Below, in pieces: positions 1 to 64,000 of a DNA stretch of 64,000 nt. The notes below the pieces were generated by a model. The model searched no databases, was not told where the DNA came from, and saw nothing but the letters and a program-made list of their open reading frames with translations. The translations under genes were made by a program, and so were the position numbers. Within the stretch, counting starts at the first letter, position 1; each line of letters starts with the position of its first letter. This DNA is from Epithemia pelagica. Its lineage: Eukaryota; Protista; Bacillariophyta. Location of the stretch: positions 2,294,001-2,358,000 of the forward strand of contig OX337229.1 of assembly GCA_946965045.2 (NCBI GenBank), in the 5' to 3' direction.

Positions 1-41
1 TCAACAGATGCCATTTGGCAATGCAATGCCATGAAAACAAG

Positions 42-79
42 TGTGCCAAACTGTGCCAAACTGTGCCAAACTGTGCCAA
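42..79. repeat. 10-bp tandem repeat (TGTGCCAAAC) x~3.8
   Basis: Directly visible tandem units; an isolated TGTGCCAAAG recurs at 241. Confidence 0.9.
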
Positions 80-821
80 GCGACAAAAATGGTTCTCGGA
101 AATCGATTTCTAGATCCATACCTACTAGGATTGGGGCCGGGGGTGGTTGGCGCTCGAAAGAAGACCCTTTTGGGCTCAAGATTGAGCACCAGCATGTGGT
201 CATACGACCATTTTTGATGAAGTTACATGTAGCTAAAGTTTGTGCCAAAGGGGCACAAACCAGGCGTCCTGGGCACTTCCCCCTAGAAGGCACTAGGTAA
301 AGAACTCCCTGGAGCACAAAAGAAGAAAAAGATGTGAGCTCGTTATCTGATGTTGTATTGGGCCAGCTACGTACTAGTACTCTAACTATCCAGCATACAG
401 CATACACCAAGTTCAATGCCTAGAAGATACCCCTGAGGCACTAATCCCGACCATTTTTTTCCTCTACTTCTCACAATCTGTGAGATTACGGAATAGAAAT
501 CTGTTATCTGTTGTGTTTTTTGTGCGATTGGTTTTTGTGTGCTGCGTGCTTATTTTAGAATTTATCTTGCAAGAAGCGTCACTAGACCCACCTGATATTG
601 GATTGGGCCTCTTTGTGCTTGCCCCGTCCCGTGACTAGATATCTGGCAGTGTGAGGTTTTCCACTGAATTGGGGGACATATCCGAGGTAACCAATCCCAC
701 GGCCAACCCAATTCCCAGTCCCCGCGAGACTGTGTAATCCCCCATCCCGTATGTGATTGAACAATTAGGCCAACAGGCTGAAAAGAGGGCGATCCTTGCC
801 AGACCGGCTGGATATCGTTAG

Positions 822-2665
822 GGGGGCGAAGTTAAGGTAGTAAATCGTTCAGTCTCTGCATTCGTTGCCACTGTCACCACAGTCGACGAACGAAACATAA
901 ACCTTTCAGCGCCACAAAAGGTCTGGAGCCAATGGCACATCCGGTTTGGACATGCACCCTTCCGCGTCGTCCAGTTTGTTCTCCGCTCTGGTGTATTGTC
1001 GAATGATGAGTCGTCGCGACGACTCCACACTGCCGTCTGCAAACTGACAACTCCTCCGTTGTGTGCTGCTTGTCTTTATGGAAAACAAAAGACCAGGCAC
1101 TCCCCAGGACAGAAAACCGTCAAAATACAAGACAAAGAAGGAGCCCTGAAAAAGAACCACCTTTTTCCCGGTCAACAAGTTTCAGCAGACCACTTCATCT
1201 GCTCGACAAAAGGACGCCTCTACACATCAAAAGGCAAAACCAAAGAAGAAGCAATGCTTAGCGGTGGATGCATTTTCGTAGACCACGCAAGTGGATACAT
1301 TGACGTATCCATGCAAACTCACCTTAACACCCACCAAACACTAAAAGCAAAAACAGAATACAAACAACGATGTCAGAACCAAGGAGTGATCATTCAACAA
1401 TATCACACAGACAATGGCACCGCCTTCACCTCGAAGAAATACACCGAGCACCTGCAAGCCTTTCAGCAAGTAACAAGCTTTGCCGGTGTAGGCGCACACC
1501 ACCACAATGGCGTGGCAGAGCGCAGCATCCAAACCATCATGTCCATGACAAGGACCATGATGTTACACGCCGCCACCCATTGGCCCGAAGTTGCAGACCC
1601 AACTCTTTGGCCCATGGCCGTCGACCATGCTGTTTTCATCTACAACCGACTCCCCAAGATTGAAACAGGAATTTCCCCCATCGACCTCTTCACCAAGACA
1701 AGATGGGAGCAACGCCGCTTCCACGATCTTCATGTCTGGGGTGCACCGGCATATGTTCTGAACAAAACAATACAATACGGTAAGAAATTACCACGATGGA
1801 AGCCAAGAAGTCAACGCTGCATGTTTGTTGGATTCTCCCAACAACATGCACTCACCGCTCCACTCGTACTTAACCTCGACACGGGCACAATCTCACCGCA
1901 ATACCACGTTGTCTTCGACGACTGGTTTGCAACAGTGGCAGCAACCAACAAAAACTCCCACTCACCACATGAAACAGTTGACCACATGAAACAGTTGACC
2001 AAATCTTCGCAAACATGGACAACATTCTGCACTCACCAGGATACGACGATCCATCAGCAGACGACGATTCTCCGAATGACACGCCCGAAGCCACTGCCTC
2101 CGAACTCACCAAAAACAAGATCTTTGAGGCCATGGAAAACGCGACCCCTCCTGTTCCACTGGAATACGACACCCCTGCCGTACCACCAACTTCAACCACG
2201 GCTGCCCCTCCCTTGCCCCACCCAGTCAGTACTCCACGTCCAGTGTCTACCCCACCCAGTGTTCCGTCGTCGCCAGCCGATGCTCCGCCGCGCATGTCGA
2301 CCAATCCTCCTCCCACCACTTTGGCTGCACCGCACAAAATCCCTCCCATTTCCATTGAAGATGATTGGACCATGCCCACGGAGCAGAGGAAGAGCACACC
2401 AACACAGGCTCCTACTGCCCCCAAATCACAACCACCTGAACACAAGCCACAGAGGGAGCCAACCAAACAGAGGGAGTCATCCAACCAGAGGGAGCATGCC
2501 TCTCCAGCCCCTCGTCGATCCGGCCAAAACCGACGTTCACCCAATCGTCTCGTCGAATCCATGGACCCCACACACAAGTCCTACCTTGCCCACGTCGATA
2601 CTCTTGACAACCTACCCTTTCAAGCCACAATTGGACTCTTCAAGGCAACCATCGTAGAGCGTTGA
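822..2665 (+). pseudogene. Copia integrase plus Pro/Thr-rich linker, frameshifted near 2010 and 2660
   Basis: Frame is open from 822 (QWHIRFGH...CAACLYGKQ; rve core; WGAPAYVL...LPRWKPRSQRCMFVG...SPQYHVVFDDWF). The linker continues in the 2015-2665 frame. Confidence 0.85.
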
Positions 2666-4242
2666 AAGATGCAGACCTTCTTCACTGGCGCAAGGCAGCA
2701 AAACAAGAAATTGATGAGCTAACAGAAAAAGAGACATGGATTGAAGAGCCACAGTCGGCTGCCAAAACCAAGATTCTACCAGGCATATGGGTTTTCAAAC
2801 GAAAACGCCACGCCGATGGAACAATCAAGAAGCACAAAGGACGCTACTGCGTGAGAGGCGACCTTCAAGAACAAGCACCAGACGCCTATTCACCAGTTGT
2901 AAATTGGGCAATCATCCGAATTTGCATGATCTACGCCCTAAGTCAACAATGGGTAATGGTATGCATAAACTTCAGCAATGCCTTCGTCCAGGCAAAACTT
3001 AAGGAACCCATCTGGATCCACATACCACCTGGTTTCAAGTCAACAAGCTCAGAACCCACCTGCCTACGTCTACTGAAGAGTCTCTACGGTTTGACCATTG
3101 CCCCTAGATTATGGTTTGAAAAACTCATTGAAGCTCTTTTGGAAGATGGTTTCAAGAAAAGCGACTATGATGAATGTTTCTTCATGAAACCAGACATGCT
3201 TCTCTTTATTTGGGTGGATGATTGTGGCATCGTTGCACCCACCATGACTCTTGTGGATGCATTCATTGAACGACTGAAAACAAAAGGTTTCGAATTGTCC
3301 AAAGACTCCGATTTCGCAGAATACCTGGAAATCGATTTCAAGCGGAACAAGGACGAGATTGTAATGACTCAACCCGGCTTAATCAAGCGCATCCTCCAAA
3401 CCACAAAGATGGAAGACTGCAACGGAAATTGGACCCCTGCAGCGCAGATTGGATTGGGAAGTGATCCCAATGGACCTCCCATGAAAGACAATTGGAACTA
3501 TCGGTCAGTGGTTGGTATGTTGTTGTATCTCTCCACCAACACACGGCCAGATATAACGTTTGCCGTGAGCCAAGTGGCACGTTTTTCCAATGATCCAAAA
3601 CAATCGCACGCTCAAGCCGTCAAAGCCATCATCCGATATCTCTCACGGACCATCGACAACGGCACCATCTTTCGCCCAAGCAAAGATTATCGGCTTGATT
3701 GTTATGTCGATGCAGACTTCATGGGTCTGCACGGCCGAGAACCAGAAGATGATCCAACAAGCGCCAAGTCCCGAACTGGGTATATCATCTTCTTTGGGGG
3801 AAGTCCTCTGGTTTGGAAATCTCAATTGCAAAGCGAAATTGCAACAAGCATCTTTCATTCCGAATACGTGGCTCTGTCCCAAGCCATGCGAGTTATAGTC
3901 TGGTTGCAAGAAGTCTTGAACGAGTTAAACTCTTGTGTGAGAATCAATCCAAGTGTGCCACGGATTACCGCAGAAGTCCATGAGGACAACAATAGTGCTT
4001 ACCTTGTGGCCACCAACCAACGCCTCACCTCTCGATCTCTCTCGCTAAACAACAAGTGGCACTGGTTTTGGTCCCAGGTGAAAGCCACAAACGCAACCAT
4101 CGTGTCCTCGAAATCCAATATGGAAGATCGAACGATTACGATTTCCAAGATTGACACCAAGTTGCAACGGGCCGACATCCTCACGAAAGGTCTGGCTCGA
4201 GAAACTTTTGAGACCATCCGAAAACTGAATCAAGGATGGTGA
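2662..4242 (+). CDS. pol: Copia reverse transcriptase-RNase H (part of a broken pol)
   Basis: HKGRYCVRGDLQ, LKSLYGL, WVDDCG, YRSVVGMLLYL, RPDITFAV, CYVDADF, EDNNSA, ADILTKGL motifs. Confidence 0.92.
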   Translation: MKDADLLHWRKAAKQEIDELTEKETWIEEPQSAAKTKILPGIWVFKRKRHADGTIKKHKGRYCVRGDLQEQAPDAYSPVVNWAIIRICMIYALSQQWVMVCINFSNAFVQAKLKEPIWIHIPPGFKSTSSEPTCLRLLKSLYGLTIAPRLWFEKLIEALLEDGFKKSDYDECFFMKPDMLLFIWVDDCGIVAPTMTLVDAFIERLKTKGFELSKDSDFAEYLEIDFKRNKDEIVMTQPGLIKRILQTTKMEDCNGNWTPAAQIGLGSDPNGPPMKDNWNYRSVVGMLLYLSTNTRPDITFAVSQVARFSNDPKQSHAQAVKAIIRYLSRTIDNGTIFRPSKDYRLDCYVDADFMGLHGREPEDDPTSAKSRTGYIIFFGGSPLVWKSQLQSEIATSIFHSEYVALSQAMRVIVWLQEVLNELNSCVRINPSVPRITAEVHEDNNSAYLVATNQRLTSRSLSLNNKWHWFWSQVKATNATIVSSKSNMEDRTITISKIDTKLQRADILTKGLARETFETIRKLNQGW

Positions 4243-4260
4243 CCTGCGACACCAAGCCCA

Positions 4261-4270
4261 AGAGGGAGAG
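4261..4270 (+). promoter_or_regulatory. Polypurine tract of copia C; putative 3' LTR follows from 4271, end undetermined
   Basis: AGAGGGAGAG lies 18 nt after the pol stop. The same tract recurs after the related RNase H fragment at about 61681-61691 (minus strand). Confidence 0.65.
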
Positions 4271-5740
4271 TCGCAGTTTATGTTTTTAGCACCAGTCGCA
4301 TTTTCCAAATTTGTATTTGTGTTTTGAAACATTGAATTTGCACGACTGGCAGTTTGTGCTGCATGACCCAATGATATAAGCCTACTTGTCGGAATCCGCG
4401 CATGTATAACGCGCAGGATGGGCTTTTGGCGCCACAGAACGCCGGGCCATTCGCCGTTTGTGTCTACGACACTCATGTTTTGCTAACTAACCTATGACAC
4501 AACAAACAACAAATGAGATAACTATCGTCCATTTGAATCAAGCTGTGCGTTGCAAGATAGCAGATCAATTCCTGGAAGCCAAAGCGAGGAATCAAAATGA
4601 GGAACTCAAGATCACTTTGTTTACTCTATAGCTTTAATCATAATATCGATACAGGAGTTTTTGCAACGCAAAAGACTTCTAGGTTGGTGTGGAGACTTGA
4701 TCAATCTCCACCCCGATTACGCGGTATTCCCCTAGCTATTGGTATACCTAGTGTATGCTAGTGACTCTCAGTGACGAAACGGCCCACAACTAAAATGGGG
4801 TTCCACCACTCACCAAACCAATTCGACAATCCCCTCGTCCTACTTTCAAGCGAGTAACCTTTCGCTCAGCCACTCCAATCTGTGAATTACAAAACATCTT
4901 TGTATCTACGTAACAATTATCCTTCGCCAATTGAGCGTCCTTTTCCATCGCCCGATCCTGGCCATCATCATCCTTCTCTCTTTTTCGTTTCCTACCCACA
5001 ATCTCATTTTCTGTTTCTCACGCTTTCTTGTCACATCTAAGGAGGGAAATGGGCCCTGGCGCTTGATTTCCACCCCCAAAAGCGAATTTCTAGAAAAAAT
5101 TTGCCGAATTAAAATTTTTTTGCGCAGTTTATTTTTATATGCGCAGTTTTTAACTATAATCCTGCTTTCCCAACTAGATCTGCAAATAGGTCTAACAATG
5201 CACATTTCTCTAGCTAGTTCTAGAGTTCGAGCTAACTATCACGCGCATGCAACAATTTTAATGTGCATTAGCCCGCGATCAAACCACGAATAACGCGCGC
5301 CGCACTCCGATAATGCGCACTGCAACTATCTGGCGCGCTCGACCTCCCCGAGACGCGCATGACGCAACCCTCATGCGCAAGCGTCTGTCCCCTCACCTTT
5401 GAATCACGAATTGCCACTCCCACCACATCACACAGCAGCTGCCAGAAAGACTGACGCACATGGATGTCCCAAAGAATGTCTCAGACATTCTCAACCGGAT
5501 CCTCCTTCCCAATCACCCAAACCGCGGGGATTACCAACTCGACACTCTGATCCATCGAAGGAAACCAAACAACCTAGCATACTAGTCATTCAACAATCAA
5601 CGACCACCAGAATCGATGCTCATTCATCTCCCTCCACCTCCACCCAACACACCACAACAAACAACAACAGCAGCAGCAGCAACAACAGCAATCGATCACC
5701 CAACGCTATCGAGATTCCCCTGTTCAATCCCATTATCTAT

Positions 5741-6470
5741 CCAGCTTCTTTCACCAACCTAACAGCTCTGCCATTCCAATCACGCTACAATTAAAGCGGC
5801 GTGGGGCATCTGTCATATTGTTGCTTGCTTCCTTTTCAGCCACCTTTTTGTTGCCTGCTTCCTCTCAGCCAAGATTCCATTTTCAATCCTTTCACCTAGT
5901 ACCAGCTTCTTTCACCAACCTAACAGCTCTGCCATTCCAATCACGCTACAATTAAAGCGGCGTGGGGCATCTGTCATATTGTTGCTTGCTTCCTTTTCAG
6001 CCACCTTTTTGTTGCTTGCTTCCTCTTCAGCCACCTTCACTCCAAAACCGCTGCACCAGAAGAAGAGGAAGAGGAACTCAAGAACGGCCAGAGCATTCGA
6101 GACATTGACACTTGCACTATCTTGTAGCTCTGTCATTCAAATCACGCTACAATGAAAGCGGCTTGGGGCATCTGTCTGATTGTTGCTTGCTTCCTTTCAG
6201 CCACGACCTTCACTCCAAAACCGCTACAACAGGAAAACAAGACGAAGAGGAACCCAAGAAGAACGACCACCAGAGGATTCGAAATATCGTCGACATTTGT
6301 CCTATCTTTGACACTTGCACTATCTTGCAGCTCTGCCATTCCAATCACCACGCTACAATTAAAGCGGCTTGGGTCATCTGTTTGATTGTTGCTTGTTTCA
6401 CTCAGCTCTGTCCTTCATTCCAATCACGCTATTACAATTAAAGCGGTTTCGGGCTCTCTGTTAGATTGTT
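5741..6470. repeat. Composite tandem array; core CAATCACGCTACAATTAAAGCGG x5
   Basis: Near-identical ~128-bp units at 5741 and 5902 (period 161). Diverged units lie near 6127, 6330 and 6410, and a second ~100-bp sub-unit repeats at about 6036 and 6209. Confidence 0.85.
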
Positions 6471-6920
6471 GGTTCTCTTGCAAGGAAGACTTCTTATCAA
6501 GAACCCTCCTGTCCTCGTGATACTCCGACTTGAATAGAACAGACCCAAAGCAAGCAGTGTGACACGGTGGTGGCCAGTTGCTTCTGTTCTATTCTTGTCG
6601 CAAGATTACTTGGACAACCAACCAACCCCTGGTTTTGGAGTAGCAAATTCTGGCACCGATTGTTGGATCACAACGAACAAGACGCTACATATAAGGCGCA
6701 TCGTAGTGTATTCCTTCGATTTGGTTGTTGTTTTGTTACCACCAGAGTTCAGGACCAAACCAAAGACGCGAAACAATTCAGCGCACACTTTTTACTGTTT
6801 AGACAAGTACACAAAGTTGTCTCAAAGACGCTACAATTATAGCGCTTCCTCGACTACCCTTGTTAGTGTTGTTGTTGAAACAAAGACGCTACACAAAAAG
6901 CGCATCATGACAAGTACAAA

Positions 6921-9900
6921 ATGGCGGGCAATCGCATCAAGGGCCCTCGCTACAAAAAGCCACCGACCGCCAAGAATCCTGATGACCCTTCTTCAATGAA
7001 TGATGAAGTGCAAAACAAAAGAAAGGATGAGTCGACTATGACTGTTTCTGTTACCAATCGTACACTTCGAACACACACAAGCGAGGAACCTCACTACACT
7101 GGTATTATACCCATTACCTACGAAAGTGTCCTCAATTGGTATGAAAGTTTTTTCCAAGACAAATCAGGAAAATGGACAACAGTGGAGGTACCATATGGCG
7201 GCCATTATGTGAAGATATTCCTACCAATCTGTTATTCGCCTGCATTCCAAGATATCATCTGTCACTCCGTTTGCTGTTTCACAAGAACTAAGAACGAGAT
7301 GGATGATGATGACAAATTGACTCCAATGGCTGCTCGACTGTTGTTTAAAAAGACTCTCTACAGTCATGTTTCCAATATTTGGAATCAGGTATTTGGGATG
7401 ACAGTGATAGACAGTGCTGAGAATCTGAGACAAACCATTATCAGATTTCTTTCCTCTCATTGCCTAGTCTCTAAGAAGACACGCAAGGGGGTCGGTGGGA
7501 TTGGAGAAGCATTGAAGCGATACCTTCTAGATGAATCCTCCCTTTACAGGAAACCGTGTCTCGTACCTTTTGGTAAAATTGCATGGGTTATCAAACATAT
7601 GGTGGCCATACACCGTTTCATCTCAGAATCGACATCGGCGGACGAGAACATGGGCGTGATTTCCAATATCCAAATGTAGAAAGCACTGTTGTATACGATG
7701 CCTGACACATGGTTCAAGATGTACCTTGAAGAAAGAGATTCTTTGGTACAATATGGAAGAAACGGAGACGATGGCGGTATGTTCTACGAACTACTGCATT
7801 ATATAGAAAAACAAGAATAACTGTCTGCCAGGAAATCGAAAGAAATTGCTGTGCAACGTCGGAGTACAGACTCGCCGGCAAGAAAGAGACAGAAGGTTGT
7901 CGCTGGTAATGATCCTACTGACGAGAGAAAGGAACAAGTACTACCAGATTCCATTACAACGACGAAACAAGTCGCCCTCAAATCAGACCGTGTGGAAGAG
8001 GTCAGGAAGATTATAAGTGATGACGATGAAAAAACCGCAGACGACGAGGTAAGATGTCCGAGCGACTTGCCAAGAATTGAGAAGGATTAGACAATCTCAA
8101 AAATGATTGATCTCTTTGTCTTAGAGACGTTGTACTTCCATAAACAAGGGAAATGAGGAGACAGGTGATGGTGTGGTACCACCGCCTTTTATTGAAATTT
8201 CACATGTACTTGATCCTATAGTAAACCAGAAAAGAAGAAGAAAAGACTCATGGGACTCGATTGAATCCATCGACAACATTGGTGACGATTACTTAGACAA
8301 GTTTGAGGAAAAACAAGCTGACAGAAACAACGAGAACATCAAGTCGGCGGGGAAGGACAACACGCATGTTGAAATCGAGACATGATTTACGTGCACACTG
8401 TGCATGTCTTACAGTGGGTTGATGAATGAACAGGACCCTACAACGCGTGTTTTGCATATCCCACATAGACATCGTCGGAGAGATCTTTGCTACAACACTT
8501 CAAGGACGGACATGCCGATTGAGTCTTTCTAAACTTGTTTGAAGTTGATGGTCCATCACAACCATCAGAACCTAGTATATGTTGACAAAGTAACATTTGA
8601 TGAAGCGAACAGGGACCCATTTCCTAAGAAAATTCCTTTGTCATCATGGAGACAACAGGAACCGAAAACACTGATATTGGCGATCGTTGCTTTGACAACA
8701 GCAACTGATGTCAGCGACCCAGCTCTATTGGCTTTCGAAATCAACAAAAAGATACTTCATATCTACGAACCAACAAATAATCGATCAGACCAATACTGGG
8801 AAGGAACAACGACGCATCATGTTCTACGGAAATGGGACCTGGGCAATACGTCAAAAGGTGCCCCGCCTGTCAGTCTATGTTATGACCCATCATTAGTGGA
8901 AGACGATGAAACGACACCTGATACAAACAACAAATGTAACAAGTGGCGATATCACATTGTGAAAATGCCAGAACCCAAGAAGGATACTCCGAAGCCAATG
9001 CCACAAGCTATTGTGATCAGAATGCTTGGAAACATAATGAGTAGTCGACCAAACCCGGGTCGGAAAGAAGGTCAGATAGACAAGAGTATGACAATATCCA
9101 ATTGTTTTTCGAGTAATCAAAAACGGTACAATAATGAATTTTCGAGAGGACTAGAGCATGCTGTTGGTGGCAATTCGATCTCTCCTTTGGTGTTGGGACC
9201 TGATAATTTCGATGGTAACAGCGACGACGATCCTGTTGAAGTGGGGTTTTCACGTGATACCGATAAATACGAATACCAGGAGAACGTCGATCTATCTGAT
9301 GGTGGGTGTTCAGAGACGTGGACTACGGATGGTGACATATTGTTTATACCGGCCCCGAAGGTGGGATTAGAACCCAAGGAGATGTTACTTGACACCAAAC
9401 TTTCCAAAAGAGATATAAATTGATTGCTACCGACCATTGTATATTGTCCAGATTCTTGCGAATGCTGTAACAGGGCATTGAAAACAGATACAGACAGCGA
9501 AGTCTGTACTCTCATCCCATGTGGACATCTGGTTCACGGAAATTGCTTACGGATACGGTTCAAGTATCATAATGTATGGTGTCCCCAGTGTGGACAAAAA
9601 TACACATGTTTGGTGCGGAGAAGATAGAGGGACACAAGAAAACAGCGGAAGACACTACAACTACGATTGAGGGACGCCCTGAAGAGGGACAAAAGAAGAC
9701 AGTCGATGACACTACAACTACAATTGAGGGACGCCCTGAAGAATCATAAAAAAAACCACCTGTGAGTAACAAGCCTTCAACACTTGAACACCAAACAGAA
9801 TCTTCCGTCGATGAACAAAGAGGAGTTGAGACGAAATACAAGCCCGAGGTTTGTTCGATTTGTATGACCAGAAAAGTGGATTGCGAACTGTTTCTTTGTA

Positions 9901-11394
9901 GACATACATTTTGTGGGGAATGTGTCGGAGATTGGATGCAGCGGGGCCACAACACATGTATGGTGTGCAGCCAGGATATTCAAAGTCTATTGTACTTCTG
10001 TCCTATGACACGTTCTGTTCAAAGAACATATACTCATCCTTCTGAACACAAAGCAATCTATCAGTCACCAGAGGGTGAGAAGCTTAAATACCAGCAATGG
10101 GGAGGAAATAACTCATCACGTTCCGTTGCAATGCCTGCGAATTGGGGTAACCCGAGTGAGCTGCCTGAAGAAAGACATAGAACAGAGCAAACCCAACATG
10201 ATAACGAAAGAACCAAGGACATGAGAGAGAATCCACATGGGCTTTGGGGAGGACGGAATCAAAACAACGTCCCTTCGACAACTCGAAGCCCCAGACCAAC
10301 TGAGTGGGGTTCGCAACCTGAACATGACAGGCCAGTGTATTGTCAGCATGGGCAGAATCGATTCAATGATGATCCAGGATCGAAAGGATCTAATACATCG
10401 GATTATCATGGGTCTCGTCATTCACATTTTGATCTTGATAACCAACAAAGTAGAAGAGGAGTCATTGAACGACAAGACCAACATGGATATTATGATAACC
10501 ACCAAGACGAGTCAAGAGGAAGAAGAGATCGAATCATGGAAAATAATTTCCGAGATAGAAAAAGAGGACATGATAATCACAATCAATGGTCTAATCGACA
10601 TCCGGTGGACTGGAGGAGATTCCCAGGATACAACGAACATTCGAGAGAACATACAAGGCACCATGAGGCATAAAGAGATAGCCACAATCAATGGTATAAT
10701 CGACATCCGATGGACTGGGAGAGATTCCCTGGACACAACGAACATTCCAGGCACCATTTGTCACATAGAGATAGTCATCCTGGACCCAACGATCATTCTA
10801 GGCGTACCCGTCAGAGGGAGCCTAGCCGTCCCTCAATTGATAGAGGTATCACCTCGTAGAGAGAGAAAAAAGGACATTCATCACACTACAGAGAGTCGTG
10901 GAGGACAGGATGGCCTATCCAAACTTGGTTGCAATTCCAAGGACAATCAGGAGAGGGATGATCCGAACAGACAGAGTGGTCAGAAAGCAACTTCCAGTCA
11001 CCAAGATGAACGTGGACAAGGAGAAGAGATACAAAGCAGAGATGGCAACGGTTCTACAGACAAACAAAAGGGCAAGGACTGTGGCAAGCAAGACATTGTT
11101 GCCTACGAACAACACGAAAATTCAGGAGATAACGGGTCTAAGATTGTCAACAACACACCTGACAGTGATAATCCGTCTAGCTGTCACAATGACAGTGTCA
11201 ATCAAGATGATGAGACACAAACCAAAGAAGGAAAGGATAGTACCGACAAACAGAAAGGTAGCAGCAAGAACGACGATGACCCAATGACAAAAAACGACCA
11301 TAACACGGGAAGTAACATCAACACGACAGCACAAGCGGATCAGCGCATACAAGACGACGAAGGAGATTCACGAGTCGCGGCCTATACACGGTAA
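6921..11394 (+). pseudogene. Long decayed coding region with RING zinc fingers (RING-H2 at 9457-9591, RING-HC at 9852-9968) and a low-complexity tail
   Basis: ORFs 6921-7679 and 7851-8090 share one frame separated by in-frame stops, as do 8173-8385, 8539-9423 and 9424-9627. Motifs: C-x2-C...C-x-H-x2-H-x2-C...C-x2-C and CSIC...CRHTFCGEC...CMVC. Confidence 0.6.
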
Positions 11395-11758
11395 TCACGA
11401 TGATACTGACAAACAGAATACTTCACCGGAAAGAAAAATAAAAGGATGTAAGGCCATTGGTTCATCCAGGGGACTACCCACGAACAAACAACGACGGCAA
11501 GAGGGCCTATCGAAGTTGACACTAACACATGAAACGATGAAGAAGTATAAGAGACGACAGGCTGAGAAACCTAGCCATTTGACGACAAAATTCTCCAAAC
11601 CAAATGAATCCGATCATACAGAAATGTGTTTTTTGGAACTCCTGGCACGGACAAGGTAGCAAAAAGACTATGCGACTTACTATCACTTTGTCTCAGTAGC
11701 AACGATGATCGGAGAATGTTCGGTATCTGCTATACAAAGGTTCTGAAAGACTACGACA

Positions 11759-11960
11759 TCACACCAACAGAATAGTGGTTTCATCGTCCATGACATCAAA
11801 ATACATCGGATCGGCATTCATATTACTGGCACAATCATCGTCATCATCGCCGACATTTGGCCATGTCCCTTGGGTGTTCATTTTCAATTCACAAACTGTT
11901 TCGTGACGGCTGATTCCTCTTGCATCGAAACGTGATTGACAGAAACGACACACTTGACAG
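11759..11960 (-). pseudogene. C2HC zinc-finger fragment followed by an acidic tract, resembling a transposase N-terminus
   Basis: CRFCQSRFDARGISRHETVC then DDDDD; no continuation found. Confidence 0.35.
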
Positions 11961-12427
11961 GATATAAAGGACTCCTCTTGTTGGATTGTATTCGAGCATC
12001 TCTTTCGCGATTTTTTTTTACTTTACGACGCTGGCCCATGGTGGTACGATGCTGGTGGTTTTAGATTTTGGTTTGGAATGAAAAATGCTCTATAATCGAT
12101 TTCTGCAAATTGGGACATCGGTGGTCAATCTTGTGGCATGTATCAGAATTTCTCTGCATTGGGTGGATCGGCCGACGTTGGTGCATAAAAGCGACCGAAA
12201 ATCATGTATGTACATGAACGGATCATAATATTTTCAAACGGTCGTGTGTATTTACTTAATCCAATCCAGCCTGCCGGGTTAGATACCAATGGTGATAGCA
12301 GTGATTGGAATTCAAACATCTTATACCGACGCTGTCGACATTCGAAAGGAAAACAAAGAAATTCCTTGGTTGTGGTTTGCACCTCCACCTCCACCCTCCT
12401 CCTTCTCTCTCTCATGGTTGAATCACC

Positions 12428-13687
12428 ATGGAGGAGTTTCGTCCGGCTTCCTTGTCTCCAGACTCTTCCTCTAATGAATCTACCCTCATGCCGACACCAG
12501 TTGGAGCTGAAGAAGGGGTTGAAGAGGGGGTTGAAGAAGAGCAAGTGGTAGATGACAATGAAGAAATTGATGTCTCGGCAGAGATGCAACGACTGGACGA
12601 GCTTCAATCCTCTCCAGGAGAAGGAAACTTGCCTATGAGGCGCCGTGAGTCTCCCCGTCTTGCAAAAAAGCGTGAGGATATCGCTGCTTCGGTCGCTGCG
12701 GCTATCAAGAAGTCCAAGCGCAGCAACAATCCAACTAACTTGAAGGCGACAACACAACCTGCGAGGACAACACAACCTGCGAAGACAAGTACCAAGACGA
12801 CCAAACCACCCCCTATGGCGGCAAACAAGAAACAAGGAGGAAATGGTGGGGCAGGGCGGAGCAAAGGACCAACCTACAAGAAAGGCGAAGTTGACTTTCT
12901 CTTAGATCTGTTAGAAGACCTGAAGCCAGCCTGTTCTGATGAATGGGACATCGTTACTCAAGAGTACAACAAGCAGTTTCCAGGTCGTGAACGAGACAGA
13001 CACTCGTTGCGACGAAAATTCAACACCTTACACAATAAGAAGGTACCGACAGGAAACCCTACAATGCCCGAGGATGTCGAAAGGGCCAAGATGGTCATTG
13101 GTTTGATCTGCGCAAAAGTTGATGCTAGGGGTGATGTTGATGAAGACGACCTTGGAATAGAAGAAGATGAAGAAGAAGAGGACGAACAACCTTCAAGGAT
13201 CCCGACGAACTTATTCAAGACTGGTGCCGCCGAAGCCACCAACATTACGGAGTCTTCTATTTCCACGGTACGTTCCCTTAAATCCGGACGAACTCCTCGT
13301 AGGAGGTCACCCAAACAAAAACAGACCAAAGAGCAGAAGGACCTCATGACCTGGCTCATCATGAGCATGAACAAAAAGCAGGAGAAGGACGACGAAGACA
13401 GGAAAGAGCGCGTAAAAGAGGCCCAGCAAAATGCAACGATGCAACAGCTGCTCTTCCAACAGATGTAGCAGCAAGCAACAATGGCCCAACAGCAGGCCAC
13501 ACTTGCGGCACAACAGCGCCAACAAGAACAACAACAGTTCATGATGTTTATGGCTGGTATGTTTGGAAAGAACGCCGACAACAATCAAAATTCAAAGAAG
13601 AAACGAAGCCGTGAAGAAGAAGAAGGAGAAAATGAGCACGATGACCATGGAGAACACAATGACTATCAAGATCATGAAGAAGTTTAA
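12428..13687 (+). pseudogene. Harbinger accessory Myb/SANT-like DNA-binding protein with a nonsense codon at 13466-13468
   Basis: GPTYKKGEVDFLLDLLE...SDEWDIV...RDRHSLRRKFNTL. The TAG lies in a poly-Q tract and the frame resumes to 13687. Confidence 0.7.
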
Positions 13688-13735
13688 GGACAACCATCGA
13701 ATAAAATTTAGTAAGAGTTCCATTAAAAGGATATT

Positions 13736-14952
13736 TTAGAAATTACTAGTGGCACGAGCAGCATTTTGATGAAGTTGTGGCATGTATGTCGTCTGGATTT
13801 GATTAAATCCAACAGTTGATGCTCTAAAGTTGTATAGAAGAACAATCAACCGTAGAATGACTCGGCGCTCTCCAACCTCTTCATAGGGGAGACGGTCTTT
13901 GAGGCGAGGGAAAGATGCCTGTAGACCTCTCATCCCCCACTCCGACAATTGCCGAACAGAAGTCGCGGCACGGAACAGTACGCGTCTAATCCGAACATTA
14001 CCATCGTCGTCAAAATTTGACTGATGCGACTTAAGCAAGGAAGGACGGTTTCCCCTTCCAAAGGCAGAATCAACTACCACGCGGGCTCCACCATTATCTC
14101 TTCCCGCTCATGTAGTTCATCTAACTTGTTGTAGATGTTTGAAATAGAGGCAAGTGTAGAGTCATGCCATGAACCTGGAGCGTTTATGAAACAAACACGG
14201 ATTTTGCCATCCGGTGAGTAGAGAACGAGATTGGACACATAGTGGTCGTGAGTCCATCCATTGTAAAACATGTTTTGTGTCAACAGATTTGCGGCAACAC
14301 AGAGCTTCAAACCGTCCATGGCTGCCCAAATGTTGGTGAGACACGGGTACTCGGCTTGGATTGACTGTTTGAATACAGCAATTTCTTCAGGTGTTGGAAG
14401 CTTGACCTTGGCGTCTGGGTGCTTCGCAAGGACCTTTACCAGGATCCTTCTTCCGAATCTAAGCCACACTGATAAGGGGTTGGCTGTGAAGCCGAATTTC
14501 AATTGTAGTACTTTCCTGGATCCTCGAGTACGGGTCCATGCCAGCACAAGTCCTAGACACATGACTGCTGTAATTTTCCTGCGCCTACCACGATTCCTCC
14601 TTGTAAGTCGTCGCATGTGTCCACGATTGTTATGTGACTGTGGGTAAGGAGTGTAGGCTTTGAACATCGGTCTGAACAGGGTTAGAAGCTGATTGAACGC
14701 TGCATGATCAAAACCACAAAGGGTGATTAACGCGTCATCCTGCATTGACCTAAAGAGGTGCATAAATGCAGAGTTAAGGGGGTCATGTAACGCATTTCTG
14801 CGGATTACGGACCTACGCAGTTGGTTGTATTCGTCTACTTCGTTGTTGCTCTGTTGCTGGAGAAGCAACATCATCAGAATGGAAGCTTCCTCCATTGTAT
14901 TAGTTCTTGTATGGTGGAGGGAGACGAATGAGCTCTGGGGGAGATTAGGCAT
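13736..14952 (-). pseudogene. Harbinger DDE transposase (DDE_Tnp_4-like), frameshift near 14090
   Basis: WAAMDGLKL, QNMFYNGW, NAPGSWHDS, VVDSAF and RQLSEWGMRGLQASFPRL are split over two frames. Confidence 0.85.
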
Positions 14953-15444
14953 GCATGTACACGTGTATCCAAAGATAGGTTGTGTTTTTGTTGGATTTGA
15001 CCTATTTTGTATTCAGGACATAGGATAAACTTAAACTTAAACCTAATGGTTGCGTTTGTATTTATGTTTGTGTCCATTGCACTTTCAGTAAACACCCAAT
15101 AATGAACAGGGTGGGCTGAGAACACAACCATCATCTGGTGTTGCGCAACCAACAAACACAGCAGTTAACAATATGGAGGAGGACAACGTTGGTGTAAATA
15201 TTCTCACTGGACCTGAAATGCAACGAGCATTGCAGAATATGAGCAATGGACCCAGTGAGTATGATGGAGGTGATTTTGATCCTAATGAGAGACATTTTCC
15301 CGCTGGAGGACTTGTCAGTAAGTTGTTAGATGCACGGAATGGAGGAGGACAATTTGTCGGTGAGACGGCTCTACTGACGGGGGTGTTTGTGGGCTGAATG
15401 CATCAGGTGATACATTTGCTAACGACGTTTCTTCCCTTTCGGAT

Positions 15445-16706
15445 ATGTCGTCATCTTCGTCATCTACTTTGCTAACAACAGGGCCTGATCAGGCGATGGA
15501 AACTCTTCTACAAGATGATTTTCAAAATCAGTTGGCACAGGAAACACAGACAACAACAGTGCACCATAATCAATCATCTTGCCCGACAAGTACAATTGTA
15601 ACATCCACTACACACAAAGTTTCTGTCGAAAAGGACAAGAATAAGAAGCAAAAGCCGAAGAAAAAGCCCGAGGTGGTATCGGAGAAGTTTTTTGATACAT
15701 TTGTTCGGAAGGTGGCATGGCGTTATGCCAAGTATTTCTCCATCTCCGAAGATACTAAGGCAGATCCGAATGGTCTTTGGGGGAAGTATGGCAAAACATA
15801 TTTTTCTGAGCACTATTTCAAAGGCAAAGGCATTACGGATGCAAAACAACAAGAGGAGTGGTGGATTGAACATTCACCATACATGCTTGACAAGTTCCGA
15901 AGCAAACGATCAAATGTTCTGGCTTCCATGCGAAAAGCATTCATAAGTAAGTGTCAATCAAAGAGTGAATGTGTTGGTTCATCACGTCGTCTTCTCACAA
16001 AGAGATGTGAGATAATTTGTTGTGGAATCTAGAGCATGTGGGTCTTGATCTATGGCGTGACAATAATTTCCAGTGGAGCTATCCATGCCTTTTGAATGAC
16101 TGTGAAGACTTTGGGCCAATGCCTAACCTGGAAGAATGTCTGTTATTGAGAGGAGAGAAGTGTGACAACTACGCCTATTCATATCTATTGCAATTGTTTG
16201 GTCCATGTGTCTATGGTGAGAATATGCATAAAACCGTGATTGATTTCAATTTTGGTGAAAACAGTGAGCAGCAGGGAAAGGAACATTGCGAAAAGGCCTT
16301 GAAGTTATTCACTTCAAGTGACGAGGCATTCATATTGACCATCCTTGTGGATTGCTGGGATGTGTGGACTCACATGGGCAAGACCACTTTCAAGGCAAAA
16401 CTATTTGAAGTAAATCCAAGGTGGTACAATGAAAATGGTGTTGATCAAATGATTGATACATCCTCAGCAAGGTATCCTCGCTTCAAATATTCAGGCAGTT
16501 GGAACTCAAGTCGATGTATGAATGAGGATGGTATGGACTATTTTGAGGATATGGAAGAGAAAATCGCTCGTGAAGACAGAGCAGGCAACCGCAGTATCTG
16601 GTTCATGGAGTTCCTCAATCGGCAATATCGCTCTCGTATGGGGTATGCAGATGATGATGCTGTGACAAGGCCTTCTAAAAGGCCACGAAAACGGTCGTGG
16701 CAGTGA
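15445..16706 (+). CDS. Spliced hypothetical protein (intron 15947-16032), probably TE-associated
   Basis: GTAAGT donor and TAG acceptor join the two ORFs in frame (MRKAFI-K-HVGLDLW). The TSSDEAFIL...W...GMDYFE motif recalls accessory ORFs of large diatom DNA elements (from memory, unverified). Confidence 0.55.
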
Positions 16707-16915
16707 TTGATCAGAGTGACAATTGGTTTCATTTCATATACTACTCCTATATAGCTACATGTATTGTGTTCCATTCATTCGCTGGTTGCTAGTGGGAGTG
16801 TGTGCATGAAGCTAGTTGAATGCACTGTATTCAACTTGCTTGCACTTGATGCTGGAGTAATGCACATGATGGTGATGTGACACAATCAAGGATGAGTGCA
16901 TACATAAAAGGGTAT

Positions 16916-17030
16916 GTGATGACTGTTGGTTCTTGACTGTGCATGAAGGTGGACGAATGTGATGACTGCTGGTTCTTGACTGCGCATGAAGGTGGAGGGA
17001 TGTGATGACTATTGGTTCTTGACTGTGCAT
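16916..17030. repeat. 43-bp tandem repeat x~2.7
   Basis: GTGATGACT(G/A)(T/C)TGGTTCTTGACTG units start at 16916, 16959 and 17002. Confidence 0.85.
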
Positions 17031-17152
17031 GGTGTTGGAGTTGGTGAAATGTGGGTCATGCGCTTGCTGGTTCTGGAAAAATAACGTGAGGAAGGGGCAC
17101 GCGCATGTTCTTGTAGGTGTGCACATGTTCTTGTAGGTGTGCGCGTGTCCTG

Positions 17153-17460
17153 CGCGCGGATGATTCTAGTAGGATGCGCTTAGGGGTGCTTTCTTATCGA
17201 TAATTAAACCGCCATAAACTGGCGTACCGTTCCTTCCTTAGATACACCGTTTCCCTTATTCGTCGTTGACACCAACGAGTTAATAGAACACTGCTACTTG
17301 CGAACCGGATCAAATGCTCATGAAGAATTAGATCGATCTTCGGATGTCCGCTAAAATCCACCTGACGATACTCCTTCATCGTCTCATGAGCTCGGAGTGT
17401 CCCCCAGAGCATGCCCGAAGGAGTGTGCGTTGCTTTTCCTGGTGCCCTTGGCTCTCTCAA
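17153..17460 (-). pseudogene. Fragment of a gag-like ORF (DIRS/Ngaro-like, tentative), copy 1
   Basis: PSGMLWGTLRAHETMKEYRQVDFSGHPKI; homologous to 19680-19812 and 21316-21414 in the opposite orientation. Confidence 0.5.
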
Positions 17461-17489
17461 GCTTTTGAAAACTGCCCTTACGCAGTGCG

Positions 17490-17770
17490 CTAACGTAGTC
17501 TCTCATTAGGGCGTTCAAATAGGCCCCCGCTATGTCTCTGCAGTAATCACTTTCCTCGAGCGCGTCGATGATCAACAACAACATGAGGAGAGCATCAGTG
17601 GATAGGGATGCGGACGCCGTTTCTCTTTTGTCGCACCCTCTAGTCGTCCTCTTTGGATGCTTGTTTCCATTCTTGCTGTCGTTGAAACCATCCTCAATCC
17701 TCACGGCGTCCCCGTTTTCTCTGCTCTTTTTGACGTCAAGATGGACGAGAACTTCTGGCGTTGTCACATG
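17490..17770 (-). pseudogene. Copia RT fragment
   Basis: KRETAS...STDALLMLLLIIDA...DIAGAYLNA. Confidence 0.7.
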
Positions 17771-17789
17771 ACTCAAAGAAAGTCTTGAA

Positions 17790-18320
17790 GGGCGTTTAAG
17801 CCGTGTTCAAACTAAAAGACGATAAGATCGAGCCGCCCGAGATGTACCTCGGCACAGAGCTTGGGGTATTGTCGATGGACGGAAGGGAGGCGTGGTATAT
17901 CTCATCCGAGAAGTACATCCGCGTGGCTGCTATTGAAAATATTGAAAAACAACTCACCGAGAAAGGACAGCGTCTTCCTACAGGATGCATTATGTGGGAC
18001 CAAGGGGCACTCCGGATGGAAATATCATTGGATTTCAGATTGTCCGCAATTTCCAACCTGGCATCTCTGAGAAGGTAGACTATGAAGCATGTCAAATTGT
18101 CAAGACATTTGTTATCTACGAAGATGCAATTCCGATTGTGGTGGGGAGGAGGAAGAGGAGGCAAAGGCCGATCAGAATTGGTTTGTCGTCGAGTGGAGAG
18201 CAAAGGCTTGGGTTCAGTGACGCTTCCGCATGAAGTCTATATGAAAGATCTTCCACACGGATTTTGGCAGAATTATTGGAGGTCGTAGGGATTTGTTATG
18301 GTGGTTGGATTGGAAATTTT
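17790..18320 (+). pseudogene. Copia RT C-terminal fragment of the copia-B type
   Basis: FKLKDDKIEPPEMYLG...WYISSEKY parallels YTIKPDSIKPPDEYLG...WAMSADKY in copia B. Confidence 0.7.
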
Positions 18321-19169
18321 CCCTGGAAGTAAATCAGCTCAAATGTTGCACAAAGAATTACCACTCATGTGGAAGATAATTGCTCCGTCGGGCGATTGGC
18401 ATAAGTAGGAAAATCCATACATTGTGGGAACATCGAGATGGGAATACGGATGGCATCGCGGACCACGTCCAGATTGGGTCTCACCTTTGACATCCCAATG
18501 CACACTGGACATGACTGTTTTTCAACTGCGACAACAATGGAGGTCGACATTTGCGCGTTCATTGGATGGCTCCCGCAAGCAGACCACATCAAAGGCTACT
18601 ACACATATTTCAGCATAAATGAATTCCCTCCTTGTACCAACCCCAGCACCTTTTTTGATGAACAAGGGTCTTTTTCAATGCTACGAGACAGAATTTCCAG
18701 AGTTGCCATTGTGCCTCGTTTTTCTGTTGTAATGAATGGTAACACAAACAAGATGAAGTCATTGGCTAATCGTAAGGCTTTTCCAATGGGAGGTGAACCT
18801 CCATACATGTGGTCAAGAACATTCATGTGTGACCGCTACCGACGGTACAACAAGAAGCATAAACAGCCACCGGTTAATAGCATTTAAAAGGAACACCAAA
18901 ACGTCTTATTTCACAATCACAAGAGAGGCAACAGCAGGGGAATGGATGGGGAAAAGGGTCCACGGAAGGTTGTATACGCCAACACACTGATTGCCCCCCA
19001 CACCACTATCCCAACCACCGAACCCATGGACACCAATTCCGACTCACCGTCCAGTCCTCCCCCCCAGCGAACCTGAAGTCAGACTTTAAAGATCTCCAGG
19101 AGCAGGCGGAGACTGATGCCATTGTTGTTGGGTCCATCATTTTTCCGTCTCGAGGATTTTGTTATACGT

Positions 19170-19812
19170 GGTTGTCACGGCATGATATCGGATCGGATCC
19201 ACATGTCTTTGTGGATGCTGTGTCTATCCTGTCTTTAGCTACGTCCGACATAAGCTTAGACGAGGAGCGAGCAGCAAACTTACGTGTGACGACAGCAAAA
19301 GTTGTCAGCCTCATTCAGTTTGGAAGAAGTTCCTCCGCTGTTGGGAAAAGGGGCAGACCAATCTTTGACGGCAAATTCAAGGGCTTTGGGACGTGTTCCG
19401 AAATATGAAGATTTTCATCCCCCATCGGACAGGGAACGAATCCTTGATCACGTGAAGGATGGCCGTCGTACGCTAGAACAAGCAATGGGGGTCCTTTTTG
19501 CATTCGGAACTGAGCCAGCAAGCCTCGCCCATGAGCTCTTGCTGCAAAGCAAGACCTTTTGGGACGATCTTTGCCATGGGATCGTTCGTTATTGTCAGCA
19601 GATCCAAGCGGAAAGCGAAGCCAGCGGACAGGAGGTTTGGATATTGATTTCACATTGCGTCAGGGCCGTGTTCCGCAGCCTGCGTGAAGCGCGTGCACCG
19701 GGACGAGCGACAAACACCCCTTCAGGAATGTTATGGGGCACGTAGGAGTATCGGCAGGCTGACTTTAGCGGTCACCCGAAGATAGCCCTGATTTTACACG
19801 AACATCTCATTC
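19170..19812 (+). pseudogene. Gag-like ORF fragment (DIRS/Ngaro-like, tentative), copy 2
   Basis: SFSLEEVPPLLG...VWILISHCVRAVFRSLREARAPG...PSGMLWGT...EYRQADFSGHPKI, with a small internal deletion relative to copy 1. Confidence 0.5.
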
Positions 19813-20350
19813 CGACTACTAACACGTTTCCCATGGCCGAACCACGACCCAACCGCTAACCAAAAGCCGATCCACCCCCGCCCATCGGTTGGAAACACAT
19901 ACAACGCAAGGCGGCCACAACATGGACCATGGAATCCCTCCATGGTCTCCGAAAGAACAAACAAAACCAACTCCATCGGCTCCTGCTTCGCATCTTTCGC
20001 CACCATGGTAAAACCCAGAGACCAGCGATGGCCGAAAACACGATACCCCAACTCGTCGCAAATTCTACGGAGTAGAGACACCAATCCCCCAGCAAGTCAT
20101 CGAACAGGCAAACCAAAAGAGCAAATGACCAAACCAAACTCGACAATGACCGGGCCAACCCACCGGTCAACAACAACAACAAGCGAAAGACACGGAACCC
20201 ACCACAACGAACCAAGCCACGTCGACAGCACCATCGGCCACCACCTACTCCCCCGCCAGCGCCCCTATGCCCAAGCAACGACAACCCAAGAGTCGACCAC
20301 CAAACCCACCACCATCCAAACAGAAACCAAGTCCGCCAAGACACTCACCA
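19813..20350 (+). pseudogene. Probable LINE ORF2 C-terminal remnant
   Basis: IGWKHIQ...TW motif in one frame; otherwise decayed and low complexity. Confidence 0.35.
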
Positions 20351-21479
20351 GGCACCAATCCATCTGCCCCCCAGATTCTCGGTGCAAGACCAGGGCGTTG
20401 CTGGCTTATGGGCTGATGTGGTTGATCACGTACCAAGACAAGGGCACATATAATATTGCCCGACAGTGTCGTTCATGTGATCAGCACATTGCCCAAATAT
20501 ATACTGTGCAACTGACCAGTAGCTCATGAATGGCAATACAGAATGTGCTCGAAAATATTCGAATACTATATTGGGTCCATCGTATACCTTTACACCCAGC
20601 AACCACTGTTCGACCTCGAAAAAGGGTGAGTCTAAGAGAATGCTTACGTTCGTGGATTAACCAACCAAGAATGCAAAGATGTTCACACGCATTGAGCGAT
20701 TCGAGATCACACATGTGACTAATAAAGCCTGGTAGGAGTCTTGCCACATTTTGCGTGACAGTAAGAAATCAAGAATCGATCTCTATTGCTACAATAGAGC
20801 GCAGAGGACCAGGTAGGAACAATGATGAAAGTGACAAAGCAACAAGTCTGGGTGAAGCCTTATAGTGGTGTGGAGGTATACCGCGCTCCGACGAATGTAC
20901 AACTTGTTCGAGAGAGGCTTGGAAAGACGCCGAGGCAGGTAGACGTGGTGGTGCGGGGAGCACAGTATGGAGCCAGCACTTATGAGGCAGTTTAAAACGA
21001 ATGTAGAACGTGATGATTATCGATGATAGAGGTTTTGGCTAAAGGCCCGGGAGAAATTAAATAAAGAGCACGCCCGTGATTGCTTTCGGGCCAATTACTT
21101 TGGAGCAATCATGTAAATAGTGCTCTATGGACTGAACGTTCTAGCGAAGGCAAAATGTGATGGTGAACGGAAAAGAGGTTGAAATCGAGGAGGCATGTAA
21201 TCGAAGACATGATTGCTAGTACAATGTTTCATATCGAGATTGTAACAGGATGCTATGTCTAAGATCATGTGGTGTCAGTATTTCTTGTAAACTCAAGGAT
21301 TTCCATTAGAAGGTACGGTTTTCATCTAAGGAGGGAACAGTACGCCAGTTTACGGCGGTTTAATTATCGAGAGGAAAGCGCCCCTTAGCGCAACCTGCTG
21401 GGATCATCCGCGCGTCCTACTGATAACACGCGCAATCCTAGCATTTTGAGTCCCTTGAAGATCATGTAGGGTGGAAGAG

Positions 21480-21777
21480 TGATGTCAGTAATCACTGACT
21501 GGTCGTTGGTTTGAATCTCGGCGACACCCCGGCCGCCACCACGTCCCTGTCCGCCACGACCCCGGCGACCGAATCCACGGCCACCACCACGGCCACCACT
21601 GTGCGAAGTCCCGCCCCGCATCCGCTCGCGATCCTGATAGATGTATGCGTGACCGGTGGGTCCAAGGAGACGCATCTCCTGCGACGAGAAGCGGCGATTG
21701 ACATTGGTGACATCAGCGCCATAAAACATGTAGACCCCGTTCTCATGGCTGAGTCCAGCGAAATTGCACGAAGACAC
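21480..21777 (-). pseudogene. Copia gag C-terminal fragment (RGG-rich)
   Basis: GADVTNVNRRFSSQEMRLLGPTGHAYI...GGRGGGRGFGRRGRGG. Confidence 0.55.
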
Positions 21778-21788
21778 GCTTCTTTGAC

Positions 21789-22030
21789 ATGAAGGAAATC
21801 ATACATCGAGCCTTTGAAGGTGATGATTCTTCTAATCCTTGGAATAGGATTCAACCGTTGATTCATGGGTTCAATGAGAACCGTCGTCGGACAGTTGCAG
21901 TCTCGTCAACGATGACTCTCGACGAGATCATGAGTCCCTTCCAAACGAGGACAACTAAAACATCATCCCTTCCACACCTTTCGTACATCCAACGAAAGCC
22001 CAAACCCCTTGGAACAGAGACGAAGGTACG
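21789..22030 (+). pseudogene. piggyBac-like transposase fragment
   Basis: PWNRIQPLIHGFNENRR...TLDEIMSPF...TTKT..LPHLSYIQRKPKPLGTE matches the DE-SM...RKPEPLGTE motif as recalled for piggyBac-like DDD transposases. Confidence 0.6.
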
Positions 22031-22145
22031 TAGTGGCTTGCTCTTTCTCTGTTGCTGATTATTTGGTCTTTTTGAGTTCATCCATTTGTTTCTTCTATCG
22101 TTAACCACATGCAGGCTACCGCGGACGTAAAAACTGGCTGCATGG

Positions 22146-22420
22146 ATGGACAGGACGAGGTGGTTAGTCTCGATGCGTAATTACAAGGCCTCGATGGAGA
22201 TTCTTCTTCGAAATGACGAGCTCATTAATGAAACAATATACGAGTACCAACGACTCGCTGATGCTTTCTTCAAGGAATGGGTAATCCTCTATGGAGAGGA
22301 AGCCATAACTAACTATGCACACTTGATCGGCAGTGCCCACATTGGGGAATACCTCATCCACTGGAAGAGATGGGAGGCATTCAATAGTCTCTTCAAGTCC
22401 TTTTTTATTAAGACCCCATC
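22146..22420 (+). pseudogene. Transposase C-terminal fragment (CMC/Plavaka-like, tentative)
   Basis: FFKEWVILYGEEAITNYAHLIGSAHIGEYL..W..WEAFNSLFKSFF. Confidence 0.45.
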
Positions 22421-23371
22421 TCCAAGACGGCGCAGAAGTAGCATCCTGAAGAGACCACGAGAAGCTGATGATGACAACAGGACGCAAGAGCAAGTTTCAA
22501 TCTCCAACGAGACATTGGACCATGAAAGAAAACATACAATGAGAATGGAGAACAATGTAAAGTTCACCACTCCTGCTACCCACCAGAACAACAACAAGCA
22601 GCACGTGAGTCGGAGTCATCAAGCAACAGCTGATTCGCCATTTGTTTCCGAAATTCTTCATGCCGGATTTCTTCGATGTGATGGAAGAATACCGTTTGGA
22701 ACCCGAATCGTTTGAACGTCGCCGACATGGTCGTCTTGTGCTACGATGTTGAGGTGCACCGGAAGCAGACGTGTCCTTAGAGGCTCGAATTGCAAGTCAG
22801 CGTGAACACCCACTTCTTGAAAATCACGTGCGGCGTACATACGGAGGACGTCTTGCAGGTCACTGTGGATGTGTTCCGGAGTGAAGAGGACGGAGGATCG
22901 AACCGCGGGCGATGGGGATGGCGAATGACAGGTAAGAGTGTAGCGGAACGCATTCAGGCCGAGAAGGCGATTCTAACGAATGAACATCACGAGATGAAGG
23001 AAAGTGGGAGTAGAACTCATCATAAGACTCTAGGTTGTCCAATCACCTCGCTTATAAAAGCGTCATCACGACATAGAGACGCGGGCGTAAGCAGCAAGAC
23101 CTGGGGCTAACCACAACAGACCGCAGAGGAAACAATGTATGGTATGGTAGGGTTCTTGCATATCCAGCATTGCTGGTGTGTCATTGTGGAAAATTTGCTC
23201 TTGACCAAGCATATATCATACAAGTAAATTCTTATTTTAAAGACTATCCGTATCTCGAGACATACACGAGGTGGAATCGTCTACCAGGGCCGGAGCGTTG
23301 GATTTGAGGGAGATAATTTAATAGGTTCGGGGGACAAAAAGGACAATTGGGACTGGTCCGTGAGCCGGGTT

Positions 23372-23736
23372 TTAGGAAGGATGGTTGTTGTCTCCTTCGG
23401 TGTTTGTGGTGGAATGAGCTGTGGAACGGCTGCACCTAAGGAATGTGAAGTATTGGCGCATATCCTGTTGTGGGGGTGAGGGGGGACGTCGAGTGGTTTC
23501 ATTAGGTGGCTTGTGTTGTGAATTGGCGGCTGTAGCCACAGGAAAAAACCTGCGGATGTCATGGGTCTTGAGGGTGTGTTGGGCCGTAGAACGCTTTTTT
23601 CCCGCGGCCACAACGGGTCCCATCATGGTGATCCAATAGCGAAGTTCTGCTGTCGACGACGAATCAAGTCGTTCTTGTAGCGGTTGCTCAAACGGGGTTC
23701 GATCTGCGCACGGTAAGGAGTTACTGTCACGGTACA
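23372..23736 (-). pseudogene. LINE ORF2 extreme C-terminus
   Basis: YRDSNSLPCADRTPFEQPLQERL...WITM...DMRQYF; in frame with 31771-31800 once copia A and one TSD are removed. Confidence 0.8.
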
Positions 23737-24337
23737 TAATACCTAGAACACCTATGTTGGCTATATCCTCCAATAGGTAGTTCTATAATCATGAAGAGTC
23801 CCGGAAAGTACGCGGCAGATCAATCGCATATAGCCTAGATTCCTGTATGAATCTAGATTAGGCACGATTGAGTCACGAAGATCTATTCACTCCTAATTTA
23901 TGTATACTCCACGATCGAACTAGTCCTATGTCTCATAGGCTATGTTATATTTATATTCTCCAAGATCCGCTGGACTTAACCGTATCGCGCTAATCGCGGA
24001 TTGAGGCATATCAACCGCGCGTAAAGAGTCGCAACGGATAGTCTACAGCGAACTATTACATCTAAACTATATATGCACCTCTAGGTGATATAGGCCTGTG
24101 CCGATGACCCTAAACGGCGATCTTTTCCGTCTAGAAGCCTTTTACACCTCGATCCAAGATCCAGGATCACCTTAATGGGAACCTGGGATCGAAAGGTCCA
24201 ATCTAGAAATGCACTTAATGTAATCACAATATTTTATCATCAACTATTCGAAAGCCTCTATCTTATCGTAATTATACCGTCTCCATCGTGTGTGTTTTGT
24301 TACACCCTATCTAACCTCCCTTCCTTCCAGCTTGTCA
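23737..24337 (+). repeat. 5' LTR of copia A (601 bp, TA...CA)
   Basis: Direct repeat of 31192-31770. Confidence 0.93.
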
Positions 24338-24351
24338 GATTAACAGTCTCA
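24338..24351 (+). promoter_or_regulatory. Primer-binding site complementary to a tRNA-Asn(GUU) anticodon arm (nt 27-40)
   Basis: GATTAACAGTCTCA; the reverse complement TGAGA-CT-GTT-AA-TC has anticodon stem-loop geometry. Confidence 0.75.
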
Positions 24352-25264
24352 TCGGCTTGATCACCCGCGGAGTTGTCTTTTCCAAGTTGGAAGGTTGGAC
24401 CTATCTCTAATCCATCCTCTTATCCATCATATACTACCCTACGACACGACGCGACGGTGACGACCGATTCTACGCGAGACTAAGACGAGCCTACGGGACA
24501 CAAGTGGAGACATCGGACTGATGGAGAGACCGCAGCTACCCGACCACGGCCAAGTACAAGTGGAGACAACGGACTGACGGAGAGACCGCAGCTATCCGAC
24601 CACGACCATCCGCATCCGACCACGACCAAGCGATCGACGGACATACGGAGATTTGCGGAGAACTATGAGAACATCGGAGAACGACGACGAGCATCCTACG
24701 GAGAACGAAGAACACGTCCGGGGACACAGGGAGTCACTGACATCTAGGGCTTGAGGGAAAGCGGTCTTGAAAGTACCACCCGACCTAGCCACCCCGTCTC
24801 AGCGCCAATCGTTGAGCGAGTACGATATCGAGAACGTGCAAGAGGTCTCTGCCTGGCATTCGCGTTGGACCTGGGGAACTACTAAGAACTGCCTTAGAGA
24901 AGCCCGAATCCGCCAGTGCGGCCGAACAGCGACTGCAGAATCCTTTTCGTGCATATCTGCTACGTCTGTTACTGATACTGAAGTCACGGGACCAGGTCAG
25001 TATTAGGTGAAAAGTAAGGGTAGCTCGTGTTCTACCATCAAGACCCACCAAGTAAATATTACGCACGCTTATCGTGTTTTCGTGGGATTCATGTTTCAAG
25101 CTTAACCAAGATTCACAAACAAGAATCAAGACATTCAAACACGACCAAATTTCAAGATCTACGACTAAAATTTCGTGCTACAAGACCAAGTTTCCAAGAC
25201 TCCGGTTCACACGATTCATCCATAAGACCCAAGTCTATTTGCCCAACCAATTCTTGCGGTCATA

Positions 25265-27427
25265 ATGTCTGCGAGCGGCGATCCCGTTACGCCTATTTCA
25301 ACCATGTCGGAGCGTTCCACCAACAACTTGGAATACGCCCAAGCCATGATGGGGGATTTATACAACGATTACTCCCCAGCTACCGAACGCCAGGTTACCG
25401 CCCTACGCCATCTGCTTCACAATGTCGCGTCACTCCCGCGATTCCTCAGCTTTGGCGGCATCATCACGTGCCCTATGACTTACACTAACTTGTACCATTT
25501 GGCAATGTTCCTGGAGATTGACCCCGGCGCGCTCGACCAAATCCGTGCCAGTCATCCCATTGAAGACTACAACGACCCTGTCCGTTCGCTCACGTTTGAC
25601 AAAATTTACTGTCTCGTTCGTGTAGCCAAGTTTACCTACGACATTCTCGGGGAACAGTTCCGCAGCGGGCATGACATCACGCTCATCACGAAAGAAGATT
25701 TTGTCCGTTATGAGGAATCCCATCCTCTGCGTGGACCGCTAGAAGGTGAGCCATCCGTTTCCCAGCGTTCCGCCAAGAAATCAAAGAAGAAGAAACACAA
25801 GAAGAAGAAAGACTCTAACCGCTCTCGTCTTCTCCCTTTTCAGAATCTGTCACCTGGTATCGCCCCATCCGCCATGGGTACCCAGAGATCTCTGACGGGG
25901 ATGCCGATTATTAACCTACGGAATAAATTAACCCGTAGCGTTACCCCTACACCCGGTCTACATGGTCCGCCTACTATCAACGAAGGCGAAGTCTTTCACG
26001 ATCCTCAGCTATCTATCCCTAACTCCCATAATAGTGATAGCTCCTCAAGTTCATCCTCTAGCTATGTCCATCTTACCGATGACAACGATAGCGATAGTAG
26101 CGATGATGGCCTAGAAGCTAGGAACTTCAGGAAAGGAGTCAAACGGGATATAAGCATGTATAGCAATTTCAAGGATGACAAGCAATGGTATGCCTGGTAT
26201 CGGGATACCCTTGCTACAGCTAGAGTCCACGGGACTCATCAGGTCTTTGACCCTAGCTACTACCCCAAGACCTGGAAGGAATCTGCCCTTTGGCTAGAAA
26301 TCCAGCAGTTCATGTACTCCGTGTTCTGCCGTGTGCTCCAGACCGCCTCTGGGCGCATGATGGTCAAACGTCACGAAGAACGTACAGACGCCCAAGCTAT
26401 AGCTACGGCGCTATGTGAGCACTACGAACGCTCAATAGTAGCTCAGACCAATGTGCAGGATGTTCGCGCAGGACTCGCGCAGCTCCGCATTAAGGACTGG
26501 AAGAGCTCGAAACAAGCCTTCCTTAACCACTGGGAATCACAGTGGATGATCGTTAATCGCTGTACCGCGCACGCTGATCGCGAGTCTGACGCTGTTCGGA
26601 AACTATGCTTTGCACGGCACTACGTGATAAACCGGAATTCTTTAGCCTCTAACATCAGGACAATATCTTCCAGGCTCAGGGTAATTCACCGATTACCTAT
26701 GATAATTATCTTGCGCTGCTCCGTTCTACGGCCTTCAATATCGATTCTAGGCACACGGGCAAGCCTCGTCGTCACGCTAATACTGCCAATCAGACTTCCT
26801 CTAGCTCTAGTTCCCATAACAAGGGGGGACATGGAAAAGGGTGGTCGTCTCATGGCAGAAAGGGGGGAGATTCCAACCCAAATCGAATTTCAGTCCCGAA
26901 AAAAATCTGGAGCCAACTACCTCCTGAAGCTCGACAGGCTATCATCACTAAGAACAAGTCCCAATATCAGGCTAACTCTAGTGAACAAGAAAACTCAGGC
27001 AAGATACCCAAGGCATTATGGGACCAACTTCCTCCCAATGCAAGAAAGGCTATTGCTTCTTCTAACAAGAGCAATCGGTCTAGTAATCAAAGCCGTCAGG
27101 CAGCTCCTCAAGATAGTGCATCTATCTCTGAAACTACCATAGCTACCACGATAACTACACCACCAAGTCCGTCGACCCAGTTCGCGATCCCACCAATTCA
27201 AGCCAGCAACCAGACACTCCTTAATAATCTCTTATCCAACGCTCGATCTGATAACAGCGAGCGAGTCATCAAGTGCTACTTACAGGTGCACGCAAGCCGC
27301 AGCATCTACCACTCTGCCGGGCTCGCTCATTGATGGCGGAGCGAATGGAGGACTCGCTGGTGAAGACGTACGCGTTCTGAGTTACACGGATAGAAGTGCT
27401 GACATCACGGGAATTGGCGACAGCCAT
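25265..27427 (+). pseudogene. gag: Copia A gag-protease, frameshifted near 26600
   Basis: FRKGVKRDISMYSNFKDDKQW...TLATARVHG is CoDi-like gag. An alternate frame carries two W..LPP.AR repeats and the protease LIDGGANGG at about 27325. Confidence 0.8.
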
Positions 27428-30400
27428 ATGGAAGACGTTCCCATTGTGACGTGTACAGGTGTCGTTCAGACAACACGTGGACCAATCGTAATCATCATGA
27501 ACCAGTACGCCTACTATGGAAAGGGGAGTACTGTGCACTCTACAGAACAACTGTCCCATTTTGGCAATACGGTTGACTACAAGTCGGCTATGATCCCTGG
27601 CCATCAGCAACGCATGGTTACAGTGGACCAATGGGTAATTCCATTTCAATGCCACCAAGGATTAATTAGGATGCCTATGCACCCTCCTACGGATGAAGAA
27701 CTAGATACGCTACCTACAGTAGTGTTAACTAGTGATGCCTTATGGGAACCTGGTGTCTTAGATCATGAAATTAATGTCGAAGAAGATGTTTATCACGAAG
27801 CTATGGAGTCCCCTGAAAAACTAGAGGAGTTCAGCTCCTTCGATCCTAGGTACAACGAGACCGGCCACTACCTACATGTGGACTATGTCGCTCGTGTCCT
27901 AGAGGCCTATCAAGCAAGAACACATCCCGGTCAACCTATGGATACCGATGACAAGCTAAATGCTACAGTCAATCCCAGGAATAGGCGTCTCAACAGCTAT
28001 GACTATGAAAATCTAAGGCCCTATCTCCTCTGGCTGCCCCTAGATCGCGTCAAGAAAACACTAGAGAACTCTACTCAGTGGTTTCGCAACATGTGCCGTA
28101 TTCCATTCAGGAAGCATTTCAAGTCACGGTTCCCGGCCTTCAACGTCCCTCGACGTCATGAGCCAGTTGCTACCGATACTATGTGGTCCGAAGTCCCCGC
28201 TATAGATGGAGGAGCTAAAGGTGCCCAAGTCTTTGTTGGACGTACGACCAAATTCGTCGATGTCTATCCTGTCCGTACCGATGGAGAATTTGTCCAGACC
28301 TTAGAGGACAATATTTGCCGGCGCGGGGCCATGGATATGCTCATCAGCGATAATGCCAAGGCACAAATCAGTAACAAGGTCAAGGATATCCTACGTATGT
28401 ACAAGATCGCTGACTATCAGAGCGAGCCACACCACCAGCACCAAAATTTTGCTGAGCGCACGATTGGATTCCTCAAGGACACGTGCAATAGGGTTCTCAC
28501 CTTTACAGGTGCCCCTACCAATTTGTGGCTTCTGTGTCTGTTATATGTCGCGACCGTCCTCAACATATGTTCGCTCGAATCCCTTGATAACCTATCACCC
28601 CACCAGAAGTTAACCGGTCAACGGCCAGACATCTCTGCCGCTACATGTTTTCTATTTTATGAACCGGTCTATTACTCCGAAACCGGCCAATTCCCTACCC
28701 CACAAGAATGTAAGGGGAGATGGGTAGGCTTTGCTGATAATGTGGGTGACGCCCTAACGTTCCAAACCCTTAGCGATGATACCCAACGTATCGTACATCA
28801 CCCCGCGGTACTGTCTGCTCTCATCGAGTCGGAGCGTAACCATCAGCTTGATCCATTCGAAGGGGAGAATTCTCAGAAGGCAATTCAAGAAAAAGTCCAT
28901 TCCCGCGATTTTGAGTCGGATGGATGTCCCCCACCACCTGTTTTCTCGCCTTTGGATGACACAGACCTCGTTGGTCGCACCTTTCTTACCGACCCCACTG
29001 AAGACGGTCGCAGATTCCAAGCTACCGTTGTTAGCAAGATCCAAGAGATAGACAACGACACACAAGAAGCTAGAGAGAAATATCTAGCTAAGGTGCCCCA
29101 CGAAGAACATGATCGTATTATGGGATATCAGGAGCTCATAGACGCCCTATCTACCCAAGAAATCAACCTCAAGGACGGCAATACAGAAGATCTTACATTC
29201 TGGAATTGGAAACAAATCCAATCGAAGGAAGGCCCACTATCCCCTACACATCCTAGCTACAAAGGATCCAAGTATAATCTCGTTATCGAGTGGGATGACG
29301 GTTCAGTCACACATGAACCGCTCGACATCTTCTGCAAGGATGCTCCTATGGCATGCGCCACATATGCAAAAGACAATGGGCTATTGTCCGCTCCAGGTTC
29401 GAAAAGATTCAAACGTCTTCTTGAAGCTGAAGAACGAATGGAACGATCTATCAAGAAAGCTAAACATAATCATAACAAGATCAAGTACATGTATGGTGTT
29501 CGCATTCCGCGCCATCCAGCCGAAGCGCTTCGTTTTGATGAAGAAAATGGCAATACTAAATGGCTTGATTCAATGAAACTAGAGATACAGCAGTTAATGG
29601 ATTACCCGACCTTTATAGTCAAGGGAACTAATGTCTACATGCCTGCTGACTTCACCAAGATTAGATGCCGCATGGTCTTTGCCGTCAAACACGATGGTCG
29701 CCATAAATCACGATTCGTGGCAGGTGGACACCTGACAGACGATCCTGGGGAAAGTGTGTATTCTGGAGTAGTATCTCTCAGAAGTATCAGACTTATCCTC
29801 CTGATTGGTGAGCTCAATGGCTTACTGGCTTATCATGCTGATGTTGGGAATGCGTACCTTGAAGCATATACAAAAGAAAAGGTATACTTCGAAGCTGGTC
29901 CAGAATTTAAAGCATTTGGTCTTGAAGGGTACACTGTGGTTATAAACAAGGCACTCTACGGTCTCAAGACATCTGGGAAACGTTATCATGAACGCTTTGC
30001 CGACACAATGCGAAGTGACGGATTCTCCCCATGTCGCGCCGACACAGACGTTTGGATGAGACGTAATGGTAATGTTTATGAATACATTGCTATATATGTA
30101 GATGACCTACTGTTGATCATGAAGAGCCCAAGAAAATATCTTGACAGACTTGTCAATGCCCACAAGTATAAGCTCAAAGGTGATGAGCCTCTCAGTTTCC
30201 ACCTTGGCTGTGACTTTGGTAGAGACCCTGATGGTACACTCTATTATAAGCCCAAGAAGTACATTCAGAAGATGGTGAGTACTTATGAAAAGATGTTTCC
30301 AGGGGAGACCTTGAAGAAACAATCATCCCCATTACAAAGTGGTGATCATCCTGAACTTGATGAAACAGATTTCTTGGATGAAGAGGGCATAGCAAAGTAC

Positions 30401-31190
30401 ATGTCAATGGTTGGTGCTACACAATGGTTAGTCACACTTGGCCGATTCCATGTAGCAATTGCTGTAAACGCATTATCTTCATACCGTGTTGCCCCCAGAA
30501 TTGGACACATGGATCGCATGAAACGTCTCTATGGATACGTCAAGCATTTTCAAGATGGAGCTATAAGAGTCAGGACAGGTATTCCTGATTATAGTGAACT
30601 CAAAGGAGAAGAACATGATTGGTTGAACTCCATATATGGAAATATTGATGAAGAACTTCCTCAAGACATGCCGACGCCGTTAGGAAAGATGGTCAGGATT
30701 TCTGCATTCTTTGTGGCAAATCTATATCATGACCTCATCACAGGACGTGCAATGACCGGTGTGCTGATGTTTGTCAACAAGACCCCTGTAGATTGGTACT
30801 CCAAGAAACAAAGTACTGTCGCCACTGCGACGTTCACTTCAGAGTTCATAGCATGACGTACTATGACTGATCAAGTTCTGGATCTTCAATACACGCTTAG
30901 GATGTTGGGAGTCCCTCTAGATTACCACACCTATGCATTTGGAGACAACAAGTCTATTATTACCTAGTCGACAGTGCCTGAATCACAGCTGACAAAACGT
31001 TGGAACGCCCTAGCTTTCCATCGAGTCCGTGAAGCCGTCGCAAGTGGGATCCTCAAGTTATATCACATTCCAGGAGCTGAGAACCCATCTGATGTTCTTA
31101 CCAAGTTCCTTGGATATCAACAAGCTTGGCCTCATCTCAAAGCTTTGTTGTTTTGGATGGGTGATACCGCCGACATTTCCCCGAAGGGGA
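27428..31190 (+). pseudogene. pol: Copia A pol (IN-RT-RNase H) with premature stops at about 30854 and 30964
   Basis: VATDT, LISDNAK, HHQHQNFAER, KSRFVAGGH, DVGNAYL, KALYGLK, YVDDLL and ENPSDVLTK motifs. Confidence 0.92.
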
Positions 31191-31191
31191 G

Positions 31192-31770
31192 TAATACCTT
31201 GAACACCTATGTTGGCTATATCCTCCAATAGGTAGTTCTATAGTCATGAAGAGTCCCGGAAAGTACGCGGCAGATCAATCGCATATAGCCTAGATTCCTG
31301 AATGAATCTAGATTAGGCACGATTGAGTCACGAAGATCTATTCACTCCTAATTTATGTATACTCCACGATCGAACTAGTCCTATGTCTCATAGGCTATGT
31401 TATATTTATATTCTCCAAGATCTAATCGCGGATTGAGGCATATCAACCGCGCGTAAAGAGTCGCAACGGATAGTCTACGGCGAACTATTACATCTAAACT
31501 ATATATGCACCTCTAGGTGATATGGGCCTGTGCCGATGACCCTAAACGGCGATCTTTTCCGTCTAGAAGCCTTTTACACCTCGATCCAAGATCCAGGATC
31601 ACCTTAATGGGAACCTGGGATCGAAAGGATCCAATCTAGAAATGCACTTCATGTAATCACAATATTTTATCATCAACTATTCGAAAGCCTCTATCTTATC
31701 GTAATTATACCGTCTCCATCGTGTGTGTTTTGTTACACCCTATCTAACCTCCCTTCCTTCCAGCTTGTCA
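31192..31770 (+). repeat. 3' LTR of copia A (579 bp; 23-bp deletion relative to the 5' LTR)
   Basis: Matches the 5' LTR apart from the missing CGCTGGACTTAACCGTATCGCGC and scattered substitutions. Confidence 0.93.
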
Positions 31771-32763
31771 GTATAATTGTTGGGCCATGTTTTCCATACG
31801 TCGTCTGGTGTGTGGACTGTCGCGGTTTGTTTGCTTGTGTATGATCTGATTTCGGTGGGTCCAAAGCTCTTTACTGGTGTACCAGAAGTGCGCTATAAGG
31901 GTCGGGGCCCACGGTGGTGGCGGGTGTTTTTGTTTGGTGATATGGGGGTGATCGTGGAGAAATTGAGATTGTGCATGTGCCATTCGCGGGGAAGGAACCC
32001 GCGAAAGATCAGTATGGCACCGTAGTCGTTCAAATTGTCATCGGGAGAAGTTAAGGCTTGGGGAGAGAATAGGGCATCCACGCAATCCAAAATATGTTGG
32101 TGCAAATCTGGTGCTGTGTGTTAAGTTCTGAGGCGCTCGTCAAGTTCCTGCCGAAAGCCGTCGCGCCAAGTCTGGTAACGTCTGCATAAGTACAGATGGT
32201 GTTGAGTTTCGTCCTGTGGGCAACACGGGCATTGGGCGGAGATGGGTTCGTAGCGGGCGAGTCGTGAATTTGTAGGTAACCATCCGGCAAGCAGTTAAAC
32301 AAAGAAACGGACGAGAAATCTCTGTTTGTTTGGCTGCTTGTTCGAACGAGTGCCAGTCGATAAGTGCTTGCTCGTTCGGTTGCCAACCAAATTTATGTTG
32401 AAAATATGATGCCATGGTTTTTCCGGGAAGAATTTTCCGGAGTGTCTTCAATTCATCGTCGGTATGGGGTCCATAGGCTTGAGTAACAAGGCGGACTTTG
32501 CCATGAGGAAACAAGAAAAAGAGCGGACTGCCGCCGTCAGGTTGTCGATCCAAAGCGTAAGTAGCCAACGCGTCTGCGATAACATTGAGTTGGGCGGGTC
32601 TTGGGAGAAAAGTGTAGCTGACCTGCTGATCCTGATGGCCAGTGACGTGTTCGAAGGTGATGTAATACGGAAATTTGCGGAGTTTGGCGAAAATCTCCAT
32701 GTATAAGTCTATGTCATTGCGGGTGTAGACAGACGAGTACCACTCATTACCGTAGTAGGAATA
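31771..32763 (-). pseudogene. LINE RNase H and C-terminal region
   Basis: DIDLYMEI...ITFEHVTGHQD...LNVIADALA, and FWYTSKELWTHRNQIIH. Confidence 0.85.
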
Positions 32764-32867
32764 CTTCACGGTATGACTCGTCGGGCACGTGTCTTGTCGG
32801 GCATTTCTCCCGACTAGCCGGGCGCCTGACGAGAAAGGACTGAAAAATACAGGGGAGTATTCTGCTT

Positions 32868-32895
32868 ACTCCATACCTAGATATGCAGGTAGTTC
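32868..32895 (+). repeat. Left inverted repeat of the YR element
   Basis: ACTCCATACCTAGATATGCAGGTAGTTC; 27/28 match to the reverse complement of 44357-44384. Confidence 0.85.
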
Positions 32896-33556
32896 CGACC
32901 ACCCGCCATATTTAATAGACAGGACATGTCCGTTGATGAAATTTGGAAGTCGCACAGGAAATTTTCGTCTCTAAGTAATTTTAAAACCTTCCGTTCCTCG
33001 GATTATATAGGCCCCAGTCCCCAGAGATCTCGTCGACCTCCCTTTCCTCTCGATCCGGAAATCAGGAAGGAAGACCGACAGCAATGACATTACCATTCCA
33101 AGTGGCTCTCTTCCTATAGAATAGTGTTTGATTGGTGTGTATAATAGCATGAACATCATTGATTTGGTCTCGGAGTCTGATTCTGAGTCTTCGGACTCGT
33201 CAACTTCCTACATGTACCTCTTTGACGAACCCGAGAACATGAACAATTGGGAAGGAAGGTGGGTTGAGCGGATTGATCTTTGCACTGGGAGCTCAGAGGA
33301 GCACAGTGACTCCTCTGACTCCTGGATGCTCAAAAGGTCGAGCAAACTGTAAGTGTTTGTTTGATTGTCGTATTTGTTCTTGCTCGTTGGCCCGTTTTTC
33401 GTCAATTTCGACAATGGTCGTCTTCCTTTTCGCGTCGAAATCTTCCCGGTCGCACTTACCAATTCAAATTTCCTTCGACCGTCACACCGATCCTCATTCT
33501 TCCTGTTATTTCTCATTTCTCATTTGTTGTGTCATATGATAAGCAGAAGGAAGCTC

Positions 33557-33796
33557 TGAATAAAAACTGACGGCCAGACGCAAAATACGGCTTGCAACAA
33601 TCAAACTATCAGAAATTATGATGACTAAACTAGGGGTGCCCTTTGGGGGCAAATCGCTCACGTAGGGGCCAAATAGCGACCACGGTACCCACTAGCGAAC
33701 ACATAACTAGGGGCCGGGCGATGCCAGGCGGTGCGTAGCGAGGCATGGCGAGGCCCTTCGTAGGTTACAAAGGGGGCGCCCGTGATTATTTATTTA
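33557..33796 (-). repeat. 3' LTR of copia B-
   Basis: Direct repeat of 40726-40965; reads TAAATAAA...TTTATTCA in element sense. Confidence 0.95.
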
Positions 33797-33918
33797 GTCC
33801 CCGCGAACAAAATCGGGGTGGGCAACTTCGTTTAGTTCGTCATGTCAGCAGAGGCCGGTCCAGTACGTCGGACTATTCTTCAAAAGGGGGCGATCCCATT
33901 TTGGATCTAAAAGGGGTG

Positions 33919-36900
33919 CTACCACATGATACGTTGGGCCAGGAATCGCAATCGAGGTCCGGGTAGCAGTTTGGTTAGGATATCGGCAAGATTCGTTTCA
34001 CCTTCTTCCCATGCAATGCGCACGAGTCCAGCGGCTTGCGCTTCACGAGTCCGATGATAAGCAATTGCGTTGTGCTTCTTCTTTAGGACTGATTCCGGCT
34101 GCGTCGAGTTCTTAAACACAGATTCATTGTCGCAAAACACATTCGTCTCTCCATCCAACGGGATACCCATCATTCGCAACTTATACCGAAATGCTTCAAT
34201 CATTTCAATGGCAGTCTTCATCGCCACAAACTCACTGCCAAATGTAGACGTCTCAACAGTGTTTTGTCGTTTTGAATACCACATGATCGGTGCTCGTTGC
34301 AAGAACAGTAGGACTCCTGTTTGAGAGCGCCGTGTGACACGACATCCAGCATGATCAGCATCGACAAAGCAAGTCGTGGTGACAGCGTTTCCACGCGGTG
34401 CTGGTGCGTTTGGCGGAATTGGCTCGGCAGCATCAGGATAATACTCAGACCAATCCGGTCGGGTAAAACGTGACTCGTCGAAGTCAGGGGTTGTATCATC
34501 GAACACAATGGAGGATTTATCGTATTTCTTCAGATACGCAGAGATGTGTAACGTTTGCTCGAGATGTCCTTCTCGTGGATTCGCCATAAAACGGGACATA
34601 TGGGAGACTGCGGTTGTAATGTCGATACGACCGAGTTCAACAATCCAACGGAGAATACCAATCAGTCCTTGGTAATAGTTCGCACGTCTTGCGTCGAGTT
34701 CAGGAGTCGCATCCAATTCCGGGCGATATCCATCGGCGATCGGCGTCGTCACTTTGGACTTCAGCTTTTCTCCGGATTTCTCCAGTTCCGTTTCGACTTC
34801 AGCAAGAGCACGCTTACAATACTTGTCAGCGGACATGGCCCAACGATCGCGGTTCGACGGATCTTGCGTGTCGGGTATGGTATAACGCCGTATTTCGGAT
34901 CCCAAGTATTCGTCTGGTGGTTTGATACTGTCGGGCTTGATCGTATAGCGCCTCTGCAGGTCCTGCATCACGGTTTTGGGATCATGACTAACAATCAGCA
35001 GATCATCAATGTAGACCAAAACATACTCGTAATACTGGAACCCATCAGATGGTCGAGTGTTCGCTCGAAGCCATACGTCCGGATCAGCTTGACACATCTT
35101 AAATCCCATATCGCGGAGCGTTGCGGCGATGTGATCACGCCACCTTGCAGCAGAACTTTTGAGACCATATAATGCGCGCACTATCAGTGCGGGTTGTCCA
35201 ACCTTATCGGGTCCAAATTCGAGTCCCGCGGTGGTATAGGTCTTCTCTTTAGTCGGTGCGTTGAGATATGCGTTTTGCACGTCCCCGACGAGAACATCAA
35301 GACCATTTAGTGCAGCGATAGTAAAAGCAATGCGTACGCTATCGCGTGATACCACACTAGAATAGGTCGATTCTTTGGGTGGATCAGTTTTGTGGCCTCC
35401 GGCCACTAACCGTGCTTTTCGTCGCAGGTCTGATTTGATGTCAAAAACCATATGACAGGGAATATGCTTATATCCAGAAGGCACTTCGCCATCAGCTGGA
35501 AATTCGAAAGCAATGCCAACGTTCTTCATTTCTTTCTCAATAGCCTTACGCCAGAAGTCAGTGCCCGTTCGACGGTCAATCGCCAGAGCTTCTTCCACAG
35601 AGTGGGGCAACTCAATGCCATACTTGTGCGTTCGCTTCCAATAACGTGACTTAACCTTTTTGATAATGCGGTCTCGTTTGCGAAGTGCACGTGGCACCCA
35701 CCATGCGAAAGCAGGCTCTTTTGCGATGCCAGTGGATACTGCGTATTCGGCGGCTTCAATCATATTTCCATTCTTGACGTCTTTGAGCGGCAGCCAAACA
35801 GTCGATTGATCGGACAGTTCACATTGCAATTCCCAGCCTTTCGTTGTGTGGTGTGATGTGCCGTCAAGGAACGATGCGTCTGTTCGCTTAACTGCGGTCT
35901 CATCACTGCGGTGTCCCACAATGGCTTTCAATGTGTTGAACGCATTACCCTCCGGGTCAACTTGCGAATACAGATTCTCTGCGATCATATTGGTTGCATA
36001 CGACTCGACCGATCCATCCGGAAACTGTACATCGTAGTACCGGGTATCAAGGATTGGGTTGGCGTCGCGCTCACCAATAGGTCGCCCATGAGCATCTTTC
36101 GTGCGTCCAATGATTTTCGCTCGAGCGCTTTCACCTCCTCGCGGCAGCATGACTTCAGCGGTGAGATATTCGTCTAGTTCCTCCGGCGTGTACGCGTCGG
36201 ATTCCAGGGCTTCGGCCTCTGGGAACAAGGGCTCTAGAAGTTCACCTTCGTCAAGGAGGTCTGGGGGTGGATCGCTCCCAGTTGTGCCATCAGATGGCGG
36301 CTCATTCATTTGCGTTTGAATAGCGACATCATAGTCCAACAACTGCTGATGAATCGTCGGATTCTTCAGGTCGTCTTCCGGAATGGCCCACACATCTTTC
36401 CGCGTGACATGATTGCCCTCTTGCGTTAGGATTTCATAGGCCATATCATCGGTGCAATCATCGGCTAAACCCAACCATCGGCCAATCAGTCTTTTTTCGA
36501 AGGGAAACTGTGCCATGGGCATGCGATAATACACCGGCTGATAGAATTGGAACATGGCTAATGGAGAGATGTCTGGCGTTGAGCCAATTACATGCTCGAA
36601 CGGTGTACGTCCATCTAATTCAGGGATATCGGATGCCGTGAGTTGCCGTACGTGTGAGCACCATTTAAGAGCATAGCTCCATAAACGTCGTGGTGCGCCG
36701 GTTGTCCTCATAATCTTGACAACTCCCTTCTTTAGTTCACGAATGCTCGCTTCGGCGGCGTTCTGCCATGGACTATAAGGAACCGTTTTCTCCATCTTTA
36801 TGCGGTACTCGTTGCATATTTCACGGGACTTCCCTAGGAACAATTCTCGGGCACCATCAGATACCATTGTTTGGGGAATCCCTACATTGTGAATCAAAGA

Positions 36901-38154
36901 CATCAATCCTTCAGGATGTTGCTTTTTCGACTTCCAGGGATAAACGTGGTCGAATCCTTTGCCGTCTGTAAAGATCGAGGCGCCCGTGTCCCCGTTCAGT
37001 GATACTTCCTTGGCAAACATCTCGTCCGAGAACCAACGGCCTTTCACATTAGGGAATTTGAGCCACGGTGCCTTCTTATGGACCTTTCGCTCAGATGGGA
37101 TTAATACGTTTCGTACTCCAGCCTGCGTCGTCACTTTAAGCGTATTCTTCGCTTTGGGTAAACCAATGCCCCAACGTTGTGACAGTACGGCTGCGTCAAG
37201 CACTCCCTTTCCAGCAGGATCGGCTGGGGAAGACTCGTTAGCAGTCTTGATCATGTACAGCCGACGTTCACGTTTGTCCTCCGGGACTACATCAGGCTCC
37301 TCCTTCTCTGGATGAACAGTGACCGTCGCTATTAAGCGTTCGTACAGGTCGTCGCCTTGTGCGTCGGCGTCCAGATCGGGTGATGGATTGGCAAAAGCAT
37401 GCTGGTACGTTCGCACTGCTTTGATGAGTCGTGGAATGGAGGATGCGGCAATCGAATTCGGATCGCCATTGCGAACGACAGTAGCGGCAGCTACACCCAG
37501 TTTCTCCTCCGCGTCCGCAAAGGCGGTAGAACGAGGTTGCCATGGGCTATCGGCAGTTAGCACAACTTGTGGCAAGTGTTCCAGCTCGTCAGAAGTGGGT
37601 TTGCGAGTGGTGAAACCACTTATCACACCAGCCATGGTGAGCGGGATAGTGAGATCGGCATCCGATACGTGGATACTATGCGTGCTGTGCGGGTCAAACT
37701 GTTTAGGTACGTTGTTGACAACGATGCCATGGGCACGCATCTGGTTCGGACAGAGTAACGAACTGCCCATACGGTCCCCTAAAAACAATGCTTGGTGGAT
37801 AACAAGCAAGTAAGACTGGTTTTCGCTGTCAGTCCAGACAGTGGCAACAGTCGCAATAGGGACATTGGTCAGCGGGTTATATTCCTCCGCGAACGGATGC
37901 ACACTGATATAGCGGTGGGCTTCGGAGAGCATTACGAAGTCTCTTCCCACGGCACAGGTGTCCGCATGTGAGTCCAACTCACAGGTGAGCTCAATGGTCT
38001 CAACACCATATTCGTCGGTGTTCATAGCACATAGACGATGTGCGAAACGTTCAGAATAACTATAATGGGTGCCTACATGTGTATTCGATTGAACAATAAG
38101 ATTCGTTTTATCAAGTTTTACTGCTTCGGCAGCGGATACACAGGGCACACTCCA
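33919..38154 (-). CDS. pol: Copia B- pol (PR-IN-RT-RNase H), in frame with gag after UGA
   Basis: CELDSHADTC, WFSDEM, MVSDGARE, PYSPWQNAAE, KARLVAGGH, DVQNAYL, RALYGLK, YIDDLL, FVDADHAG and NLADILTK motifs. Confidence 0.95.
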   Translation of the reverse strand, partial: WSVPCVSAAEAVKLDKTNLIVQSNTHVGTHYSYSERFAHRLCAMNTDEYGVETIELTCELDSHADTCAVGRDFVMLSEAHRYISVHPFAEEYNPLTNVPIATVATVWTDSENQSYLLVIHQALFLGDRMGSSLLCPNQMRAHGIVVNNVPKQFDPHSTHSIHVSDADLTIPLTMAGVISGFTTRKPTSDELEHLPQVVLTADSPWQPRSTAFADAEEKLGVAAATVVRNGDPNSIAASSIPRLIKAVRTYQHAFANPSPDLDADAQGDDLYERLIATVTVHPEKEEPDVVPEDKRERRLYMIKTANESSPADPAGKGVLDAAVLSQRWGIGLPKAKNTLKVTTQAGVRNVLIPSERKVHKKAPWLKFPNVKGRWFSDEMFAKEVSLNGDTGASIFTDGKGFDHVYPWKSKKQHPEGLMSLIHNVGIPQTMVSDGARELFLGKSREICNEYRIKMEKTVPYSPWQNAAEASIRELKKGVVKIMRTTGAPRRLWSYALKWCSHVRQLTASDIPELDGRTPFEHVIGSTPDISPLAMFQFYQPVYYRMPMAQFPFEKRLIGRWLGLADDCTDDMAYEILTQEGNHVTRKDVWAIPEDDLKNPTIHQQLLDYDVAIQTQMNEPPSDGTTGSDPPPDLLDEGELLEPLFPEAEALESDAYTPEELDEYLTAEVMLPRGGESARAKIIGRTKDAHGRPIGERDANPILDTRYYDVQFPDGSVESYATNMIAENLYSQVDPEGNAFNTLKAIVGHRSDETAVKRTDASFLDGTSHHTTKGWELQCELSDQSTVWLPLKDVKNGNMIEAAEYAVSTGIAKEPAFAWWVPRALRKRDRIIKKVKSRYWKRTHKYGIELPHSVEEALAIDRRTGTDFWRKAIEKEMKNVGIAFEFPADGEVPSGYKHIPCHMVFDIKSDLRRKARLVAGGHKTDPPKESTYSSVVSRDSVRIAFTIAALNGLDVLVGDVQNAYLNAPTKEKTYTTAGLEFGPDKVGQPALIVRALYGLKSSAARWRDHIAATLRDMGFKMCQADPDVWLRANTRPSDGFQYYEYVLVYIDDLLIVSHDPKTVMQDLQRRYTIKPDSIKPPDEYLGSEIRRYTIPDTQDPSNRDRWAMSADKYCKRALAEVETELEKSGEKLKSKVTTPIADGYRPELDATPELDARRANYYQGLIGILRWIVELGRIDITTAVSHMSRFMANPREGHLEQTLHISAYLKKYDKSSIVFDDTTPDFDESRFTRPDWSEYYPDAAEPIPPNAPAPRGNAVTTTCFVDADHAGCRVTRRSQTGVLLFLQRAPIMWYSKRQNTVETSTFGSEFVAMKTAIEMIEAFRYKLRMMGIPLDGETNVFCDNESVFKNSTQPESVLKKKHNAIAYHRTREAQAAGLVRIAWEEGETNLADILTKLLPGPRLRFLAQRIMW

Positions 38155-40230
38155 TCAGGAGGAATTAGACATGTCGGCAGACTTGTCAGAGACATTGGGG
38201 TCACGGACATCGAATTCAAGATCGGCGGAATAACGACCGCACACATTACGCCTTCGCTCTGCGGCAGCCAATTGTCCATTGGCAAGCATAGTGTATTTCA
38301 AAGCTTCGTCGAACACTTCCGTGTGCTCGGCTAAGCGTCTGCACACATGGTACATTTGGCGCTCTTCTCGTTCATAGCCTGACATTTTAGACCAGCGCCA
38401 AGACCAAATTGGACTATTGTGTACAATAGTGTCGATCTCTTCGCGGAAGCTTCCTTTCAGCATACTTTGGTCATGCTTGGTAAGTGAGCGGACGTTGCGA
38501 GGCCCTTCAGCAAACTTGCCTTTGACCGGTAGCGGCAGCTTTACAAAGATGTCGCCGTGTTCCGGGACTGGTGGGATGGTCATATGACTCATATCAGGAC
38601 GTCCGTCCTCTTCCCATTGCCACATCGGTGGATAGGTCTCGTATTCCCCCATGGGGCGAGTACGTACGGATTTGACGGACGCAGATCCGGGTTCGTTCGG
38701 TTGTGCTTTAGCCTTATGCGCGAAACGTCCAAAGCTGTTGCCAGCTGAGGACTTTGTCGGCTGCGAATCATCTTCGGATGATTTTGCAGGTGAGGCGGAA
38801 GCGCGGAACTTAGAGTGCTTGTCTGGCGACGGTACGTTGTCAACAGAGGAGTCAAGCAAGTTCTCGTCTACTTCCATAATGACCGATACGTTGGTCTTAG
38901 CCTCAGGCTTAGCGTCGTCATCAATGTCTACTGAGATTGCGTCCTCAGCAGTACTCCCATGCGACGTTTTCGACCTCTTCGACGATGCGTTGGAAGAGTC
39001 GTCTGTGGTGACGGATCCAAGCTTCCGCTTTTCTTTGCGCTCTTTGCGAAGAGCCTGGACTTGTTTGCGTTCGTCCTCCGTCAGGTCTGCCCATTCGTCG
39101 GCATCGTAGTGACCAGCATGAACGCGGTCCTTCTTTTTCTTGCTCTTTTTCTGATTGCGCCCTTTGCCCTTTCCTTTGCTTGGGGTGGTACTAGCAGCAG
39201 CGATCTTGCGAGAGTCGTCCTGCGTTTCGGTTTTGGCGGCACTGTGCACAGTCAAGAAGTATTGCTGGCACGCTTCAAAGTTCTCCAACTTCTCCTGGTC
39301 ACCGTTGACGACGGTCTTTGCTTGGACGAGTGTCGGATCGGTGATCCCATTCATGAAATCGGTCACTTTTTTCGTTTTCGCGACCGTTTCGCCAAGCTCT
39401 TCCAGGGTGTTGTGCGCATGTTGGTGACGGTGAATGTAGTCATGGAAGCGGTACTTCCCTCGTCCTGTAAACTTAGCATTTGCGATCTGCGCATAAGCCT
39501 GTTTCTTGCGCAGGATGCTCGCGGCCTGTCCAGTGGCTTGCCGCTTGACGGTTAGGTAGGCCTCACGGCCGTCCTTCGATTTCGCGTGCGTTTTAGCAAA
39601 CGTCCATGCCGGACCATCGTAGATAAGAGGGTAGTACAGCTCATACACTCTGCGTCGGTCGGCTTTGTACTGGTCCCCCTCATGACGAGTGGTCGCGACT
39701 AGGTCGTCGTCAATGCAGTCGTAATCGGCGGTTAGTGCGTCGTCCGGTACGTCGGACTCCTCACGCAATACGTAGGTGAGCGGCACTCCCGTTGTCGGAT
39801 TACGGTGCTGACCCAAGTACGTGCGCCACATTCCGTCGTGACGTTCCCAATCGGCAAGGTTCGTTAGCCTTTTGGGTGGTACTGGGTCATCCTGACCATC
39901 AGTGGTGGTGGCATTCGCGAGTTCCGTTACGCGTTTCATCCACTTGGTGATTACGTCACCAGTATAAGCACCAGCATCAAGGTCCTGACCACGGACAGAA
40001 CGGTATTCCAACCACATTCGGAAGCCAAGGAACTTGAGGTTGAATTGGTAGGGTAGGGTGACGCCGTCAGGTAGGTTCTTGGCTAGTGTCTTCAGCATGG
40101 GCTTTACTTCGTTGATAGGAAACTCCAGGAACTGATCCGTTGTCGTGAAGCCCTGTTGCGTTAGGTACCCAACGGTAGCATTGTCGTAGCCACAGCGGCC
40201 CAGTGCAGTACGGAAGGCATTTGCGGCCAT
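38155..40230 (-). CDS. gag: Copia B- gag, 691 aa, with an extended C-terminal domain
   Basis: GVPLTYVLR...DNRRV-like region, YHRHQHAHNTL-like region and YDADEWADLT motif typical of CoDi gag. Confidence 0.9.
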   Translation of the reverse strand: MAANAFRTALGRCGYDNATVGYLTQQGFTTTDQFLEFPINEVKPMLKTLAKNLPDGVTLPYQFNLKFLGFRMWLEYRSVRGQDLDAGAYTGDVITKWMKRVTELANATTTDGQDDPVPPKRLTNLADWERHDGMWRTYLGQHRNPTTGVPLTYVLREESDVPDDALTADYDCIDDDLVATTRHEGDQYKADRRRVYELYYPLIYDGPAWTFAKTHAKSKDGREAYLTVKRQATGQAASILRKKQAYAQIANAKFTGRGKYRFHDYIHRHQHAHNTLEELGETVAKTKKVTDFMNGITDPTLVQAKTVVNGDQEKLENFEACQQYFLTVHSAAKTETQDDSRKIAAASTTPSKGKGKGRNQKKSKKKKDRVHAGHYDADEWADLTEDERKQVQALRKERKEKRKLGSVTTDDSSNASSKRSKTSHGSTAEDAISVDIDDDAKPEAKTNVSVIMEVDENLLDSSVDNVPSPDKHSKFRASASPAKSSEDDSQPTKSSAGNSFGRFAHKAKAQPNEPGSASVKSVRTRPMGEYETYPPMWQWEEDGRPDMSHMTIPPVPEHGDIFVKLPLPVKGKFAEGPRNVRSLTKHDQSMLKGSFREEIDTIVHNSPIWSWRWSKMSGYEREERQMYHVCRRLAEHTEVFDEALKYTMLANGQLAAAERRRNVCGRYSADLEFDVRDPNVSDKSADMSNSS

Positions 40231-40711
40231 GGTTCAAGGGTCGGATGAAGGGTAGGAGGGTAGTAGAAGGTCAAACGGATGGCAAGGGAAGGCTTGTTCT
40301 TGTGCAGAAATTTGCAATTGTGATGGGAAGAGCGAATTTCTGTGAGCCAACAATCTGCGAGTGAATCGGCGAGTAGTCGTCCGGCGATTCCGCGAGCGAG
40401 CGAGCTAGCGATCGGCGAATCCGCGAGTCGGCGAACCGGCGATTCCGCGAGCAAGCAGGTACGTGTCAAAAGCCAGCAGGCTTATATAATTGAGTCGTAC
40501 GGAGCGCGTGGATGGACGGTCCACGTGTACGAGCACGTGCACGGTACGTTGTGCAGTCGCAAGTCACAAATTAGCGAGTGGGTCCCACAGTGACAAAAAC
40601 AAGTCACAGAGATGACGCAAGCGAGCGAGTGACGAAGCCGCTTAGCGCGAACAACTCCCGAGCGTTGATCAGGCGCTTGCCGTCCGGCGAACAGTGGGGA
40701 AACAACAGACT

Positions 40712-40725
40712 TGGGTCTGATAAAC
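40712..40725 (-). promoter_or_regulatory. PBS of copia B- (tRNA-Ile anticodon arm)
   Basis: TGGGT-CT-GAT-AA-AC abuts the 5' LTR. Confidence 0.75.
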
Positions 40726-40965
40726 TGAATAAAAACTGACGGCCAGACGCAAAATACGGCTTGCAACAATCAAACTATCAGAAATTATGATGACTAAACT
40801 AGGGGTGCCCTTTGGGGGCAAATCGCTCACGTAGGGGCCAAATAGCGACCACGGTACCCACTAGCGAACACATAACTAGGGGCCGGGCGATGCCAGGCGG
40901 TGCGTAGCGAGGCATGGCGAGGCCCTTCGTAGGTTACAAAGGGGGCGCCCGTGATTATTTATTTA
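40726..40965 (-). repeat. 5' LTR of copia B-
   Basis: 240-bp direct repeat of 33557-33796. Confidence 0.95.
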
Positions 40966-40972
40966 GCTCGCC

Positions 40973-43928
40973 ATGAAGACTCGCAACGCTAACAAAGCCG
41001 CTGCCGCCGCCGCAAACAAGGAGAACGCACCGCCTCATCGTCCTGCTGCTGTAAAGACTCGTCAATCCAGCAAGGCTGCGTCGACTGTTTGCAAGAAAAG
41101 CAACCCTTCGTCATCGCTCCTCCGGAAACGATCCGTCAACATCCCTGTTCCAAAACAGGGGAACAAGAAACCTGCACCGGTTCCTCTGTCCGAACCTTCT
41201 CAGAACTCGTAAGAAGTCACTGACGATTGTTGTTTCTTTGTGTAGTGTCATGTTCCCATCTCACTCTGTTTGATTGTTCGTATTGCAGGGATGCTGTTCT
41301 TCCTGTTGGAACTTTGGAAGCTCCGAATGTGGAATCCATTGCTGTGGCCCCTCAGTACGTTGACTTTGCTTTGCATTGGTGGATTGCTTTCATGGTTCGT
41401 CCAGTTCTAATTGTCTCGTTGATTGATGTGCTTTGCAGGGCGTCCATGCAAGTGCCTCCCAATGGAACCTCCGTTCCGCCTCGCAATGGAACCTCTGTTC
41501 TGCCTCCCAATGGAACCTCCGTTCCCATTGCTCCGAATGTGGCCCCTCAGTACGTTGGTTTTGACTTGCAGTGGATTGTCTGCATGTTTCTTCCTGTTCC
41601 AACTGTCTCGTTGATTGCTGCGTTTTACAGGGCGTCGACGCAAGTGCCTCCCAATGAAACGTCCGTTCCCATTGCTCCCTCTCTAAAGATGGCTGCCCAA
41701 GCTGCGTCTTCTCGGTCCACCCTTGTTGTCGACGAAGCAACAGGGCGGGTGACCTTTGACTTCCTTTCGAGCAACTCGCTACCCGAGGTAGTCAATACCC
41801 CCGACGATCTTGAGGCATGGGCCTCTTATGCCAGGATCTCGAACGAGCGCGTCTATGGAGACGGGGCTCGCAACGTAAATTTCTCTGACCTGTCAATGAA
41901 CACGGCAGGGTATGAGCGGGAGAAGGCAAGAACATTTGAACGCTTTCTGAACATCCTGGCCCGACATCAAGACTTACACAAACTCACCAAAGTCATCGCC
42001 GATCCTGATAACCCATCGAAGCAAACCCTCCGTCTTTTTACGTTGTTGCGAGGATACAAGACCCCGGAGAAAGCAAAGTGTCTGAATCTTGTATTTTACC
42101 TTTTGGTCTCGAATCTGTACACCAAGGCCGGGCAGGTGTATCAACCGAACGCTTTGAAAAAGATGCTGGACCATGTGTTCTCTGTGCTTCATACCAACGG
42201 CATTCAGTACGGGAGTCTGGATCTTCAAAACCTGCCCCGTTCATACCATGCTTACTGCAAAAAGCAGTTTGAAGAAGAGTCGCGCCCGAAGAAAGCCAAG
42301 ATTGTGCAGAATGACGAGTACCTGTTTCGGAACAAGGCAAACCCGAAACAAAATCCTTTTACGGTCCCCATCGACCTTTTACGACTAGTAGTTTATAAGT
42401 TCCAACGTGATTTCGGTCCACGTGGTACCATCGAGGTAAGTACTGTCTGATTGTTGGTTTGGTTTCTTCGGACATATGATTTCTCACGTTTTTTGCCTCG
42501 TTTCTTACAGACCTGTAAAGTTAGAGTTGCAGACTTAGTCCACATCCCCGCACTTCCAGAGGAGTATGGCTCGTTGGCGGGCCTACCCGCGTACAAACTC
42601 AAAGAGTATAGCCGCGAGAAATGCTCGAAGCTGTCATTGAATAACCCCACTCTTGACGCTGAAGACGGGCGCGAGCTCAACATGATCGTCAACAACCCCG
42701 ACGACCCGTGGTCCACGTACAAATTACTCCAGTACTGGATCGAGCACGCCCTACCTCCTGGCTGGACGGGTCTACTGTTTCTCAATATTGCTTCGGAGAA
42801 GGAACGCAAGGCTCGTCCCTCTCCTGCGAATGACAAGTGGTGGGCTGGCACCATGTTGGTGCGAGACACGTCGAAAGAAGCCATGGCTCGCTACAACAAA
42901 GCAGTCGCAAATGGTTTCACAGGACCGCCTCCGACACGCCCAATCGGTCAACTCGGCAAGAAGTGGCCGAACGAAAATGCCAAGCTCCTATTCAAGAGGT
43001 GCGGCTTAGAAGACTGGAAACAAACGACTGCGCGGACGGGCCGCCGTACCGGAATCTCCAACGTGGCACAATCTGGTGCTCCACAAAAGATCGTCAACAA
43101 ATTCGGACGCCACAAGACTGATGAGGCGAACTTCGCATACCAAGAGTTTGGACCGGAATCCTACGCCGCGGTCTTAAAAGCAAACTGGCATAAGGATGCC
43201 TCGCCTGTCACAGTCAAACAAGGTAAGTCCATTTTTTGGTTGATTGCTATCGTTGTTTCTTCTCTCATTCTTCTGTTTTCTTTTCAGAACCCGTGGAAAC
43301 GAAACCAAAGTCTCACCACGAGAAGAAGGCGCTGTCTGCAGTTTTTCAACCATTGACTCTAGAAGAAGATGATGATTTGACGGATTCTCTCTTCAAAGGC
43401 TTTTACTGGGAGGCTTTTGGCACCAACGGCCAACAAGCCTCGAACATAATTGAGTCACAGGCTCCTCCTCCAAAGAAGAAGCCGCCGAAGTCAGTTGTCG
43501 CCTCGCACATGCCTCAATGCAACACCCCCACTTCCTCGTCATCGTCATCGTCATCCATGTGTTCTCCACACGGTCGGTTCCGCTCGAATGGTATGGTTGC
43601 TCCTACCTTCATCCCACAACAACAACAACCCTCGTCTTTCATCGTAACACAACAAGAACAACCAGCACTTGCTTGAATGCCGACGATGTTGCAACCCACC
43701 TACCCTACACAGCAGCCCATGATGAATGGGTTTATGCAACAACCGTACATGCATACGACCTCAATGCAGTTTGGGATGGTTGCTCCGAACTACGCACCAC
43801 AGCCTTCCATCATGCCGACCACCATGCAACAAACCATGATCCAGCAGCCCCATTTTCAACCTGTTCAGTTCCAACAACCCTCCCATCCACGCAAGTACAA
43901 GAAATCCCACAAGAAGAGGTCTTCTTGA
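40973..43928 (+). CDS. Intron-containing tyrosine recombinase (Crypton/DUF3504-like); in-frame TGA at 43674-43676 before the Q/P/M-rich tail
   Basis: Predicted exons 40973-41208, 41289-41354, 41439-41549, 41631-42435, 42511-43222 and 43288-43676(43928); all GT-AG junctions keep the frame. Catalytic-type motifs are FGPRGTIE (R), RTGRRT, GRHK and AY (Y at 43138). Confidence 0.75.
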
Positions 43929-44356
43929 TGGGTTAGTTGGTGAGTTTTCGTCACCTGCTGCTTGTTTCTTTCGTTTCTTCATGTTTATCTCACAAACTTT
44001 TTCTTATTTGCACAGACTTACAGTGCTGCTACTGTCCACTATCAGTATTCTCTACTTCTTCCAACAGTCGCCCTAGTTGCTGGTATGGTGAGTAACCATG
44101 GCTGTATTTTCGACCTTCCTCTGTCTTGTTTGACTAACCAATTGTCTATTGCATTCACAGTGATCCCATTATTCAATGGTTGATCCTTCTAGAACTTAGG
44201 TATCGTCGTTGCCATCGTTGCGTCCATTTTTCGTGGTGCGCTCTTTCCCCTTGGTTTGCTCGCCCGGCGTGTTTGTGCGCGAATCGCGCGAATTTTCGGT
44301 AATTACTACCTTCCGCTCGTACAATAATTTCGTACTCTACTATAAAAATGTGAGCA

Positions 44357-44384
44357 GAACTACCTGCATAGCTAGGTATGGAGT
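44357..44384 (-). repeat. Right inverted repeat of the YR element
   Basis: GAACTACCTGCATAGCTAGGTATGGAGT. Confidence 0.85.
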
Positions 44385-44571
44385 TAGTGCCGCAACTCTT
44401 CAAACCGTTGAATGAAGCTGAGGCTGTCTGTATGGATGGTCAAGGTGTGAAGAGGATTACCCAGGAATCCGTAGTATCGCAGAAAGTGCTTAAGAAAACA
44501 GATCAGGGTCCATATAGACCAGGCTTCAGCTCAGAACGACGACATGGGCCATCCCAATACTGGCCGCAAAC
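44385..44571 (-). pseudogene. LINE RNase H middle segment
   Basis: FLKHFLRYYG...LTIHTDSLSFIQRFEELRH. Confidence 0.7.
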
Positions 44572-44811
44572 TGAATAAATAATCACGGGCGCCCCCTTTG
44601 TAACCTACGAAGGGCCTCGCCATGCCTCGCTACGCACCGCCTGGCATCGCCCGGCCCCTAGTTATGTGTTCGCTAGTGGGTACCGTGGTCGCTATTTGGC
44701 CCCTACGTGAGCGATTTGCCCCCAAAGGGCACCCCTAGTTTAGTCATCATAATTTCTGATAGTTTGATTGTTGCAAGCCGTATTTTGCGTCTGGCCGTCA
44801 GTTTTTATTCA
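44572..44811 (+). repeat. 5' LTR of copia B+
   Basis: TGAATAAA...TTTATTCA, an 8-bp terminal inverted repeat. Confidence 0.95.
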
Positions 44812-44825
44812 GTTTATCAGACCCA
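44812..44825 (+). promoter_or_regulatory. PBS of copia B+ (tRNA-Ile anticodon arm)
   Basis: GTTTATCAGACCCA directly after the LTR's CA. Confidence 0.75.
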
Positions 44826-45306
44826 AGTCTGTTGTTTCCCCACTGTTCGCCGGACGGCAAGCGCCTGATCAACGCTCGGGAGTTGTTCGCGCTAAGCGGC
44901 TTCGTCACTCGCTCGCTTGCGTCATCTCTGTGACTTGTTTTTGTCACTGTGGGACCCACTCGCTAATTTGTGACTTGCGACTGCACAACGTACCGTGCAC
45001 GTGCTCGTACACGTGGACCGTCCATCCACGCGCTCCGTACGACTCAATTATATAAGCCTGCTGGCTTTCGACACGTGCCTGCTTGCTCGCGGAATCGCCG
45101 GTTCGCCGACTCGCGGATTCGCCGATCGCCAGCCCGCTCGCTCGCGGAATCGCCGGACGACTACTCGCCGATTCACTCGCAGATTGTTGGCTCACAGAAA
45201 TTCGCTCTTCCCATCACAATTGCAAATTTCTGCACAAGAACAAGCCTTCCCTTGCCATCCGTTTGACCTTCTACTACCCTTCTACCCTTCATCCGACCCT
45301 TGAACC

Positions 45307-47382
45307 ATGGCCGCAAATGCCTTCCGTACTGCACTGGGCCGCTGTGGCTACGACAATGCTACCGTTGGGTACCTAACGCAACAGGGCTTCACGACAACGG
45401 ATCAGTTCCTGGAGTTTCCTATCAACGAAGTAAAGCCCATGCTGAAGACACTAGCCAAGAACCTACCTGACGGCGTCACCCTACCCTACCAATTCAACCT
45501 CAAGTTCCTTGGCTTCCGAATGTGGTTGGAATACCGTTCTGTCCGTGGTCAGGACCTTGATGCTGGTGCTTATACTGGTGACGTAATCACCAAGTGGATG
45601 AGACGCGTAACGGAACTCGCGAATGCCACCACCACTGATGGTCAGGATGACCCAGTACCACCCAAAAGGCTAACGAACCTTGCCGATTGGGAACGTCACG
45701 ATGGAATGTGGCGCACGTACTTGGGTCAGCACCGTAATCCGACAACGGGAGTGCCGCTCACCTACGTATTGCGTGAGGAGTCCGACGTACCGGACGACGC
45801 ACTAACCGCCGATTACGACTGCATTGACGACGACCTAGTCGCGACCACTCGTCATGAGGGGGACCAGTACAAAGCCGACCGACGCAGAGTGTATGAGCTT
45901 TACTACCCTCTTATCTACGATGGTCCGGCATGGACGTTTGCTAAAACGCACGCGAAATCGAAGGACGGCCGTGAGGCCTACCTAACCGTCAAGCGGCAAG
46001 CCACTGGACAGGCCGCGAGCATCCTGCGCAAGAAACAGGCTTATGCGCAGATCGCAAATGCTAAGTTTACAGGACGAGGGAAGTACCGCTTCCATGACTA
46101 CATCCACCGTCACCAACATGCGCACAACACCCTGGAAGAGCTTGGCGAAACGGTCGCGGAAACGAAAAAAGTGACCGATTTCATGAATGGGATCACCGAT
46201 CCGACGCTCGTCCAAGCAAAGACCGTCGTCAACGGTGACCAGGAGAAGTTGGAGAACTTCGAAGCGTGCCAGCAATACTTCTTGACTGTGCACAGTGCCG
46301 CCAAAACCGAAACGCACGACGACTCTCGCAAGATCGCCGCTGCTAGTACCACTCCAAGTAAAGGAAAGGGCAAAGGGCGCAATCAGAAAAAGAGCAAGAA
46401 AAAGAAGGACCGCGTTCATGCTGGTCACTACGATGCCGACGAATGGGCAGACCTGACGGAGGACGAACGCAAACAAGTCCAGGCTCTTCGCAAAGAGCGC
46501 AAAGAAAAGCGGAAGCTTGGATCCGTCACCACAGACGACTCTTCCAACGCATCGTCGAAGAGATCGAAAACGTCGCATGGGAGTACTGCTGAGGACGCAA
46601 TCTCAGTAGACATTGATGACGACGCTAAGCCTGAGGCTAAGACCAACGTATCGGTCATTATGGAAGTGGACGAGAACTTGCTTGACTCCTCTGTTGACAA
46701 CGTACCGTCGCCAGACAAGCACTCCAAGTTCCGCGCTTCCGCCTCACCTGCAAAATCATCCAAAGATGATTCGCAGCCGACAAAGTCCTCAGCTGGCAAC
46801 AGCTTTGGACGTTTCGCGCATAAGGCTAAAGCACAACCGAACGAACCCGGATCTGCGTCCGTCAAATCCGTACGTACTCGCCCCATGGGGGAATACGAGA
46901 CCTATCCACCGATGTGGCAATGGGAAGAGGACGGACGTCCTGATATGAGTCATATGACCATCCCACCAGTCCCGGAACACGGCGACATCTTTGTAAAGCT
47001 GCCGCTACCGGTCAAAGGCAAGTTTGCTGAAGGGCCTCGCAACGTCCGCTCACTTACCAAGCATGACCAAAGTATGCTGAAAGGAAGCTTCCGCGAAGAG
47101 ATCGACACTATTGTACACAATAGTCCAGTTTGGTCTTGGCGCTGGTCTAAAATGTCAGGCTATGAACGAGAAGAGCGCCAAATGTACCATGTGTGCAGAC
47201 GCTTAGCCGAGCACACGGAAGTGTTCGACGAAGCTTTGAAATACACTATGCTTGCCAATGGACAATTGGCTGCCGCAGAGCGAAGGCGTAATGTATGCGG
47301 TCGTTATTCCGCCGATCTTGAATTCGATGTCCGTGACCCGAATGTCTCTGACAAGTCTGCCGACAAGTCTAATTCCTCCTGA
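45307..47382 (+). CDS. gag: Copia B+ gag, 691 aa
   Basis: Near-identical to 38155-40230. Confidence 0.9.
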   Translation: MAANAFRTALGRCGYDNATVGYLTQQGFTTTDQFLEFPINEVKPMLKTLAKNLPDGVTLPYQFNLKFLGFRMWLEYRSVRGQDLDAGAYTGDVITKWMRRVTELANATTTDGQDDPVPPKRLTNLADWERHDGMWRTYLGQHRNPTTGVPLTYVLREESDVPDDALTADYDCIDDDLVATTRHEGDQYKADRRRVYELYYPLIYDGPAWTFAKTHAKSKDGREAYLTVKRQATGQAASILRKKQAYAQIANAKFTGRGKYRFHDYIHRHQHAHNTLEELGETVAETKKVTDFMNGITDPTLVQAKTVVNGDQEKLENFEACQQYFLTVHSAAKTETHDDSRKIAAASTTPSKGKGKGRNQKKSKKKKDRVHAGHYDADEWADLTEDERKQVQALRKERKEKRKLGSVTTDDSSNASSKRSKTSHGSTAEDAISVDIDDDAKPEAKTNVSVIMEVDENLLDSSVDNVPSPDKHSKFRASASPAKSSKDDSQPTKSSAGNSFGRFAHKAKAQPNEPGSASVKSVRTRPMGEYETYPPMWQWEEDGRPDMSHMTIPPVPEHGDIFVKLPLPVKGKFAEGPRNVRSLTKHDQSMLKGSFREEIDTIVHNSPVWSWRWSKMSGYEREERQMYHVCRRLAEHTEVFDEALKYTMLANGQLAAAERRRNVCGRYSADLEFDVRDPNVSDKSADKSNSS

Positions 47383-50300
47383 TGGAGTGTGCCCTGTGCA
47401 TCCGCTGCCGAAGCAGTAAAAATTGATAAAACGAATCTTATTGTTCAATCGAATGCACACGTAGGCACCCATTATAGTTATTCTAAACGTTTCGCACATC
47501 GTCTATGTGCTATGAACACCGACGAATATGGTGTTGAGACCATTGAGCTCACCTGTGAGTTGGACTCACACGCGGACACCTGTGCCGTGGGAAGAGACTT
47601 CGTAATGCTCTCCGAAGCCCACCGCTATATCAGTGTGCATCCGTTCGCGGAGGAATATAACCCGCTGACCAATGTCCCTATTGCGACTGTTGCCACTGTC
47701 TGGACTGACAGCGAAAACCAGTCTTACTTGCTGGTTATCCACCAAGCATTGTTTTTAGGGGACCGTATGGGCAGTTCGTTACTCTGTCCGAACCAGATGC
47801 GTGCCCATGGCATCGTTGTCAACGACGTACCTAAACAGTTTGACCCGCACAGCACGCATAGTATCCACGTACCGGATGCCGATCTCACTATCCCGCTCAC
47901 CATGGCTGGTGTGATAAGTGGTTTCGCCACTCGCAAACCCACTTCTGACGAGCTGGAACACTTGCCACAAGTTGTGCTAACTGCCGATAGCCCATGGCAA
48001 CCTCGTTCTACCGCCTTTGCGGACGCGGAGGAGAAACTGGGTGTAGCTGCCGCTACTGTCGTTCGCAATGGCGATCCGAATTCGATTGCCGCATCCTCCA
48101 TTCCACGACTCATCAAAGCAGTGCGAACGTACCAGCATGCTTTTGCCAATCCATCACCCGATCTGGACGCCGACGCACAAGGCGACGACCTATACGAACG
48201 CTTGATAGCGACGGTCACTGTTCATCCAGAGAAGGAGGAGCCTGATGTAGTCCCGGAGGACAAACGTGAACGTCGGCTGTACATGATCAAGACTGCTAAC
48301 GAGTCTTCCCAATCCGATCCTGCTGGAAAGGGAGTGCTTGACGCAGCCGTACTGTCACAACGTTGGGGCATTGGTTTACCCAAAGCGAAGAATACGCTTA
48401 AAGTGACGACGCAGGCTGGAGTACGAAACGTATTAATCCCATCTGAGCGTAAGGTCCGTAAGAAGGCACCGTGGCTCAAATTCCCCAATGTGAAAGGCCG
48501 TTGGTTCTCGGACGAGATGTTTGCCAAGGAAGTTTCACTGAACGGGGACACGGGCGCCTCGATCTTTACAGACGGCAAAGGATTCGACCACGTTTATCCC
48601 TGGAAGTCGAAAAAGCAACATCCTGAAGGATTGATGTCTTTGATTCACAATGTAGGGATTCCCCAAACAATGGTATCTGATGGTGCCCGAGAATTGTTCC
48701 TAGGGAAGTCCCGTGAAATATGCAACGAGTACCGCATAAAGATGGAGAAAACGGTTCCTTATAGTCCATGGCAGAACGCCGCCGAAGCGAGCATTCGTGA
48801 ACTAAAGAAGGGAGTTGTCAAGATTATGAGGACAACCGGCGCACCACGACGTTTATGGAGCTATGCTCTTAAATGGTGCTCACACGTACGGCAACTCACG
48901 GCATCCGATATCCCTGAATTAGATGGACGTACACCGTTCGAGCATGTAATTGGCTCAACGCCAGACATCTCTCCATTAGCCATGTTCCAATTCTATCAGC
49001 CGGTGTATTATCGCATGCCCATGGCACAGTTTCCCTTCGAAAAAAGACTGATTGGCCGATGGTTGGGTTTAGCCGATGATTGCACCGATGATATGGCCTA
49101 TGAAATCCTAACGCAAGAGGGCAATCATGTCACACGGAAAGATGTGTGGGCCATTCCGGAAGACGACCTGAAGAATCCGACGATTCATCAGCAGTTGTTG
49201 GACTATGATGCCGCTATTCAAACGCAAATGAAAGAGCCGCCATCTGATGGCACAACTGGGAGCGATCCACCCCCAGACCTCTTTGACGAAGGTGAACTTC
49301 TAGAGCCCTTGTTCCCGGAGGCCGAAGCCCTGGAATCCGACGCGTACACGCCGGAGGAACTAGACGAATACCTCACCGCTGAAGTCATGCTGCCGCGAGG
49401 AGGTGAAAGCGCTCGAGCGAAAATCATTGGACGCACGAAAGATGCTCATGGGCGACCTATTGGTGAGCGTGACGCAAACCCAATCCTTGATACCCGGTAC
49501 TACGATGTACAGTTTCCGGATGGATCGGTCGAGTCGTATGCAACCAATATGATCGCAGAGAATCTGTATTCGCAAGTTGACCCGGAGGGTAATGCGTTCA
49601 ACACATTGAAAGCCATTGTGGGGCACCGCAGTGATGAGACCGCAGTTAAGCGAACAGACGCATCGTTCCTTGACGGCACATCACACCACACAACGAAGGG
49701 CTGGGAAATGCAATGTGAACTGTCCGATCAATCGACTGTTTGGCTGCCGCTCAAAGACGTCAAGAATGGAAATATGATTGAAGCCGCCGAATACGCAGTA
49801 TCCACTGGCATCGCAAAAGAGCCTGCTTTCGCATGGTGGGTGCCACGTGCACTTCGCAAACGAGACCGCATTATCAAAAAGGTAAAGTCACGTTATTGGA
49901 AGCGAACGCACAAGTAAGGCATTGAGTTGCCCCACTCTGTGGACAAAGCCCTGGCGATTGACCGCCGAACGGGGACTGACTTCTGGCGTAAGGCTATTGA
50001 GAAAGAAATGAAGAACGTTGGCATTGCTTTCGAATTTCCAGCTGATGGCGAAGTGCCTTCTGGATACAAGCATATTCCCTGTCATATGGTTTTTGACATC
50101 AAATCAGACCTGCGACGAAAAGCACGGTTAGTGGCCGGAGGCCACAAGACTGATCCACCCAAAGAATCGACCTATTCTAGTGTGGTATCACGCGATAGCG
50201 TACGCATTGCTTTTACTATCGCTGCACTAAATGGTCTTGATGTTCTCGTCGGGGACGTGCAAAACGCATATCTCAACGCACCGACTAAAGAGAAGACCTA

Positions 50301-51618
50301 TACCACCGCGGGACTCGAATTTGGACCAGATAAGGTTGGACAACCTGCACTGATAGTGCGCGCATTATATGGTCTCAAAAGTTCTGCCGCAAGATGGCGT
50401 GATCACATCGCCGCAACGCTCCGCGATATGGGATTTAAGATGTGTCAAGCTGATCCGGATGTATGGCTTCGAGCGAACACTCGACCATCTGATGGGTTCC
50501 AGTATTACGAGTATGTTTTGGTCTATATTGATGATCTGCTGATTGTTAGTCATGATCCCAAAACCGTGATGCAGGACCTGCAGAGGCGCTATACGATCAA
50601 GCCTGACAGTATCAAACCACCAGACGAATACTTGGGATCCGAAATACGGCGTTATACCATACCCGGCACGCAAGATCCGTCGAACCGTGATCGTTGGGCC
50701 ATGTCCGCTGACAAGTATTGTAAGCGTGCTCTTGCCGAAGTTGAAACGGAACTGGAGAAATCCGGAGAAAAGCTGAAGTCAAAAGTGACGACGCCGATCG
50801 CCGATGGATATCGCCCGGAATTGGATGCGACTCCTGAACTCGACGCAAGACGTGCAAACTATTACCAAGGACTGATCGGTATTCTCCGTTGGATTGTTGA
50901 ACTCGGTCGTATCGACATTACAACCGCAGTCTCCCATATGTCCCGTTTTATGGCGAATCCACGAGAAGGACATCTCGAGCAAACGTTGCACATCTTCGCG
51001 TATCTGAAGAAGTACGATAAATCCGCCATTGTGTTCGACGACACAACCCCTGACTTCGACGAGTCACGTTTTACCCGACCGGATTGGTCTGAGTATTATC
51101 CTGATGCTGCCGAGCCGATTCCGCCAAACGCACCAGCACCGCGTGGAAACGCTGTCACCACGACTTGCTTTGTCGATGCTGATCATGCTGGATGTCGTGT
51201 CACACGGCGCTCTCAAACAGGAGTCCTATTGTTCTTACAACGAGCACCGATCATGTGGTATTCAAAACGACAAAACACTGTTGAGACGTCTACATTTGGC
51301 AGTGAGTTCGTAGCGATGAAGACTGCCATTGAAATGATTGAAGCATTTCGTTATAAGTTGCGAATGATGGGTATCCCGTTGGATGGAGAGACAAATGTGT
51401 TTTGCGACAATGAATCTGTGTTTAAGAACTCGACGCAGCCGGAATCAGTCCTAAAGAAGAAGCACAACGCAATTGCTTATCATCGGACTCGTGAAGCGCA
51501 AGCTGCTGGACTTGTGCGCATTGCATGGGAAGAAGGTGAAACGAATCTTGCCGATATCCTAACCAAACTGCTACCCGGACCTCGATTGCGATTCTTGGCC
51601 CAACGTATCATGTGGTAG
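47383..51618 (+). pseudogene. pol: Copia B+ pol with TAT>TAA at 49915-49917
   Basis: Same motifs as B-; HK*GIELP here versus HKYGIELP in B-. Confidence 0.93.
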
Positions 51619-51740
51619 CACCCCTTTTAGATCCAAAATGGGATCGCCCCCCTTTTTAGAATAGTCCGACGTACTGGACCGGCCTCTGCTGACATGACGA
51701 ACTAAACGAAGTTGCCCACCCCGATTTTGTTCGCGGGGAC

Positions 51741-51980
51741 TGAATAAATAATCACGGGCGCCCCCTTTGTAACCTACGAAGGGCCTCGCCATGCCTCGCT
51801 ACGCACCGCCTGGCATCGCCCGGCCCCTAGTTATGTGTTCGCTAGTGGGTACCGTGGTCGCTATTTGGCCCCTACGTGAGCGATTTGCCCCCAAAGGGCA
51901 CCCCTAGTTTAGTCATCATAATTTCTGATAGTTTGATTGTTGCAAGCCGTATATTGCGTCTGTCCGTCAGTTTTTATTCA
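51741..51980 (+). repeat. 3' LTR of copia B+
   Basis: Direct repeat of 44572-44811. Confidence 0.95.
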
Positions 51981-54859
51981 AAACAAAGTACACGGACGAT
52001 ATCCTATCGGGTTGATTAAAAATCGAAAAAAGCTGCTGTTGTCCTTCCTCCGAGGTACGAAGCGTGATGTCGTTGAGATGAGGCCAGTGATAAGAGAAAC
52101 TATCCACGAGTTGGGGGGGGGGGGGGGGGGGAGGTGGGCCGAAGTTCGGTTTACCACAATAGTCGAAGATGGGCGGAATGGCACACATTCGGCGCGGCCA
52201 ATCTACTCGTGTGGGAAAGCATTTTGGTGGTAGTTGGGTCAAAGGGGGTGAAATCGCAATATCGATGGTTCGGTCATATAGGGCTGTGGTCCCCCGTCCA
52301 GAGGTACGGTAGCAGAAGAAAGTCTCGCCGTGGCCACGAATAATCACTTCTTGATCATTGGTAATATTGTAATAAGTAGGCCAGAGCCGTTCGGCTTGGC
52401 GACTGATTTTGTTGGAAGCGAGAGCAATACCAAGTTTCTTGCCTTTTAAGACCAGACTTCCAAACTAGACGACCCGTCGGGAGCAGCATTGCATCCGAGT
52501 GTTCTGGTGGCGACAGAGCAATCCATGTGCCGTAACGTGGTTGTCGTGTTATCATCACTGTTGGTAAGCGAGACAGAGATACCTTTTGTCCTTCATGAAG
52601 AGCCGAATATTGTTCACACTGAGGCATCAATCGTCGAGACCAAAGGATGCCGAGTCCTGCATTCCACAAACCGTCAAAGATATGTATGACTCTTAACCGA
52701 TCGATCTTCGGGTCGCCCGGGTCTTTCTCGAGCATAGTGTTGTGGACGGTGATCCAGCGGTCAGCCACGTGTCCCAATTTGAAGGAAGTAGTGAGCACAC
52801 GACCCATGATGCCAAATAGATACGCGCAGCTGTTGGCGGCAGGTGCTTGTTGTGAGACAGACTCCGCCTGAGTGACAATGCGATCACCCAAGGTACGGTC
52901 GGGGGCCGCTCGTGGAACAACGACAGAATCGGGGCATAGAGCTTGAACTGCGGTTGGAGTATTATCTGGCTTTTTTACATCCAGAAGCAACAAGGACTTG
53001 TAGTGGCCCAGATGGACACCGCTGGGCGAGGTGGATGTCGACTCGTTCCATCTTTGGAATTTTTGTCGGAGGTCAGCTCCGGTTATCTTGTTGGAGATTC
53101 TGGGAAGGTCGGAACCTTGGAGTTGTTGTAACAAGGCCGTCGTAGCGGGCGTGGTATTGTCAAGGGCCAATGCTCGTTGAATACCTGCATGGCCATGACA
53201 GGCATTGCGACCTAAGCACTCTAGAACGGGGCCGTGGGTAAAGGGTCCCCGAGCTTGGCTGAAATGTTTTGGATTCCTTTGAATAAGACGTGGGCCGATG
53301 TGTTCTGGGTCGTGGAGCCATTCATAATCTTTGGTTGGGTGACAGTCAGGATCCAAAATGGGGACTTTGAGTGATGCCAGTCCTCCCCCTGATTGGTGTT
53401 TCTGAAGCATCGTTCTGAACCGGTAAAAGACCCGTTGGATAGACTCGACGCCTAATAGCCCGGCTAAGACCACGGATTTCTTTTGATCCAACACATTGGC
53501 CCAATATTCTGCCCGGGCTTCCAAGAACTCTTCTCGAAGCAACACTGCTTTTCGCTCACATTCTGCGAGGTACCCTTTCGCTTGACGAAGATGACGCAGC
53601 AAGATCGTTCTAGTAGGTTGTCGCGTAAACTCCGGCGGGTCCCATTGAGCTTCTGATGCCAACTGTGCTCTCTCATGAGCAAACGACCGTCCGGTACGGA
53701 GCTCTGATATCCATATGCGCCAAAGGCGTACCCGCCTTCGGGCATTTACCAATGTGGGTGACCAAGGATGGGAATGGGTAGCGCCGCATTTCTTTTCAGC
53801 CAAGAGCATGCCCCTTGTCAAATCTTCCACCAAACCGTTAAGAAGCTTGGGTATATCGGGATGAGAAGGATTCGTGATGGCCAGTTGTTCTAATTGTTCG
53901 GATCTTGGGAGCAAGTTGTGTTGGTCCGAATATTCATGTACCAATCATCGGTACTGCATCGCGTGTTCGATCCGGTGTGAGTGTAAAAGCCGTGTAGCAG
54001 TAATATTGACAGGTGTCGGCTGGCCGCCGAAGAATTGTTTGACATCAAGATCGACAAATAAACCGCGATGATCAGACGAAAAGAATTCATGATAAGCAGA
54101 AATGCCGGCTCGTGCCGTGCAATTTGCTATAAGTCGGGTGCCAAAAATGTAGTCCAAGCGTTTGGAACCGCGTTGAAACGTGCCGGGTGGAGCTGCATAC
54201 AAGGACGAATGGCGAAGGAGATGTAAATCGGTCAGTTGGCAGTCCTGAACAAACTGAAGGAGCTGACTGTTCCTGTCATACATGCTTTCATTAGCATCCA
54301 ACATTACTATGACTTCGTAGTCATCGTGGACGAGACGTGCCAGTTCTGCTTTGAGATCGACGAAGAATTGCTGTCGGGGGTCTGGGTTCCGTTGAGGTTG
54401 CTGTGTACGTAACATTTGCCATTGTTGCATGAACGCAGTGCGGCCGCCGGCCTGACTAGGGTCTTGAGCACAAACGCGATACGCAGAGATCACAGCCAGT
54501 TTGCTACGGTGCTTCCCGCGGATGAGCAAAGTAGACCAGCGGCCCAAATGGAGGGGGTCCGAGAGTCTTCTGCACCGAGGTTGCCATGTACCATGTGCCA
54601 GGACGCATGTGCCGCCCGCTTTGTAGTAGCTGTTATAACGGATGCTGGATGTGGCGGTAGACAGCGTACATGGTTTGAGGACTTGATTGAATTGACAGAA
54701 GATAGCATGTTGAGCTTCCGAATTCCGCCAGTCGATGTTGGTCTCTGCCAGGCCCAGGACGTCGATCTCCGCGCCGAGAGCAGTGATGGCCATAGACTGA
54801 ACATGACTAAATTCCGATGCCGATTTCAGGCCGTTGATGTTTTGAAAATATACTCGCAT
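51981..54859 (-). pseudogene. LINE ORF2: AP endonuclease and RT with a stop at 53945-53947 and internal deletions
   Basis: MRVYFQNING...GLAETN...LDANE...RLDYIF...SDHRGL (APE); WNESTSTSPSGVHLGHYK and MLEKDPGDPKIDRLRVIHIFD (RT start); RTLG...PDG downstream. Confidence 0.88.
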
Positions 54860-55049
54860 ATGATGTTCTTGTTTAGGAATACATGGGTCGCCCCAGGATT
54901 CATTCGATAAAATGTTGTTAGGGTAGTTAGGGAAGTCGTGGATGCTTGTCTGAATGATAGTGGGTGGGATGGATGGGTCTGGATCTGGTGGTGGTGGTGG
55001 TGATGGTGGTGGTGTACGAATCGAAAAGGAAGGAGACTCGGGTAGTCGC

Positions 55050-57027
55050 CTATGATTGTTGCCTTGGGGGATTGGGTGCCGCGGGGGGTCGAGCGGCTGG
55101 GTTGGTGTTGGAAGGTTGTTCCGTTGCAGAGGTGTTCCGAGGTGGGGAGGAGGAAGGTTGATGGACACTCCCGGGCCTGGAGTCACTGATACTGGGCCGA
55201 CGACGGGCGTAAGGGTTGATGATGGTACTGGACGGCCGGCGCTGTGTGGCAGTAGCCCCAGCCACATCATCCCGGTTAGCCATAACCCGAGGTAAGGAAA
55301 CCGAAGGTGCCACCGCCGGCGGGGTCGGGGCGGAGCTGGTTGATGGTGCCGTATTAGTTGCCGTGTTTGTTGGAGGGACAGTTGGAGCAGGTACCTGGGG
55401 AAAAAGAGTAGTCGGGGCAGGTGGTGCATTCTGTGAGTTGGTGGCCGGGTTGGGGTTGTCGTCCGGAACATGGATAGGGGACGAGTTCTCAAGAGCATAT
55501 TGGGTGTCCGGAGAGAAGGGTGGACAAGTTCGCTTGTGTGGAGGACTGTTGGTGTCCGGATCGTTTCCGGAAGACGATTCACGGGGGCGACTGCTAGACG
55601 GACGATTCGGAGTTTCCGATGTTTGGACTTGAGAATGGATGACGATTGCTGTGGAGTTGACTGGGGGAGTGGGGACTGGATTGTCAGTATTGACCGCCGT
55701 AGGAGCTTGTGGTTGGACTGGAGGGATAGTTGGACTGGGGGTAATTGCCGGAGGTGGTGTATCAGCCAAAGGTTGTTGGCCGCGGATCAAAGATGCAAGA
55801 GACTCAAACTGTTGCTGCGTCGTCTGAAACAACCGGTCAAGAGCAGTCGACACTTGGTGTTGATTTTCGCTATGTTGTTGTTGCGTAGCTTGGATAGCTT
55901 GGACCTGATCCTGAATCTTGCCGTGATTGGTAGTGAGTTCCTCCTGACTGGTTCGAACGGAAGTTAGTTGAGTAGCCTGGCTTGAAACCTGATGTTGTAA
56001 GGATTTTAATTCCGCTTGGAGTGACTTCGACTGGGCGGTCTGAGCCTGGAGTTGTGTTTCCAGCTGAGTCACCTTGTTCTCGAGAGCTGCAGAAATAGTC
56101 GTCGTGGCAGAAGTTAAGGCTGTCGATTGTGAAGAAGAAACTGTCAAAGCATCAGCGTAGGAAACCTGTTTCTTCTTGAACGAGCGAGAGTTCCGGGATG
56201 ACGGGGGAGCAGTAGGATTCTTGAACACCGGCTGCCAGGGGCTGACTAGCTCTGGGAATGTTTGTTGATCAATCATAACACGGACTGCGGGCTTCTTTGT
56301 CTGGGGACAAGCTCGACCGGCCGGGAGAGTCATGTTAAGACCAGACGCCTCCATGTTAGCTGCTCGTGCCTTGTGATCCGCTCTGATAGCATGGCGAAAT
56401 GGCTGTCGGCAGACATCGTTGGGAGAGAAGTCTTGATACGTATCGACTGCTCGGTACAGAGAAGCAAAATGGTCGTCAAAGCATTCACTGTTGCGTTGCA
56501 AGAGATCACTATGACACAAAAGTTTCCACGAGCCAAAGTGAGATTCAGGTTCAATGGCCATAAATTGCGGTGTGTTTTTGGGGTCATTCACGAAGTGGGA
56601 GAGGTACCATAGCGTCTGTGAATCCGGAGTAGTTGTTTAGGTTGTCAACAGGGACTCGACCTTTGAGAACTTGGCCCGACGCATTATGGACTAGGATATA
56701 GGACGTATCGCTGAGAAAGGTTTGTTGTTCGGCCACGCAAGCCCGAAAATGGTCTGGGCTGTCGTTACGGAGTTGATACGGGGCGAAACGGCCAAGCGAC
56801 CAAATATCCTGAGACGTCAGTCCTTCCAAAAGGCACGTAAAAAGGTCCAAGTGATCTCTAGAGCATCGAAACTCAATGGCCTCGGCGGAAAGGAACTTGG
56901 CTTGAGGCTTGGAACCAAGCATAAATACCAAGCTGTTCACTTCCTCTCTGCTCTGCTCTGCGTACCATTCATACACAACTTCAAACCGTGTAGTTCTTTG
57001 GATATCAAAAACCTGATTCTCCCCCAT
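55050..57027 (-). pseudogene. LINE ORF1 (coiled-coil and Pro-rich), frameshift near 56585, 5' truncated
   Basis: Lies directly upstream of the APE; SYADA motif followed by a heptad-like Q/L stretch. Confidence 0.7.
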
Positions 57028-57179
57028 CTAAACAGCAGACAACAGGTACTGGCTTCACCATTAGACTCATTATTAATTTATTTAGATTTTGCATCCATAC
57101 CAGGAAACACAAAACCAAACTATTCTTTGATGATTTTCTCTTTACTCAAAGATTGTCCCAGTCATTGATCATTTTTTGT

Positions 57180-57750
57180 CAAACATTTAGAATGACAGGA
57201 GCAAAAGTGTTACCAGTCCTGCTGGGCACGCAGCACAGCAGTGCAACTCACAATGGTGTGGTTCTTCTGTGGATGAGATTGATGTTTTCTATATTCCTTT
57301 TGTTAGAAGATAAAAAATGTACATCTGTTGTCTCTGATCGGTTGCACCATTTGTTTGCCCGAACTGGAAAACTCAGTTAGTGCACAGCCCTAGCACAGCT
57401 ATCCTGGGGCTTAAGGCATGGGCACAGATAGATTTGGAAGAAAAATGTCAGAAGGCACTTACACCACAACACCTTCGGTACATGTGGGAGTATGCCGCCA
57501 AGCAAAACAACGTAACTGGTCGACAAGTCCGGGCACCATCCAGACTGTCCCTGGTGGCTAACCATTGTTGTTTCATGGCACAAGATATAGCAAAAACCTT
57601 GGCCGACTACCATCCTTTGGCGTTGTTTCAGATGATGGGTACGCCCCCGTATCGGTGTCATGCCCTTGCATATTGCTCTTCAACAAGAAGACAAAGACAA
57701 ATTCATTCAGGCCATGGTCAAAGAGCTCAAACAACCAAAGTACACTGCCT
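57180..57750 (+). pseudogene. Degenerate copia integrase and RT-start fragments
   Basis: MPLHIALQQEDKDKFIQAMVKEL, and an HNGVV remnant upstream. Confidence 0.55.
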
Positions 57751-58145
57751 CAAACTCCAAAAAGAATTTAAAGTGACCTTTCTCCCAAATTTTGGCGTGA
57801 ATTGCTCCATTCCTAACGCAGTGGTGCTCGATAAACGTTGGCCGTCAGTTCTTGGGTGCTCGTCTTGGTTCTGTTGGGCTGCGTTTCTTCGTTTCCTTCG
57901 TTTTTGCTGTCGCTGTTGAGGTTGTTGGTGTTTTCTTCTCCCGTGGTGTCGGTCTTGTTGGCTTGGGTGGATTCGGTGGTGGTGGTCTCGTTGTTGGTGT
58001 TCTCTTTTTCTGTGTTTTTTCTGTGTTTTCGAAGTTTTCCTTGTTTTTGTTTTCGTTGGTGGTTTGTTTGTTGGTTTGGTGGTCAGGGTTTCGTCTTTAG
58101 TTCCCCACTAAAGGTGCCGCCTCGGCAGCCGATGTGGTCGTGGAA

Positions 58146-58310
58146 GTCTGTGTCCTGTAGTTTCCTGGGCAGGTGTGGGGTGAGGATGTCTCGGATGGCC
58201 TCTGTCAGGCTTAAGAAGCCAAGTCTGTCTGTGTCCTGTAGTTTCCTGGGCAGGTGTGGCATGAGGATTTCTCGGATGGCCTCTGTCAGGTTTAGGAAGC
58301 CACGTCTGTG
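58146..58310. repeat. 81-bp tandem duplication (27 aa on the minus strand)
   Basis: LTEAIR(E/D)IL(M/T)PHLPRKLQDTD x2. Confidence 0.85.
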
Positions 58311-58319
58311 TTTCACCGC

Positions 58320-58562
58320 TTGGGCCGGGATGCCTACTACTATCCCGTGGGTGTCGCTGCCTGCCTCCAGAAGGAGTATGAGGCACACCTACATAACAAC
58401 TTTCTCGACGGCCACAACATATATCCTACTGATCTCGCAAGTGCCCGTGCTATCATCAATGCACGAATGGGCCGACGTGAGTTGAAGACCAACAACAGCA
58501 ACAACAACAACAACAACACAGGAGGAACTGGATCGACCCAAGGCAGCGAGAACACAGGATAG
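58320..58562 (+). pseudogene. Copia gag fragment
   Basis: LHNNFLDGHNIYPTDLASARAII resembles the L.N.Y..G...YP..L..A motif. Confidence 0.5.
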
Positions 58563-58999
58563 GCTTATCCGACCTCAGGCGAAGTAACGCCACCAAGGTG
58601 ATCCCAGGGGGACAGAAGCGCAATCATTTGTTGAGTTTAGTCCTCTGGGACATCACCGATGAACATGGTTCCCCAGAGTGAGTCCTTTCCTCATCTTTGT
58701 TTAAGAGGTTTTGTGCAGGTCTTGAGGTTTCCTGGGCTAGTTGGCCCGAATACACTTACTACTGGGATGGCAAACAGTTGGTTGTGTTGTTGACTGCTAC
58801 TCCGAATATCATTACACGGCGTAGTCTTGTAACAACAACAGCACATCGCTGATTGTCGAATAAGTGGTAGACATGTAAAACTTACGGCCTGTGGTTGTCT
58901 TTATTGCTTCGCTTCTGAGCCTTCTACGTACCTACATAGAGATTCCACACGACGCCAACGAGAATATATTCCATCTCAGAGAAAGAAAGGTTCTCTTGT

Positions 59000-59330
59000 T
59001 CATGGAAAAGGAGCTAAATGATCTTGAAATTCAAGACATGCGTCACATGCAATTTGCTTTGATTTGAATATCTGATCCCGGCCTTGCCTAATTGTGACCG
59101 AACTTGGAATCAAGAGAGAAACATGAATAGTTGCTTCATGTGTTGCAACCATTTCATCAGATGATGCATTACGGCAATCACCTTTTTGAACCAACCGATA
59201 ATGGTCCATCCGCCATTATGATTGACATGATCCAACATGTCTTTAATCAGTTCACGAATTTGTATTGTGTATGGGATTGTTATTGACTTTAAACCAAAAC
59301 AAATTCTTGAGTCAGACAAAAAGATGTCTT
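59000..59330 (-). pseudogene. Frameshifted remnant of an uncharacterised protein (NHNGGWTIIGWFKKG...HVSLLIP)
   Basis: The motif is split over two frames; family unassigned. Confidence 0.35.
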
Positions 59331-60952
59331 ATGATGGTGTTCCATGACAGTGAGCTGACCAATGTCTGAAATTTTTGGACCGTGATTTAGGTCCTCGATA
59401 TATATGACACAAAAGGTATAATTTACAAGCCAAATGTCCCACATCATGATGTGAAAAGGGTCTGTCATTCCATAATATGAGCAAATGTGTTACTGTGAGA
59501 TCGGAGTCGTACACTCTTTCAATTCCCATTTGAAACAACGACGCATCATCCAATTCATATTTCATGTAACTAATGCATATTTCACAACATTTGGCAATGG
59601 ATTCATTGTACGTTTGTTTCATGGAAGTCGACAATTGCACATATTGAACCGAAAGACGTCGTTCCCATTGACGTGCAAGATCCTGTAATTCAGAGTTAAG
59701 TGTGGTTTGAAATCCGCGTTGGGGGGAATCGACGAAGGTTTGGGCGCCGCCGGAACTGCGACGGCCAAAGGTGGGTTGGTGTCATCATCGAGCGAAAGCA
59801 ATGTGGCCATTGGTGCAGGAGGAGGATCCTCCACTGGCTCTGGATGGGGATGTGTCCACCTGATCCGCAAGGGAATTTCCATGGATTAGTAGATGTGACT
59901 TTCCATGGGATTGGTGGTGGATCAATGTGGTATGAAGAACTCAGCTGAATGTCTCAGAGCAATGTGACATGGCATAGCAGAACAATCTACTATCAAAATA
60001 AAAACATCAGATCCATTGCAATATGATAAAGGTCATTTCTTTTTTGTAGCTTCTTGAGCTGTTCCATGACCGTTACGATTATCTTCTCCCCGATATTGAC
60101 AAGATAAACAAGACAACCAAACCTAAACAGAATAAGCACTATAGTAACTGTAATTGAATTGCCAGGTCCATAGAATGCCTTGTTCTTGTCACCATACACC
60201 TGGTAGTTTGTGAGAAAATTGGTAACACCAAAATATCTTCAGTAAAAACAAGCAACTCGTAATTATTGAATCAACGACGAAATCAACATCATGTTGGACG
60301 AGCTATGTCCCAAACAGAAGCAGTAATGTTTCTCTGTAGAGTCCCTCAAGTCTACACCAACATTGAATTTATTCATGTTTCCACAACAATCTTACAAGAA
60401 CGCCCTATTTTTGAGAAACCTGCATGCACACATCTTTATAAAACACCAACAGACAATCGATGGAACCTACAATGGCTGATTTATATGTTCTTGATGTAAC
60501 AGCACATATCTGTTATTCTCATGCTGTTCAAAGTGATATATAATACGATACATGTTATGGATGTAGTCTATTTTTTGAATCCAGAATTCTATTTTGCAGA
60601 TATGATTCTGTGTAAGAACTTACTACTACTAATCTCAAGTTCCCAATTGTCCTCATGTATTACAAATCTCGATTGATATCATTGTTGAATTTCATGACAG
60701 CCACTACTCTCATCAATCTTCTTTCTTGATTTGTTTTTCAGCATTACAACCACATTTTCCACACGAATTTGTCTTTACCCCGTTTTCGATATGTTTATGT
60801 CGTGTCTCTTCACAACAATCAACCGAGTTGGCGGATTCATTGAAACAATCCACAGATGGAAGAGACATGAAGTCGGGAAGATTGGCAACGGACATTTGGT
60901 CATCATTGTTGAGTTGGTTCATTTCTACCTCAGTCTGCCAGGCAGAAACTTC

Positions 60953-61370
60953 CTACTCAAGTTCTTGGCTGGGACGACGTTGGTTTGGTTTTTTGAATCC
61001 AACGATATGAGAAGCAGCGCCATGGGTAGGATTCCATCGAGTGCACTTTCCACACCAGAACCAGGTTTGACCTTTGATGACCTGGTGTTCAGGTGCACTA
61101 GAGGCAGGTGGAATAGTTTTCCACGGATGAGCATGGGACCGGTCAACGCGGGTGTTATTGCACTTATGAGGCAACTTTCCCTTCCTGTCGCGTTGATTGG
61201 AGCCTGGCTTGGTATTTGGCCCATTGCTTGGAGTGGGGTTGGTACCAGGCAGATAGCGGAGACCAACATCAATTGAGCTGTTTTCCATATGGATTTTTCT
61301 GCAAACACCATCACATTTTGCTTTATCTTTCTGATTATCATATATCTGGTGACAACATGGAAACATGCAT
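60953..61370 (-). pseudogene. Copia gag zinc-knuckle-like fragment
   Basis: WKTIPP...GQTWFWCGKCTRWNPTHGAASH. Confidence 0.6.
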
Positions 61371-61680
61371 GCGCAAGTTCTGTGAATTGGAATGGATATG
61401 CTCGCGCTCTAAAGCAGCCCGGATTGTATATGACGCGACACTGATATCATCGGCGCTGAGAAGGGGTTGTAGATATAACTTAGATATAACGAGTGAAATA
61501 TTTTGACTTTCAATGCATCATTTTTGGGCTCCGAATCCCAACTGTTCAGGAATTACAAAATTTACCACTTCGGAATCAGATTTTATCACTTTAATCTTTA
61601 TCTGCGACTCAACAGGACGGCTAGCTATACTAGCATGTGGGCTAGAGTTCCTAGCATGGTGATATTTCACTATGTCTTAA

Positions 61681-61970
61681 CTCTCCCTCTCATGGAGGAC
61701 AAAACATTTGGAATGAGTGACATGTTGTAAGCGAATTCACCACCCCTGGTTCAACTTGTGACATTTCTCAAAGAGTTCTCGTCCTTGACATTTAGTTAGA
61801 TAATCAGCATGTTGTTCTTCAGTATTAACCATGCTAACCTTTACTCCAGAGAAATGTAAGTAGGTATTAAAGTGCTTGGTTTGAGGTGTAAGATGTTTTT
61901 TTGTGGCTAAATAGTAAGCTCCACTATTGTCTTCGAACACGAGCTCGTGGAATTGTTGACTCCAAGACAA
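61681..61970 (-). pseudogene. Copia RNase H C-terminus and PPT, related to copia C
   Basis: FEDNSGAYYLAT...TKH...HADYLTK...KLNQGW, then GAGAGGGAGAG. Confidence 0.75.
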
Positions 61971-62739
61971 AGATGTTAAATGGGAAGGAAAAGGAGGCCT
62001 TGATGCAACTAGTCAGACAGGTGGAGCATCTCTTTTGCAAGTAGGTCAATTGGTCAGCCATACAAGGGCATTCTCCTGTAACAATGTCCATCCAAGTGGT
62101 GCCTACCCTCACTGATGAAGAAAAGAGTCGACATTCTTTTCTTCAATTGCTCTCAGAAGAAACATATTGCTTGACAACCAGATGTTTCCGCGCGAGGAAG
62201 GGGTTGTTCCAGTCATGAACAACCTGCTTACGCTTAAGAAAGATGATGCCGAAAGCAAGTTCGGCCAGAAATTTTTGGGAATGACTGTCTACTGGCACAT
62301 TGCAGTTCGTGGAGGCATCAAGATTGGTCAGATGAAGAAATGTGAAGATGCGGCCAAGGGCATGTTTGCTGATGACGATGAATAGCAACGAAACAAGAAA
62401 AATTCCTGATGCACGAAGAGATTTCCTATACATGAAGAGTAGTTCTTTGACCAAGAGATTTCCCATACATGATGACGAGTAGTTTAAACCGAAGTAGTAG
62501 TACAAAATCATATTGTTCTCATATAACACATCATTTTCTATAGATTACTGTCTTGGTGAGCAGCAGAAGGAGTTCACAAAGATCCTTGCTGATGCCTTGG
62601 TCAAGGGACTGGCCACTGTTGGTGCAGCCCCTACTGCAGCGACTTCCAGCAGTGCTACAATGGAGTGCATGGATGTGGTGGAAGAGAAGCTGCAGCGCAT
62701 GGACGAGAAAATAGAAAGTTTTTTCCCAGAAAAGCCATG

Positions 62740-63200
62740 TAGCTCGGAGAGTGCTGTACAGCGCTTTGAGCATTTCGACGTAAATCACAGGTTGGCCCTT
62801 TTTGTAGGTTAGGTATGGCTCATATGCTTCTTGGTCCACTTCCAGTAACAGTTCAGCCATGAGGCCCTGGATCCATATCCGAGTGCATTCTATGTCAATG
62901 CAGACATAGGTAATGGTTGTAATTTGAATCACACAGGATGGATAATATGTCTTGGCGCAAGCTTTTGGACTCTCCCAAGAATCACACTTGGTCTGTTGGT
63001 GACATAGTTGCGGTGAATTCTTCGATCATAATTTTCCTCAAGGATGGCTAAAAACTTCCAACATTCACAAGTCTGTGACCCGCCACTCTGTCGGACATGA
63101 AGATGCATCTGAACGAATCACGGTTTCCCTTTTGCGATCCATTGAAAGGGGAGGTTTTATCAAGAAACAACTGAAAACTCCAAAAAGATTACTAGCATGG
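62740..63200 (-). pseudogene. Degenerate copia RT fragment
   Basis: VIYVEMLKALYSTLRATWLFWEK. Confidence 0.6.
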
Positions 63201-64000
63201 TCGTTTCAGTATGAGAACTTGGCATATCCCTGGATTATATCATTGTAGTTCCATTCCTATATTGTAATCAATGCATATGAATCATGACACGATTATACTC
63301 CATAATACAATTCTCGAGAAATATTAGGCAGACTGAATTGTCCTTCATGACATCGTTCTGTCCAGTCACTCGACACGCACCAATACATATTTAGATTTTC
63401 TTCTTAGATAGGTGACCACCACCATTGTATGTCCAGGCTTGAACAAGAGATCCATGGACACTTGTATTGGCTTCACAAAATGTTGAGAGTCAATGGCATG
63501 AACAAAATGGATCAACATTTTGTTGCTATCAAATTATGAATCAAATGAAGTTAGAATAAGAGTTTATGGCTGCCAATTAATGGAGGAAGTCATTTCTATG
63601 TAATGATGTACTGTCTGTCTGCTTTTAGATATAATATGCAAAAACCCCACTCTCAGAACAACAACAAACTCTCACAACAGCTGTTCCTTCCTTTTATGCG
63701 AGGCAATATTCAGCAATTATTGGAAAATGATTGGAACCACATTGACACTCAATACAATGTTTCCGGACTCGAGAATGTTTCGGAACTGAGACAAAATGTC
63801 ATTCGACAAATCATGGCAAACAACTGCATTTCTTCAACCGATACCGGGTTCTATACACAAAAAGGAGTAATGGTGCAACGTGGTGTCTGTGCATACTATA
63901 TGGGAATGGATTTACCTTTACCTATCGGAACTATTATCTTGCCATCTGATCGACGAAAAATTAGTATCAACGTGAGCCCGCCACGACCACCATTAGAGGA

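What the first reader, a model, noticed from the sequence alone, without database searches (positions are those of the whole stretch)
32764..44384. Tyrosine-recombinase DNA element with 28-bp inverted repeats inside a LINE
After removing B-, a ~4.2-kb insertion remains whose only recognisable gene is a five-intron YR, and it has 27/28-identical inverted repeats. Known Cryptons mostly have short direct repeats rather than long TIRs. Boundary model 1: 32764-44384 between TA dinucleotides, with the left repeat 104 bp internal (asymmetric ends). Boundary model 2: 32869-44383 flanked by TTA/TTA, inserted at the edge of a separate 103-bp hairpin-rich insert. GGTATG also occurs near both ends (32770, 44375), recalling the TATGG termini reported for CryptonS. 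This may be an undescribed stramenopile YR transposon architecture.
Basis: partly seen in the sequence, partly recalled or inferred. Interest (0 to 1): 0.8.

Follow-up and report, generated by a model that had tools for sequence, protein, structure and literature searches.

The report
Broken diatom Crypton with split-palindrome ends
This is a dead copy of a Crypton-type jumping gene, moved by a tyrosine recombinase, from a family whose two ends join into one long conserved DNA palindrome, which published Cryptons are not reported to have.

Summary
Four full copies and an empty-site comparison place the element at window 32752/32756-44387. Without the nested Copia (33557-40965) it is 4.2 kb.

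- **Gene:** its only gene has 7 exons and encodes a tyrosine recombinase. Pfam finds nothing exon by exon. Support comes from relatives that hit PF00589 or DUF3504, from a profile match to XerA that aligns RxxR, H and Y, and from an AlphaFold model (pLDDT 89) whose ten best structural matches are tyrosine recombinases or the DUF3504 protein QRICH1.
- **Repeat:** the 27/28 inverted repeat is real, but its left arm is internal. Intact copies start with a ~185-nt hairpin kept by compensatory changes. When the ends are joined, hairpin and repeat form one ~245-nt rod.
- **Insertion:** copies sit at (G)TAG(T), with TAG at both junctions.
- **Copy number:** the genome holds about 110-130 copies, mostly ~390-bp non-autonomous ones, including at least 8 head-to-tail pairs.
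- **This copy is dead:** Copia sits in exon 2, there is a premature TGA, and the left hairpin is rearranged.

I read it as a new variant of a known kind. The scan had already noted this family on other DNA of this genome.

The parts
32752..44387 (+). Whole composite: Crypton-type element plus the nested Copia. GTAG at 32752-32755 is target-derived or ambiguous; the element proper runs 32756-44387.
   Evidence: End comparison of 4 full copies. Empty-site paralogs of the host LINE show exactly GTAG between the flanks.
32753..32755 (+). Left copy of the TAG junction triplet (crossover core or 3-bp duplication).
   Evidence: TAG at the left junction in most of about 25 copies (12 of the 15 short ones). 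Position -4 is usually the target's G.
44385..44387 (+). Right copy of the TAG junction triplet, the end of the conserved ...GGAGTTAG terminus.
   Evidence: A 30-mer pattern for the right end occurs 112 times in the genome, control 0.
32756..32864 (+). Rearranged remnant of the left terminal hairpin. About 73 nt of the 5' arm are deleted, and a 32-mer (32773-32804) is inverted relative to three other copies.
32848..32902 (+). Internal stretch complementary to both ends. 32848-32868 pairs with the left terminus (32753-32772). 32865-32902 is the left arm of the inverted repeat and pairs with the right terminus.
44350..44387 (+). Right arm of the inverted repeat, which is also the right terminus.
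   Evidence: 33/38; core 27/28.
33149..33348 (+). Exon 1 (66 codons, acidic and Ser-rich).
   Evidence: 52-59% aa identity in other subfamilies and 37% in L075. GTAAGT donor at 33349.
33547..33556 (+). Start of exon 2, cut off by the Copia insertion.
   Evidence: The reading frame runs from exon 1 into 40970 onwards. The C8 copy is uninterrupted here.
33557..40965 (-). Nested Copia retrotransposon 'B-'. LTRs are 100% identical; target duplication is (A)GCTC.
   Evidence: (RVT_2).
40970..41208 (+). Rest of exon 2.
41289..41354 (+). Exon 3. It is part of a tandemly duplicated exon-plus-intron module.
   Evidence: D2, D6; frame check on the sequence.
41439..41549 (+). Exon 4 (PPNGTSV repeats).
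41631..42435 (+). Exon 5: N-terminal part of the recombinase. The candidate catalytic Arg-I sits in GPRG at 42421-42423.
42511..43222 (+). Exon 6: the catalytic domain. K37 at 42619-42621; R175 at 43033-43035 (in place of the usual His); R178 at 43042-43044; H201 at 43111-43113; Tyr210 at 43138-43140.
43288..43928 (+). Exon 7. The window copy has an in-frame TGA at 43674-43676 where the C8 sister copy reads CCA. The conserved Q/P/M-rich tail continues to 43928.
31759..32751 (-). Host LINE-like ORF, downstream flank.
   Evidence: paralog ORF aa 494-828.
44388..44565 (-). Host LINE-like ORF, upstream flank. It is cut again by Copia 'B+' from 44566.
   Evidence: An APE endonuclease domain lies further upstream at 53945-55579.

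Best explanation
Window 32752-44387 is an inactivated copy of a Crypton-type DNA transposon, an element whose only enzyme is a tyrosine recombinase (YR).

Shown:
- Exact ends.
- A 7-exon YR gene with an R...K...RxxR...H...Y set.
- TAG at both junctions and a (G)TAG(T) target.
- No long terminal duplication.
- A family of at least 38 YR-coding copies and about 110-130 end-bearing copies.
- An end architecture that is conserved and co-varies with the recombinase.

That architecture is as follows. The first ~185 nt form an imperfect hairpin studded with tandem G.A mismatches. The 38 nt next to it are the inverse of the right terminus. When the right and left ends abut, they form one ~245-nt palindrome, with the join about 30 bp from its base.

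Inferred:
- The YR excises the element as a circle by recombining the two TAG-containing ends.
- It re-inserts the circle by exchanging strands within TAG(T) between the circle junction and a similar target, as proposed for Cryptons.
- The palindrome is the recombinase's recognition site.
- Insertion next to resident ends, or resolution of multimers, gives the head-to-tail pairs.

This particular copy cannot be autonomous. A Copia sits in exon 2, a TGA truncates the C-terminal tail, and half of the left hairpin is lost.
For: **Ends.** Searches show identical termini with unrelated flanks. One search shows that the empty site keeps exactly GTAG.

**YR identity.**
- A profile of exon 6 finds 164 relatives. 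Of 50 scanned, 10 hit PF00589 and 1 hits DUF3504.
- The Gonium protein P0116 matches my profile at positions 151-219, on the same residues that PF00589 matches at E 1.4e-17.
- A 60-sequence profile has XerA (5hxy) as its best PDB hit. The hit is weak (E 0.019) but aligns RxxR, H and Y.
- The AlphaFold model has pLDDT 89.3. All ten chains with Z of 5 or more are YRs or the DUF3504 protein QRICH1; XerA scores 8.2 and Cre 8.1.
- The protein-language-model neighbours are eukaryotic Phage_integrase, DUF3504 and ALOG clusters.

**Movement as DNA.** Introns are kept in all copies. A transcript-derived Entomoneis protein is colinear across the exon 5/6 junction.

**Palindrome.**
- It has 62 pairs, 12 of them with compensatory changes. 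No shuffle out of 500 reached this, and slid controls gave 5 or fewer.
- Fold z-score is -8.2.
- A natural head-to-tail junction folds into one rod at -66 kcal/mol, z -8.3.
- The same layout occurs in another assembly, in an element with 41% protein identity and no detectable DNA similarity in the end regions.

**Copy number and pairs.**

**Defects of this copy.**
Against: - No Pfam model hits the window's exons, nor a read-through paralog ORF, even at E 10.
- Structural Z scores of 8 are middling in absolute terms.
- The usual His of the R-H-R-Y tetrad is Arg throughout the family.
- Only 3-4 bp are shared between element and target, which is short for a YR overlap region. A 3-bp target duplication made by another enzyme would look identical.
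- No circle junction or excision footprint was observed.
- CryptonS membership could not be tested by phylogeny, because no reference sequences were on hand.
Confidence: 0.85

Rival explanations
1. A non-autonomous DDE-type TIR element, with a 3-bp TAG target duplication, captured a recombinase gene and is moved in trans by an unseen transposase.
For: TAG at both junctions is formally compatible with a 3-bp duplication. An inverted repeat exists.
Against: The left repeat arm is internal in every copy. The true ends are unlike each other. No transposase ORF lies in the 4.2 kb. The ends and the YR diverge together across at least 4 subfamilies at 41-96% aa identity, and in another assembly. A chance capture would not give that pattern.
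Confidence: 0.03
2. A DIRS-like retroelement derivative that lost its reverse transcriptase. The internal stretch complementary to both ends would be a DIRS-style internal complementary region, and the element would move through RNA and cDNA using RT supplied in trans.
For: The geometry resembles the DIRS ITR-plus-ICR layout (DIRS layout as described in PMC13465315). The structure is strand-asymmetric, which fits a single-stranded intermediate.
Against: Six introns are retained in the gene in the full copies examined. Passage through spliced RNA should remove them. No RT was seen in the 4.2-4.4-kb units that I read. The ~390-bp derivatives keep only the ends.
Confidence: 0.05
3. The same Crypton, but its recombination site acts as a folded single strand or extruded cruciform, as integron attC or CTX-phage attP do for their tyrosine recombinases, rather than as ordinary duplex DNA.
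For: Tandem 5'-GA/5'-GA internal loops are conserved at 5-6 positions in all 7 subfamily representatives. In paired columns, top-strand G.T wobbles outnumber A.C mismatches (a G.T wobble on the other strand) by 15 to 4. Purine-purine mismatches outnumber pyrimidine-pyrimidine by 14 to 0. The top strand folds 6 kcal/mol better than the bottom strand.
Against: The sequences are related, so the counts are not independent events. The GGAGGG and GTCGGG boxes could simply be two kinds of protein-binding site in duplex DNA. Inverted protein sites also co-vary. There is no direct evidence for single-stranded intermediates.
Confidence: 0.25
4. A domesticated host recombinase gene that happens to lie between unrelated repeats.
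For: The gene is intron-rich, and a relative is expressed in Entomoneis.
Against: The unit as a whole sits at unrelated loci with precise common ends. It interrupts a LINE ORF between two codons. It has many non-autonomous derivatives.
Confidence: 0.02

Closest known systems
CryptonS elements of stramenopiles (Kojima & Jurka 2011, PMC3212892), including CryptonS-1_PTri of the diatom Phaeodactylum tricornutum (4671 bp, 4 copies, terminal repeat CTGTAAG; supplement read)
   Same: A DNA element encoding only a tyrosine recombinase, in a diatom-like host. Size is 4-5 kb. There is a short shared sequence at both junctions and no long duplication. The protein has a long C-terminal extension. The core of the right terminus, GT(T/A)AG, resembles CTGTAAG.
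   Different: Published Cryptons are said to have no inverted repeats and no structured ends (PMC3212892; restated in 2026 in PMC13465315). This family has a ~185-nt covarying hairpin plus a 38-nt repeat, which complete one palindrome across the joined ends. The shared core is only TAG(T), against 5-7 bp. There are about a hundred ~390-bp derivatives and head-to-tail pairs. Arg replaces the His of the catalytic tetrad. Phylogenetic placement was not tested.
DIRS retrotransposons (inverted terminal repeats plus an internal complementary region)
   Same: An internal stretch is complementary to both termini. The enzyme is a tyrosine recombinase, and a circular intermediate is proposed.
   Different: No reverse transcriptase, RNase H or methyltransferase. 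Introns are retained. The element is 4.2 kb.
Integron attC sites with IntI, and CTX-phage attP with XerCD
   Same: A tyrosine recombinase paired with an imperfect palindrome whose mismatches are strand-specific.
   Different: Those are bacterial systems with 60-150-nt sites. The resemblance here is by structure only. Use of a single strand was not shown.
Non-autonomous Cryptons (CryptonI-1N1_RPro in Rhodnius, CryptonS-1N1_ALai in Albugo, CryptonA-1N1_OL in medaka; PMC3212892)
   Same: Short derivatives that keep only the two ends of an autonomous Crypton.
   Different: Here the retained parts are exactly the palindrome components: the left 216 bp and the right 85 bp.

Membership tests
Tyrosine recombinase superfamily (PF00589-type catalytic domain) | Significant match to the family HMM | tested here: not met
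No Pfam hit for the exons or for the read-through paralog ORF at E up to 10.
Tyrosine recombinase superfamily (PF00589-type catalytic domain) | Homology shown through intermediates or a profile | tested here: met
   Profile relatives hit PF00589 (10 of 50; best E 1.4e-17, on the same residues as my profile) and DUF3504. The best PDB hit of the profile is XerA, weakly, at E 0.019.
Tyrosine recombinase superfamily (PF00589-type catalytic domain) | Catalytic fold | tested here: met
   Model with pLDDT 89.3. All ten chains with Z of 5 or more among 48,161 are tyrosine recombinases or QRICH1, aligned across residues 1-229. Foldseek's top rows are the same families, but weak, at E 0.04 or more.
Tyrosine recombinase superfamily (PF00589-type catalytic domain) | R-H-R-Y catalytic tetrad with a Tyr nucleophile | tested here: inconclusive
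   Arg-I (GPRG), K37, R178, H201 and Y210 are conserved, and RxxR, H and Y are aligned to XerA. The tetrad His is Arg (R175) in the whole family. Activity was not assayed.
Crypton (YR-only DNA transposon) | The recombinase is the only enzyme: no RT and no DDE transposase | tested here: met
   ORF and Pfam survey of the 4.2 kb. Sister copies of 4.2-4.4 kb have the same content.
Crypton (YR-only DNA transposon) | Multi-copy, with precise common ends and short shared junction bases instead of a long duplication | tested here: met
   TAG at both junctions, and an empty site with a single GTAG.
Crypton (YR-only DNA transposon) | No terminal inverted repeats or structured ends (as described in the literature) | tested here: not met
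   A 38-nt repeat plus a ~185-nt covarying hairpin. This is a descriptive trait of known Cryptons rather than a mechanistic requirement.
Crypton (YR-only DNA transposon) | Excision as a circle and re-integration by the recombinase | not testable with these tools
   Head-to-tail pairs show what the joined-end sequence would be. No free circle can be observed in an assembly.
CryptonS group | Clusters with CryptonS recombinases in a phylogeny | not tested
Named relatives are diatom proteins from Entomoneis and Cylindrotheca.
CryptonS group | 5-6-bp terminal direct repeats, mostly TATGG | tested here: not met
   The shared core is TAG(T). TATGG lies 9 nt inside the right end only. The diatom member CryptonS-1_PTri also departs from the rule, with CTGTAAG.
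DIRS | Encodes RT/RNase H and moves through RNA | tested here: not met
   No RT in the element. Introns are retained in copies.

The most novel reading that the evidence does not exclude
The split palindrome is a structure-specific recombination site used on one strand, either as a folded single strand or as an extruded cruciform. The internal arm would hold the two termini together, as a DIRS internal complementary region is proposed to do, and the tandem G.A mismatches would mark the active strand. This would be a eukaryotic counterpart of attC/IntI or CTX/XerCD recombination, and the first defined recombination site for any Crypton.
Probability: 0.25. Interest if true: 0.8.

Novelty: new variant of a known kind. 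Interest (0 to 1): 0.55.

Why it matters
Cryptons are the least understood class of eukaryotic DNA transposons. No transposition assay exists, no recombination site is defined, and reviews up to 2026 describe them as lacking structured ends.

This family offers three things that would make the Crypton mechanism directly testable:
- exact ends;
- a long covarying palindrome that is completed only when the ends are joined;
- a recently amplified set of ~390-bp derivatives that keep just those parts.

The tests would be circle-junction PCR, binding and cleavage of a defined site, and a mini-element assay.

The strand-specific G.A pattern also raises the question of whether a eukaryotic tyrosine recombinase uses folded DNA as its substrate.

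The window's own copy is only a broken witness of the family. Intact copies lie elsewhere, for example on contig C8 at about 1437140-1441572.

Tried and rejected
**Searches that gave little or nothing**
- Pfam on each exon and on a 593-aa read-through paralog ORF: no hit.
- phmmer and a 6-sequence profile against PDB: nothing useful.
- First AlphaFold run, on the paralog ORF with a shallow mixed alignment: pLDDT 44, discarded.
- Word-index protein search: it found only this genome's own copies.
- Foldseek: the right families, but E of 0.04 or more. I therefore ran the wide VIA search.
- Rfam on 31500-45500: no family.
- Two metagenome scans for related loci: empty.

I could not read the 3.5-4-kb metagenome contigs that carry intronless relatives, or check them for joined ends.
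The 41-47% identity paralogs, other than L075, could not be fetched.

**Left out**
- All protein work was done exon by exon or on natural ORFs.
- A phylogeny against CryptonS/F/A, DIRS and Starship captains was not built, for lack of reference sequences.

**Readings rejected**
- TA or TTA duplications.
- The GGTAT/TATGG direct-repeat model of the ends: the bases outside those motifs are conserved in every copy.
- The hairpin as a separate insert.
Full report
**1. What is at the coordinates**

Repeat analysis of 31500-45500 shows three things:
- a 242-nt direct repeat, 100% identical (33556-33797 and 40725-40966);
- a long inverted match to a second copy of the same retroelement, starting at 44566;
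- a 38-nt inverted repeat (32865-32902 against 44350-44387), 33/38 identical with a 27/28 core.

The direct repeats are the LTRs of a Copia element on the minus strand, with RVT_2 in its 1409-aa ORF. Its target duplication is (A)GCTC. A 97% identical sister of the surrounding element on contig C8 lacks this Copia and reads straight through the site.

The host sequence on both sides is one LINE-like ORF on the minus strand. A 944-aa paralog ORF maps to window 52389-51982, 44626-44390, 32754-31759 and 23737-23375. An APE-type endonuclease domain lies upstream at 53945-55579. The 'inside a LINE' part of the finding therefore holds.

**2. True boundaries**

I compared the window with three other full copies (C8:~1437140-1441572, C7, and C8:~3228635-3233080).
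- Homology begins at GTAG|TAGGAATACTTCACGG, window 32752/32756.
- Homology ends at ...GGTATGGAGTTAG, window 44387.
- Flanks are unrelated in every case.
- Three uninterrupted paralogs of the host LINE have exactly four bases, (G/A)TAG, between the window's two flanks.

So one TAG was present before insertion and TAG now stands at both junctions. There is no other duplication.

**3. The gene**

GT-AG boundaries and reading frames give seven exons:

| Exon | Window coordinates |
|---|---|
| 1 | 33149-33348 |
| 2 | 33547-33556 plus 40970-41208 |
| 3 | 41289-41354 |
| 4 | 41439-41549 |
| 5 | 41631-42435 |
| 6 | 42511-43222 |
| 7 | 43288 onwards |

- Exon 1 is conserved at 52-59% aa identity in other subfamilies.
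- The Copia sits 10 nt into exon 2, so it breaks coding sequence and not an intron.
- The window has TGA at 43674-43676 where the C8 copy has CCA. The conserved Q/P/M-rich tail continues in frame to 43928.
- A transcriptome-derived protein of the diatom Entomoneis paludosa (P0012, 1027 aa) aligns to exon 5 up to its residue 498 and to exon 6 from residue 510. The offsets place the two exon ends on adjacent residues. This supports the intron between exons 5 and 6.

**4. Is it a tyrosine recombinase?**

*Direct Pfam scans.* They are blank for the exons and for a 593-aa paralog ORF (L075) that reads through its intron.

*Homologs.*
- A six-sequence profile of exon 6 found 164 proteins at E of 0.001 or better among 1.84 billion.
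- Of 50 scanned, ten hit PF00589 and one hits DUF3504.
- In the Gonium pectorale protein P0116, my profile (positions 151-219) and PF00589 (E 1.4e-17, model positions 106-169) match the same residues.
- P0149 passes the DUF3504 cut-off.
- Named relatives are diatom proteins of 858-1027 aa, with the domain at about 460-720. That matches the position expected from my exon model.

*Profile against PDB.* A 60-sequence profile has the archaeal recombinase XerA as its best PDB hit. The hit is weak (E 0.019). The alignment puts R175-x-x-R178 on H-x-x-R, H201 on the second His, and Y210 on the nucleophile.

*Structure.*
- AlphaFold with that alignment gives pLDDT 89.3.
- An exhaustive structural comparison puts only tyrosine recombinases, and the Crypton-derived DUF3504 protein QRICH1, at Z of 5 or more. 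The list is XerA 8.2, Cre 8.1, XerH, IntI, a staphylococcal integrase, Tn1549 Int, QRICH1, lambda Int (two entries) and an archaeal Xer. Type IB topoisomerases follow.
- The Z values are middling, but the list is homogeneous and spans the whole domain.

*Language-model neighbours.* They point the same way.

I conclude that the protein is a tyrosine recombinase of the Crypton/DUF3504 kind. It is too divergent for Pfam, and Arg replaces the tetrad His throughout the family.

**5. End architecture**

- In intact copies the first ~185 nt form an imperfect hairpin (-53.6 kcal/mol as DNA, z -8.2).
- Across seven subfamily representatives the consensus has 62 pairs, 95.9% paired. Twelve pairs carry compensatory changes. 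No shuffle out of 500 reached that, and slid controls gave 5 or fewer.
- Eight of the twelve lie in the outermost helix. There the terminal 20 nt pair with the stretch that abuts the left repeat arm.
- The left repeat arm therefore starts where the hairpin ends, and it is the inverse of the right terminus.
- A natural head-to-tail pair of short copies (L055) shows the consequence. Across the join, the right arm, the hairpin and the left arm fold into one ~245-nt rod (-66.2 kcal/mol, z -8.3), with the join about 30 bp from its base.
- The repeat arms also co-vary between subfamilies: GCAT/ATGC against ACAC/GTGT.

The structure is strand-asymmetric:
- 5'-GA opposite 5'-GA loops are conserved at 5-6 positions;
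- top-strand G.T wobbles number 15, against 4 A.C mismatches, each of which would be a G.T wobble on the bottom strand;
- purine-purine mismatches number 14, against no pyrimidine-pyrimidine ones.

These counts come from related sequences and are not independent events.

An element in a different assembly (L076, ENA ERZ21939226) has a recombinase 41% identical to exon 6, and its end regions show no detectable DNA similarity to this family's ends. It has the same layout: a hairpin at 3808-4006 (z -13.5) with the same loop pattern, then a 30-nt repeat arm at 4011-4040 matched at 7797-7826, beyond the gene.

**6. Family, target and activity**

- The genome holds at least 38 recombinase-coding copies at 32-96% aa identity.
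- The invariant hairpin core 20-mer occurs 133 times, and a 30-mer pattern for the right end occurs 112 times. Reversed-pattern controls give 0.
- Most copies are ~380-400-bp derivatives made of the left 216 bp plus the right 85 bp. These are exactly the palindrome parts.
- Junctions of 15 such copies and 10 full copies give the target (G)TAG, followed by T in 11 of 15 short copies. The left junction carries the target's base before TAG. The right junction carries the element's T. This places the exchange within TAG(T).
- At least eight head-to-tail pairs 375-390 bp apart share a single TAG. One pair joins two subfamilies, and one joins a short copy to a full copy.
- Many right ends are identical over 30 nt, which suggests recent amplification.

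**7. State of the window copy**

Three defects make it non-autonomous and probably immobile:
- the Copia in exon 2, whose LTRs are still identical, so the insertion is recent;
- the TGA at 43674-43676;
- loss of about 73 nt of the hairpin's 5' arm, together with inversion of a 32-mer at 32773-32804 relative to three other copies.

**8. Mechanism**

*Shown:* the anatomy, the junction rule, conservation of the ends together with the recombinase, and retention of introns, which argues for movement as DNA.

*Inferred, by analogy with the model proposed for Cryptons (PMC3212892):* excision as a circle by recombination between the two TAG-bearing ends, and integration by exchange within TAG(T) with a similar target. 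The palindrome would be the recognition site. Head-to-tail pairs would arise by integration next to a resident end or from unresolved multimers.

*Rivals:*
- A 3-bp duplication made by another transposase cannot be excluded from junctions alone. It is unlikely, because ends and recombinase diverge together.
- A DIRS-derived, RT-dependent origin is contradicted by the retained introns.
- A single-strand or cruciform substrate is an open and interesting possibility.

**9. Comparison and novelty**

The closest known elements are the CryptonS elements of oomycetes and Phaeodactylum. CryptonS-1_PTri is 4671 bp with termini CTGTAAG.

The literature I could search states that Cryptons lack inverted repeats and structured ends (PMC3212892; PMC13465315 of 2026). 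A split palindrome with covariation, a TAG core, and about a hundred short derivatives therefore look undescribed. I file this as a new variant of a known kind.

Earlier notes of this scan describe the same family on other pieces of this genome. Here I re-derived the ends, the hairpin covariation, the rod across joined ends and the G.A asymmetry independently. This window adds a degenerate copy, an empty-site proof of the TAG core, and the structural evidence for the recombinase.

Noticed in passing
window 23375-55579, minus strand: One LINE-like element with an APE endonuclease ORF is split into at least four pieces by three insertions: a Copia at about 23737-31759, the Crypton at 32752-44387, and Copia B+ from 44566 to about 51982. 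With the Copia nested in the Crypton, this is a three-level nest.
   Followed up: partly
window 41289-41700: An exon-plus-intron module of the recombinase gene is tandemly duplicated with a period of 192-195 nt (repeats D2, D6). It gives repeated ...APQ / AS.QVPPN.TSVP peptide units, each split by its own intron.
   Followed up: partly
L013:4306-4984 (G000 C8:1436305-1436983): The intact C8 sister copy is followed, about 60 bp beyond its right end, by a head-to-tail pair of ~390-bp non-autonomous copies. This points to clustering of family members.
   Followed up: partly
L023:~1715-1797 (G000 C20): The right end of a short copy abuts the left end of a full-length copy of another subfamily, sharing a single TAG. 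This is a heterologous head-to-tail junction.
   Followed up: partly
L075:993-2771: In a 41%-identical paralog (contig C17), the intron between the two recombinase exons is in frame and free of stops. The unspliced locus therefore reads as one 593-aa ORF with a Cys/Leu-rich insert.
   Followed up: partly
hits (P0022, P0062, P0064, P0074, P0149): Several intronless 400-570-aa relatives from metagenomes sit on contigs of only 3.5-4.0 kb, about one element length. These might be collapsed repeats or circles.
   Followed up: no
window 32773-32804: The 32-mer next to the hairpin tip is inverted in the window copy, and the deletion of the opposite arm lies beside it. The pattern looks like a fold-back or template-switch rearrangement at the palindrome.
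   Followed up: partly

What the first reader, a model, noticed from the sequence alone, without database searches (positions are those of the whole stretch)
44812..44825. Copia B PBS matches a tRNA-Ile anticodon arm and may record inosine-34
Both B copies have GTTTATCAGACCCA, complementary to TGGGT-CT-GAT-AA-AC (nt 27-40; U31:A39, G30:C40). This is a second half-tRNA primer with the same geometry as in copia A but a different tRNA. Eukaryotic cytosolic tRNA-Ile is usually AAU edited to IAU, and RT reads I as G (established). The C opposite position 34 could therefore be a DNA record of tRNA editing; alternatively a rare or organellar Ile(GAU) tRNA is used. Two unrelated families in one window suggest half-tRNA priming with diverse tRNAs is systematic in this lineage.
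Basis: partly seen in the sequence, partly recalled or inferred. Interest (0 to 1): 0.82.

Follow-up and report, generated by a model that had tools for sequence, protein, structure and literature searches.

The report
Half-tRNA-Ile primer site reading inosine
Two young copia-type jumping genes in this diatom-like genome start reverse transcription from the front half of the ordinary isoleucine tRNA, and one letter of their primer site fits that tRNA's edited base (inosine); this is real, but plant elements are already known to do the same.

Summary
Observation confirmed. GTTTATCAGACCCA lies directly after the 5' LTR of both B copies (44812-44825 +, 40712-40725 -).

In the whole assembly, which includes plastid and mitochondrial contigs, the arm TGGGTCT(A/G)ATAAACCCA occurs only in two identical nuclear tRNA-Ile(AAT) genes. 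There is no GAT form. The plastid trnI(GAU) does not match, and the mitochondrial one matches 12 of 14.

The site is the complement of tRNA positions 27-40, with C opposite A34. Genome-wide, 251 sites carry C and one carries T, spread over at least 21 different LTR families. An ADAT2 (A34-to-I34 deaminase) gene is present.

Copia A's site is an exact complement of positions 27-40 of the nuclear tRNA-Asn(GUU). Half-tRNA priming is therefore systematic here.

The idea is not new. Neumann et al. 2019 (PMC6317226) describe plant Bianca copia elements primed by the edited half tRNA-Ile. Earlier follow-ups in this scan reached the same reading on other parts of this genome.

No RNA data exist for this organism, so neither I34 nor the tRNA half is shown directly.

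Verdict: a solid new member of a known kind, of moderate-to-low interest.

The parts
44812..44825 (+). Primer-binding site of copy B2. It is the complement of tRNA-Ile(AAU) positions 27-40, with C at 44818 opposite position 34.
40712..40725 (-). Primer-binding site of copy B1, with the identical 14-mer.
44572..44811 (+). B2 5' LTR, 240 bp, TG...CA. The 4-bp target-site duplication AAAC lies at 44568-44571 and 51981-51984.
51741..51980 (+). B2 3' LTR, with 2 differences from the 5' LTR. It is preceded by a short purine-rich stretch, GCGGGGAC, at 51733-51740.
45307..47382 (+). B2 first ORF of 691 aa. It is presumed to be gag (no Pfam match) and ends at a stop in the same frame as pol.
47389..51618 (+). 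B2 pol, split into two ORFs by one in-frame stop at 49915-49917.
40726..40965 (-). B1 5' LTR. It starts TA rather than TG, as does its 3' LTR. The target-site duplication is GAGC.
33557..33796 (-). B1 3' LTR, identical to its 5' LTR.
33919..38148 (-). B1 pol, an open frame of 1409 aa. A D,D35E integrase motif (about aa 374, 431 and 466) lies upstream of the RVT_2 reverse transcriptase (aa 889-1087).
38155..40230 (-). B1 first ORF of 691 aa, presumed gag.
24338..24351 (+). Copia A primer-binding site GATTAACAGTCTCA. It is the exact complement of positions 27-40 of the nuclear tRNA-Asn(GUU) and serves as the comparison case.

Best explanation
The 14 bases after the 5' LTR are the minus-strand primer-binding site of a Ty1/copia-type LTR retrotransposon. 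They pair with the 3' end of a 5' fragment of the host's cytosolic tRNA-Ile(AAU), cut in the 3' strand of the anticodon stem after position 40. This is the same arrangement as in Drosophila copia with tRNA-iMet.

The tRNA gene has A at position 34 and the site has C opposite it. The reason is that A34 of this tRNA is deaminated to inosine by ADAT2/ADAT3, and inosine pairs with C and is read as G by reverse transcriptase.

Shown here: the site, its position, its complementarity, the AAT-only gene set, the near-invariance of the C across many families, and the presence of an ADAT2 gene.

Inferred: that the tRNA is edited in this organism, that a cleaved half is the actual primer, and two details of plus-strand strong-stop synthesis. 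These are that it re-copies the primer through I34, which would renew the C at each cycle, and that it stops at G26, probably m2,2G26, which would explain why complementarity ends at position 27.
For: - The site sits directly after the LTR's terminal CA in both copies.
- TGGGTCTRATAAACCCA occurs only in two identical nuclear tRNA-Ile(AAT) genes, which score 65.7 bits on RF00005. Public DNA unitigs carry the same 74-nt gene with no variant letter.
- Genome-wide there are 251 sites with C, one with T, and none with A or G. The other two matches are the tRNA genes themselves. The reversed control pattern gives 0.
- At up to one mismatch there are 290 matches (12 in the control), so the C is at least as conserved as any other position.
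- The sampled sites fall into at least 21 flank families with unrelated LTR ends.
- 91 sites extend the pairing to C41. That fits the nuclear tRNA and not the mitochondrial one, which has G41.
- The predicted duplex is -21.7 kcal/mol with G standing in for I, against -15.3 with A34.
- An ADAT2/Tad2 ortholog is encoded in the genome.
- No self-complementary primer exists within the element.
- Pol is RVT_2-type, with D,D35E upstream of the RT.
- Copia A shows the same 27-40 geometry on tRNA-Asn(GUU) with a 14 of 14 match.
- The same reading is published for plant Bianca elements (PMC6317226).
Against: - There is no RNA evidence. No RNA run of this organism was found, so neither I34 nor a tRNA-Ile 5' half has been observed.
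- tRNA-Ile normally carries t6A37 inside the paired stretch, which might weaken pairing. This is from general knowledge. The same holds for copia and tRNA-iMet.
- The tRNA gene has an unusual acceptor stem, with G1-U72 and a U6-U67 mismatch.
- The whole-genome tRNA scan scored only 63 of 1840 candidates. The absence of a GAU gene therefore rests on the exact-pattern searches, not on a complete tRNA catalogue.
- The near-invariance of the C could reflect pairing selection alone, so calling it a 'record' of editing is partly a matter of wording.
Confidence: 0.85

Rival explanations
1. The primer is a true tRNA-Ile(GAU), organellar or encoded by the mitochondrial-DNA copy inside nuclear contig C13. 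The C would then pair with an ordinary G34 and no editing would be involved.
For: The mitochondrial-type trnI(GAU) arm TCCGTCTGATAAACGGA matches the primer-like strand at 12 of 14 places, with 11 contiguous bases at the 3' end. A copy of it lies in nuclear contig C13.
Against: - Positions 28-29 mismatch, yet ACCCA is invariant in 251 sites.
- The 91 sites that extend to position 41 need C41, and the mitochondrial tRNA has G41.
- The predicted duplex is only -14.6 kcal/mol, against -21.7 for the nuclear tRNA with G standing in for I.
- The plastid trnI(GAU) does not match at all.
- No GAT gene with the right stem exists in the assembly or in the DNA unitigs.
- Mitochondrial tRNAs are not expected in cytoplasmic particles. 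This last point is general knowledge.
Confidence: 0.04
2. Unedited tRNA-Ile(AAU) primes, and the A34:C mismatch is merely tolerated. The C would be an inherited accident with no link to inosine.
For: A single internal mismatch in a 14-bp primer duplex can be tolerated by some retroelements (general knowledge). All the sites may descend from one ancestral site.
Against: - Families whose flanks have diverged beyond recognition keep C at 251 of 252 sites. A change to T would improve pairing with an unedited tRNA, yet it is seen only once.
- A34 of eukaryotic tRNA-Ile(AAU) is, as far as is known, always edited (general knowledge), and ADAT2 is encoded here.
- The mismatch costs about 6 kcal/mol.
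Confidence: 0.05
3. The motif is not a tRNA primer site. The element would self-prime in the manner of Tf1, or the motif would serve another role such as packaging or dimerisation.
For: Some copia lineages self-prime or lack a classical primer-binding site. Examples are plant TAR and fungal GalEa (PMC6317226; PMC5445492).
Against: - The best match of the site's complement anywhere in the element is 10 of 14, and 8 of 14 within the LTR.
- The motif is shared by families with unrelated LTRs. It matches a host tRNA arm in the same register as copia A's match to tRNA-Asn.
Confidence: 0.03

Closest known systems
Plant Bianca lineage of Ty1/copia elements, primed by the edited half tRNA-Ile (Neumann et al. 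2019, Mob DNA 10:1, PMC6317226)
   Same: [quoted passage not shown] The authors explain the pairing at the first anticodon base by A-to-I editing. 260 elements were surveyed and 92% carry this site.
   Different: The host is a diatom-like stramenopile, not a green plant. The stem sequence follows this host's own tRNA-Ile gene. At least 21 flank families share the site here. TSDs are 4 bp rather than 5 bp, and gag and pol are separated by one in-frame stop. Whether these elements are phylogenetically close to Bianca or arrived at the same primer independently was not tested.
Drosophila copia and yeast Ty5, primed by a tRNA-iMet anticodon-arm fragment
   Same: The primer site abuts the 5' LTR and pairs with the anticodon stem-loop rather than the CCA end. 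By my reckoning from memory, the copia site covers the same positions 27-40.
   Different: The tRNA differs: iMet has no edited base at position 34. The copia comparison rests on recalled sequences and was not tested with the tools.
Candida albicans copia-type families (internal tRNA-Arg(UCU) and iMet sites) and fungal FunCo1 (internal tRNA-Lys site)
   Same: These show that internal, half-tRNA priming with tRNAs other than iMet is already known (PMC4139406; PMC5445492).
   Different: None of those tRNAs has A34/I34, so none gives an editing-dependent base pair.
Copia A of the same window (half tRNA-Asn(GUU))
   Same: The same geometry: 14 nt directly after the LTR, covering positions 27-40, with G26 next to the pairing. 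It is abundant in the genome, with the 13-nt core present 289 times.
   Different: The match to the gene is exact, 14 of 14, so no editing is needed. Its Pol is only 28% identical to that of B.

Membership tests
LTR retrotransposon of the Ty1/copia type | Direct LTRs with TG...CA ends, flanked by a target-site duplication | tested here: met
   LTRs are 240 bp. B2 has TG...CA and B1 has TA...CA. TSDs are 4 bp, AAAC and GAGC. Four bp is unusual, since 5 bp is typical for copia.
LTR retrotransposon of the Ty1/copia type | RVT_2-type reverse transcriptase with the integrase upstream of it | tested here: met
   PF07727 RVT_2 matches at E=5e-19, at aa 889-1087 of the 1409-aa Pol. A D,D35E motif (D374, D431, E466) lies upstream and can be read from the alignment. 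The Pfam rve family and PDB integrases were not detected by sequence, so the integrase call rests on the motif alone.
Half-tRNA (internal) primed elements | [quoted passage not shown] | tested here: met
   The complement of positions 27-40 starts at the first base after the LTR. There is no TGG start.
Half-tRNA (internal) primed elements | A cleaved tRNA 5' fragment is the physical primer | not testable with these tools
   No RNA runs of this organism were found.
Edited half tRNA-Ile priming (Bianca type) | The host's matching tRNA-Ile gene has A34, the site has C opposite it, and no GAU gene fits | tested here: met
   Only two AAT genes match. The plastid and mitochondrial GAU tRNAs do not fit. 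DNA unitigs show no G variant.
Edited half tRNA-Ile priming (Bianca type) | The host can make I34, meaning ADAT2/ADAT3 is present and the tRNA is edited | tested here: inconclusive
   An ADAT2 ortholog was found. Its C-terminal exon best matches ADAT2/Tad2 structures at E=1.6e-19. ADAT3 was not sought, and editing itself was not observed.
Edited half tRNA-Ile priming (Bianca type) | Phylogenetic membership of the plant Bianca lineage | not tested
   No Bianca reference proteins were available as session sequences.
Self-priming elements (Tf1, TAR type) | Primer site complementary to the element's own 5' transcript end | tested here: not met
   The best internal match is 10 of 14, and 8 of 14 within the LTR.

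The most novel reading that the evidence does not exclude
Two linked readings go beyond what is published.

(1) The C may not only be selected for pairing. It may be rewritten from I34 at every cycle, when plus-strand strong-stop synthesis copies the attached tRNA half from position 40 back to a stop at m2,2G26. The primer site would then be a heritable readout of tRNA editing. The single T-bearing site (G000:C3:238312) could be a copy made from an unedited primer.

(2) Every half-tRNA primer known to me decodes ANN codons and so carries t6A37 with a U36-A37-A38 loop. The set is iMet, Arg(UCU), Lys, Ile and Asn, the last two used here about 250 times or more each. The two primers checked here both end at C40. 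This hints that the unknown primer-making nuclease, or the RT, recognises this class of anticodon loop.
Probability: 0.25. Interest if true: 0.6.

Novelty: new member of a known kind. Interest (0 to 1): 0.35.

Why it matters
It extends edited half-tRNA-Ile priming from green plants to a diatom-like stramenopile. It also shows that one genome runs two abundant half-tRNA primer classes, Ile and Asn, across many families.

In practice, tools that annotate LTR elements by matching only tRNA 3' ends will miss these sites. Tools that demand exact matches to tRNA genes will miss the inosine position.

With about 250 near-invariant sites, this genome would be a good system for asking two questions: how the tRNA half is made, and whether the primer is copied back into the element.

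The finding does not change the known picture of retroelement priming.

Tried and rejected
- **Direct read-out of I34.** The look-up of sequencing runs gave three runs of one study and none on record as RNA. Laying them on the tRNA-Ile locus only confirmed the DNA sequence and showed a third flank.
- **Organelle sequence.** The organellar check therefore rests on whole-genome pattern searches plus the fetched plastid rRNA-operon trnI and the C13 copy of the mitochondrial trnI.
- **tRNA catalogue.** The RF00005 scan scored only 63 of 1840 candidates, so it is not a full catalogue.
- **Replication with other A34 tRNAs.** I considered using the A34 tRNAs of the C21 array (Ala-AGC, Leu-AAG, Ser-AGA, Arg-ACG) to predict further inosine-type sites. 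I dropped this because several of those genes have odd anticodon loops and the scan's notes list only Ile and Asn classes.
- **First pattern for copia A.** TGAGACTGTTAATCTCA found nothing because the real tRNA-Asn stem has a G28-U42 pair. A shorter core found the gene.
- **Integrase and gag.** Pfam rve and gag families and PDB integrases were not detected by sequence.
- **Diatom literature.** The diatom CoDi paper says nothing about primer sites (PMC2806351).
- **Rivals.** Self-priming, the canonical 3'-end site and the organellar GAU primer are rejected, as set out under the rival explanations.

Full report
**What is in the window.**

The 14-mer GTTTATCAGACCCA occurs twice in the window, at 44812-44825 (+) and 40712-40725 (-). 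There are no further matches at up to two mismatches.

Repeat analysis shows that the two sites belong to two copies of one LTR element in opposite orientation:
- B1 lies at 33557-40965 on the minus strand.
- B2 lies at 44572-51980 on the plus strand.

Both copies are 7409 bp and differ from each other at 100 positions. The LTRs are 240 bp. They are identical in B1 and differ at two places in B2. Each copy has its own 4-bp target-site duplication, GAGC for B1 and AAAC for B2. These are therefore two separate, young insertions. In both, the 14-mer begins at the first base after the terminal CA of the 5' LTR, which is where a minus-strand primer-binding site belongs.

**What kind of element it is.**

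The long ORF of B1 (1409 aa) carries the copia-type reverse transcriptase family RVT_2 at residues 889-1087. Its nearest Atlas clusters are RVT_2 proteins, and the only phylum recorded for any of them is Bacillariophyta.

The alignment with the Pol of copia A shows a D,D35E integrase motif (D374, D431, E466) upstream of the RT. That is the copia domain order. Pfam and PDB sequence searches did not detect the integrase or gag.

The two Pols align over about 1250 residues at 28% identity. A and B are therefore distant relatives, not unrelated families.

In B2, gag and pol share a frame and are separated by one stop. B2's pol has one further in-frame stop at 49915-49917, while B1's pol is open.

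**Which tRNA the site matches.**

The pattern TGGGTCTRATAAACCCA hits exactly two places. Both are tRNA-Ile genes with anticodon AAT on contig C6, and they are identical over 74 nt.

The assembly contains a 131-kb plastid contig (C23) and a 40-kb mitochondrial contig (C22), so organellar tRNAs were included in that search.

| tRNA | Anticodon arm | Match to the primer-like strand |
|---|---|---|
| Nuclear tRNA-Ile(AAU) | TGGGTCTAATAAACCCA | 13 of 14; the exception is position 34 |
| Plastid trnI(GAU) | CACCCCTGATAAGGGTG | unrelated |
| Mitochondrial-type trnI(GAU) | TCCGTCTGATAAACGGA | 12 of 14 |

At position 34 the nuclear gene has A and the element has C, which is the partner of G or I.

Extra pattern searches found no GAT tRNA gene hidden among the primer-site matches. 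Unitigs of three public DNA runs carry the 74-nt gene with no variant letter.

**Genome-wide picture.**

GTTTATNAGACCCA has 254 matches, against none for the reversed control pattern:
- 251 have C at the variable position.
- Two have T and are the tRNA genes themselves, read on the other strand.
- One has T in an LTR-end context, at C3:238312.

Allowing one mismatch gives 290 matches against 12 for the control. The position opposite nucleotide 34 is therefore at least as conserved as the others.

Among 33 distinct sampled contexts the flanks fall into at least 21 groups with unrelated LTR ends. Sequence conservation stops immediately on both sides of the 14-mer. In 91 sites a G precedes the motif, which extends pairing to C41 of the nuclear tRNA. 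The mitochondrial tRNA has G there.

**Plausibility of inosine.**

A34 of eukaryotic tRNA-Ile(AAU) is deaminated to inosine by ADAT2/ADAT3, and inosine pairs with C and is read as G by reverse transcriptases. Both statements are established knowledge.

The genome encodes an ADAT2 ortholog on C3. It has the HAE and PC..C motifs spread over two reading frames, and its C-terminal part best matches ADAT2/Tad2 structures at E=1.6e-19. Bacterial TadA matches only at about 1e-9. A second deaminase, closer to bacterial TadA, lies on C4.

With G standing in for I, the predicted primer-site duplex is -21.7 kcal/mol. This compares with -15.3 for A34 and -14.6 for the mitochondrial tRNA. The element has no internal complement that would allow self-priming.

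**Copia A and the claim that this is systematic.**

Copia A's site, GATTAACAGTCTCA at 24338-24351, follows its LTR directly. It is the exact complement of positions 27-40 of a nuclear tRNA-Asn(GUU) gene, whose arm is TGAGACTGTTAATCTTA.

The 13-nt core occurs 289 times in the genome. This genome therefore runs two abundant half-tRNA primer classes with one geometry. In both tRNAs the next base, position 26, is G. In the Ile gene the D stem has G10-C25 and C11-G24, which are the usual determinants of m2,2G26.

My inference is that the 14-nt length reflects a plus-strand stop at that modified base, as m1A58 does for retroviruses. This inference is untested.

**Comparison with what is known.**

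Internal tRNA priming is classical for Drosophila copia and yeast Ty5, both with iMet (from memory). It is also reported with tRNA-Arg(UCU) and iMet in Candida (PMC4139406) and with tRNA-Lys in fungal FunCo1 (PMC5445492).

The specific point of this finding is already published. Neumann et al. 2019 state that plant Bianca elements have primer sites complementary to the post-transcriptionally edited half tRNA-Ile, whose first anticodon base is changed from A to I (PMC6317226). Their table gives 260 Bianca elements, 92% of them with this site.

The diatom CoDi paper does not discuss primer sites. Library searches found no report of this in diatoms.

Earlier follow-ups in this scan reached the same reading on other parts of this genome: s1-225141 and s1-230441. 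The first of these pointed me to the plant precedent, which I then checked in the paper.

**Verdict.**

The mechanism is well supported by sequence. It lacks direct RNA evidence, because no RNA run of this organism was available.

It is a new member of a known kind, in a new host lineage and across many families. It is not a new mechanism.

Two questions remain open. One is whether the C is physically copied from I34 at each cycle. The other is why all known half-tRNA primers decode ANN codons.

Noticed in passing
window 24338-24351; L064:1473-1545 (G000:C1:1271783-1271855): Copia A's primer site is an exact complement of positions 27-40 of a nuclear tRNA-Asn(GUU) gene, whose stem has a G28-U42 pair. 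The 13-nt core occurs 289 times in the genome.
   Followed up: yes
G000:C3:238312-238325 (L035:1501-1514): This is the only element-context site with T instead of C opposite tRNA position 34. It may be a plain C-to-T mutation or a copy made from an unedited primer.
   Followed up: partly
G000:C21 (12.9 kb; L049:4618-9177): A small contig carries at least 22 tRNA genes in a dense array. Several have unusual anticodon loops, with C where U33 is expected. Its origin is unclear.
   Followed up: no
G000:C13:400000-420000 (L052): A nuclear contig holds a stretch with the same tRNA genes as mitochondrial contig C22, including trnI(GAU). It is either a mitochondrial DNA insertion or an assembly join.
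   Followed up: no
window 47380-47382 and 38155-38157: Gag and pol of element B are in one frame and are separated by a single stop codon in both copies. This suggests readthrough expression and is already noted as s1-257185.
   Followed up: partly
window 40964-40965, 33795-33796 versus 44572-44573, 51741-51742: Both LTRs of B1 begin TA, while both LTRs of B2 begin TG. The two copies therefore come from different parent copies. The TSDs are 4 bp, not the 5 bp usual for copia.
   Followed up: partly
L002:1474-1547 flanks (table 7): DNA unitigs show a third downstream flank for the tRNA-Ile gene that is in neither assembled copy. The unitig depth is about 3-4 times that of the flanks. A further gene copy or allele may be missing from the assembly.
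   Followed up: no
general (tRNA-Ile, tRNA-Asn here; iMet, Arg-UCU, Lys in the literature): All half-tRNA primers known to me decode ANN codons and so should carry t6A37. The two checked here both end at C40. This may be a clue to how the primer half is made. It rests partly on memory.
   Followed up: no
G000:C3:2293700-2294960 (L068:1225-2471, minus strand): The ADAT2-like gene is split over two reading frames, probably by an intron, and has a long insert between the HAE and PC..C motifs.
   Followed up: partly
window 41379-41669 and 58146-58307: There are two short repeat pairs: 99-nt units 192 bp apart (84% alike) and 81-nt tandem units (93% alike). The first pair lies between the two B copies and the second beyond B2.
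   Followed up: no
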